NCBI RefSeq assembly: GCF_030684315.1
Contig: NC_081372.1
Coordinates: forward strand, 51,246,987-51,310,986
From: Stegostoma tigrinum
Taxonomy: Eukaryota
Direction: 5' to 3'
Length of the DNA: 64,000 nucleotides
In this document: in pieces, positions 1 to 64,000 of the stretch
Numbering within the stretch: position 1 is the first letter of the stretch
Layout: each line of letters begins with the position of its first letter
The notes under the pieces: generated by a model
What the model saw: the letters and a program-made list of their open reading frames with translations, nothing else
Told to the model about the DNA's origin: nothing
Databases searched by the model: none
Translations under genes and position numbers: made by a program

Positions 1-650
1 CTCAGTTCACAATAAACAACTGTACCTCCCAGTCGCGAACCATTTTAACACCCCCTCCCATTCCTTAGATGACATGTCCATCCTGGGCCTCCTGCAGTGC
101 CACAATGGTGCCACCTGAAGGTTGCAGGAACAGCAACTCATATTCCGCTTGGGAACCCTGCAGCCCAATGGTATCAATGTGGACTTCTGAAGCTTCAAAA
201 TCTCCCTTTCCCCCACTGCATCCCAAAAACAGCCCAGTTCATCCCCTCCCCCCACTGCATCCAAAAACCAGCCCACCTCGTCCCCGCCTCCCTAACCTGT
301 TCTTCCTCTCACCTATCCCCTCCTCCCACCTCAAGCCGCATCTGCATTTCCCACCTACCAGCCTGATCCTCCCCCTTGAACTGTCCGTCCTCCCCAGACT
401 GACCTATCCCCTCCCCACCTCCCCACCTAGACTCTCCTCTCCACCTATCTTCTCCTCCATCCATTTTGGACCGCCTCCCCCTCTCTCTCCCTATTTATTT
501 CAGAACCCTATCCCCAACCCCCTCTCTGATGAAGGGTCTAGGCCCGAAACATCAGCTTTTGTGCTCCTGACATGCTGCTGGGCCTGCTGTGTTCATCCAG
601 CTTCACACTTTATTATCTTGGATTCTCCAGCATCTGCAGTTCCCATTATC
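1..650 (+). mobile_element. Penelope-like retroelement 3' fragment (GIY-YIG endonuclease C-terminus, C-rich UTR, pseudo-LTR end)
   Basis: Frame from base 2 reads SVHNKQLYLPVANHFNTPSHSLDDMSILGLLQCHNGAT*RLQEQQLIFRLGTLQPNGINVDF*, the VAxHF...E..LI..L.TL.P.G.N motif typical of Penelope GIY-YIG domains, with an in-frame stop. It is followed by a C-rich tract and a terminus ending ...ccagcatctgcagttcccattatc. Confidence 0.85.
522..556 (+). ncRNA. Minimal hammerhead-ribozyme-like motif in the Penelope terminus (probably decayed)
   Basis: CTGATGA (526-532), a stem II-like agggtctaggccc, GAAAC (546-550), then ATC where the related copy at about 3705 has GTC. Minimal hammerheads are known in Penelope pseudo-LTRs. 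Confidence 0.55.
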
Positions 651-779
651 TCTGGTCTTGACATCTGCCCAGCATGTAGATAAAGATGTAACGATGTCCT
701 ATCAATTGAAGGTGCCTACAATGAATGTCTGGCTTGCAGTGATGAGACCATTCGCAATTTGAAGCAACTTTTCAAAAGT

Positions 780-1270
780 TCATTAACAGAATGTCATAAT
801 CACTGGCTGGGCCAATATTTATTGTCCATCTCTAGTTATCCTTGAGAAGCTGTTGAATTCTCAAGCCACTGTTGTCCATTTTGCGCAGTAGGCACACAAT
901 GCCTGCCTGGAGGGAGTTCCATGATTTTGACCCAAAGATACAGAGAAAATGGAGATTTCATTTCAAGTCAGTATGTTGAGTTGCTTAAAGGGAAATGTGC
1001 AGGTGGTGGTGTTCCCATGTATTTGCTGCCATTTTACTTCTAGTTGGGAGTGGTTATGGGTTGGGGATATTTTGCCGATGGGACCTTGGTGAATTTCTGT
1101 GGTGCATCTTATATATGGTACACATAACTGCCATTAACTTGGTGCTTTTGGGATTGAATGTTTTTGAATGTGGTACCAATCAACTGGCTTTTGTTGCGAG
1201 ATGATGTGATGGCTTTTGAGTGTTGTTGGAGCTAAACATATTCAGGCAATTGGGAAGTAATCCATTACAC
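780..1270 (-). mobile_element. Decayed non-LTR retrotransposon (CR1/L2-clade) fragment
   Basis: Resembles a recurrent shark LINE antisense segment (ggccaatatttattgtccatc...gggagttcc...caagtcag...gtgcaggtggtggtgttcccatgt...gcatctt). Shorter versions recur in the array units. Confidence 0.6.
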
Positions 1271-1289
1271 CCAACTACTGTAAGAGGGT

Positions 1290-2020
1290 TGATGAAGGTT
1301 CTGGGAATGTTTAACTGCTGCCAAAATTTTGACCCCCAATTTTGCAGTAATAGCAATACCACCACAGCAAAGTAATATCTCAGGATGCATTGGGAAATGC
1401 TGATAGGATTACATCACGGCATTGATCACCATGGGAGGAATGTAATGATAAATAGGCGACATCAAAACTGGTGGAAGCTGGCAGTCAAAACTTGGGTGGT
1501 GAAATATTGCCAACAATATCAACCCTGCGGGCAATGCATCCCAGGGATAGCTATTCTTATTAAAATTTAAAGTCAACCCAGATCAGGGGAGCGATGAAAA
1601 ACCACTCAGCTGGTATTTACAGGGCTTATCCCTTCCATGCTGAGGGTTCAAAGATACTGTTTAGTTATAATGGATCACTACCCATTGGTTGGAGGCATTC
1701 GAGTCATGGGATTGCACTGCAACGACCATTGCACGCATATTAGCCAAGGAAGTGATTGCCTGGTGGGGAGTCCCCTCTCAGATGGATTCTGATCAGGGAG
1801 CCCATTTCACCAGAAAAGTGGCGAAAGAGACCTGGAAACTAATGGCAACAAATCAACTTCCACATGCCCTACAATCCGCAGTGTTCTGGGCTGGTGGTAG
1901 CAATGAACTGCACTCTGAAGACCTTGCTGGCCTGGAGCATAGCAGCAAACAGGAAGATCCTGGGAAGGTGTTCTCCCAGAATTCTCATGAGGTTGCAAAC
2001 CACTACCAACTGCCTTAAGC
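1290..2020 (+). mobile_element. Endogenous retrovirus pol/integrase fragment, frameshifted
   Basis: HHCC zinc-finger remnant (HGIDHHG...NWWK...CQQYQPC), then RYCLVIMD, EAF..CTATTIARILAKEVIAWWGVPSQMDSDQGAHFT and HMPYNPQCSGLV..MN.TLK in shifting frames, consistent with a retroviral DDE integrase core. Confidence 0.85.
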
Positions 2021-3139
2021 CCTAAGGAGTTTCAATTTACATGCTCCACAGTAACCAGATTAAAACAAACACCTCAGCTACGACCACTGCCCTGATAACC
2101 AGCACAGCTGAGCCAACACAGCAGGAGGTATGAAGGGATAGGAAGCTCCAAAGCTCACATTGTAAGTGTGGATTAAGGGTTACAGATAAAACACAGGAAC
2201 ATGGAAATGTGGAATGTGCCTTGATCCCATTGAATTGCCAATCAATCTTCAGGGTCCAAACAGTCCACCCCTGTTTCTATCTTATGGTCTTATAAATAAG
2301 TTATTACTAGGGCTTCACTTGTAAATGCTACGGACATACAGATAGTCCGAACATGGTTAGAACAACTCATTGAGGCAGTCTGAGCCCTGATGTGAAATAA
2401 AACTTATCTGGTCAAGGAAATGAGCCAGATAGGACGAAAGACAGTAGACCAGCTGCTCGCAGGGCGGTCACGAACCACTCTGCCAAAACTATCAAGTTGT
2501 TGATACGCAAGCAAGAGAGTATTCACAGCAAGCAGGTTAAACTAAATATTTGCCATGAATGTGGTGGCGAGATAATAGGAAAGGTCTACCAGAATTTTAC
2601 ACATCCCTCAAGGATCTGGGCCTCTCCACCAACTTGATTGGTCACCAGAGAAGGAGGCAAGAAGCCCAGGGCTGAGATAGTCTCATATATGTTAACATGG
2701 GTGGGTATGCCAAGCACTAAAATTGTAGACTGTACAGGCAGACACCAACAAATTAGGAATATGAGGATCAAACATAGTTTTAGTGTGTTTGTGCCGAGAA
2801 GGCATTGTGACATGACATCTTTGTTTGAGGAAACAGTAGTGCTAAATTTTCAAGGCCACAGTCAGAATGAGTTTGGTAGAGACAATCCCGGTAAATCATT
2901 GGTCACTGCTGCTGGAAATCACATACTGCATAGTTAGGAGATCCCAATCTGATCATGTGTTTTCATGTGATCTTGGGACAAGGCTCGGGGTAGTTGTGTT
3001 AAGCTGTGTCAGTCTGTGTAACTGAATGCTGTAAGAAATGTGCAATCAAAACGTGTTGAGTCACAGCGTATAAGTGATGCAGTTTTATAATTCAGGGAGA
3101 ATGAAAGTGGAGAGCTGAGCTTCTGCTGAAGAAAATAAC

Positions 3140-3810
3140 CACATCTTCCATGTGAACCACTTTGTGGAGCTCCTACGCTCAGTGTATGACAAATGATACC
3201 ACCTCCCAGTCATGAACCACTTAATCTTCCCCCTCCCACTCCTTGGACAACATGTCCATCTTGGGCCTCCTGCAGTGCGGCAACGATGCTCCCCGAAGGC
3301 TGGAGGCACAGTGCCTCATATTCCACCTGGGTACTAGATGCCCAGTGGCTTCAATGGGGATTTCAAATGCTTCATTAGGTTCCCATCCCCAACCTCATCG
3401 CAAGGCCAGACCCTCTTGTCCCTGCCTTGTTGATCTCTCCGTCTTTTCTTCCACATATCCATTCCACTGGCCTCACTGATCAACCCTACCCCAACTCCCT
3501 ACCGACAATCACCTAGACTGGACTCATCCCGTGCTGCCTTCCCCCCTGCAACCCCCCCTGCCCCGCCAACCCACCACCTCCGGCCTGTCCATCTTCTCTC
3601 CACCTATGTGCTCTTCTCTCCGACTTCTATCATCACCTCCCCCTCTCGCTATATATTTCAGAGCCCCCTTCACCTCCCTGATTTCTAAAGAAAGGTCCAG
3701 ACCTAAAACGTCAGCTTTCCTGCTCCTCTGAGGCTGGCTGGCCGGCTGTGTTCATTCAGCTCTACACCTTGTTCTCTCAGACTCCAGCATCGGCAGTTCA
3801 TGCTGTCTCT
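3140..3810 (+). mobile_element. Second, more diverged Penelope-like 3' fragment
   Basis: Homologous to 1-650 (DNMSILGLLQCGNDAPRRLEAQCLIFHLGT, C-rich tract, degenerate hammerhead-like ctaaaga...aaaacgtcagc, terminus ccagcatcggcagttc). Confidence 0.8.
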
Positions 3811-4680
3811 GAACATAAAGCCGTTCTGTTTATACAAACAGAATTTCATGATATTATACTTTATGTCTCTGCTGTTGACCTCAATGCCCCTCACATCTCC
3901 TTTGAACTTTCTGCCTCTCTCCTCAAACACACAACCCTATTTCAGGAATTTCACTTCTGGAAAAAGATTCTCACAGTCAAGACTAGCTATGTATCTCATA
4001 ATTTTATGCACTTATATAAAGTCCACCCTCAATCTCAGCTGCTCCAGAAAAACAAACCAAGTTTTTTCCAGCCTCTCCTCATAGCTCACAATCCAGCAGC
4101 ACCTTGGTAAACCTCTTCTGCATCCTCTCCAAAGCCTCCACATCCTTCTTGTCATGTGGCAGCAAGAATTGAATGCAATATTCTAACTGTATATTTTTCC
4201 TTAACATTTGATCTCCCAAAGTACAGCATGTCATACTTACCCTGATTGAACTCCATCTGCCACGCTTCCGCACATACCCGTAACTAATCTATATCCTGGT
4301 GTATCCTTTGTCCACCTTCTATACTATCCACAACTCCAACGATCTTTGCATCTTCTGCACACTTACTAATCTGTCCATGTACATTTACATGCAAGTCATT
4401 TATGTATGTCCCAAACAGCAGTGGTCCCAGTATGAATCCTGCGGATCACCAGCTAGAAAAAGACTTCTACCATTACACTCTGCCTTCTATCGGCAAGTCA
4501 ATTCTGAATCCATGTGTCCAGGTCTCATGGATTCTATGCCTGTTAGTCTTCTGGAAGACCGTACCATGAGGCATCTTGTCAAAAGCCTTACGAAAATCCA
4601 TATAGACAACATCCACTGCTCTTCTCTCATCAATCATCATTGTCAGCTCCTTGAAAAATTCAATGAAGTTTTTAAGGCAT
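3811..4680 (-). mobile_element. CR1 LINE ORF2 (reverse transcriptase) fragment with internal deletions
   Basis: Minus-strand peptides IEFFKELTMMIDERRAVDVVYMDFRKAFDKMPHG and LEYCIQFLLPHDKKDVEALERMQKRFTK are CR1 RT and C-terminal motifs. Confidence 0.88.
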
Positions 4681-4985
4681 GAATTAGCCCTGGGAATGTT
4701 GCTGAACAAAGAGACCTTGGAGTGCAGGTTCACAGTTCCACGAAATTGAAGTTGCAAGTCAATGGAGTAGTTAAAAAGGCCTTTGATCTGTTTGCTTTTT
4801 TTGGTCAGTGCATTAAGTGTAGGATCTTGGTGGTCATTTTTTGGCTTCACAGGATATTGGTTAGGCTGCTTGGAATACCATTTTGAGTGCTTGTCTCACT
4901 GCTGCTAGAACAATGAAGTGAAACCTGAAAGGGCTCAGAAACCATTTAGAGGGATAATGCCAGAGTTGGAGGGTTTGAGCTATAA
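4681..4985 (+). mobile_element. CR1 ORF2 C-terminal fragment, opposite orientation to its neighbour
   Basis: gaacaaagagaccttggagtgcaggttcacagttcc (EQRDLGVQVHS) ... gaaagggctcagaaaccattt ... ttggagggtttgagctat. Confidence 0.75.
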
Positions 4986-5187
4986 GACCATAAGACATAG
5001 GAGTAGAAGTAAGGCCATTCAGCCCATCAAGTCACTCCGCCATTTAAATCATGGCTGATGGGCATTTCAACACAACTTTCCTGCACTCTCCCCGTTGCCC
5101 TTGATTCATTCTGTGATCAAGAATTTGTAGATCTCTGCCTTGAAGGCATCCAACGTCCCGGCCTCCACTGCACTCTGTGGCAATGAA
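4986..5187 (-). mobile_element. CR1 3' end fragment abutting the left edge of the array
   Basis: Antisense CR1 tail ataagaccataagacataggagtagaagtaaggccattcagccc...cactgcactctgtggcaatgaattcca. Confidence 0.7.
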
Positions 5188-6456
5188 TTCCAAGTCAGGA
5201 TGGTGAGTGACTTGGAGGGAAATGTGCAGGTGGTGGTGTTCCCATGTACTTGCTGCCGTTTTAGTTCCAGGTGGTAACGTTCATGGGATAAGCATATTTT
5301 TTCGACAGAACCTTGGTGAATTTCTGAATTGCATCTTGTAAATGGTGCTGAATGTATTGTTACACTACTTGATCCTTGATTTCATTTTTGTGTCTCATAC
5401 TTGAAATTGTGTGAGGCAATTGCCATCTCATTTTGCCTATAACACTAATTGTTGCACAGTGGATCAGTGGTTGGCACTGCTTCCTCACAGTGACAGAGAG
5501 CTGGGTGCAATTCCACCCTTGGCCAACTGTCTGTGTGGAATTTGCACATTCTCCCTGCGTGTACATGGGTTTACTCTGGCTACTGCATTTACTTCCTGCA
5601 GGCCAAAGAGGTGCATGTTAGGCAAACAAGCCATGCTAAATTGCCCATGGTGTCTTGGAGAGGGTAGATAGTGTCAATACTAAACCAACACAATATTGCA
5701 AACTTTTTTTTTATTTGCACATACCATCAAAGTCAAGTTTGTCATCACTGTTCTTCTCCCACGCCCTGATGAGTTCATGGAATTCCTCCTCTGTAACATG
5801 CTCCCAGCATCCTGGATAACATCATCCTGCTCATGACGATTGATGAAACATTCAGCATTGCAAGAGTCATCAAGAAAAGTATGAATATCTCCAATCCAGC
5901 AATGTTACCTACCATACCAAAATAGAAGTTGAGAAAAGATCATATCCATCTAATTTCACTTTCTTTCTGTCTGAAAATTTACATTATTTAATCTCATCAA
6001 GAAATCCAATTTAATCACTGGTGTACAACAAATCTGGATACCATGCACGAACACATGTGGAAATAGCTTCATAAACCTCACGTCTAAACTCACCTGTTTC
6101 ATCCAAAAATGATACAGTTCCCACACAATGCCTCAAATTTCTCAAGACCTGAATTCAATAGTGTGCCCTCTGCTTTGAAAGCAATTACAAGTCATTTGTC
6201 ATTATCACCTTCGATTATGTTCAACTGGAAATGGCTTCCCTTTAATTCCAATGATAATATTGAATCACACTTTCTGTTCTTCCACAATTTTGCCCACAGG
6301 ATGAGATTTGAAACTTTTCTCTTGGAGCATCAGCCTGAGCCACTGGCTGTCTAGCCCAGAGACATTTCCACGATCTTCCCGTCTCCCTGAAGTCAAAACA
6401 TGCTGTCTGTCCAAGTTGTCAAAATATCTATGAATTTGATATACATATTTGTTGTC

Positions 6457-6642
6457 ACCAGCTGCCTGCAACAGTCATAGACTCTCCAACTTTAAGGGCA
6501 TTTAAATGGTCATTGGATAAACATATGGATGGTAATGGAATAGTGTAGGTTGGGTGGACTTCAGATTGGTTTCACAGGACGGCGCAACATTAAAGACCGA
6601 ATGGCCTGTGCTGCACTGTAATGTTCTATGTTCTATGTTCTT
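6457..6642 (+). mobile_element. CR1 3' tail in intron 4 (also about 11337-11520, 27577-27757 and 46343-46523)
   Basis: gctgcctgcaacagt...gcatttaaatggtcattggat...gaccgaatggcctgtgctgcactgtaatgttctatgttctatgttct, a CR1-type 3' end with a (TTCTATG)n tail. Confidence 0.78.
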
Positions 6643-7099
6643 CGTAGAAGCGAAAGTAAACTCAACTGTTAATCTTTTCCTGAGGTGTATACCTAAGAAT
6701 TTCTAGTCTCATCCTCATAAATCCTTGAAGCACAATCTCCCGTACCTCTTATACCCTTTTTATGAAATGATGGAAGGTACTGCGTGAGACATATAATGCA
6801 GATGAAGCAAATTTCAATCCATGTTTGACAGTTGCTAGTTTTGCTGAAAATGTTTCTCGCACCAAATGTTTCTGTATTTCTACCTCAATTCAGGTTTGAA
6901 GAAATTGTTTTGGACCCAGACGCAAACACCGTTTACATGTCTCTAAAGATGGTGCTAAACACAGAGAGATTTTGTACTATTGTTCTAATTACAAGCTTCT
7001 GAAGCATTTTGTATAATGGATGTACTTCTTTTCTAAAATGGCTTCATTACATTAATGTCTAAGACACCATAATCTCACCAAATCATTGGGCTGTGTTTT

Positions 7100-7282
7100 T
7101 TATTAGAAAGAGATGAGTGATGATTAGTTTAAACTGAGGTTCACCAAGGGTCTTGAGTTCAGAGTTGAGAAGGAGAGTTACTGCTGGAATCCTCAGCTGG
7201 TGCAGGAAATAAACCCACACTGTTGGCTTTAGTCTGATTTGCAATCCAGCTGTCCAGGCAACTGAGCTCACCAGCCACCGAC
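7100..7282 (-). mobile_element. tRNA-derived SINE remnant in intron 4 (recurs in units retaining exon 4, e.g. about 17705-17880)
   Basis: Minus strand ggctggtgagctcagttgcctgg (A-box-like) ... gtgggtttatttcctgcaccagctgagg (B-box-like), followed by a non-tRNA body. Confidence 0.6.
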
Positions 7283-8879
7283 CCAATATTTAGGTTCAAG
7301 CACATATGCTTTTCTTTTTGCTTTGCTAATCTTTGAGAAAGCTTTTTCATTTTTCAACGCATACAATGGAGAAATTACTGCCTCAAAATGGAATTTCTCC
7401 ATGGCTCTACTTCCACCAAATTGGTCAAACATCAAACTCAATGATCAAAAAGACGAAATATTTCTGCCAAAGCTTCTTCGTACGTTCCTTTCTCCTCCTC
7501 TCTCATCTGCCTCGCCATAATCAACTGGAACCTTTTATAGCCAATTGTGCCGATACCTAAATTAAGAGGTCACTGAAAATAAGAACTGTCGATTGTTAAC
7601 CATGCACATTGGGAATGAAATGATGTTTGAAAAGAAGAGAAAATGCTAATGCTTAAGCTCAATGTGAGTGTTATTCAGCACTGGTGCAATCTGAGATTTG
7701 ATGAGCTTCCGGGAAAACCAAGACATCAATTCTAAGTGAATTGAAGTTAACGATTATGTACTCATTTGTGAAGATGTGAATTAAGTGAGATTTAGATTTA
7801 GATTCGACTATCATGTGTGGTCAAGTACAGAATTACAAAGGTACAGTGAAAAATGTATGATGTTGTCATAGATAGCCCCATCTCAGGCACAAATGCACCC
7901 AGGTCCAAAAAACTGAAGTACAAATTAGTAAGAGAAAAAGAGTTAAAGATAGATGCATTACCTTCACATAAACAAACAGAAGAATAAAGAAAAAAGCTAA
8001 TAGTTAACATTGCAGTCCACCTTACTGCAGTCTAGAAAGTAGAACAGCTATCTTACCTCCAGTATTTTTCTTACCTATGCGAGAAGGGATCATCAGAGAA
8101 ATATCATCACAGAGTAATACAAGAGCCAGCATAATTTGGTCCCTCCTGTAATTTGGGAAGACCAAACACACAGACTGGAAGACCATTTTGCTGAATGCTT
8201 CAGCACAGCTCACACGAATGCTCTCAGCTTTCAGTGACATTTCGTTCTAATGCTCCAAACTGACCTGAGGCTCATATCAGCTTGGCCTGCTGCACTGTCC
8301 CAGGGAATGTCAAGATTACAAACTGTGCCTCATCTTCGAATTAGGCATTTTATAGCAGTATGGACTCAAACATTTCATTCCATTTCACAGTGCACTCTAT
8401 TTCCTTTCCTTTTCTTTCCTTTTTAATATTAGATGAGCCAGCAGCACCCTTGCTGTCGGCACATTTTGGGTTATTAGTTTATTTTCTTGCCCCAAATCAA
8501 TTTCCTTTGGCCCCTGAAGACTGACTCTTCTGTCATCAGTTTTCCCTGTACTCCATTGCATCACAGATCTTTCTTTTGAACGAAAGATGGCGAGGTGGAG
8601 AACTAAAATGACAGGTCTCTGAAATCTGCATGATTAAAGAAAGAAGGCCCACATTGAACACCCAGCACTGGAAATATTTTTGGAATTTTCATGATTCCAT
8701 CACTCTGTCAGATTTCTCCACCTCCCAGGCCAACTTCCAGATTCTGTGAGTGGCTGCCTCCAGGTAGCAATTTTCCTCCAGGTAGGTTCATCTTGATATC
8801 TGTCCAGCATGCAGATAAAGATGTAGCGAGGTGCTATCAACTGGAGGTGCATACAATTAACGTGTGACTGTTTTGGTTG

Positions 8880-9145
8880 TTGGCCTTGAGCCACTGCCGT
8901 CCATTTAGTGCAGGTCAGCACACAATGTCTGCATGGAGGGAGTACCAGGTATTTGAAACAAAGACATGGTGTAAACGGAGACATAGTTCCAAGTCAGGAT
9001 GGTGGGTGGCTTGGAGGGGAAGGTGCAGGTGGTGGTGTTCCCAAGTACGTGCTGCTGTTGTCCTTCTAGGTGGTAATGTTCATGGGATAAGGACATTTTG
9101 TCGATAGAAGCTTGGTGAATTTCCGTTTTGCATCTTGTATATGGT
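8880..9145 (-). mobile_element. LINE fragment upstream of the gene copy (recurs in most units)
   Basis: Aligns by eye with 850-1120. Confidence 0.6.
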
Positions 9146-9249
9146 GATGAATGTATTGTTACACTACTTGCTCTTTGATTTCATGTATGTGTTTCATACT
9201 TTAAATTGTATGAGGCAATTGCCACCTCTTTTTGCCTATAACACTAAAG

Positions 9250-9590
9250 GCTGCACAGTGTCTCGGTGGATAGCACTGCTGCCTCACATAGAGATAAGTT
9301 CAGTTCTACCCTTGGCCAACTGTCTGCGTGGAGTTTGCATGTTTTCTCTGTGTGTACGTGGGTTTCCTCTGGTTACTCCACTTACTTCGTGTAGACCAAA
9401 GATGAGCCTGTTAGTGAACAAACCATGCTTAATTGCCCATGGTATCTTGGGGAGGGTAGACTAGATGAATAAGCCATGGGAAATACATGGTTACAAGGAT
9501 AGAGGAGCGTGAGGGATGCTCTTTGGAGGGTTGGTGCGGACTTGATGGACTAAGTAGACTGTTTCCACAATGTAAGGATTCTATGATAAA
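9250..9590 (+). mobile_element. HE1-like V-SINE (one or two per unit: about 5452, 14128, 14590, 19817, 24848, 25374, 28501, 33519, 38583, 43614, 44140, 47267, 52292, 56397, 61427, 61953)
   Basis: tRNA-like head (cagtggttagcactgctgcctcac...gttcaattcc), V-domain core (tgtggagtttgcacattctccc..gtgggtttcctc..ccaaagatgtgca.gttagg) and CR1-like tail (cctgtttccacactgta.ggattctatga). Confidence 0.8.
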
Positions 9591-10470
9591 ATGTAATGGT
9601 GCAATGGTTTACTCATAACAATCATTTCAGTGAACTGTCACCAACTGCAGCTTGTTGTGCTATAGACTGTGCTGTGATTCAGTTTGAAACATTCTTGTGT
9701 GTGAATTCAAATTTGTAGTTTCCAATCTGACACTGACAGCAGCTGATTAATGTGCAGTGAATGGCAGTGATAATGTTGCACTTTAAGATAATTTGTCATC
9801 TGGATGACAGCTGTCATCTGTGGATCCTGGGATATGATTTAAAAGGAGAACCAGAGAGGCCAATATTTATTCCTCATAATATCACAAAAGTGGCTTATCT
9901 ACGAATGTAGAATTTGCTGTGTGCAGTTTGTTGACGAAGTATTTTTCATGAACTGTTGAATACCCTTCGAAAATACTTCACTATTTATATGACTATCGAT
10001 ATATGCTGTGTTCATGAAAGATGTGCCATGTCAAGAAAATGGTTTTGCTGCCAATATATAGAAACTGCTTTTTCACTTTCTCATTTAACATTGTTGCCTG
10101 CTGGAAATAGAGGATAAATATCCAGAGAATCCCTGTCACTCACATGTGAAATGCAACAACTGGGTGGAAAAAATTGGCATTAACTTTATTAGGAAATGGT
10201 TTTGAATAAATTGTGCAGCGTTCCAGGCTGAGAGGAAAATCACTGAGCGTTTCATACATGTGCGATTGCTTCTTCCTCACAAAGAGAGAATTACAGTAGC
10301 TATGAAGCTGTTTGCTATATATGTAGCTCCAGTCCTGTCAAACAGATTTTGAATTCTTTGCAATCATTGAGTGTATTTCAGATATCTAGGCAGTTGACTG
10401 CAGAAGTGTGACGACACACATTTCATTAAATTGTTGTATCACAGTGGGTCGCTGATGGAAGTTGGCTGTT

Positions 10471-13117
10471 TTATTGGACATTCTCCAACAACTTCGTCCA
10501 TTCTGTAAAGGGTGGAAGACATTTGATTGAAAGCAGACATAGTTTAAATACTCAATTATAAACCCACACAATATCGCTAATTTTTAAAAATTTGCACATA
10601 CCATCAAAGTCAAGTTTGCCATCACTGTTCTTGTCCCACTCCCTGATGAGTTCATGAACTTCCTCCTCTGTAACATGCTCCCCAGCAGCCATGATGGCAA
10701 TATGCAGCTCAGAACAATCGATGAAGCCGTCAGCATGGCTAGAGTCATCAAGAAAAGTATGAAAGCCCCCAATCCAGCAATATTATCTACCTTACCAAAA
10801 TAGAAATTGAGAAAAGATCATATCCATCTAATTTCACTTTCTTTCTGTCTGGAAATTTACATTTTTTAATCTCACAAAGAAGTCCAATTTAATCACTGGC
10901 GTACAACAAATCTAGATATCATGCACGAACACATGTGGAAATAGCTTCATAAACCTCACATTTGAACTCACCTGTTTCATCCAAAAATGATACAGTTCCC
11001 ACACAATGTCTCAAATTTCTCAAGACCTGAATTCAGTAGTGTGCCCTCTGCTCTGAAAGCAATTACAAGTCATTTGTCATTATCACCTTCGATTATGTTC
11101 AACTGGAAATGGCTTCCCTTTAATTCCAATGATAATATTGAATCACACTTTCTGTTCTTCTACAATTTTGCCCACGGGATGAGATTTGAAACTTTTTTCT
11201 GGGAGCATCAGCATGAGCCACTGGCTGTCTAGCCCAGAGACATTTCGACGATTTTTCCGTCTCCCTGAAGTCAAAACATGCTGTCTGTGCAAGTTGTCAA
11301 AATATCTATGAATTTGATATACATATTTGTTGTCACCAGCTGCCTGCAACAGTCGTAGACTCTCCAACTTTAAGGGCATTTAAATGGTCATTGGATAAAC
11401 ATATGGATGGTAATGGAATAGTGTAGGTTGGGTGGACTTCAGATTGGTTTCACAGGTCGGCGCAACATTGAAGACCGAATGGCCTGTGCTGCACTGTAAT
11501 GTTCTATGTTCTATATTCTTCGTAGAAGCGAAAGTAAACTCAATTGTTAATCTTTTCCTGAGGTGTATACCTAACAATTTCTAGGCTCATCCTCATAAAT
11601 CCTTGAAGCACAATCTCCCGTACCTCTTATACCCTTTTAATGAAATGATGGAAGGTACTGCGTGTGACATATATTGCAGATGAAGCAAATTTCAATCCAT
11701 GTTTGACAGTTGCTAGTTTTAGTGGAAATGTTTCTCGCACCAAATGTTTCTGTATTTCCACCTCAATTCAGGTTTGAAGAAATTGTTTTGGACCCAGACG
11801 CAAACACCGTTTACATGTCTCTAAAGATGGTGCTAAACACAGTGAGATTTTGTACTATTGTTCTAATTACAAGCTTCTGAAGCATTTTGTATAATGGATG
11901 TACTTCTTTTCTAAAATGGCTTCCTTACATTAATGTCTAAGACACCATAATCTCACCAAATCATTGGGCTGTGTTTTTTATTAGAAAGAGATGAGTGATG
12001 ATTAGTTTAATCTGAGGTTCACCAAGGGTCCTGAGTTCAGAGTTGAGAAGGAGAGTTACTGCTGGAATCCTCAGCTGGTGCAGGAAATAAACCCACACTG
12101 TTGGCTTTAGTCTGATTTGCAATCCAGCTGTCCAGGCAACTGAGCTCACCAGCCACCGACCCAATATTTAGGTTCAAGCACATATGCTTTTTTTTTGCTT
12201 TGCTAATCTTTGAGAAAGCTTTTTCATTTTTCAACACGTACATTGGAGAAATTACTGCCTCAAAATAGAATTTCTCCATGGGTCTACTTCCACCAAATTG
12301 GTCAAACATCAAACTCAATGATCAAAAAGACGAAATATTTCTGCCAAAGCTTCTTCGTACGTTCCTTTCTCCTCCTCTCTCATCTGCCTCGCCATAATCA
12401 ACTGGAACCTTTTATAGCCAATTGTGCCGATACCTAAATTAAGAGGTCACAGAAAATAAGATCTGCCGATTGTTAACCATGCACATTGGGAATGAAATGA
12501 TGTTTGAAAAGAAGAGAAAATGCTAATGCTTAAGCTCAATGTGAGTGTTATTCAGCACTGGTGCAATCTGAGATTTGATGAGCTTCCGGGAAAACCAAGA
12601 CATCAATTCTAAGTGAATTGAAGTTAGTGATTATGTACTCATTTGTGAAGATGTGAATTAAGTGAGATTTAGATTTAGATTCGACTATCATGTGTGATCA
12701 AGTACAGAATTACAAAGGTACAGTGAAAAATGTATGATGTTGTCATAGATAGCCCCATCTCAGGCACAAATGCACCCAGGTCCAAAATACTGAAGTACAA
12801 ATTAGTAAGAGAAAAAGAGTTAAAGCATGAAGCATTATCTTCTCATAAACAAACAGAAAATTAAAGGAGAAAGTTAATAGTTAACATTGCAGTCCGCCTT
12901 ACTGCAGTCTAGAGAGTAGAACAGCTATCTTACCTCCAGTATTTTTCTTACCTATGCGAGAAGGGATCATCAGGGAATTATCTTCACAGAGCAATACAAT
13001 AGCCAGCACAATTTGGTCTCTCCTGTAATTTGGGAAGACCAAACACACAGACTGGAAGACCATTTTGCTGAACGCTTCAGCACAGCTCACACGAATGCTC
13101 TCAGCTTTCAGTGACAT
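10471..13117 (-). pseudogene. TNNC2-like: U2: troponin C C-half copy, probable pseudogene (exon 4 donor lost)
   Basis: Exon A 13117-12952. Exon 4 12433-12319 has donor GT>TT and read-through hits TGA. Exon 5 10738-10602 is open (HADGFIDCSELHIAIMAAGEHVTEEEVHELIREWDKNSDGKLDFD). Exon 6 10502-10471 reads EWTKLLENVQ*. Confidence 0.8.
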
Positions 13118-14921
13118 TTCGTTCTAATGCTCCAAACTGCGCTGAGGCTCATATCAGCTTGGTCTGCTGCACTGTCCCAGGGAATGTCAAGATTACAAAC
13201 TGTGCCTCATCTTCGAATTAGGCATTTTATAGCAGTATGGACTCAAACATTTCATTCCATTTCACAGTGTACTCTATTTGCTTTCCTTTTCTTTCCGTTT
13301 TAATATTTGATGAGCCATCAGCACACTTGCTTTCGGCACATTTTGGGTTATTAGTTTATTTTCTTGCCCCAAATCAATTTCCTTTGGCCCCTGAAGACTG
13401 ACTCTTCTGTCATCAGTTTTCCCTGTACTCCATTGCATCACAGATCTTTCTTTTGAACGAAAGATGGCGAGGTGGAGAACTAAAATGACAGGTCTCTGAA
13501 ATCTGCATGATTAAAGAAAGAAGGCCCACATTGAACACCCAGCAATGGAAATATTTTTGGAATTTTCATGATTCCATCACTCTGTCAGATTTCTCCACCT
13601 CCCAGGCCAACTTCCAGATTCTGTGAGTGGCTGCCTCCAGGTAGCAATTTTCCTCCAGGCAGGTTTATCTTGATATCTGTCCAGCATGCAGATAAAGATG
13701 TAGCGAAGTGCTATCAACTGGAGGTGCGCACAATTAATGTGTGACTGTTTTGGTTGAATGTCTTGAGCCACTGCCGTCCATTTAGTGCAGGTCGGCACAC
13801 AATGTCTGCTTGGAGGGAGCACCAGGTATTTGACACAAAGACCTGGTGTAAACGGAGACATAGTTCCAAGTCAGGATGGTGGGTGGCTTGGAGGGGAATG
13901 TGCAGGTGGTGGTGTTCCCATGTACTTGCTGCCGTTGTCCTTCCAGGTGGTAGTGGTTATGGGATAAGGACATTTTGTCGATAGAAGCTTGGTGAATTTC
14001 CGTTTTGCATCTTGTAAATGGTGCTGAATGTATTGTTACACTACTTGCTCTTTGATTTCATGTATGTGTTTCATACTTTAAATTGTATGAGGCAATTGCC
14101 ACCTCTTTTTTGCCTCTAACACTAAGGGCTGCACAGCGTCTCAGTGGTTAGCACTGCTGCCTCACATAGAGCTGAGTTCAGTTCTACCCTTGGCCAACTG
14201 TCTGCGTGGAGTTTGCATGTTTTCTCTGTGTGTACGTGGGTTTCCTTTGGTTACTCCAGTTACTTCGTGTAGGCCAAAGATGTGCATGTTAGGCGAACAA
14301 GCCATGCGAAATTGCCCATGGTATCCTGGGGAGGGTAGATTAGATTAATTAACCATGGGAAATGCAGGGTTACAAGGATAGAGAAGAGTGAGGGATGGTC
14401 TTTGTAGGGTTGGTATGCATTTGATGAAATAAATACCCTGTTTCCACACTGTAGGTATTCTACGATTAAACATAATGGCACAATGGTTTACTAATAACAG
14501 TTCTTTAAGCAACAGCAACAGCAGCTTGTTGTGCAGAATTATGGTGATAAATGTATTGTTATACGACTTGTTCCTTGATTTACTGTATGTGTTCCATGCT
14601 GCACTACAGGTTGCACGGTGTCTCAGTGGTTAGCACTGTTGCCTCACAGTGGCGGGGAGCTGGGTTCAATTCCACTCTTGGCCAAATGTCTGCATGGAGT
14701 TTGCACATTCTCCATGTGCCTTCGTGGTTTTCCTCTGGTTACTGCTGTTACTTCCCACAGTCTAAAGATGTGCATGTTAGGCAGACATTCCATGCTAAAA
14801 TGCCCATGGTATCTTGGGAGGGTAGATTACATGAATTAGCCACGGGAAATGCAGGGTTACAAGGGTAGAGTAGAGTGAGGGATGGTCTTTGGAGGGTTGG
14901 TGTGGACTTGATTGACTAAGT

Positions 14922-15075
14922 GATAATGGGAACTGCAGATGCTGGAGAATCCAAGATAATAAAATGTGAGGCTGGATGAACACAGCAGGCCTAGCAGCAT
15001 CTCAGGAGCACACCTGTGCTCCTGAGATGCTGCTGGGCCTGCTGTGTTCATCCATCCTCACATTTTATTATCTTG
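14922..15075. mobile_element. Inverted Penelope terminal fragment inserted in a V-SINE; 61-bp inverted repeat
   Basis: Arms 14952-15012 and 15015-15075 are reverse complements with 2 differences and match 560-650. Flanked by cttgattgactaagt and cttgatggactaagt, a target duplication of about 15 bp. Confidence 0.88.
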
Positions 15076-15715
15076 ATGGACTAAGTAGACTGTTTCCACA
15101 CTGTAAGGATTCTATGATAAAAGGTAATGGTGCAATGGTTTACTCATAACAATCATTTCAGTGAACTGTCACCAACTGCAGCTTGTTGTGCTATAGACTG
15201 TGCTGTGATTCAGAGTGAAGCATTCTTGTGTGTGAATTCAAATGTGAAGTTTCCAATCTGACACTGACAGCAGCTGATTAATGTGTAGTGAATGGCAGTG
15301 ATAATGTCGCACTTTGAGGTAATTTGTCATTTTGATGACAGCCGTCATCTGTGGATCCTGGGATATGACTTAAAAGGAGAGCCGGAGAGGCCAATATTTA
15401 TTCTTCATAATATCACAAAAGTGGCTTGTCTACGAATGTAGAATTTGCTGTGTGCAGGTTGTTGACGAAGCATTCTTCATGACGTTTTGAATACCCTTTC
15501 AAAAAACTTCATTATTTATACGACTATCGATATATGCTGTGTTCATTAAAGATGTGCCATGTCAAGAAAATGGTTTTGCTGCCAAAATATAGAAACTGCT
15601 CATTCACTTGCTCATTTTACATTGTTGCCTGCTGGAAATGGAGGATAAATACCCAGAGAATCCCTGTCACTCGCAAGTGAAATGCAACAACCGGGTGGAA
15701 AAAATTGGCATTAAC

Positions 15716-15721
15716 TTTATT
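15716..15721 (-). terminator. Candidate polyadenylation signal for U3
   Basis: AATAAA on the minus strand about 280 nt after the stop, followed by U/GU-rich sequence. Also present at 10185, 26316, 29396, 34459 and 48162; mutated in the U4-type pseudogenes. Confidence 0.55.
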
Positions 15722-16001
15722 AGGAAATGGTTTTGAATAAATTGTGCAGCGTTCCAGGCTGAGAGAAAAATCGCTGAGCGTTTCATACATATGCAATTGC
15801 TTCTTCCTCACAAAGTGAGAATTACAGCAGCTATGAAGCTCTTTGCTATATATGTAGCTCCAGTCCTGTCAATCAGATTTTGAAATCTTTGCAATCATTA
15901 AGTGTATTTCAGATGTCTAGGCAGTTGATTGGAGAAGGGTGGCGACACACAGGTCATGAAATTGTTGTATCACAGTGGGTTGCTGATGGATGTTGGCTGT
16001 T

Positions 16002-18833
16002 TTACTGGTCATTCTTCAACAACTTCGACCATTCTGTAAAGGGTGGAAGACATTTGATTTAAAGCAGACACAGTTTAAATACTCAATAATAAACCCACAC
16101 AATATCGCTAATTTTTAAAAATTTGCACATACCATCAAATTCAAGTTTGCCATCACTGTTCTTGTCCCACTCCCTGATGTGTTCATGAGCTTCCTCCTCT
16201 GCAACATGCTCCCCAGCTACCATGATGGCAATATGCAGCGCAGAACAATCGATGAAACCGTCAGCATTGCTAGAGTCATCAAGGAAAGTATGAATGTCCC
16301 CAATCCAGCAATGTTACCTACCATACCAAAATAGAAGTTGAGAAAAGATCATATCCATCTAATTTCACTTTCTTTCTGTCTGGAAGTTTACATTATTTAA
16401 TCTCATCAAGTAATCCAATTTAATCACAGGCGTACAACAAATCTAGACATCATGCACGAACATACGAGGAAATAGATTCATAAACCTCACATCTGAACTC
16501 ACCTTTTTCATCCAAAAATGATACAGTTCCCACACAATGTCTCAAATTTCTCAAGACCTGAATTCAATAGTGTGCCCTCTGCTCTGAAAGCAATTACAAA
16601 TAATTTGTCATTATCACCTTCGATTATGTTCAAATGGAAATGGCTTCCCTTTCATTCAAATGATAATATTGAATCACACTTTCTGCTCTTCCACAATTTT
16701 GTTCCTGACAGTTTAGTTTTCTGAAAATCTTCTGTTGATATTCTCTACTTATGTTCTCCATCGCGTTTTACGTGGATAAGTGTGTTGCTGACAACGACTG
16801 TATTGTTGTCCATGCCTAATTGCACTTGAATGGAGTTGCTTGTTCAGTAATTTCAGAGTGCAGTTACAAATCAGACAGCGTTCCACTGGTCTGGATATAT
16901 ATTCAGGCCAGCAAGGTAAGGATGGCAGATTGTCTTCCTTGAAGGAGACAAGTGAACCACATAGGTTTTCACAACAACCTCTCAGACTTTTCACTATCAT
17001 CAACGACATCAGTTTTATGCTGCAGATGTATTGATTGAGTTTTCTATTTCACTAGCTCACCGGATGAGATTTGAAAGTTTGTTCTTGGAGCATCAGCATG
17101 ATCCACTGGCTCGCTAGTCTGGGACATTTCCATTATGCTACTACCTCCCTGAAGTGAAAACATGCTGTCTATCCACATTTTCAAAACATCTGTGAGTATT
17201 GCAACTATCTATGGATCACCCTTTAGACTTTTTTGTTGAAGGGAAAATAGTCTCAACTGTTAATACTTTCCTGATGTGTGAAGCTGAGGATTTTTAGCCT
17301 CAACCTGGTCAATCCTCAAAGAACTGTCTCCAGGCAACTCTTATATCTTTCAGTATAAGATCATGAAAGGTGCACCATGTCACATGCAATGTAAATGAAA
17401 CAAATTTCCATACATGTTTGCCAGTTGCGAGTCCCGCTAGAAATGTTCTAGGAACAAATGTTTCCACACTTCTACCTCACTTTGGATATGAAGAAGTTAT
17501 ACTGAGGTGAAAACACAGACTCTTTTTTTTCTTCTCTATATAGATGGTGTTAAAGCAAGTGACATTAATGATTCTCATTATTATTTCATATTTTCAGCTT
17601 CTGAAGTATTTTGTATAATTGATATACTTGTTTGCTACAATGGTTTATTTACATGAAGCAAAAGGTAAATTGACCTTTGTGTCAACATATCAGGTGTCTG
17701 CTATTTCATTAGCGAGAAATGATTGGTGGTGACTTCGACCAGAGGGTCACTGTGACTGAGTTGAGTGTTGAGGGGAGTCATGCACGGTAACCTGAGGTGG
17801 TGTAGGAATTAAACCCACACTATTGTTTATGCTCTGCCTTGCAAACCAGCTAACCAGGCAACAGAGCTAATCGGCCCCGTACCCTACATTTCCTTGAAGC
17901 ACGGATGTTTTTCTGATTGCTTTGCTGATCTTTTAGAAACTTGTCTCTTTTTCAATACATACAACGGAGAATCAACAAACTCTAAATAGAATTGTTGCTC
18001 TATCATGTTTCTACCAGTCATGTAGAAGCTCAAACTCACCCATCAAATACATGAATGAATTTTGCGATGTCTTTATCAGACTTTCCTTTCACTTCTTCTC
18101 TCATCTGCCTCGCCATCGTCACCAAGAACTCTTCAAAATCAATGGTGCCGCTACCTAAGACCACACTCAGTTGTAAGCTCTGTCCATTGTTAACCATGAA
18201 TATTTGTGAACGAAACGATTTTTGAAGAGAAACTGCTCATGTTTTAGCTGCATGTTACCCTTTTTGAGACCAATTGCAATCTGAGATTTGACTATCTTTG
18301 GGACACCCAAGATATCAGTCAAATGTGAAATGGAGTAAACTGTTGCGTACTAAATCGTGAAGATATGAAATAATTTACAATTAGATGTAGAATTTTTTTA
18401 TCATGTGTACTCAAGTACAGTATTACAGGCGTACAGTGAAAATGTACAACATTGCCACGCATGTCCCATTTCTGGATCAAAGGTAGTTGCGCCCAAAAAA
18501 TGTCGGTACAAAATAGTAACTGTAAAAGAATTAAAAAGTTAAGCATTACCTTCAGATAGCAAGTAGAAAAATAAAGAATAAAGATCATAGTTAACATTAC
18601 AGTTCTTCTTAATTTAGTCTAGAAAGTAGAACAGCTTTTTTACCTCCAGTATTTTTCTTACCTGCTCCAGAAGGAATCGTCAAAGAAATAACTTCACAGA
18701 GTAAAATTACACACGACACAATTTGAATTCTCCTGTACTTTGGAACGATCAAACACACAAACTGGAAGACCATTTTGCCGAGCACTTCAACGCAGCTCGT
18801 AAGAATGTCCCTGTGCTTTCTTTGACGTGTCAT
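16002..18833 (-). CDS. TNNC2-like: U3: intact predicted 151-aa protein, novel hydrophobic N-terminus fused to the troponin C C-half (EF-hands 3 and 4)
   Basis: join(18833-18662, 18154-18040, 16269-16133, 16033-16002) is 456 nt, all GT-AG, with no internal stop. Exons 4-6 read GSGTIDFEEFLVTMARQMREEVKGKSDKDIAKFIHVFDG/NADGFIDCSALHIAIMVAGEHVAEEEAHEHIREWDKNSDGKLEFD/EWSKLLKNDQ*. Exons 4-6 are secure; use of exon A is an inference. Confidence 0.7.
16790..17150 (-). mobile_element. SacSINE1-like Deu-domain SINE in intron 4 (U3-U13; mostly deleted in U1 and U2)
   Basis: cagagtgcagtta...ggtctgga...ggccagcaaggtaaggatggcagattgtcttccttgaagga.a.aagtgaacca resembles the antisense Deu domain, with a tRNA-like head at the right end. 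Confidence 0.65.
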
Positions 18834-18912
18834 TTTAATTCACCATGATGCTCTCTGGCTGACATTGACTTGGCCTGCTGCAACAAGCTGTGCCTTGTCT
18901 TTCAATAAGGCA

Positions 18913-18919
18913 TTTTATA
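18913..18919 (-). promoter_or_regulatory. Candidate TATA box upstream of exon A (U3)
   Basis: gcTATAAAAtgc on the minus strand, 80-110 bp upstream of the exon A ATG. Conserved in the diverged U1 (8348-8354) and in the other copies that retain this region. Confidence 0.4.
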
Positions 18920-21037
18920 GCTGCATGGGCTCCAACTTTTCATTCCATTTCACAGAGTGCTACATTTTGTTTCCAAATCTTTCCTTTTGAATATTTGTTC
19001 AGTAAAGGTGCACACCTGCTTCAGGCACATATTGGCTTATTTGTTTGCTTTCTTGCCCTAAATCAATTTCCTTTGGCCCCAGAAGACTGACTCTTCTGTC
19101 ATCAAATTTCCCTGTCTTTCATTGCATCACAGATCTTTCTTTTGTACGAAACATGGCCGGGTGGAGAACTAAATTCACAGGCCTCTGAAATCTGCAAAAT
19201 TAAAGAATGAAGGCCCCCACCTAAAACCCAGCACAGGAAATGCTTTTGGAATTTTCATGATTCCATCACGCTGTGAGATTTCTTCACCTCCCCAGGCCAA
19301 CTTCCAGATTCTGTGAGTGCCTGCCTCGACGTAAGAATTTTCCTCCAAGCAGGCTGGTCTTGATATCTGTCCAGCACGTAGATAAATATATTGTGCAGTA
19401 CTATCACCTGGATGTACCTACGATTCGCGTGTGACTGTTTTGGATGAATGTCTTGAGCCACTGCCATCCATTTAGTGCAAGTCAGCTCACAATGTCTGCA
19501 TGGAGGGAGTACCAGGTACTTGATGCAAAGTCATGGTGTGAATGGAGATATAGTTCCAAGTCAGGAAGGTGAGTGGCTTGGAATGGAATGTGCAGGTGGT
19601 GGTGTTCCCATGTACTTGCTGCCATTCTACTTCCAGGTGGCAATGTTCATGGGATAAGCATATTTTTTCAACAGAACCTTGGTGAATTTCTGTGTTGCAT
19701 CTTGTATGTGGTGATGAATGTATTTTTAAACTACTTGATCATTGATTTCATTTTTGTGTTTCATACTTTAAATTGTGTGAGGCAATGCCATCTCATTTTG
19801 ACTCTAACTCTGAGGGTTGCACAGTAGTTCGCACTGCTGACTAACAGTGAGAGAGAGCTGGGTGCAATTCCACCCTTGGCTAATTGTCTGCGTGGAGTTT
19901 GCACATTCTCCCTGAATGTACATGGGTTTACTCTGGTTACTGCAGTTACTTCCTGTAGAACAAAGATGTGCATGTTAGGCGAACAAGCCATGCCAAATTG
20001 ACCATGGTATCTTGGGGAGGGTAGATTAGATGAATAAGCCATGGGAAATGCAGGGTTACAAGGATAGAGGAGAGTGAGGGATGCTCTTTGGAGGGTTGGT
20101 GTGGACTTGATGGACTAAGTAGCCTGTTTCCACACTGTTGGGATTCTATGATTAAACATAGTAGCACAATGGTTTACTCATAACAATCATTTCAGTGAAC
20201 TGTCACCAACTGCAGCTTGTTGTGCTATAGACTGTGCTGTGGTTCAGTTTGAATGATTCTTGTCTGTGAATTCAAATTTGTAGTTTTCTGGTCGGACCCT
20301 GAAGCTGCTGATTAATGGGCAGTGTAAGGCCATGGGAATGTTGCAGTTTCAGGTAATTTGTCTTTTGGATGACAGCCATCATCTATGGATCCTGGGATAC
20401 GATTTAAAAGAAGGGCTGGAGACGCAAAAATTTAGTCCACAAGCATCTGAAGAGTGGCTTGTGTACTGATGTGGAATTTGCTGTGTGCAGGTTGGTGACT
20501 GCGAATCCTTGATGAAATACCGAATACCCTTTCAAAATACTTCAATATTTAGAAGAACTGTCAAGATCTGCTGTGTTCATGAAAGATGTGCTAAATAAAG
20601 AAAATGGTTTTGCTGCCAATATATAGAAACTGATTTTTCATTGTGTAATTTAACATTGTTGCCTCCTGGAAATAGAGAATAAATATCCAGAGAATCCATG
20701 TCATTGACCAGGTGAAATGCAACAATAACTGTCTGGAAAAATCAATCAGAACTTTGCAAGGAAATTGTTGTGAATAAATTGTGCCGTATTCCATATGGAT
20801 CGCAAAATGCCGAAACTTGTCATTCATAGGAGATTGCTTCTTCCTCACAAAGAAAGAACTGCAGCAAATATGAAGCTCTTTGTTACATGTGTAGCTCCAG
20901 TCCTGTTGAACAGATTTTGAATTTTTTGCAATCATTGAGTGTATTCAGATGCCGAGGCTGTTGGCTGCAGAAGGGCGACAGCACAGAGTTCATTAAATTG
21001 TTGAATCATAATGGGTGGCTGACAGATGTTGACTTTT

Positions 21038-23860
21038 TTACTGGACATTCTACAACAACTTCGACCATTCTGAAAAGTTTGGAAGATATTTGATTGAAAA
21101 CCTAAATAGTTTAAATACTCAATACTAAACCAACACAATATCGCTAATTTTTAAAAAATTTGCACATACCATCAAAATCAAGATTGCATCACTGTTCTTG
21201 TCCCACTCGCTGATGAATTCATGAAATTCCTCCTCGGTAACATGCTCCCCAGCCTCCTCGATGACAATATTCAGCTCATCACGATCAATGAGACTGTCAG
21301 CATTGCTAGAGTCATCAAGAAAAGTGTGAATGTCACAATCCAGCAATGTTTTCTACATTACCAAAATAGAAATAGTGAAAAGATCATATTCATCTAATTT
21401 CAGTTTCTTTCTGTCTGGAAATTTACATTGTTTAATCTCATCAAGTAATCCATTTTAATCACTGGCTTACAACAAATCGAGATATGTTGTACAATCATCT
21501 GAGGAAACAGCTTCATACAGCTTAGGTCTAAACTCACCTGTTCCATCCAAAAATGATATATTTCCCACACAATGTCTCAAATTTCTCAAGGCCTGAATTG
21601 CACCGTGTGCCCTCTGCTCTGAAAGCAATTACAAAATATTTGTCATTATAGCCTTTGACTCTCTGAGTTGGAACTAGCTTCCCTTTCATTCCAGTGACAA
21701 TAATGAATCACACTTGCTGTGTCCACAATTTGGTTCATGACAGTTTTCTTCTGAAAATCTTCGATTGATTTTCTCTTCTTATGTTCTCCATCACTTTTTA
21801 CGTGGATAAGTGTGTTGCTGACAAGGACTGCATTGTTGTCCATGCCTAATTGCTCTTTAATGGGGTTGCTTGTTCAGTAATTTCAGAGTGCAGTTACAAA
21901 TCAGACAACGTTCCACTGGTCTGGATATATATTCCGGCCAGCAAGGTAAGGATGGCAGATTGTCTTCCTTGAAAGAGACAAGTGAACCACATAGGTTTTC
22001 ACAACAATCAATAACACTTGTCACGATCATCACCACATCACTTTTATGCTGCAGATGTATTGATTGAGTTTACTATATCACTAGCTCACAGGATGAGATT
22101 TGAAAGTTTGTTCTTGGAGCATCAGCATGATCCACTGGCTCACTCGTCTGGGACATTTCCATTATGCTACTACCTCCCTGAAGTGAAAACATGCTGTCTG
22201 TCAAAGTTGTCAAAACATCTGTGAGTATTGCATATATCTATGGATCACTCTTTAGTCTTCTTTGTTGAAGGGACAATAGACTCAACTGTTAATACTTTCC
22301 TGATGTGTGAAGCTGAGGATTTTTAGTCTCAACCTGGTCAATCCTCAAAGAACTGTCTCCAGGCAACTCTGATATCTTTTAGTATAAAATCATGAAAGGT
22401 GCACCATGTCACATGCAATGTAAATGAAACAAATTTCAATACATGTTTGCCAGTTGCGAGTCCTGCTAGGAATGTTCTAGGAACAAATGTTTCCACACTT
22501 CTACCTCACTTTGGATATGAAGAAATTATATTGAGCTGAAAACACAGACTCTTTTTTGCTTCTCTAGATAGATGGTGTTAAAGCGAGTGACATTAATGAT
22601 TCTCATTATTATTTCATCTTTTCAGCTTCTGCAGTATTTTGTATCATTGACATACTCGTTTGCTGCAACGGTTTACTTACATGAAGCAAAAGGTAAAGTC
22701 ACCTTTGTGTCAACATATCAGGTGGCTGCTATTTCATTAGAGAGAGATGATTGGTGGTGAGTTCGACCAGACGGTCACTGTGACTGAGTTGAGAGTTGAG
22801 GGGTGTCATTCACGGTAACTTGAGCTGGTGTAGGAATTAAACCCACACTATTGTGTATGCTCTCCCTTGCAAACCAGTTAACCAGGGAACTGAGCTAATC
22901 GGTCCCGTACCCTACATTTCCTTGAAGCAGGGATGTTTTTCTGATTGCTTTGCTGATCTTTTAGAAACTTGTCTCTTTTTCAATACATACAACGGAGAAT
23001 CAACAAACTCAAAATAGAATTGCTGCGCTATCATGTTTATACCAGTCATGTAGAATCTCAAACTCACCCATCAAATACGCGAAAGAATTCTGCGATGTCT
23101 TTGTCAGACATCCTTTCACTTCTTCTCTCATTTGACTCGCCATCGTCACTAAGAACTCTTCAAAATCAATGGTGCCGCTACCTAAGACCACACTCAGTTG
23201 TAAGCTCTGTCCATTGTTAAACATGAATATTTGTGAACCAAACGATTTTTGAAGTGAAACTGCTAATGTTTAAGCTGCATGTTACCCTTTTTGAGACCAA
23301 TTGCAATCTGAGAATTGACTATCTTTGGGACACCCAAGATATCAGGCAAACGTGAAATGAAGTAAACTGTTGCGTACTAAATCGTGAAGATATGAAATAA
23401 TTTACAATTAGATTTAGAATTTTTTTATCATGTGTACTCAAGTACAGTATTACAGGAGTACAGTGAAAATGTACAACATTGCCACGCATGTCCCATTTCT
23501 TGATAAAAGGTACTTGCGCCCAAAAAATGTAGGTACAAATTAGTAACTGAAAAAGAGTTAAAAAGTTGTGCGTTACCTTCAGATAGCAAGTAGAAAAATA
23601 AAGAATAAAGATCATAGTTAACATTACAGTTCTTCTTAATTTAGTCTAGAAAGTAGAACAGCTTTTTTACCTCCAGTATTTTTCTTCTCTGCTCCAGAAG
23701 GATTCGTCGAAGAAATAACTTCACAGAGTAAAGTTACGCACAACACAATTTGGATTCTGCTGTACATTGGAACGATCAAACGCACAAACTGGAAGACCAT
23801 TTTGCCGAGTACTTCAACGCAGCTCGTAAGAATGTCCCTGTGCTTTCTTTGACGTGTCAT
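21038..23860 (-). pseudogene. TNNC2-like: U4: troponin C C-half copy, pseudogene
   Basis: Exon 4 23181-23068 is 114 nt (-1). Exon 5 21305-21170 is 136 nt (-1). Exon 6 from 21069 has a premature TAG. The exon A donor is GT>AG and the proximal AATAAA is lost. Confidence 0.88.
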
Positions 23861-26485
23861 TTTAATTCACCATGATGCTCTCTGGCTGACATTGACTTGG
23901 CCTGCTGCACTGTTCCAAGGAAGGTCAAGGTAACAAACTGTGCCTTGTCTTTCAATAAAGCATTTTATAGCTGCATCGGCTGCAACTTTTCATTCCATTT
24001 CACAGAGTGCTCCATTTTGTTTCCAAATCTTTCCTTTTGAATGTTTGTTCAGTAAAGGTGCACACCTGCTTCAGGCACATTTTGGTTTATTTGTTTGCTT
24101 TCTTGCCCCAAATCAATTTGCTTTGGCCCCAGAAGACTGACTCTTCTGTCATCAAATTTCCCTGTCTTTCATTGCATCACAGATCTTTCTTTTGTACGAA
24201 AGATGGCCGGGTGGAGAAGTTAAATGACAGGCCTCTGAAATCTGCAAAATTAAACAATGAAGGCCCCCATTGAGAACCCAGCACAGGAAATGCTTTTGGA
24301 AATTTCATGATTCCATCACCCTGTGAGACTTCTTCACCTCCCCGTGCCAACTTCCGGATGCTGTGAGTGCCTGCCTCGAGGTAAGAATTTTCCTCCAAGC
24401 AGGCTGGTCTTGATATCTGTTCAGCACGTAGATAAATATATAGCGAGGTACTATCACCTGGATGTGCCTACTATTCACTTGTGACGTTTTGGTTGAATGT
24501 CTTGAGCCACTGCCATCCATTTAGTGCAAGTCAGCTCACAATGTCTGCAATGACACAAAGACATGGTGTAAATGGAGATATAGTTCCAAGTCAGGATGGT
24601 GAGTGTCTTGCAGGGGAATGTGCAGGTGGTGGTGTTCCCATGTACTTGCTGCCGTTCTATTTCCAGGTGGTAAAGTTCATGGGATAAGCATATTTTTTCG
24701 ACTGAACCTTGGTGAGTTTCTGTAATGCATCTTGTAAATGGTGCTGAGTGTATTGTTACACTACTTGTTCCTTGATTTCATGTGTGAGTTTCATACTTTA
24801 AGTTGTTTGAGGCAATTGTCACCTCTTTTTGCCTTCAACACTAAGTGTTGCACAGTGTATCAGTGGTTTGCACTGTTGCCTCACGTAGAGCTGAGTTCAA
24901 TTCCACCCTTGGCCAACTGTCTGCGTGGAGTTTGCACATTCTCCCTGTGTCTATGTGGGTTTCCTCTGGTTACTCCATTTAATTCCTGCAGGCCAAAGAT
25001 GTGCATGCTAGGTGAGCAGGCCATGCTAAATTGCGCATGGTATCTTGGGGAGGGTAGATTCTATGAATTAACCATGGGAAATGCAAGGTTACAAGGAAAG
25101 AGTTGCGTGAGGGATGGTCCATAGAGTGTTGGTGTAAATGTGATGGACAATGCAGCCTGTTTCCACACTGTTAGTATTCTACGATTAAACATAATGGTGC
25201 AATGGCTTACTCATAACAATTCTTTAAGTGAACTTTCACCAACTGCAGCTTGTTTTGCAGAATTATTGTGATAAATGTATTGTTATACGACTTGTTCCTT
25301 GATTTACTGCATGTGTTTCATGCTTTAAATGTTGTGAGGCAATTGCCATCTTGTCTTTCCCTGTAATTCTAAGGGTTGCATGGTGTCTCAGTGGTTAGCA
25401 CTGCTTCCTCACAGTGACAGGGAGCTGTGTTCAATTCCACTCTTGGCCAACTGTCTGTGTGGAGTTTGCACATTCTCCCTGTGTCCATGTGTTTCCCCCA
25501 GTTGCTCCAGTTCCTTCCCATAGTCCAAAGACATGCATTTTGGCCAGTTTGGCCATGCTAAGTTGCCCATAGTATCTCGGGGAGAGTAGGTTAGATGAAT
25601 TAACCATGGGCGATGCAGGGTTACAAGTACAGGGGAGAGCGTGGGATGCTCTGTGGACGAGTGGTGTGGGCTTGATGGGCTGAATAGCCTGCTTCCACAC
25701 TGTAATGATTCTATCGTTAAACATAAAGGCACAATGGATCACTCATAACAATCATTTGAGTAAATGTTCACCAACTGCAGCTTGTTGTGCTAATGACTGA
25801 GCTGTGGCTCTGTTTGATGCACTCATGTCTGAATGTCAAGTAGTGGTTTCTCGTCTAACACTCGAACCTGCTGACGAGCGCCCAGTGTAATACCAAGGGT
25901 GTGTTGCTTCTCAGATACTTTTTCTTTTGGATGACAGCCACGATCTGTGGATCCTCTAACATGATTTAAAAGACAAGCAGGAGAGGCCAATATTTATTCC
26001 TCATAATATCACAAAAACAGGTTATCTACTTCTGTGGGCTTTGTGTATGCAGTTTGATGACTGCATTTCCTTCATAAAATACTGAATACCCTTTCAAAAT
26101 ACTGCATATCTTTAACACCTGTTTAAGATATGCTGTGTTCATGAAAGATGTACCATTTAACTGGAAATGGTTTTGGTGCCAATATAGAAAACTCTTTTGA
26201 ATGATATAATTGAACATTGTCAACTGCTAAAAATAGAGAACAAAAATCTACAGAATCCGTGGCATTCACTAAATGAAATGCAACAACAATTGGTTGGAAA
26301 AACATTGAGATTAGATTTATTAGGAAAGGGTTGCAAATAAACTGTGCAGTGTTCCGTGCCGGTAACAAAATGACAAAGCATTTCGTTCATAGGAGTTACG
26401 TCTTCCTCACAAAGAAAAAAACTGTAGCAGCCAGGAATTCATTAACTTGTTGAATCATAATGGATTGCTGAGGGACGCTGGTTAC

Positions 26486-26748
26486 TTATTGGGTCTTCTC
26501 CATCATCTTCACCCATTCTGTAGACAGAGGAAGGTATATGATTCTTTTAAATACTCAATACTAAACCAATATAGTATCACTAATGAATTTGTTTTTATTA
26601 TTTGGACATACAACAAACATCAAGTTTCCCATCATTGTTCTTGTCCGATTGTTTCATGAATTCATGAATTTCCTCCTCTGCAAAATGTTTCCCAATAGCA
26701 TTGATGACAACATTCAGCTCATGACGATCGATGAAACCATCAGCATTG
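26486..26748 (-). pseudogene. TNNC2-like: U5: divergent copy with exons 5-6 only
   Basis: Exon 5 26748-26612 reads NADGFIDRHELNVVINAIGKHFAEEEIHEFMKQSDKNNDGKLDVC. The junction T|AA creates a stop. Exon 6 26517-26486 reads WVKMMEKTQ*. Exon 4 and exon A are removed by a deletion at about 28090. Confidence 0.85.
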
Positions 26749-29681
26749 CTGGAGTCAGCAAGAAAAGTATGAATGTCCCCAATCCAGTCAAGTTATCCTA
26801 CTGACCAAAATAGAAGTTGCTGCATGAGAAAAGATCAGGTCCATCCTGAGCTTCAGAAACCTCAGGTCTAAAGTCATCTGTTCAATCCGAGAAAGCTACA
26901 CTTCCCACACAATGTCTCAAATTACTCAAGTCCTGAACAGAATAGTGTGCCCTCTACTCTGAATGCAATTTCAAAGAATTTGTCTTTATAAACTTCTATT
27001 ACATTCAATCCATGCCTCGCTTCCCTTTAATTGGTATTGTAATCTTGAATACATTTTTGTTTCGACATTTTTGGTCATGGCAGTTTTTGTTTGAAGTATC
27101 TTCGGATGATTGTCTCTACTTATGCCCTCCGTAGCTTTTTACATGGATCTGACAAGGGCGGCATTGTTGTCCATGCCGAATTGCTCTCGAATGGACTTGC
27201 TCGTTGAGTAATTCCAGAATGCAGTTACACATCAGACACAATTCTAGTGAACTGGAGACACTTTCAGACCAGAGAGGTAAGGATGGTGGATTGTCTTCCA
27301 TAAAGGACTCAAGTGAATCAGAGAGGCTTTCACAATAATCAGTGGCAATTGTCACAGTCATCCTTAAGGTTATGCTACAGGTTTTTTGACTGAGATTTCT
27401 AATTCAACAGCTGACAGGATGCGATTTCAAAGCTTGCTCCTGGAGCATCAGCATGGGCCACTGGCTCCTTAGTCCAGTGATAGTTCCACAATCTTCCCAT
27501 CTCCCTGAAGTGAAAACATGCTGTCTGCCCATGTTGTCAAAATATCTATGAACTTTGCATCCGTATTTGTGTCACCACCTGCTTGCAACAGTAGTGGACT
27601 CACCAAATTTAAGGGCATTTAAATTGTCATTGGATATACATATGGATGATAATGGAATAGTGTAAGTTAGATGGGCTTCAGATTGGTTTCACAGATCAGC
27701 GCAACATCGAGGACCGAATGGCCTGTGCTGCACTGTAATGTTCTCTGTTCTATCTTCTTTATTGAAGCGAAAATAGACTCAACTGTCAATCTTTTCCCTC
27801 GGTGTATACCTGAGGATTTCTAGTCTCATCCTCATAAAACCTGGTAGCACGATCTCCAGTGCCACTTCAACCCTTTTTATGAAATGATGAAAGTAACTGC
27901 ATGTGACATATGATGCAGATGAAACAAATTTCAATACATGTTTGACAGTTGCTAGTTTTGCTGGAAACGTTTCTTGCACCAAATGTTTCTGTATTTCTAC
28001 CTCAATTCAGGTTTGAAGAAATTGTGTTGGACCCAGGCACAAACACCGTTTACATGTCTCTAAAGATGGTGCTAAACACGGTGAGATTTGTACTCTATGT
28101 ACTCAGTGTACTCTATTTTCTTTCCTTTTTAATATTTGTTTAGCTAGAGGCACACCTGGCTGAGGCTCATTTTGGTTTATTTGTTTACTTTCTTGCACCA
28201 CATCAATTTCCTTTGACCCCTGAGGACTGACTCGTCCGCCATCAGTTTTCCCTGTAACCCACTGCATCACAGATCTTTCTTTTGTACGAAAGATGGCCGG
28301 GTGGAGAACTAAATTGACAGGCCTCTGAAATGTGCAAGATTAAAGAATGAAGGCCCCCATTGAAAACCCAGCACAGGAAATGCTTTTGGAATTTTCATGT
28401 TTACATCACGCTACGAGATTTCTTCACCTCCCCAGACCAGGTCCCAGATTCTGTGAGTGCCTGCCTTGAGGTAAGAATTTTCCTCCAAGCAGTCTGGTCT
28501 TGAGCTGGGTGCAATTCCACCCTTGGCCAACTGTCTGCGTGGAATTTGCACATTCTCCCTGCGTGTACATGGGTTTACTCTGGCTACTGCATTTACTTCC
28601 CGTAGACCAAAGATGAGCCTGTTAGTGAACAAACCATGCTTAATTGCCCATGGTATCTTGGGGAGGGTAGACTAGATGAATAAGCCATGGGAAATGCATG
28701 GTTACAAGGATAGAGGAGAGTGAGGGATGCTCTTTGGAGGGTTGGTGTGGACTTGATGGACTAAGCAGACTGTTTCCACAATGTAAGGATTCTATGATAA
28801 AATGTAATGGTGCGATGGTTTACTCATAACAATCATTTCAGTGAACTGTCACCAACTGCAGCTTGTTGTGCTCTAGACTGTGCTGTGGTTCAGTGTGAAG
28901 CATTCGTGTGTGTGAATTCAAATTTGTAGTTTCCAATCTGGCATTGACAGCAGCTGATTAATGTGTAGTGAATGGCAGTGATAATGTTGAACTTTAAGAT
29001 AATTTGTCATTTGGATGACAGCCGTCATCTGTGGATCCTGGGATATGATTTGAAAGGAGAGCCGGAGAGGCCAATATTTATTCCTCATATTATCACAAAA
29101 GTGGCTTGTCTACGAATGTAGAATTTGCTGTGTGCAGGTTGTTGACGAAGTATTCTTCATGAAGTGTTGAATATCCTTTGAAAATACTTCAGTATTTATA
29201 CGACTATCGAGATATGCTGTGTTCATGAAAGATGTGCCATGTCAAGAAAATGGTTTTGCTGTCAATATATAGAAACTGCTTTTTCACTTTCTCATTTGAT
29301 TTTGTTGCCTGCTGGAAATAGAGGGTAAATATCCAGAGAATCCCTGTCACTCACAAGTGAAATGCAACAACCGGGTGGAAAAAATTGGCATTAACTTTAT
29401 TAGGAAATGGTTTTGAATAAATTGTGCAGCGTTCCAGGCTGAGAGGAAAATCACTGAACATTTCATACATATGCATTTGCTTCTTCCTCACAAAGAGAGA
29501 ATTAGAGCAGCTATGAAGCTCTTTGCTATATATGTAGCTCCAGTCCTGTCAATCAGATTTTGAATACTTTGCAATCATTGAGTGTATTTCAGATGTCTAG
29601 GCAGTTGATCGGAGAAGGGTGACGACACACAGGTCATGAAATTGTTGTATCACAGTTGGTTGCTGAGCGATGTTGGCTGTT

Positions 29682-31832
29682 TTACTGGTCATTCTTCAAC
29701 AACTTCGACCATGCTGTATGTGGTGGAAGACATTTGATTGAAAGCAGACATAGTTTAAATACTCAATAATAAACCCACACAATATTGATAATTTTTAAAA
29801 ATTTGCACATACCATCAAAGTCAAGTTTGCCATCACTGTTCTTGTCCCACTCCCTGATGAGTTCATGAACTTCCTCCTCTGTAACATGCTCCCCAGAAGT
29901 CTTGAATGTAAAATACAGCTCAGAACATTCGATGAAGCCGTCAGCATTGCTAGAGTCATCAAGAAAAGTATGAAAGTCCCCAATCCAGCAATGTTATCTA
30001 CCTTACCAAAATAGAAGTTGAGAAAAGATCATATCCATCTAATTTCACTTTCTTCTGTCTGGAAGTTTACATTATTTAATCTCATCAAGTAATCCAATTT
30101 AAAAACTGGCGTACAACAAATCGAGATATCATGCACAAACACATGTGGAAATAGCTTCATAAACCTCACATTTGAACTCACCTTTTTCATCCAAAAATGA
30201 TACATTTCCCACACAATGTCTCAAATTTCTCAAGACCTGAATTCAATAGTGTGCCCTCTGCTCTGAAAGCAATTACAAATAATTTGTCATTATCACCTTC
30301 GATTATGTTCAATTGGAAATGGCTTCCCTTTCATTCCAAAGATAAAATTGAATCACACTTTGTGCTCTTCCACAATTGTGTTCGTGACCGTTTTGTTTTC
30401 TGAAATCTTCTGTTGATATTCTCTACTTATGTTCTCCATCGCCTTTTACATGGATAAGTGTCTTGCTGACAACGACTGTATTGTTGTCCATGCCTAATTG
30501 CACTTGAATGGAGTTGTTTGTTCAGTAATTTCAGAGTGCAGTTACAAATCAGACAGTGTTCCACTGGTCTGGATATATATTCAGGCCAGCAAGGTAAGGA
30601 TGGCAGATTGTCTTCCTTGAAGGAGACAAGTGAACCACATAGGTTTTCACAACAACCTCTCAGACTTTTCACTATCATCAACGACATCAGTTTTATGCTG
30701 CAGATGTATTGATTGAGTTTTCTATTTCACTAGCTCACCGGATGAGATTTGAAAGTTTGTTCTTGGAGCATCAGCAGGATCCACTGGCTCACTCGTCTGG
30801 GACATTTCCATTATGCTACTACCTCCCTGAAGTGAAAACATGCTGTCTATCCACATTTTCAAAACATCTGTGAGTATTGCAACTATCTAATGGATCACCG
30901 TTTAGTCTTCTTTGTTGAAGGGAAAATAGTCTCAACTGTTAATACTTTCCTGATGTGTGAAGCTGAGGATTTTTAGCCTCAACCTGGTAAATCCTCAAAG
31001 AACTGTCTCCAGGCGACTCTTATATCTTTTCGTATAAGATCATGAAAGGTGCACCATGTCACATGCAATGTAAATGAAACAAATTTCAACACATGTTTGC
31101 CAGTTGCGAGTCCCGCTAGAAATGTTCTAGGAACAAATGTTTCCACACTTCTACCTCACTTTGGATATGACGAAGTTATATTGAGCTGAAAACACAGACT
31201 CTTTTTCACTTCTCTAGATAGATGGTGTTAAAGCGAGTGACATTAATGATTCTCATTATTATTTCATCTTTTCAGCTTCTGAAGTATTTTGTATAATTGA
31301 TATACTTATTTGCTACAATGGTTTATTTACATGAACCAAAAGGCAAAATCACCTTTGTGTCAACATATCAGGTGGCTGCTACTTCATTAGAGAGAGATGA
31401 TTGGTGGTGACTTCGACCAGAGGGTCACTGTGACTGAGTTGAGTGTTGAGGGGAGTCATTCACGGTAACCTGAGGTGGTGTAGGAATTAAACCCACACTA
31501 TTGTTTATGCTCTCCCTTGCAAAGTAGCTAAACAGGCAACTTAGCTAGTCGGCCCCGTACCCTACATTTCCTTGAAGCAGGGATGTTTTTCTGATTGCTT
31601 TGCTGATCTTTTCGGAACTTGTCACTTTTTCAATACATACAATGGAGAATCAACAAACTCAAAATAGAATTGCTGCGCTATCATGTTTATATCAGTCATG
31701 TAGAATCTCAAACTCACCTATCAAATACACGAAAGAATTCTGCGATGTCTTTGTCAGACTTTCCTTTCACTTCTTCTCTCATCTGCCTCGCCAACGTCAC
31801 CAAGAACTCTTCAAAATCAATGGTGCCGCGAC
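29682..31832 (-). CDS. TNNC2-like: U6: intact troponin C-like exons 4-6 (5' exon uncertain)
   Basis: join(31832-31718, 29949-29813, 29713-29682), GT-AG and open: RGTIDFEEFLVTLARQMREEVKGKSDKDIAEFFRVFDS/NADGFIECSELYFTFKTSGEHVTEEEVHELIREWDKNSDGKLDFD/AWSKLLKNDQ*. The exon A donor is AT; candidate exon B is 32892-32717. Confidence 0.7.
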
Positions 31833-34744
31833 CTAAGACCACACTCAGTTGTAAGCTCTGTCCATTGTTAAACATGAATATTTGTGAACCAAACAATTTT
31901 TGAAGAGAAACTGCAAATGTTTTAGCTGCATGTTACCCTTTTTGAGACCAATTGCAATCTGAGATTTGACTATCTTTGGGACACCCAAGATATCAGTCAA
32001 ACGTGAAATGGAGAAAACTGTTGCGTACTAAATCGTGAAGATATGAAATAATTTACAATTAGATTTAGAATTTTTTTATCATGTGTACTCAAGTACAGTA
32101 TTACAAGAGTACAGTGAAAATGTACAACATTGCCATGCGTGTCCCATTTCTGGATCAAACGTAGTTGTGCCCAAAAAATGTAGGTACAAATTAGTAACTG
32201 AAAAAGAGTTAAAAAGTTAAGCATTACCTTCAGATAGCAAGTAGAAAAATAAAGAATAAAGGTCATAGTTAACATTACAGATCTTCTTAATTTAGTCTAG
32301 AAAGTAGAACAGCTTTTTAACCTCCAGTATTTTTCTTATCTGCTCCAGAAGGAATCGTCGAAGAAATAACTTCACAGAGTAAAATTAGACACAACACAAT
32401 TTGGATTCTGCTGTACATTGGAACGATCAAACGCACAAACTGGAAGACCATTTTGCCGAACACTTCAACGCAGCTGGTAAGAATGTCCCTGTGCTTTCTT
32501 TGACGTGTCACTTAAATTGCCCATGATGCTCTCTGGCTGACATTGACTTGGCCTGCTGCACTGTTCCAAGGAAGGTCAAGGTAACAAACTGTGCCTTGTC
32601 TTTCAATAAGGCATTTTATAGCTGCATGGGTTCCAACTGTTCATTCCATTTCACAGAGTGCTCCATCTTGTTTCCAAATCTTTCCTTCTGAATGTTTTTT
32701 CAGTAAAGGTGCACACCTGCTTCAGGCACATTTTGGTTTATTTGTTTGCTTTCTTGCCCCAAATCAATTTGCTTTGGCCCCAGAAGACCGACTCTTCTGT
32801 CATCAATTTTGCCTGTCTTCCATTGCATCACAGATCTTTCTTTTGCACGAAAGATGGCCGGGTGGAGAACTAAAATGTCAGGCCTCTGAAATCTGCAAGA
32901 TGAAAGAATGAAGGACCCCATTGAAAGCCCAGCACAGGAAATGCGTTTGGAATTTTCATGATTCCATCACCCTGTGAGACTTCTTCACCTCCCCGTGCCA
33001 ACTTCCAGATTCTGTGAGTGCCTGCCTCGAGATAAGAAATTTCCTCCAAGCAGTCTGGTTTTGATATCTGTCCAGCACGTAGATAAATATATAGCAAGGT
33101 ACGATCACCTGGACGTGCCTACGATTCACGTGTGACTGTTTTGGTTGAATATCTTGAGCCACTGCCATCCAATTAGTGCAAGTCAGCTCACAATGTCTGC
33201 ATGGCGGGAGTACCGGGTATGTGAAACAAAGTCATGGTGAATTTGGAGATCTAATTCCAAGTCAGGATGGTGAGTGTCATGGAGGGGAATGTGCAGGTGG
33301 TGGTGTTCCCATGTACTTGCTGCCGTTCTACTTCCAGGTGGTAATGTTCATGGGATAAGCATATTTTTTCGCCAGAACCTTGGTGAATTTCTGTGTTGCA
33401 TCTTGTAAATGGTGCTGAATGTATTGTTGCACTACTTGATCCTTGATTTCATTTTTGTGTCTCATACTTGAAATTGTGTGAGGCAATTGCCATCTCATTT
33501 TGTCTATAACACTAACTGTTGCAGAGTGGATCAGTGGTTGGTACTGCTTCCTCACAGTGACAGAGAGCTGGGTGCAATTCCACCCTTGGCCAACTGTCTG
33601 CGTGGAATTTGCACATTCTCCCTGCGTGTACATGGGTTTGCTCTGGCTACTGCATTTCCTTCCCGTAGACCAAAGATGAGCCTGTTAGTGAACAAACCAT
33701 GCTTAATTGCCCATGGTATCTTGGGGAGGGTAGACTAGATGAATAAGCCATGGGAGATGCATGGTTACAAGGATAGAGGAGAGTGAGGGATGCTCTTTGG
33801 AGGGTTGGTGTGGACTTGATGGACTAAGTAGACTGTTTCCACAATGTAAGGATTCTATGATAAAATGTAATGGTGCAATGGTTTACTCATAACAATCATT
33901 TCAGTGAACTGTCACCAACTGCAGCTTGTTGTGCTCTAGACTGTGCTGTGATTCAGAGTGAAGCATTCTTGTGTGTGAATTCAAATTTGTAGTTTCCAAT
34001 CTGACACTGACAGCAGCTGATTAATGTGCAGTGAATGGCAGTGATAATGTTGCACTTTAAGATAATTTGTCATTTGGATGACAGCCGTCATCTGTGGATC
34101 CTGGGATATGATTTGAAAGGAGAGCTGGAGAGGCCAATATTTATTCTTCATAATATCACAAAAGTGGCTTATCTACGAATGTAGAATTTGCTGTGTGCAG
34201 GTTGTTGACGAAGTATTCTTCATGAAGTGTTGAATACCCTTTGAAAATACTTCACTATTTATATGACTATCGAGATATGCTGTGTTCATTAAAGATGTGC
34301 CATGTCAAGAAAATGTTTTTGCTGCCAATATATAGAAACTGCTTTTTCACTTTCTCATTTGATTTTGTTGCCTGCTGGAAATAGAGGATAAATATCCAGA
34401 GAATCCCTGTCACTCACAAGTGAAACGCAACAACTGGGTGGAAAAAATTGGCATTAACTTTATTAGGAAATGGTTTTGAATAAATTGTGCAGCGTTCCAG
34501 GCTGAGAGGAAAATCACTGAGCGTTTCATACATATGCGATTGCTTCTTCCTCACAAAGAGAGAATTACAGCAGCTATGAAGCTCTTTGCTATATATGTAC
34601 CTCCAGTCCTGTCAATCAGATTTTGAATTCTTTGCAATCATTGAGTGTATTTCAGATGTCTAGGCAGTTGATCGGAGAAGGGTGACGACACACAGGTCAT
34701 GAAATTGTTGTATCACAGTGGGTTGCTGAGGGATGTTGGCTGTT

Positions 34745-37576
34745 TTACTGGTCATTCTTCAACAACTTTGACCATTCTGTAAAGGGTGGAAGACATTTGA
34801 TTGAAAGCAGACATAGTTTAAATACTCAGTAATAAACCCACACAATATCGCTAATTTTTAAACATTTGCACATACCATCCAAGTCAAGTTTGCCATCAGT
34901 GTTCTTGTCCCACTCCCTGATGAGTTCATGAATTTCCTCCTCTGTAACATGCTCCCCAGCAGCCATGATGGCAATATGCAGCTCAGAACATTCGATGAAG
35001 CCGTCAGCATGGCTAGAGTCATCAAGAAAAGTATGAAAGTCCCCAATCCAGCAATGTTATCTACCTTACCAAAATAGAAGTTGAGAAAAGATCATATCCA
35101 TCTAATTTCACTTTCTTTCTGTCTGGAAGTTTACATTATTTAATCTCATCAGGTAATCCAATTTAAAAACTGGCTTATAACAAATCTAGATGTCATGCAC
35201 GAACACATGTGGAAATAGCTTCATAAACCTCACACTTGAACTCACCTTTTTCATCCAAAAATGATACAGTTCGCACACAATGTCTCAAATTTCTCAAGAC
35301 CTGAATTCAATAGTGTGCCCTCTGCTCTGAAAGCAATTACAAATAATTTGACATTATCACCTTGAATTAAGTTCAATTGGTAATGGCTTCCCTTTCATTC
35401 AAATGATAATATTGAATCACACTTTGTGCTCTTCCACAATTTTGTTCGTGACAGTTTTGTTTTCTGAAAATCTTCTGTTGATATTCTCTACTTATGTTCT
35501 CCATCGCGTTTTACGTGGATAAGTGTGTTGCTGACAACGACTGCATTGTTGTCCATGCCTAATTGCACTTGAATGGAGTTGTTTGTTCAGTAATTTCAGA
35601 GTGCAGTTACAAATCAGACAGCGTTCCACTGGTCTGGATATATATTCAGGCCAGCAAGGTAAGGATGGCAGATTGTCTTCCTTGAAGGAGACAAGTGAAC
35701 CACATAGGTTTTCACAACAACCTCTCAGACTTTTCACTATCATCAACGACATCAGTTTTATGCTGCAGATGTATTGATTGAGTTTTCTATTTCACTAGCT
35801 CACCGGATGAGATTTGAAAGTTTGTTCTTGGAGCATCAGCATGATCCACTGGCTCGCTAGTCTGAGACATTTCCATTATGCTAGTACCTCCCTGAAGTGA
35901 AAACATGCTGTCTATCCACATTTTCAAAACATCTGTGAGTATTGCAACTATCTATGGATCACCCTTTAGACTTTTTTGTTGAAGGGAAAATAGTCTCAAC
36001 TGTTAATACTTTCCTGATGTGTGAAGCTGAGGATTTTTAGCCTCAACCTGGTAAATCCTCAAAGAACTGTCTCCAGGCAATTCTTATATCTTTCAGTATA
36101 AGATCATGAAAGGTGCACCATGTCACATGCAATGTAAATGAAACAAATTTCCATACATGTTTGCCAGTTGCGAGTCCTGCTAGAAGTGTTCTAGGAACAA
36201 ATGTTTCCACACTTCTACCTCACTTTGGAGATGAAGAAGTTATACTGAGGTGAAAACACAGACTCTTTTTTTTCTTCTCTATATAGATGGTGTTAAAGCA
36301 AGTGACATTAATGATTCTCATTATTATTTCATATTTTCAGCTTCTGAAGTATTTTGTATAATTGATATACTTGTTTGCTACAATGGTTTATTTACATGAA
36401 GCAAAAGGTAAATTGACCTTTGTGTCAACATATCAGGTGGCTGCTATTTCATTAGCGAGAAATGATTGGTGGTGACTTCGACCAGAGGGTCACTGTGACT
36501 GAGTTGAGTGTTGAGGGGAGTCATGCACGGTAACCTGAGGTGGTGTAGGAATTAAACCCACACTATTGTTTATGCTCTGCCTTGCAAACCAGCTAACCAG
36601 GCAACAGAGCTAATCGGCCCCGTACCCTACATTTCCTTGAAGCACGGATGTTTTTCTGATTGCTTTGCTGATCTTTTAGAAACTTGTCTCTTTTTCAATA
36701 CATACAACGGAGAATCAACAAACTCTAAATAGAATTGTTGCTCTATCATGTTTCTACCAGTCATGTAGAAGCTCAAACTCACCCATCAAATACATGAATG
36801 AATTTTGCGATGTCTTTATCAGACTTTCCTTTCACTTCTTCTCTCATCTGCCTCGCCATCGTCACCAAGAACTCTTCAAAATCAATGGTGCCGCTACCTA
36901 AGACCACACTCAGTTGTAAGCTCTGTCCATTGTTAAACATGAATATTTGTGAACGAAACGATTTTTGAAGAGAAACTGCTCATGTTTTAGCTGCATGTTA
37001 CCCTTTTTGAGACCAATTGCAATCTGAGATTTGACTATCTTTGGGACACCCAAGATATCAGTCAAATGTGAAATGGAGTAAACTGTTGCGTACTAAATCG
37101 TGAAGATATGAAATAATTTACAATTAGATGTAGAATTTTTTTATCATGTGTACTCAAGTACAGTATTACAGGCGTACAGTGAAAATGTACAACATTGCCA
37201 CGCATGTCCCATTTCTGGATCAAAGGTAGTTGCGCCCAAAAAATGTCGGTACAAAATAGTAACTGTAAAAGAATTAAAAAGTTAAGCATTACCTTCAGAT
37301 AGCAAGTAGAAAAATAAAGAATAAAGATCATAGTTAACATTACAGTTCTTCTTAATTTAGTCTAGAAAGTAGAACAGCTTTTTTACCTCCAGTATTTTTC
37401 TTACCTGCTCCAGAAGGAATCGTCAAAGAAATAACTTCACAGAGTAAAATTACACACGACACAATTTGAATTCTCCTGTACTTTGGAACGATCAAACACA
37501 CAAACTGGAAGACCATTTTGCCGAGCACTTCAACGCAGCTCGTAAGAATGTCCCTGTGCTTTCTTTGACGTGTCAT
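34745..37576 (-). CDS. TNNC2-like: U7: intact predicted 151-aa protein, exon A plus troponin C C-half
   Basis: join(37576-37405, 36897-36783, 35012-34876, 34776-34745), all GT-AG and open. Exon 5 reads HADGFIECSELHIAIMAAGEHVTEEEIHELIREWDKNTDGKLDLD. Confidence 0.7.
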
Positions 37577-37678
37577 TTTAATTCACCATGATGCTCTCTG
37601 GCTGACATTGACTTGGCCTGCTGCACTGTTCCAAGGAAGGTCAAGGTAACAAGCTGTGCCTTGTCTTTCAATAAGGCA

Positions 37679-37685
37679 TTTTATA
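37679..37685 (-). promoter_or_regulatory. Candidate TATA box upstream of exon A (U7)
   Basis: Same gcTATAAAAtgc motif, 103 bp upstream of the ATG at 37576. Confidence 0.4.
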
Positions 37686-39803
37686 GCTGCATGGGCTCCA
37701 ACTTTTCATTCCATTTCACAGAGTGCTACATTTTGTTTCCAAATCTTTCCTTTTGAATATTTGTTCAGTAAAGGTGCACACCTGCTTCAGGCACATATTG
37801 GCTTATTTGTTTGCTTTCTTGCCCTAAATCAATTTCCTTTGGCCCCAGAAGACTGAATCTTCTGTCATCAATTTTCCCTGTCTTTCATTGCATCACAGAT
37901 CTTTCTTTTGTACGAAACATGGCCGGGTGGAGAACTAAATTCACAGGCCTCTGAAATCTGCAAAATTAAAGAATGAAGGCCCCCACCTAAAACCCAGCAC
38001 AGGAAATGCTTTTGGAATTTTCATGATTCCATCACGCTGTGAGATTTCTTCACCTCCCCAGGCCAACTTCCAGATTCTGTGAGTGCCTGCCTCGACGTAA
38101 GAATTTTCCTCCAAGCAGGCTGGTCTTGATATCTGTCCAGCACGTAGATAAATATATTGTGCAGTACTATCACCTGGATGTACCTACGATTCGCGTGTGA
38201 CTGTTTTGGATGAATGTCTTGAGCCACTGCCATCCATTTAGTGCAAGTCAGCTCACAATGTCTGCATGGAGGGAGTACCAGGTACTTGATGCAAAGTCAT
38301 GGTGTGAATGGAGATATAGTTCCAAGTCAGGAAGGTGAGTGGCTTGGAATGGAATGTGCAGGTGGTGGTGTTCCCATGTACTTGCTGCCATTCTACTTCC
38401 AGGTGGCAATGTTCATGGGATAAGCATATTTTTTCAACAGAACCTTGGTGAATTTCTGTGTTGCATCTTGTATGTGGTGATGAATGTATTTTTAAACTAC
38501 TTGATCATTGATTTCATTTTTGTGTTTCATACTTTAAATTGTGTGAGGCAATGCCATCTCATTTTGACTCTAACTCTGAGGGTTGCACAGTGGTTCGCAC
38601 TGCTGACTAACAGTGAGAGAGAGCTGGGTGCAATTCCACCCTTGGCTAATTGTCTGCGTGGAGTTTGCACATTCTCCCTGAATGTACATGGGTTTACTCT
38701 GGTTACTGCAGTTACTTCCTGTAGAACAAAGATGTGCATGTTAGGCGAACAAGCCATGCCAAATTGACCATGGTATCTTGGGGAGGGTAGATTAGATGAA
38801 TAAGCCATGGGAAATGCAGGGTTACAAGGATAGAGGAGAGTGAGGGATGCTCTTTGGAGGGTTGGTGTGGACTTGATGGACTAAGTAGCCTGTTTCCACA
38901 CTGTTGGGATTCTATGATTAAACATAGTAGCACAATGGTTTACTCATAACAATCATTTCAGTGAACTGTCACCAACTGCAGCTTGTTGTGCTATAGACTG
39001 TGCTGTGGTTCAGTTTGAATGATTCTTGTCTGTGAATTCAAATTTGTAGTTTTCTGGTCGGACCCTGAAGCTGCTGATTAATGGGCAGTGTAAGGCCATG
39101 GGAATGTTGCAGTTTCAGGTAATTTGTCTTTTGGATGACAGCCATCATCTATGGATCCTGGGATACGATTTAAAAGAAGGGCTGGAGACGCAAAAATTTA
39201 GTCCACAAGCATCTGAAGAGTGGCTTGTGTACTGATGTGGAATTTGCTGTGTGCAGGTTGGTGACTGCGAATCCTTGATGAAATACCGAATACCCTTTCA
39301 AAATACTTCAATATTTAGAAGAACTGTCAAGATCTGCTGTGTTCATGAAAGATGTGCTAAATAAAGAAAATGGTTTTGCTGCCAATATATAGAAACTGAT
39401 TTTTCGTTGTGTAATTTAACATTGTTGCCTCCTGGAAATAGAGAATAAATATCCAGAGAATCCATGTCATTGACCAGGTGAAATGCAACAATAACTGTCT
39501 GGAAAAATCAATCAGAACTTTGCAAGGAAATTGTTGTGAATAAATTGTGCCGTATTCCATATGGATCGCAAAATGCCGAAACTTGTCATTCATCGGAGAT
39601 TGCTTCTTCCTCACAAAGAAAGAACTGCAGCAAATATGAAGCTCTTTGTTACATGTGTAGCTCCAGTCCTGTTGAACAGATTTTGAATTTTTTGCAATCA
39701 TTGAGTGTATTCAGATGCCGAGGCTGTTGGCTGCAGAAGGGCGACAGCACAGAGTTCATTAAATTGTTGAATCATAATGGGTGGCTGACAGATGTTGACT
39801 TTT

Positions 39804-42626
39804 TTACTGGACATTCTGCAACAACTTCGACCATTCTGAAAAGTTTGGAAGATATTTGATTGAAAACCTAAATAGTTTAAATACTCAATACTAAACCAAC
39901 ACAATATCGCTAATTTTTAAAAAATTTGCACATACCATCAAAATCAAGATTGCATCACTGTTCTTGTCCCACTCGCTGATGAATTCATGAAATTCCTCCT
40001 CGGTAACATGCTCCCCAGCCTCCTCGATGACAATATTCAGCTCATCACGATCAATGAGACTGTCAGCATTGCTAGAGTCATCAAGAAAAGTGTGAATGTC
40101 ACAATCCAGCAATGTTTTCTACATTACCAAAATAGAAATAGTGAAAAGATCATATTCATCTAATTTCAGTTTCTTTCTGTCTGGAAATTTACATTGTTTA
40201 ATCTCATCAAGTAATCCATTTTAATCACTGGCTTACAACAAATCGAGATATGTTGTACAATCATCTGAGGAAACAGCTTCATACAGCTTAGGTCTAAACT
40301 CACCTGTTCCATCCAAAAATGATATATTTCCCACACAATGTCTCAAATTTCTCAAGGCCTGAATTGCACCGTGTGCCCTCTGCTCTGAAAGCAATTACAA
40401 AATATTTGTCATTATAGCCTTTGACTCTCTGAGTTGGAACTAGCTTCCCTTTCATTCCAGTGACAATAATGAATCACACTTGCTGTGTCCACAATTTGGT
40501 TCATGACAGTTTTCTTCTGAAAATCTTCGATTGATTTTCTCTTCTTATGTTCTCCATCACTTTTTACGTGGATAAGTGTGTTGCTGACAAGGACTGCATT
40601 GTTGTCCATGCCTAATTGCTCTTTAATGGGGTTGCTTGTTCAGTAATTTCAGAGTGCAGTTACAAATCAGACAACGTTCCACTGGTCTGGATATATATTC
40701 CGGCCAGCAAGGTAAGGATGGCAGATTGTCTTCCTTGAAAGAGACAAGTGAACCACATAGGTTTTCACAACAATCAATAACACTTGTCACGATCATCACC
40801 ACATCACTTTTATGCTGCAGATGTATTGATTGAGTTTACTATATCACTAGCTCACAGGATGAGATTTGAAAGTTTGTTTCTGGAGCATCAGCAGGCTCCA
40901 CTGGCTCGCTAGCCCGGGACGTTTCCACTGTGCTACTATCTCCCTGAAGTGAGAACATGCTGTCTGTCAAAGTTGTCAAAACATCTGTGAGTATTGCATA
41001 TATCTATGGATCACTCTTTAGTCTTCTTTGTTGAAGGGACAATAGACTCAACTGTTAATACTTTCCTGATGTGTGAAGCTGAGGATTTTTAGTCTCAACC
41101 TGGTCAATCCTCAAAGAACTGTCTCCAGGCAACTCTGATATCTTTTAGTATAAAATCATGAAAGGTGCACCATGTCACATGCAATGTAAATGAAACAAAT
41201 TTCAATACATGTTTGCCAGTTGCGAGTCCTGCTAGGAATGTTCTAGGAACAAATGTTTCCACACTTCTACCTCACTTTGGATATGAAGAAATTATATTGA
41301 GCTGAAAACACAGACTCTTTTTTGCTTCTCTAGATAGATGGTGTTAAAGCGAGTGACATTAATGATTCTCATTATTATTTCATCTTTTCAGCTTCTGCAG
41401 TATTTTGTATCATTGACATACTCGTTTGCTGCAACGGTTTACTTACATGAAGCAAAAGGTAAAGTCACCTTTGTGTCAACATATCAGGTGGCTGCTATTT
41501 CATTAGAGAGAGATGATTGGTGGTGAGTTCGACCAGACGGTCACTGTGACTGAGTTGAGAGTTGAGGGGTGTCATTCACGGTAACTTGAGCTGGTGTAGG
41601 AATTAAACCCACACTATTGTGTATGCTCTCCCTTGCAAACCAGTTAACCAGGGAACTGAGCTAATCGGTCCCGTACCCTACATTTCCTTGAAGCAGGGAT
41701 GTTTTTCTGATTGCTTTGCTGATCTTTTAGAAACTTGTCTCTTTTTCAATACATACAACGGAGAATCAACAAACTCAAAATAGAATTGCTGCGCTATCAT
41801 GTTTATACCAGTCATGTAGAATCTCAAACTCACCCATCAAATACGCGAAAGAATTCTGCGATGTCTTTGTCAGACATCCTTTCACTTCTTCTCTCATTTG
41901 ACTCGCCATCGTCACTAAGAACTCTTCAAAATCAATGGTGCCGCTACCTAAGACCACACTCAGTTGTAAGCTCTGTCCATTGTTAAACATGAATATTTGT
42001 GAACCAAACGATTTTTGAAGTGAAACTGCTAATGTTTAAGCTGCATGTTACCCTTTTTGAGACCAATTGCAATCTGAGAATTGACTATCTTTGGGACACC
42101 CAAGATATCAGGCAAACGTGAAATGAAGTAAACTGTTGCGTACTAAATCGTGAAGATATGAAATAATTTACAATTAGATTTAGAATTTTTTTATCATGTG
42201 TACTCAAGTACAGTATTACAGGAGTACAGTGAAAATGTACAACATTGCCACGCATGTCCCATTTCTTGATAAAAGGTACTTGCGCCCAAAAAATGTAGGT
42301 ACAAATTAGTAACTGAAAAAGAGTTAAAAAGTTGTGCGTTACCTTCAGATAGCAAGTAGAAAAATAAAGAATAATGATCATAGTTAACATTACAGTTCTT
42401 CTTAATTTAGTCTAGAAAGTAGAACAGCTTTTTTACCTCCAGTATTTTTCTTCTCTGCTCCAGAAGGATTCGTCGAAGAAATAACTTCACAGAGTAAAGT
42501 TACGCACAACACAATTTGGATTCTGCTGTACATTGGAACGATCAAACGCACAAACTGGAAGACCATTTTGCCGAGTACTTCAACGCAGCTCGTAAGAATG
42601 TCCCTGTGCTTTCTTTGACGTGTCAT
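39804..42626 (-). pseudogene. TNNC2-like: U8: U4-type pseudogene
   Basis: Same -1 frameshifts in exon 4 (41947-41834) and exon 5 (40071-39936). Exon 6 39835-39804 is open here (EWSKLLQNVQ*). Confidence 0.88.
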
Positions 42627-45251
42627 TTTAATTCACCATGATGCTCTCTGGCTGACATTGACTTGGCCTGCTGCACTGTTCCAAGGAAGGTCAAGGTAAC
42701 AAACTGTGCCTTGTCTTTCAATAAAGCATTTTATAGCTGCATCGGCTGCAACTTTTCATTCCATTTCACAGAGTGCTCCATTTTGTTTCCAAATCTTTCC
42801 TTTTGAATGTTTGTTCAGTAAAGGTGCACACCTGCTTCAGGCACATTTTGGTTTATTTGTTTGCTTTCTTGCCCCAAATCAATTTGCTTTGGCCCCAGAA
42901 GACTGACTCTTCTGTCATCAAATTTCCCTGTCTTTCATTGCATCACAGATCTTTCTTTTGTACGAAAGATGGCCGGGTGGAGAAGTTAAATGACAGGCCT
43001 CTGAAATCTGCAAAATTAAACAATGAAGGCCCCCATTGAGAACCCAGCACAGGAAATGCTTTTGGAAATTTCATGATTCCATCACCCTGTGAGACTTCTT
43101 CACCTCCCCGTGCCAACTTCCGGATGCTGTGAGTGCCTGCCTCGAGGTAAGAATTTTCCTCCAAGCAGGCTGGTCTTGATATCTGTTCAGCACGTAGATA
43201 AATATATAGCGAGGTACTATCACCTGGATGTGCCTACTATTCACTTGTGACGTTTTGGTTGAATGTCTTGAGCCACTGCCATCCATTTAGTGCAAGTCAG
43301 CTCACAATGTCTGCAATGACACAAAGACATGGTGTAAATGGAGATATAGTTCCAAGTCAGGATGGTGAGTGTCTTGCAGGGGAATGTGCAGGTGGTGGTG
43401 TTCCCATGTACTTGCTGCCGTTCTATTTCCAGGTGGTAAAGTTCATGGGATAAGCATATTTTTTCGACTGAACCTTGGTGAGTTTCTGTAATGCATCTTG
43501 TAAATGGTGCTGAGTGTATTGTTACACTACTTGTTCCTTGATTTCATGTGTGAGTTTCATACTTTAAGTTGTTTGAGGCAATTGTCACCTCTTTTTGCCT
43601 TCAACACTAAGTGTTGCACAGTGTATCAGTGGTTTGCACTGTTGCCTCACGTAGAGCTGAGTTCAATTCCACCCTTGGCCAACTGTCTGCGTGGAGTTTG
43701 CACATTCTCCCTGTGTCTATGTGGGTTTCCTCTGGTTACTCCATTTAATTCCTGCAGGCCAAAGATGTGCATGCTAGGTGAGCAGGCCATGCTAAATTGC
43801 GCATGGTATCTTGGGGAGGGTAGATTCTATGAATTAACCATGGGAAATGCAAGGTTACAAGGAAAGAGTTGCGTGAGGGATGGTCCATAGAGTGTTGGTG
43901 TAAATGTGATGGACAATGCAGCCTGTTTCCACACTGTTAGTATTCTACGATTAAACATAATGGTGCAATGGCTTACTCATAACAATTCTTTAAGTGAACT
44001 TTCACCAACTGCAGCTTGTTTTGCAGAATTATTGTGATAAATGTATTGTTATACGACTTGTTCCTTGATTTACTGCATGTGTTTCATGCTTTAAATGTTG
44101 TGAGGCAATTGCCATCTTGTCTTTCCCTGTAATTCTAAGGGTTGCATGGTGTCTCAGTGGTTAGCACTGCTTCCTCACAGTGACAGGGAGCTGTGTTCAA
44201 TTCCACTCTTGGCCAACTGTCTGTGTGGAGTTTGCACATTCTCCCTGTGTCCATGTGTTTCCCCCAGTTGCTCCAGTTCCTTCCCATAGTCCAAAGACAT
44301 GCATTTTGGCCAGTTTGGCCATGCTAAGTTGCCCATAGTATCTCGGGGAGAGTAGGTTAGATGAATTAACCATGGGCGATGCAGGGTTACAAGTACAGGG
44401 GAGAGCGTGGGATGCTCTGTGGACGAGTGGTGTGGGCTTGATGGGCTGAATAGCCTGCTTCCACACTGTAATGATTCTATCGTTAAACATAAAGGCACAA
44501 TGGATCACTCATAACAATCATTTGAGTAAATGTTCACCAACTGCAGCTTGTTGTGCTAATGACTGAGCTGTGGCTCTGTTTGATGCACTCATGTCTGAAT
44601 GTCAAGTAGTGGTTTCTCGTCTAACACTCGAACCTGCTGACGAGCGCCCAGTGTAATACCAAGGGTGTGTTGCTTCTCAGATACTTTTTCTTTTGGATGA
44701 CAGCCACGATCTGTGGATCCTCTAACATGATTTAAAAGACAAGCAGGAGAGGCCAATATTTATTCCTCATAATATCACAAAAACAGGTTATCTACTTCTG
44801 TGGGCTTTGTGTATGCAGTTTGATGACTGCATTTCCTTCATAAAATACTGAATACCCTTTCAAAATACTGCATATCTTTAACACCTGTTTAAGATATGCT
44901 GTGTTCATGAAAGATGTACCATTTAACTGGAAATGGTTTTGGTGCCAATATAGAAAACTCTTTTGAATGATATAATTGAACATTGTCAACTGCTAAAAAT
45001 AGAGAACAAAAATCTACAGAATCCGTGGCATTCACTAAATGAAATGCAACAACAATTGGTTGGAAAAACATTGAGATTAGATTTATTAGGAAAGGGTTGC
45101 AAATAAACTGTGCAGTGTTCCGTGCCGGTAACAAAATGACAAAGCATTTCGTTCATAGGAGTTACGTCTTCCTCACAAAGAAAAAAACTGTAGCAGCCAG
45201 GAATTCATTAACTTGTTGAATCATAATGGATTGCTGAGGGACGCTGGTTAC

Positions 45252-45514
45252 TTATTGGGTCTTCTCCATCATCTTCACCCATTCTGTAGACAGAGGAAGG
45301 TATATGATTCTTTTAAATACTCAATACTAAACCAATATAGTATCACTAATGAATTTGTTTTTATTATTTGGACATACAACAAACATCAAGTTTCCCATCA
45401 TTGTTCTTGTCCGATTGTTTCATGAATTCATGAATTTCCTCCTCTGCAAAATGTTTCCCAATAGCATTGATGACAACATTCAGCTCATGACGATCGATGA
45501 AACCATCAGCATTG
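45252..45514 (-). pseudogene. TNNC2-like: U9: U5-type copy with exons 5-6 only
   Basis: Exon 5 45514-45378 and exon 6 45283-45252 match U5, with the same deletion junction at about 46860. Confidence 0.85.
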
Positions 45515-48447
45515 CTGGAGTCAGCAAGAAAAGTATGAATGTCCCCAATCCAGTCAAGTTATCCTACTGACCAAAATAGAAGTTGCTGCATGAGAAAAGA
45601 TCAGGTCCATCCTGAGCTTCAGAAACCTCAGGTCTAAAGTCATCTGTTCAATCCGAGAAAGCTACACTTCCCACACAATGTCTCAAATTACTCAAGTCCT
45701 GAACAGAATAGTGTGCCCTCTACTCTGAATGCAATTTCAAAGAATTTGTCTTTATAAACTTCTATTACATTCAATCCATGCCTCGCTTCCCTTTAATTGG
45801 TATTGTAATCTTGAATACATTTTTGTTTCGACATTTTTGGTCATGGCAGTTTTTGTTTGAAGTATCTTCGGATGATTGTCTCTACTTATGCCCTCCGTAG
45901 CTTTTTACATGGATCTGACAAGGGCGGCATTGTTGTCCATGCCGAATTGCTCTCGAATGGACTTGCTCGTTGAGTAATTCCAGAATGCAGTTACACATCA
46001 GACACAATTCTAGTGAACTGGAGACACTTTCAGACCAGAGAGGTAAGGATGGTGGATTGTCTTCCATAAAGGACTCAAGTGAATCAGAGAGGCTTTCACA
46101 ATAATCAGTGGCAATTGTCACAGTCATCCTTAAGGTTATGCTACAGGTTTTTTGACTGAGATTTCTAATTCAACAGCTGACAGGATGCGATTTCAAAGCT
46201 TGCTCCTGGAGCATCAGCATGGGCCACTGGCTCCTTAGTCCAGTGATAGTTCCACAATCTTCCCATCTCCCTGAAGTGAAAACATGCTGTCTGCCCATGT
46301 TGTCAAAATATCTATGAACTTTGCATCCGTATTTGTGTCACCACCTGCTTGCAACAGTAGTGGACTCACCAAATTTAAGGGCATTTAAATTGTCATTGGA
46401 TATACATATGGATGATAATGGAATAGTGTAAGTTAGATGGGCTTCAGATTGGTTTCACAGATCAGCGCAACATCGAGGACCGAATGGCCTGTGCTGCACT
46501 GTAATGTTCTCTGTTCTATCTTCTTTATTGAAGCGAAAATAGACTCAACTGTCAATCTTTTCCCTCGGTGTATACCTGAGGATTTCTAGTCTCATCCTCA
46601 TAAAACCTGGTAGCACGATCTCCAGTGCCACTTCAACCCTTTTTATGAAATGATGAAAGTAACTGCATGTGACATATGATGCAGATGAAACAAATTTCAA
46701 TACATGTTTGACAGTTGCTAGTTTTGCTGGAAACGTTTCTTGCACCAAATGTTTCTGTATTTCTACCTCAATTCAGGTTTGAAGAAATTGTGTTGGACCC
46801 AGGCACAAACACCGTTTACATGTCTCTAAAGATGGTGCTAAACACGGTGAGATTTGTACTCTATGTACTCAGTGTACTCTATTTTCTTTCCTTTTTAATA
46901 TTTGTTTAGCTAGAGGCACACCTGGCTGAGGCTCATTTTGGTTTATTTGTTTACTTTCTTGCACCACATCAATTTCCTTTGACCCCTGAGGACTGACTCG
47001 TCCGCCATCAGTTTTCCCTGTAACCCACTGCATCACAGATCTTTCTTTTGTACGAAAGATGGCCGGGTGGAGAACTAAATTGACAGGCCTCTGAAATGTG
47101 CAAGATTAAAGAATGAAGGCCCCCATTGAAAACCCAGCACAGGAAATGCTTTTGGAATTTTCATGTTTACATCACGCTACGAGATTTCTTCACCTCCCCA
47201 GACCAAGTCCCAGATTCTGTGAGTGCCTGCCTTGAGGTAAGAATTTTCCTCCAAGCAGTCTGGTCTTGAGCTGGGTGCAATTCCACCCTTGGCCAACTGT
47301 CTGCGTGGAATTTGCACATTCTCCCTGCGTGTACATGGGTTTACTCTGGCTACTGCATTTACTTCCCGTAGACCAAAGATGAGCCTGTTAGTGAACAAAC
47401 CATGCTTAATTGCCCATGGTATCTTGGGGAGGGTAGACTAGATGAATAAGCCATGGGAAATGCATGGTTACAAGGATAGAGGAGAGTGAGGGATGCTCTT
47501 TGGAGGGTTGGTGTGGACTTGATGGACTATGTAGACTGTTTCCACAATGTAAGGATTCTATGATAAAATGTAATGGTGCGATGGTTTACTCATAACAATC
47601 ATTTCAGTGAACTGTCACCAAGTGCAGCTTGTTGTGCTCTAGACTGTGCTGTGATTCAGTGTGAAGCATTCGTGTGTGTGAATTCAAATTTGTAGTTTCC
47701 AATCTGACACTGACAGCAGCTGATTAATGTGCAGTGAATGGCAGTGATAATGTTGAACTTTAAGATAATTTGTCATTTGGATGACAGCCGTCATCTGTGG
47801 ATCCTGGGATATGATTTGAAAGGAGAGCCGGAGAGGCCAATATTTATTCCTCATATTATCACAAAAGTGGCTTGTCTACGAATGTAGAATTTGCTGTGTG
47901 CAGGTTGTTGACGAAGTATTCTTCATGAAGTGTTGAATATCCTTTGAAAATACTTCAGTATTTATACGACTATCGAGATATGCTGTGTTCATGAAAGATG
48001 TGCCATGTCAAGAAAATGGTTTTGCTGTCAATATATAGAAACTGCTTTTTCACTTTCTCATTTGATTTTGTTGCCTGCTGGAAATAGAGGGTAAATATCC
48101 AGAGAATCCCTGTCACTCACAAGTGAAATGCAACAACCGGGTGGAAAAAATTGGCATTAACTTTATTAGGAAATGGTTTTGAATAAATTGTGCAGCGTTC
48201 CAGGCTGAGAGGAAAATCACTGAGCGTTTCATACATATGCGATTGCTTCTTCCTCACAAAGAGAGAATTACAGCAGCTATGAAGCTCTTTGCTATATATG
48301 TACCTCCAGTCCTGTCAATCAGATTTTGAATTCTTTGCAATCATTGAGTGTATTTCAGATGTCTAGGCAGTTGATCGGAGAAGGGTGACGACACACAGGT
48401 CATGAAATTGTTGTATCACAGTGGGTTGCTGAGGGATGTTGGCTGTT

Positions 48448-50604
48448 TTACTGGTCATTCTTCAACAACTTTGACCATTCTGTAAAGGGTGGAAGACATT
48501 TGATTGAAAGCAGACATAGTTTAAATACTCAATAATAAACCCACACAATATTGATAATTTTTAAAAATTTGCACATACCATCAAATTCAAGTTTGCCATC
48601 ACTGTTCTTGTCCCACTCCCTGATGAGTTCATGAACTTCCTCCTCTGTAACATGCTCCCCAGAAGTCTTGAATGTAAAATACAGCTCAGAACATTCGATG
48701 AAGCCGTCAGCATTGCTAGAGTCATCAAGAAAAGTATGAAAGTCCCCAATCCAGCAATGTTATCTACCTTACCAAAATAGAAGTTGAGAAAAGATCATAT
48801 CCATCTAATTTCACTTTCTTTCTGTCTGGAAGTTTACATTATTTAATCTCATCAAGTAATCCAATTTAAAAACTGGCGTACAACAAATCTAGATATCATG
48901 CACAAACACATGTGGAAATAGCTTCATAAACCTCACATTTGAACTCACCTTTTTCATCCAAAAATGATACATTTCCCACACAATGTCTCAAATTTCTCAA
49001 GACCTGAATTCAATAGTGTGCCCTCTGCTCTGAAAGCAATTACAAATAATTTGTCATTATCACCTTCGATTATGTTCAATTGGAAATGGCTTCCCTTTCA
49101 TTCCAAAGATAAAATTGAATCACACTTTCTGCTCTTCCACAATTGTGTTCGTGACCGTTTTGTTTTCTGAAAATCTTCTGTTGATATTCTCTACTTATGT
49201 TCTCCATCGCCTTTTACATGGATAAGTGTCTTGCTGACAACGACTGTATTGTTGTCCATGCCTAATTGCACTTGAATGGAGTTGCTTGTTCAGTAATTTC
49301 AGAGTGCAGTTACAAATCAGACAGCGTTCCACTGGTCTGGATATATATTCAGGCCAGCAAGGTAAGGATGGCAGATTGTCTTCCTTGAAGGAGACAAGTG
49401 AACCACATAGGTTTTCACAACAACCACTCAGACTTTTCACTATCATCAACGACATCAGTTTTATGCTGCAGATGTATTGATTGAGTTTTCTATTTCACTA
49501 GCTCACCGGATGAGATTTGAAAGTTTGTTCTTGGAGCATCAGCAGGATCCACTGGCTCACTCGTCTGGGACATTTCCATTATGCTACTGTCTCCCTGACG
49601 TGTAAACATGCTGTCTATCCACATTTTCAAAACATCTGTGAGTATTGCAACTATCTATGGATCACTGTTTAGACTTCTTTGTTGAAGGGAAAATAGTCTC
49701 AACTGTTAATACTTTCCTGATGTGTGAAGCTGAGGATTTTTAGTCTCAATCTGGTCAATCCTCAAAGAACTGTCTCCAGGCAACTCTTATATCTTTTCGT
49801 ATAAGATCATGAAAGGTGCACCATGTCACATGCAATGTAAATGAAACAAATTTCCATACATTTTTGCCAGTTGCGAGTCCCGCTAGAAATGTTCTAGGAA
49901 CAAATGTTTCCACAATTCGACCTCACTTTGGATATGAAGAAGTTATATTGAGCTGAAAACACAGACTCTTTTTTTTTCTTCTCCAGATAGATGGTGTTAA
50001 AGCGAGTGACATTAATGATTCTCATTATTATTTCATATTTTCAGCTTCTGAAGTATTTTGTATAATTGATATACGTGCTTGCTACTTTGGTTTATTTACA
50101 TGAAGCAAAAGCTAAATTCACCTTTGTGTCAACATATCAGGTGGCTGCTATTTCATCAGAGAGAGATGATTGGTGGTGACTTCGACCAGAGGGTCACTGT
50201 GACTGAGTTGAGTGTTGAGGGGAGTCATTCACGGTAACCTGAGGTGGTGTAGGAATTAAACCCACACTATTGTTTATGCTCTCCCTTGCAAACCAGCTAA
50301 CCAGGCAACTGGGCTAATCAGCCCCGTACCCTACATTTCCTTGAAGCAGGGATGTTTTTCTGATTGCTTTGCTGATCTTTTAGAAACTTGTCACTTTTTC
50401 AATACATACAACGGAGAATCAACAAACACAAAATAGAATTGCTGCGCTATCATGTTTACACCAGTCATGTAGAAGCTTAAACTCACCCATCAAATACACG
50501 AAACGATTCTGCGATGTCTTTGTCAGACTTTCCTTTCACTTCTTCTCTCATCAGCCTCCCCGCCATCTTCACCAAGAACTCTTCAAAATCAATGGTGCCG
50601 CTAC
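48448..50604 (-). CDS. TNNC2-like: U10: intact troponin C-like exons 4-6 with two near-canonical EF loops (5' exon uncertain)
   Basis: join(50604-50487, 48715-48579, 48479-48448). Exon 4 is 118 nt (in-frame +3): SGTIDFEEFLVKMAGRLMREEVKGKSDKDIAESFRVFDG. Loops are DGNADGFIECSE and DKNSDGKLEFDE. Candidate exon B 51665-51490 has a GTGAG donor. Confidence 0.72.
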
Positions 50605-52656
50605 CTAAGACCACACTCAGTTGTAAGCTCTGTCCATTGTTAAACATGAATATTTGTGAACCAAACGATTTTTGAAGTGAAACTGCTAATGTTTAAGCTG
50701 CATGTTACCATTTTTGAGACCAATTGCAATCTGAGATTTGACTATCTTTGGGACACCCAAGATATCAGTCAAACATGAAATGAAGTAAACTGTTGCGTAC
50801 TAAATCGTGCAGATATGAAATCATTTACAATTAGATTTAGAATTTTATTTATCATGTGTACTCAAGTACAGTATTACAAGAGTACAGTGAAAATGCACAA
50901 CATTGCCACGCATGTCCCATTTCTGGATCAAAGGTACTTGCGCCCAAAAAATATACGTACAAATTAGTAACTGAAAAAGAGTTAAAAAGTTAAGCATTAC
51001 CTTCAGATAGCAAGTAGAAAAATAAAGAATAAAGGTCATAGTTAAGATTACAGTTCTTCTTAATTTAGTCTAGAAAGTAGAACAGCTTTTTTACCTCCAG
51101 TATTTTTCTTATCTGCTCCAGAAGGAATCGTCGAAGAAATAACTTCACAGAGTAAAATTAGACACAACACAATTTGGATTCTCCTGTACATTGGAATGAT
51201 CAAACACACAAACTGGAAGACCATTTTGCCAAACACTTCAACGCAGCTGGTAAGAATGTCCCTGTGCTTTCTTTGATTTGTCATTTTAATTGCCCATGAT
51301 GCTCTCTGGCTGACATTGACTTGGCCTGCTGCACTGTTCCAAGGAAGGTCAATGTGACAAACTGTGCCTTGTCTGTCAATAAAGCATTTTATAGCTGCAT
51401 GGGCTGCAACTTTTCATTCCATTTCACAGAGTGCTACATTTTGTTTCCAAATCTTACCTTTTGAATGTTTGTTCAGTAAAGGTGCTCACCTGCTTCAGGC
51501 ACATTTTGGTTTATTTGTTTGATTTCTTGCCCCAAATCAATTTGCTTTAGCCCCAGAAGACCGACTCTTCTGTCATCAATTTTCCCTGTCTTCCATTGCA
51601 TCACAGATCTTTCTTTTGCACAAAAGATGGCCGGGTAAAGAACTAAAATGACATGCCTCTGAAATCTGCAAGATGAAAGAATGAAAGCCCCCATTGAAAA
51701 CCCAGCACAGCAATTGCGTTTGGAATTTTCATGATTCCGTCACCCTGTGAGACTTCTTCACCTCCCCGTGCCAACTTCCAGATTCTGTGAGTGCCTGCCT
51801 CGAGATAAGAATTTTCCTCCAAGCAGTTTGGTCTTGATATCTGTCCAGCACATAGATACATATATAGCAAGGTACGATCACCTGGACGTGCCTACGATTC
51901 ACGTGTGACTGTTTTGGTTGAATATCTTGAGCCACTGCCATCCATTTAGTGCAAGTCAGCTCACAATGTCTGCATGGAGGGAATACCGGGTATGTGAAAC
52001 AAAGTCATGGTGAAATTGGAGATCTAATTCCAAGTCAGGATGGTGAGTGTCTTGGAGGGGAATGTGCAGGTGGTGGTGTTCCCATGTACTTGCTGCCGTT
52101 CTACTTCCAGGTGGTAATGTTCATGGGATAAGCATATTTTTTCGCCAGAACCTTGGTGAATTTCTGTGTTGCATCTTGTAAATGGTGCTGAATGTATTGT
52201 TACACGACTTGATCCTTGATTTCATTTTTGTGTCTCATACTTGAAATTGTGTGAGGCAATTGCCATCTCATTTTGTCTATAACACTAACTGTTGCAGAGT
52301 GGATCAGTGGTTGGTACTGCTTCCTCACAGTGACAGAGAGCTGGGTGCAATTCCACCCTTGGCCAACTGTCGGCGTGGAATTTGCACATTCTCCCTGCGT
52401 GTACATGGGTTTGCTCTGGCTACTGCATTTCCTTCCCATAGACCAAAGATGAGCCTGTTAGTGAACAAACCATGCTTAATTGCCCATGGTATCTTGTGGA
52501 TGGTAGACTAGATGAATAAGCCATGGGAAATGCATGGTTACAAGGATAGAGGAGAGTGAGCGTTACTCTTTGGAGGGTTGGTGTGGGCTTGATGGACTAA
52601 GTAGACTGTTTCCACAATGTAAGGATTCTATGATAAAACGTAATGGTGCAATGGTT

Positions 52657-54811
52657 TTACTGGTCATTCTTCAACAACTTCGACCATTCTGTAAAGGGTG
52701 GAAGACATTTGATTGAAAGCAGACATCGTTTAAATACTCAATAATAAACCCACACAATATTGATAATTTTTAAAAATTTGCACATACCATCCAAGTCAAG
52801 TTTGCCATCAGTGTTCTTGTCCCACTCCCTGATGAGTTCATGAGCTTCCTCCTCTGTAACATGCTCCCCAGCAGTCATGATGGCCAAATGCAGCTCAGAA
52901 CAATCGATGAAGCCGTCAGCATTGCTAGAGTCATCAAGAAAAGTATGAAAGTCCCCAATCCAGCAATGTTATCTACCTTACCAAAATAGAAGTTGAGAAA
53001 AGATCATATCCATCTAATTTCACTTTCTTTCTGTCTGGAAGTTTACATTATTTAATCTCATCAAGTAATCCAATTTAAAAACTGGCGTACAACAAATCTA
53101 GATATCATGCACGAACACATGTGGAAATAGCTTCATAAACCTCACACTTGAACTCACCTGTGTCATCCAAAAATGATACAGTTCCCACACAATATCTCAA
53201 ATTTCTCAAGACCTGAATTCAATAGTGTGCCCTCTGCTCTGAAAGCAATTACAAATAATTTGTCATTATCACCTTCAATTATGTTCAACTGGAAATGGCT
53301 TCCCTTTCATTCAAATGATAATATTGAATCACACTTTCTGCTCTTCCACAATTTTGTTCGTGGCAGTTTTGTTTTCTGAAAATCTTCTGTTGATATTCTC
53401 TACTTATGTTCTCCATCGCCTTTTACATGGATAAGTGTGTTGCTGACAACGACTGTATTGTTGTCCATGCCTAATTGCACTTGAATGGAGTTGTTTGTTC
53501 AGTAATTTCAGAGTGAAGTTACAAATCAGACAGCGTTCCACTGGTCTGGATATATATTCAGGCCAGCAAGGTAAGGATGGCAGATTGTCTTCCTTGAAGG
53601 AGACAAGTGAACCACATAGGTTTTCACAACAACCACTCAGACTTTTCACTATCATCAACGACATCAGCTGCAGATGTATTGATTGAGTTTTCTATTTCAC
53701 TAGCTCACCGGATGAGATTTGAAAGTTTGTCCCTTGAGCATCAGCATGATCCACTGGCTCGCTCGTCTGGGACATTTCCATTATGCTGTTATCCTCCAGA
53801 ATTGAAAACATGCTGTCTATCCAAATTGTCAAAACATCTGTGAGTATTGCAACTATCTATGGATCACCCTTTAGACTTTTTTGTTGAAGGGAAAATAGTC
53901 TCAACTGTTAATACTTTCCTGATGTGTGAAGCTGAGGATTTTTAGCCTCAACCTGGTAAATCCTCAAAGAACTGTCTCCAGGCAACTCTTATAGTACAAA
54001 ATCTTTTAGTATAAAATCATGAAAGGTGCACCATGTCACATGCAATGTAAATGAAACAAATTTCAATCCATGTTTGACAGTTGCGAGTCCTGCTGGAAGT
54101 GTTCTAGGAACAAATGTTTCCACACTTCTACCTCACTTTGGATATGAAGAAGTTATACTGAGGTGAAGACACAGACTCTTTTTTTTTCTTCTCTATATAG
54201 ATGGTGTTAAAGCGAGTGGCATTAATGATTCTCATTATTATTTCATATTTTCAGCTTCTGAAGTATTTTGTATAATTGATATACTTGTTTGCTACAATGG
54301 TTTATTTACATGAACTAAAAGGTAAATTGACCTTTGTGTCAACATTTCAGGTGGCTGCTATTTCATTAGCGAGAAATGATTGGTGGTGACTTCGACCAGA
54401 GGGTCACTGTGACTGAGTTGAGTGTTGAGGGGAGTCATTCACGGTAACCTGAGGTGGTGTAGGAATTAAACCCACACTATTGTCTATGCTCTCCCTTGCA
54501 AACCAGCTAAACAGGCAACAGAGCTAATCGTCCCCGTACCCTACATTTCCTTGAAGCAGGGATGTTTTTCTGATTGCTTTGCGGATCTTTTAGAAACTTG
54601 TCTCTTTTTCAATGCAAACAACGGAGAATCAACAAACTCAAAATAGAATTGTTGCTCTATCATGTTTATACCAGTCATGTAGAAGCTCAAACTCACCCAT
54701 CAAATACATGAATGAATTTTGCGATGTCTTTATCAGACTTCCCTTTCACTTCTTCTCTCATCTGCCTCGCCATCGTCACCAAGAACTCTTCAAAATCAAT
54801 GGTGCCGCTAC
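52657..54811 (-). pseudogene. TNNC2-like: U11: probable pseudogene (frames open, exon 4 acceptor lost, 3'UTR deleted)
   Basis: Exon 4 54811-54697 has acceptor AG>AA. Exon 5 52924-52788 and exon 6 52688-52657 are open. About 860 bp is deleted immediately after the stop codon. Exon A has stops and no donor. Confidence 0.78.
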
Positions 54812-57616
54812 TTAAGACCACACTCAGTTGTAAGCTCTGTCCATTGTTAAACATGAATATTTGTGAACCAAACGATTTTTGAAGTGAAACTGCTAATGTT
54901 TTAGCTGCATGTTACCCTTTTTGAGACCAATTGCAATCTGAGATTTGACTATCTTTGGGACACCCAAGATATCAGTCAAATGTGAAATGGAGTAAACTGT
55001 TGCGTACTAAATCGTGAAGATATGAAATAATTTACAATTAGATGTAAAATTTTTTTATCATGTGTACTCAAGTACAGTATTACAGGTGTACAGTGAAAAT
55101 GTACAACATTGCCACGCATGTCCCATTTCTGGATCAAAGGTAGTTGCGCCCAAAAAATGTCGGTACAAAATAGTAACTGTAAAAGAGTTAAAAAGTTAAG
55201 CATTACCTTCAGATAGCAAGTAGAAAAATAAAGAATAAAGGTCATAGTTAACATTACAGTTCTTCTTAATTTAGTCTAGAAAGTAGAACAGCTTTTTTAC
55301 CTCCAGTGTTTTTCTTATCTGCTCCAGAAGGAATCGTCGAAGAAATAACTTCACAGATTAAAATTACACACGACACAATTTAAATTCTGCTGTACATTGG
55401 AACGATCAAACACACAAACTGGAAGACCATTTTGCTGAACACTTCAACGCAGCTCGTAAGAATGTCCCTGTGCTTTCTTAGACGTGTCATTTTAATTCAC
55501 CATGATGCTCTCTGGCTGACATTGACTTGGCCTGCTGCACTGTTCCAAGGAAGGTCAAGGTAACAAACTGTGCCTTGTCTTTTAATAAGGCATTTTATAG
55601 CTGCATGGGCTGCAACTTTTCATTCCATTTTCATTCCCCAAATCAATTTCCTTTGGCCCCAGAAGACTGAATCTTCTGTCATCAATTTTCCCTGTCTTCC
55701 ATTGCATCACAGATCTTTCTTTTGTACAAAAGATGGCCGGGTGGAGAACTAAATTCACAGGCCTCTTAAATCTGCAAAATTAAAGAATGAAGGCCCCCAC
55801 TGAAAACCCAGCACAGGAAATGCTTTTGGAATTTTCATGATTCCATCACGCTGTGAGATTTCTTCACCTCCCCAGGCCAACTTCCAGATTCTGTGAGTGC
55901 CTGCCTCGACGTAAGAATTTTCCTCCAAGCAGGCTGGTCTTGATATCTGTTCAACAGGTAGATAAATATCTTGTGCAGTACTCTCACCTGGATGTGCCTA
56001 CGATTCGCATGTGACTGTTTTGGATGAATGTCTTGAGCCACTGCCATCCATTTAGTGCAAGTCAGCTCACAATATCTGCCTGGAGGGAGTACCAGGTACT
56101 TGAAGCAAAGTCATGGTGTAAATGGAGATATAGTTCCAAGTCAGGATGGTGAGTAGCTTGGAATGGAATGTGCAGGTGGTGGTGTTCCCATGTACTTGCT
56201 GCCATTCTACTTCCAGGTGGCAATGTTCATGGGATAAGCATATTTTTTCGACAGAAGCTTGGTGAATTTCTGTAATGCATCTTGTATGTGGTGATGAATG
56301 TATTTTTAAACTACTTGATCATTGATTTCATTTTTGTGTTTCACACTTTAAATTGTGTGAGGCAATGCCGTCTCATTTTGACTCTAACTCTAAGGGTTGC
56401 ACAGTGGTTAGCACTGCTGACTAACAGTGAGAGAGAGCTGGGTACAATTCCACCCTTGGCTAATTGTCTGCGTGGATTTTGCACATTCTCCCTGAATGTA
56501 CATGGGTTTACTCTGGTTACTGCAGTTACTTCCTGTAGAACAAAGATGTGCATGTTAGGCGAACAAGCCGTGCCAAATTGACCATGGTATCTTGGGGAGG
56601 GTAGATTAGATGAATAAGCCATGGGAAATGCAGGGTTACAAGGATAGAGGAGAGTGAGGGATGCTCTTTGGAGGGTTGGTGTGGACTTGATGGACTAAGT
56701 AGCCTGTTTCCACACTGTTGGGATTCTATGATTAAACATAGTAGCACAATGGTTTACTCATAACAATCATTTCAGTGAACTGTCACCAACTGCAGCTTGT
56801 TGTGCTATAGACTGTGCTGTGGTTCAGTTTGAATGATTCTTGTCTGTGAATTCAAATTTGTAGTTTTCTGGTCGGACCCTGAAGCTGCTGATTAATGGGC
56901 AGTGTAAGGCCATGGGAATGTTGCAGTTTCAGGTAATTTGTCTTTTGGATGACAGCCATCATCTATGGATCCTGGGATACGATTTAAAAGAAGGGCCGGA
57001 GACGCAAAAATTTCGTCCACAAGCATCTCAAGAGTGGTTTGTGTACTGATGTGGAATTTGCTGTGTGCAGGTTGGTGACTGCGAATCCTTGATGAAATAC
57101 CGAATACCCTTTCAAAATACTTCAATATTTAGAAGAACTGTCAAGATCTGCTGTGTTCATGAAAGATGTGCTAAATAAAGAAAATGATTTTGCTGCCAAT
57201 ATATAGAAACTGATTTTTCATTGTGTAATTTAACATTGTTGCCTCCTGGAAATAGAGAATAAATATCCAGAGAATCCATGTCATTGACCAGGTGAAATGC
57301 AACAATAACTGTCTGGAAATTCAATCAGAACTTTGCAAGGAAATTGTTGTGAATAAATTGTGCCGTATTCCATATGGATCGCAAAATGCCGAAACTTGTC
57401 ATTCATAGGAGATTGCTTCTTCCTCACAAAGAAAGAACTGCAGCAGATATGAAGCTCTTTGTTACATGTGTAGCTCCAGTCCTGTTGAACACAATCTGAA
57501 TTTTTTGCAATCATTGAGTGTATTCAGATGCCGAGGCTGTTGGCTGCAGAAGGGCGACAGCACAGAGTTCATTAAATTGTTGAATCATAATGGGTGGCTA
57601 ACAGATGTTGACTTTT

Positions 57617-60439
57617 TTACTGGACATTCTACAACAACTTCGACCATTCTGAAAAGTTTGGAAGATATTTGATTGAAAACCTAAATAGTTTAAATACTCA
57701 ATACTAAACCAACACAATATCGCTAATTTTTAAAAAATTTGCACATACCATCAAAATCAAGATTGCATCACTGTTCTTGTCCCACTCGCTGATGAATTCA
57801 TGAAATTCCTCCTCGGTAACATGCTCCCCAGCCTCCTCGATGACAATATTCAGCTCATCACGATCAATGAGACTGTCAGCATTGCTAGAGTCATCAAGAA
57901 AAGTGTGAATGTCACAATCCAGCAATGTTTTCTACATTACCAAAATAGAAATAGTGAAAAGATCATATTCATCTAATTTCAGTTTCTTTCTGTCTGGAAA
58001 TTTACATTGTTTAATCTCATCAAGTAATCCATTTTAATCACTGGCTTACAACAAATCGAGATATGTTGTACAATCATCTGAGGAAACAGCTTCATACAGC
58101 TTAGGTCTAAACTCACCTGTTCCATCCAAAAATGATATATTTCCCACACAATGTCTCAAATTTCTCAAGGCCTGAATTGCACCGTGTGCCCTCTGCTCTG
58201 AAAGCAATTACAAAATATTTGTCATTATAGCCTTTGACTCTCTGAGTTGGAACTAGCTTCCCTTTCATTCCAGTGACAATAATGAATCACACTTGCTGTG
58301 TCCACAATTTGGTTCATGACAGTTTTCTTCTGAAAATCTTCGATTGATTTTCTCTTCTTATGTTCTCCATCACTTTTTACGTGGATAAGTGTGTTGCTGA
58401 CAAGGACTGCATTGTTGTCCATGCCTAATTGCTCTTTAATGGGGTTGCTTGTTCAGTAATTTCAGAGTGCAGTTACAAATCAGACAACGTTCCACTGGTC
58501 TGGATATATATTCCGGCCAGCAAGGTAAGGATGGCAGATTGTCTTCCTTGAAAGAGACAAGTGAACCACATAGGTTTTCACAACAATCAATAACACTTGT
58601 CACGATCATCACCACATCACTTTTATGCTGCAGATGTATTGATTGAGTTTACTATATCACTAGCTCACAGGATGAGATTTAAAAGTTTGTTTCTGGAGCA
58701 TCAGCAGGCTCCACTGGCTCGCTAGCCCGGGACGTTTCCACTGTGCTACTATCTCCCTGAAGTGAGAACATGCTGTCTGTCAAAGTTGCCAAAACATCTG
58801 TGAGTATTGCATATATCTATGGATCACTCTTTAGTCTTCTTTGTTGAAGGGACAATAGACTCAACTGTTAATACTTTCCTGATGTGTGAAGCTGAGGATT
58901 TTTAGTCTCAACCTGGTCAATCCTCAAAGAACTGTCTCCAGGCAACTCTGATATCTTTTAGTATAAAATCATGAAAGGTGCACCATGTCACATGCAATGT
59001 AAATGAAACAAATTTCAATACATGTTTGCCAGTTGCGAGTCCTGCTAGGAATGTTCTAGGAACAAATGTTTCCACACTTCTACCTCACTTTGGATATGAA
59101 GAAATTATATTGAGCTGAAAACACAGACTCTTTTTTGCTTCTCTAGGTAGATGGTGTTAAAGCGAGTGACATTAATGATTCTCATTATTATTTCATCTTT
59201 TCAGCTTCTGCAGTATTTTGTATCATTGACATACTCGTTTGCTGCAACGGTTTACTTACATGAAGCAAAAGGTAAAGTCACCTTTGTGTCAACATATCAG
59301 GTGGCTGCTATTTCATTAGAGAGAGATGATTGGTGGTGAGTTCGACCAGACGGTCACTGTGACTGAGTTGAGAGTTGAGGGGTGTCATTCACGGTAACTT
59401 GAGCTGGTGTAGGAATTAAACCCACACTATTGTGTATGCTCTCCCTTGCAAACCAGTTAACCAGGGAACTGAGCTAATCGGTCCCGTACCCTACATTTCC
59501 TTGAAGCAGGGATGTTTTTCTGATTGCTTTGCTGATCTTTTAGAAACTTGTCTCTTTTTCAATACATACAACGGAGAATCAACAAACTCAAAATAGAATT
59601 GCTGCGCTATCATGTTTATACCAGTCATGTAGAATCTCAAACTCACCCATCAAATACGCGAAAGAATTCTGCGATGTCTTTGTCAGACATCCTTTCACTT
59701 CTTCTCTCATTTGACTCGCCATCGTCACTAAGAACTCTTCAAAATCAATGGTGCCGCTACCTAAGACCACACTCAGTTGTAAGCTCTGTCCATTGTTAAA
59801 CATGAATATTTGTGAACCAAACGATTTTTGAAGTGAAACTGCTAATGTTTAAGCTGCATGTTACCCTTTTTGAGACCAATTGCAATCTGAGAATTGACTA
59901 TCTTTGGGACACCCAAGATATCAGGCAAACGTGAAATGAAGTAAACTGTTGCGTACTAAATCGTGAAGATATGAAATAATTTACAATTAGATTTAGAATT
60001 TTTTTATCATGTGTACTCAAGTACAGTATTACAGGAGTACAGTGAAAATGTACAACATTGCCACGCATGTCCCATTTCTTGATAAAAGGTACTTGCGCCC
60101 AAAAAATGTAGGTACAAATTAGTAACTGAAAAAGAGTTAAAAAGTTGTGCGTTACCTTCAGATAGCAAGTAGAAAAATAAAGAATAAAGATCATAGTTAA
60201 CATTACAGTTCTTCTTAATTTAGTCTAGAAAGTAGAACAGCTTTTTTACCTCCAGTATTTTTCTTCTCTGCTCCAGAAGGATTCGTCGAAGAAATAACTT
60301 CACAGAGTAAAGTTACGCACAACACAATTTGGATTCTGCTGTACATTGGAACGATCAAACGCACAAACTGGAAGACCATTTTGCCGAGTACTTCAACGCA
60401 GCTCGTAAGAATGTCCCTGTGCTTTCGTTGACGTGTCAT
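57617..60439 (-). pseudogene. TNNC2-like: U12: U4-type pseudogene
   Basis: Exon 4 59760-59647 (-1), exon 5 57884-57749 (-1), and exon 6 from 57648 with a premature TAG. Confidence 0.88.
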
Positions 60440-63064
60440 TTTAATTGCCCATGATGCTCTCTGACTGACATTGACTTGGCCTGCTGCACTGTTCCAAGGA
60501 AGGTCAAGGTAACAAACTGTGCCTTGTCTTTCAACAAAGCATTTTATAGCTGCATCGGCTGCAACTTTTCATTCCATTTCACAGAGTGCTCCATTTTGTT
60601 TCCAAATCTTTCCTTTTGAATGTTTGTTCAGTAAAGGTGCACACCTGCTTCAGGCACATTTTGGTTTATTTGTTTGCTTTCTTGCCCCAAATCAATTTGC
60701 TTTGGCCCCAGAAGACTGACTCTTCTGTCATCAAATTTCCCTGTCTTTCATTGCATCACAGATCTTTCTTTTGTACGAAAGATGGCCGGGTGGAGAAGTT
60801 AAATGACAGGCCTCTGAAATCTGCAAAATTAAACAATGAAGGCCCCCATTGAGAACCCAGCACAGGAAATGCTTTTGGAAATTTCATGATTCCATCACCC
60901 TGTGAGACTTCTTCACCTCCCCGTGCCAACTTCCGGATGCTGTGAGTGCCTGCCTCGAGGTAAGAATTTTCCTCCAAGCAGGCTGGTCTTGATATCTGTT
61001 CAGCACGTAGATAAATATATAGCGAGGTACTATCACCTGGATGTGCCTACTATTCACTTGTGACGTTTTGGTTGAATGTCTTGAGCCACTGCCATCCATT
61101 TAGTGCAAGTCAGCTCACAATGTCTGCAATGACACAAAGACATGGTGTAAATGGAGATATAGTTCCAAGTCAGGATGGTGAGTGTCTTGCAGGGGAATGT
61201 GCAGGTGGTGGTGTTCCCATGTACTTGCTGCCGTTCTATTTCCAGGTGGTAAAGTTCATGGGATAAGCATATTTTTTCGACTGAACCTTGGTGAGTTTCT
61301 GTAATGCATCTTGTAAATGGTGCTGAGTGTATTGTTACACTACTTGTTCCTTGATTTCATGTGTGAGTTTCATACTTTAAGTTGTTTGAGGCAATTGTCA
61401 CCTCTTTTTGCCTTCAACACTAAGTGTTGCACAGTGTATCAGTGGTTTGCACTGTTGCCTCACGTAGAGCTGAGTTCAATTCCACCCTTGGCCAACTGTC
61501 TGCGTGGAGTTTGCACATTCTCCCTGTGTCTATGTGGGTTTCCTCTGGTTACTCCATTTAATTCCTGCAGGCCAAAGATGTGCATGCTAGGTGAGCAGGC
61601 CATGCTAAATTGCGCATGGTATCTTGGGGAGGGTAGATTCTATGAATTAACCATGGGAAATGCAAGGTTACAAGGAAAGAGTTGCGTGAGGGATGGTCCA
61701 TAGAGTGTTGGTGTAAATGTGATGGACAATGCAGCCTGTTTCCACACTGTTAGTATTCTACGATTAAACATAATGGTGCAATGGCTTACTCATAACAATT
61801 CTTTAAGTGAACTTTCACCAACTTCAGCTTGTTTTGCAGAATTATTGTGATAAATGTATTGTTATACGACTTGTTCCTTGATTTACTGCATGTGTTTCAT
61901 GCTTTAAATGTTGTGAGGCAATTGCCATCTTGTCTTTCCCTGTAATTCTAAGGGTTGCATGGTGTCTCAGTGGTTAGCACTGCTTCCTCACAGTGACAGG
62001 GAGCTGTGTTCAATTCCACTCTTGGCCAACTGTCTGTGTGGAGTTTGCACATTCTCCCTGTGTCCATGTGTTTCCCCCAGTTGCTCCAGTTCCTTCCCAT
62101 AGTCCAAAGACATGCATTTTGGCCAGTTTGGCCATGCTAAGTTGCCCATAGTATCTCGGGGAGAGTAGGTTAGATGAATTAACCATGGGCGATGCAGGGT
62201 TACAAGTACAGGGGAGAGCGTGGGATGCTCTGTGGACGAGTGGTGTGGGCTTGATGGGCTGAATAGCCTGCTTCCACACTGTAATGATTCTATCGTTAAA
62301 CATAAAGGCACAATGGATCACTCATAACAATCATTTGAGTAAATGTTCACCAACTGCAGCTTGTTGTGCTAATGACTGAGCTGTGGCTCTGTTTGATGCA
62401 CTCATGTCTGAATGTCAAGTAGTGGTTTCTCGTCTAACACTCGAACCTGCTGACGAGCGCCCAGTGTAATACCAAGGGTGTGTTGCTTCTCAGATACTTT
62501 TTCTTTTGGATGACAGCCACGATCTGTGGATCCTCTAACATGATTTAAAAGACAAGCAGGAGAGGCCAATATTTATTCCTCATAATATCACAAAAACAGG
62601 TTATCTACTTCTGTGGGCTTTGTGTATGCAGTTTGATGACTGCATTTCCTTCATAAAATACTGAATACCCTTTCAAAATACTGCATATCTTTAACACCTG
62701 TTTAAGATATGCTGTGTTCATGAAAGATGTACCATTTAACTGGAAATGGTTTTGGTGCCAATATAGAAAACTCTTTTGAATGATATAATTGACCATTGTC
62801 AACTGCTAAAAATAGAGAACAAAAATCTACAGAATCCGTGGCATTCACTAAATGAAATGCAACAACAATTGGTTGGAAAAACATTGAGATTAGATTTATT
62901 AGGAAAGGGTTGCAAATAAACTGTGCAGTGTTCCGTGCCGGTAACAAAATGACAAAGCATTTCGTTCATAGGAGTTACGTCTTCCTCACAAAGAAAAAAA
63001 CTGTAGCAGCCAGGAATTCATTAACTTGTTGAATCATAATGGATTGCTGAGGGACGCTGGTTAC

Positions 63065-63327
63065 TTATTGGGTCTTCTCCATCATCTTCACCCATTCTGT
63101 AGACAGAGGAAGGTATATGATTCTTTTAAATACTCAATACTAAACCAATATAGTATCACTAATGAATTTGTTTTTATTATTTGGACATACAACAAACATC
63201 AAGTTTCCCATCATTGTTCTTGTCCGATTGTTTCATGAATTCATGAATTTCCTCCTCTGCAAAATGTTTCCCAATAGCATTGATGACAACATTCAGCTCA
63301 TGACGATCGATGAAACCATCAGCATTG
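63065..63327 (-). pseudogene. TNNC2-like: U13: U5-type copy, exons 5-6 (unit cut by the window end)
   Basis: Exon 5 63327-63191 and exon 6 63096-63065 match U5 and U9. Confidence 0.83.
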
Positions 63328-64000
63328 CTGGAGTCAGCAAGAAAAGTATGAATGTCCCCAATCCAGTCAAGTTATCCTACTGACCAAAATAGAAGTTGCT
63401 GCATGAGAAAAGATCAGGTCCATCCTGAGCTTCAGAAACCTCAGGTCTAAAGTCATCTGTTCAATCCGAGAAAGCTACACTTCCCACACAATGTCTCAAA
63501 TTACTCAAGTCCTGAACAGAATAGTGTGCCCTCTACTCTGAATGCAATTTCAAAGAATTTGTCTTTATAAACTTCTATTACATTCAATCCATGCCTCGCT
63601 TCCCTTTAATTGGTATTGTAATCTTGAATACATTTTTGTTTCGACATTTTTGGTCATGGCAGTTTTTGTTTGAAGTATCTTCGGATGATTGTCTCTACTT
63701 ATGCCCTCCGTAGCTTTTTACATGGATCTGACAAGGGCGGCATTGTTGTCCATGCCGAATTGCTCTCGAATGGACTTGCTCGTTGAGTAATTCCAGAATG
63801 CAGTTACACATCAGACACAATTCTAGTGAACTGGAGACACTTTCAGACCAGAGAGGTAAGGATGGTGGATTGTCTTCCATAAAGGACTCAAGTGAATCAG
63901 AGAGGCTTTCACAATAATCAGTGGCAATTGTCACAGTCATCCTTAAGGTTATGCTACAGGTTTTTTGACTGAGATTTCTAATTCAACAGCTGACAGGATG

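Follow-up and report, generated by a model that had tools for sequence, protein, structure and literature searches.

An inversion-built probable first exon and a predicted signal peptide in a tandem family of fast troponin C derivatives of carpet sharks

The window, a stretch of 64,000 nucleotides from the zebra shark, Stegostoma tigrinum (C23:51246987-51310986; NC_081372.1), is a tandem array of partial copies of TNNC2, the gene for fast troponin C. Units of about 5 kb sit inside 18.8-kb repeats that are 98-99% identical to each other. A genome search with the DNA of the candidate new first exon of these copies, here called exon A, returned 34 matches, every one of them on C23 at 51.22-51.85 Mb, and 833 kb of C23 around the array were taken for a survey of copies. 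The parent gene lies at C23:51817180-51822872 with exons 2-6 intact; exon 1 was looked for at this locus and not found, and the paralog on C13 is presumably the cardiac type. Units without exon 3 number 26, of which 14 are intact and 12 broken.

The units for which coordinates are given here lie on the minus strand of the window. In the unit designated U3, an ATG-initiated frame upstream of exon 4 (exon A, 18833-18662; 172 nt) runs in phase 1 to CAG/GTAAG, as originally predicted, and is followed by copies of TNNC2 exon 4 (18154-18040; end of the EF-II loop, helix D, linker and helix E), exon 5 (16269-16133; EF sites III and IV) and exon 6 (16033-16002; with the stop codon). Joined at canonical splice sites these exons give the expected stop-free coding sequence of 456 nt (151 aa), and a candidate poly(A) signal, AATAAA, lies 280 nt past the stop (15716-15721). 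U3 thus retains a TATA box, both donors of exon A (see below), all splice sites and the poly(A) signal; its introns are ~70-77% identical to those of the parent, and exons 4-6 are equal to the parental ones in size and phase. The frame through exons A, 4, 5 and 6 is likewise intact in U7 (34745-37516), which RefSeq XP_059508633 models without exon A. U10 (48448-51284) is intact and corresponds to XP_059508634 (158 aa, first ATG, downstream donor), and U6 (29686-32451) is intact via the downstream donor; XP_059508620 combines exons A, 4 and 5 of U6 with the last exon of an orphan unit (26517-26486). In U2, a diverged type (10471-13063), exon A is open and the exon 4 donor reads TT, and RefSeq XP model P0017 takes the upstream exon A donor (GTAAG, equivalent to 18661). 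The count of open exon A copies in the window was confirmed at nine of ten, the exception being U11 at 55430, which has a TAA.

Two ATGs and two donors have to be distinguished in exon A. The second ATG (18773; MVFQ, in the context AAAATGG) is present in 29 of 30 copies, and the coding stretch from it to the conserved donor (18773-18644, phase 1), which would encode the predicted signal peptide and a linker, is 130 nt long in 27 of 28 minus-strand copies. From the first ATG runs a 20-codon N-terminal extension (18833-18774) that is open only in the recent clade. In older copies this ATG starts a 4-codon upstream ORF, U6-type copies read GTG in its place, and in U1/U2 the extension begins at another ATG, following a 1-nt deletion. 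We rejected the first ATG as the start for the family on these grounds, and by its retention across copies the conserved start is the second ATG. The donor at 18662/18661 is GT in only six of 28 minus-strand copies, which had been raised as a caveat for U4-, U6- and U10-type copies. This caveat falls away, because all 28 copies have GT at a second in-frame donor, situated 18 nt further on (18644), making the loss of the upstream one immaterial. The candidate promoter, TATAAAA (18919-18913), is located 86 nt upstream of the first ATG in U3 and 109 nt in most other copies, within the predicted range. Relative to the second ATG it lies at -146 to -169 in 25 of 30 copies, is displaced in one, an intact copy at 51449574 (to -624), and is absent in four, all of them broken genes. 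The out-of-frame upstream ATGs noted previously are two in U3, opening upstream ORFs of 11 codons from 18865 and 3 codons from 18846 (together 18865-18832).

The RefSeq proteins of S. tigrinum are identical letter for letter to exons of the array. Exon A is present in 12 of the 15 that we retrieved, as well as in one Chiloscyllium protein, and among the 12, the second ATG is the start of ten, and the downstream donor is likewise chosen in ten; the upstream donor appears in two models, both of copies that have GTAAG there. The remaining three S. tigrinum models, that of U7 among them, lack exon A and start at an intronic ATG. Most exon-A models measure 131-138 aa from the second ATG, so that the 151 aa originally proposed do not describe the family form, and none of the 15 retrieved proteins equals the U3 product, the exact 151-aa version of which we regard as doubtful. 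As a rule, NCBI calls isoforms only with transcript support, which is an indirect indication, and LOC125461311, a paralog and not U3 itself, has two isoforms (X1 and X2) that both include exon A, X2 skipping exon 5. Four sequencing runs had even, DNA-like coverage of introns and no exon-exon joint among the joints listed, and give no evidence either way on expression.

Comparison with the parent locus places the origin of exon A at an inversion. Window positions 19145-18719 match parent TNNC2 intron 2 in inverted orientation (70%; C23:51818196-51818631), and positions 18719-18625 match, in forward orientation, a more downstream stretch of this intron (75%; 51819511-51819605). The full order, forward intron 2, inverted segment and then forward sequence from 51819511, is visible in two old copies, and the inversion breakpoints are common to all copies examined. 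The inverted segment (18719-19145, plus strand) is an inverted copy of an element in parent intron 2, a decayed Penelope-like fragment with reverse transcriptase (RT) and GIY-YIG affinities that lies antisense to the gene. In tblastx the fragment aligns with the C-terminal portion of long ORFs nearby, one of which scores, short of the curated cut-offs in both cases, on Pfam RVT_1 (E 8e-5) and GIY-YIG (E 0.001); we take the RT plus GIY-YIG architecture to be that of Penelope. Pfam searches of the decayed element itself in three frames, with X at stops (6 queries), gave nothing meaningful and one chance match (E 0.19). A genome-wide search with the intron-2 element found its best matches in the cluster of TNNC2 copies, and within the 833 kb the matches of at least 230 nt numbered 28, all of them exon-A copies. 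We rejected the idea that exon A came from a separate transposon insertion, since the best element matches are exon-A copies and the breakpoints are shared.

Judging from these homologies, exon A is a chimera in which the antisense strand of the retroelement contributes the TATA box, the ATG and codons 1-18 (counted from the second ATG), and the forward intron (18719-18625) contributes codons 19-43 and both donors (GTAAG at 18661, GTAAAA at 18643). The suggestion of a transposable-element origin was therefore borne out for codons 1-18 and the candidate promoter, which are homologous to the Penelope-like fragment. The same comparison bears on whether exon A might be an internal exon, or exon 4 be fed by another, unrecognised upstream exon. 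Against such an arrangement, no copy across the 833 kb carries parent exon 2 or non-repeat sequence from upstream of the breakpoint, the TATA box and ATG are conserved, and 13 of 13 exon-A-bearing models (S. tigrinum and Chiloscyllium) have exon A as their first exon; we consider it highly improbable.

The Chiloscyllium protein provides information on the age of exon A and on the sequence in which the changes took place. When 1.84 billion representatives were searched, four proteins matched: XP_043542666 of Chiloscyllium plagiosum, two paralogs from S. tigrinum and a tick repeat protein. The tick protein (P0013, E 1e-4) was taken as a chance match, and a profile search of 3709 candidates, which is weak and dependent on annotation, produced 11 hits and no further species. 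XP_043542666, a single and partial model of 128 aa, begins with a 43-residue exon A that spans the breakpoint and is joined via the downstream donor to exon 3 and then to exon 4, so retaining both EF loops of the N-lobe (four-EF form). Its exon A is 56-70% identical to the zebra-shark copies. The presence of exon A in Chiloscyllium indicates that the inversion is older than the split of the two shark families, at ~100 Myr. In the zebra shark, four old copies still have exon 3, all decayed. The lost exon measures 144 nt and is phase-symmetric, and the deletion junction is recognisable in U3 at 18261-18239, where parent position 51819720 is joined to 51820094. From this comparison, exon A is seen to have first replaced only exons 1-2, exon 3 being deleted later and separately, and the earlier view that exon A itself replaced the N-lobe has to be revised on this point.

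We found the reading frames to be retained beyond neutral expectation. Among 14 non-redundant units the flanking non-coding DNA has 45 indels over 1324 nt, a rate at which 4.4 would be expected in exon A; it has none (P=0.012). When neutral evolution was simulated on the tree of non-coding sequence, exon A suffered 8.6-10.3 disruptions, compared with the single one observed (P<=0.001), and on average 0.06-0.54 units stayed fully intact, compared with nine of 14 in the real data. In each of the three settings, none of 3000 runs attained nine; mosaicism of the units and gene conversion weaken these tree-based tests and simulations. Of the five oldest copies with decayed EF exons, four have a broken exon A. 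In a comparison of the parent with seven intact copies, two of ten Ca-ligand columns are variable versus 43 of 57 other C-lobe columns (P=0.0014). Retention of hydrophobicity is marginal by simulation (P=0.012-0.071). Exon A has an estimated dN/dS of ~0.8 and the EF exons one of ~0.9, neither different from 1 (log-likelihood gains ~0.6), and purifying selection by this measure is not supported. We conclude from frame retention that the exon A reading frame is under selection, which dN/dS does not show. Frames and ligands that are kept as the rest changes freely would fit birth-and-death evolution of a functional family, and we consider it likely, with good confidence, that the family is functional.

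The same data have to be weighed against the view that the array consists of unprocessed pseudogenes or recently relaxed genes, with exon A an accidental frame and the RefSeq models ab initio extensions. A dN/dS indistinguishable from 1, the 12 broken units and the three RefSeq models that begin at intronic ATGs are all compatible with such decay, and the antisense strand of a coding region may contain few stops. Nevertheless, frames, splice sites and Ca ligands are retained far beyond neutral expectation, exon A is open in Chiloscyllium too, and the TATA box is lost only in broken copies, making this explanation rather unlikely for the family. It is likelier for U3 taken alone, where it is a real possibility falling somewhat short of even.

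With functional genes as the preferred reading, the conserved part of exon A resembles a signal peptide. By hydropathy and hand-applied rules it presents a basic n-region, a hydrophobic h-region and a polar c-region with small residues at -3 and -1. The core, residues 18-26 (18722-18696), has a Kyte-Doolittle (KD) mean of 3.2-3.8 in 13 of 13 open copies scored. It is flanked by a charge of +1 to +3 on the N-terminal side and of -1 or -2 on the C-terminal side, and position 27 is acidic (D or E) in 26 of 27 open or nearly open minus-strand copies. Val28 and Ser30 are kept, in agreement with the -3/-1 rule, and mark a predicted signal-peptidase site V28-x-S30 (S30 codon 18686-18684). Membrane orientation is set by flank charges (the positive-inside rule), and the EF-hands are thus expected to face the lumen, whether the segment is cleaved or not. 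The unbroken hydrophobic core comprises only 9-11 residues, and a core this short favours cleavage. In the ESM Atlas, residues 1-45 gave no usable match and a whole paralog matched only generic EF-hand clusters; one paralog scores on Pfam SPARC_Ca_bdg, which we read as generic EF-pair likeness.

Alternatively, the genes may be expressed and the segment stay uncleaved as a type II signal anchor, particularly in the 151-aa form, which would tether the EF-hands in the ER/Golgi lumen or at the cell surface. The best 19-residue KD window is compatible with an anchor as well, at 1.8-2.2 in most copies and 2.14 in U3, and the N-flank is positive, with further basic residues added by the 20-residue extension of the U3 type. 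That basic extension is not conserved, however, and the short core, the acidic residue at 27 and the kept V28/S30 also speak against an anchor, which we judge unlikely. The original prediction envisaged a membrane-associated or S-acylated Ca sensor, which we read as a cytosolic EF-hand protein attached to membranes by a hydrophobic, S-acylated N-terminus; the three Cys in or near the hydrophobic stretch of U3 and the invariance of C26 speak for it. Cys-richness does not hold up as a family trait: of the three Cys after the second ATG, C26 alone, which closes the hydrophobic core, is invariant, and C7 and C21 vary among intact copies, evidence against S-acylation being what is conserved. The charge asymmetry favours a C-terminus-out orientation, an N-terminal Gly for myristoylation is absent, and U3 has only one canonical EF loop. 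Import into the ER is what the basic flank, the 9-residue core, the acidic flank and the V-x-S site suggest, and a membrane-attached cytosolic sensor appears very unlikely.

The remainder of the protein is an acidic C-lobe; the residues encoded by exons 4-6 carry a net charge of about -11. In U3 site IV is canonical, and an Ala (codon 16241-16239) stands in place of the Glu at position 12 of site III. Loss of the position-12 Glu normally abolishes Ca binding at an EF site, and on this account U3, a young copy with a damaged site III, may be a weakened or dying member. Older paralogs at 51449574 and 51461709 have kept both sites III and IV, and several copies have His at EF position 3. No ER-retention motif was seen in the copies. 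Signal-peptide-like features ahead of this lobe tip us slightly towards classical secretion for the family.

Taken together, these observations give the following history. In a duplicate beginning in intron 2, a dead Penelope-like fragment was flipped and joined to downstream intron. The antisense strand of the fragment offers a TATAAAA, a strong-context ATG and an 18-codon n-region, and the intron a phase-1 GT donor, the hydrophobic core and a V-x-S site; these elements are present in the sequence and would have been put to use as promoter, start and signal peptide. According to the gene models, exon A joins exon 3 in the four-EF form of Chiloscyllium and, once the phase-symmetric exon 3 had been deleted, exon 4 in the one-lobe form of the zebra shark. 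The one-lobe form then expanded to its present 26 copies, keeping frames and Ca ligands as other residues changed fast. Import via SRP, followed by cleavage behind Ser30, would free an acidic product of ~100 residues made up of helix D and the C-lobe. Saturated with Ca at extracellular concentrations, it would stay permanently Ca-bound and more likely act as a binding or buffering module than as a switch or sensor.

Our preferred explanation, in which we place a little more belief than doubt, is therefore that the U3 family is a carpet-shark offshoot of fast troponin C whose inversion-built probable first exon encodes a likely cleavable signal peptide, and whose members are small secreted Ca-loaded EF-hand proteins and not regulators of the thin filament. 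The prediction of a recruited phase-1 first exon on troponin C exons, giving an EF-hand protein off the thin filament, is in this respect supported by the exon-A-bearing S. tigrinum and Chiloscyllium proteins and by frame retention. We are evenly divided on the fuller statement that these are secreted troponin C derivatives of carpet sharks in which one inversion gave promoter, start codon and signal peptide, the regulatory lobe was lost, and the genes multiplied and diversified fast in the manner of an immune, reproductive or skin-secretion protein.

Troponin C is a conserved, intracellular, low-copy textbook protein. A secreted, tandemly amplified and fast-evolving offshoot, if true, would be unexpected to muscle and EF-hand specialists. 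The locus would also hold a complete record of the de novo birth of a signal peptide, comprising an intact parent, the donor retroelement fragment and a breakpoint inside the exon, and the ancestral four-EF form (in the bamboo shark and in decayed copies here) can be compared with the derived one-lobe form. Relocalisation by de novo gain of a targeting signal would be directly testable in sharks. Our literature searches found no description of a shark troponin C-derived family, and troponin has no mention in the available parts of the whale-shark (PMC8455134) and zebra-shark (PMC10620051) genome papers, the supplements of which could list the family among expanded genes.

The copies are tied to TNNC2 by descent, as seen in exon structure and sequence, and have largely kept its EF III and IV loops; among solved structures the Chiloscyllium form is closest to troponin C (E 1.5e-43, versus 3e-33 for calmodulin). 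They differ from TNNC2 in having a new exon in place of exons 1-2, in the absence of exon 3 from the zebra-shark form, in their 26 tandem copies and fast residue change, and in the signal-like N-terminus. A functional troponin C has an N-helix and a regulatory N-lobe (EF I and II), which U3-type copies, without exons 2 and 3, do not have. Secretory EF-hand proteins such as the CREC group (calumenin, reticulocalbin, Cab45), MCFD2 and the SPARC EC domain have a signal peptide followed by acidic EF pairs. The layout of the shark proteins is similar and their ancestry different, the copies deriving from TNNC2 with a localisation that is predicted only. Membrane-targeted Ca sensors (NCS/recoverin, CaBP7/8 and plant CBL) combine EF-hands with a hydrophobic or lipidatable terminus, whereas the shark copies have one lobe and import-like charges, and lack both a Gly2 and a conserved acylatable Cys on the cytosolic side, C26 being the only invariant one. 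As to mode of origin, comparable cases are retroelement exonization and chimeric new genes with antisense TE-derived exons, and a precedent is a Schistosoma japonicum family which, as far as the available part of its description goes, shares a new signal sequence, its promoter and signal module having arisen via repeat-associated rearrangement and spread by duplication (PMC3434034). The shark family resembles it in having a repeat-linked new signal module that spreads by duplication, and differs from that account in that the module is a composite formed at an inversion breakpoint, on a highly conserved sarcomeric gene, and in two shark genera.

Among the copies of exon A, the probable new first exon of the array units, the intact paralog at NC_081372.1:51449574-51450230 (RefSeq model P0015) carries an insertion of ~460 nt that separates exon A from the TATA motif, suggesting that the promoter of this paralog may be disabled or replaced. 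In the minus-strand unit U3, a 23-nt deletion relative to U7 and the other copies is found within the presumed 5' UTR (window 18865-18887, minus strand) and is confined to this unit. Penelope-like copies with long open frames are present in the region at 51400206-51402326 (707 amino acids) and 51793736-51795235 (500 amino acids); these are young and belong to a subfamily distinct from, and more recent than, the source of exon A. Another decayed fragment, at 51195965-51196537, shares the inversion breakpoint of the exon-A copies.

Downstream of exon A, the U2 exon 4 donor (window 12319, minus strand) reads TT in the assembly, and the RefSeq model of this unit, P0017, continues past it and contains an Arg absent from the simple-junction product. 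Intron 4 of U3 includes an 81-nt segment (window 16503-16583, minus strand) that has a good acceptor as well as GTGAGT as its donor. The parent TNNC2 contains a homologue of this segment, as does each of the 13 units in the window that carry exon 5. This segment is a possible poison exon, since its inclusion would bring in a stop. Orphan exon 5-6 units, lacking exons A and 4, are located on the minus strand at window 26486-26968, 45252-45734 and 63065-63547. RefSeq models XP_059508620 and XP_059508622 take their last exon from such units, passing over the exon 6 that belongs to the unit upstream. An orphan exon 5 in inverted orientation (51415596-51415732) lies within the upstream region of the array paralog LOC125461311.

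A second, more canonical TNNC2 copy did not turn up in the sequence searches. The C-lobe of the parent TNNC2 (51822595-51822731) appears to be further from typical vertebrate TNNC2 than is its N-lobe.
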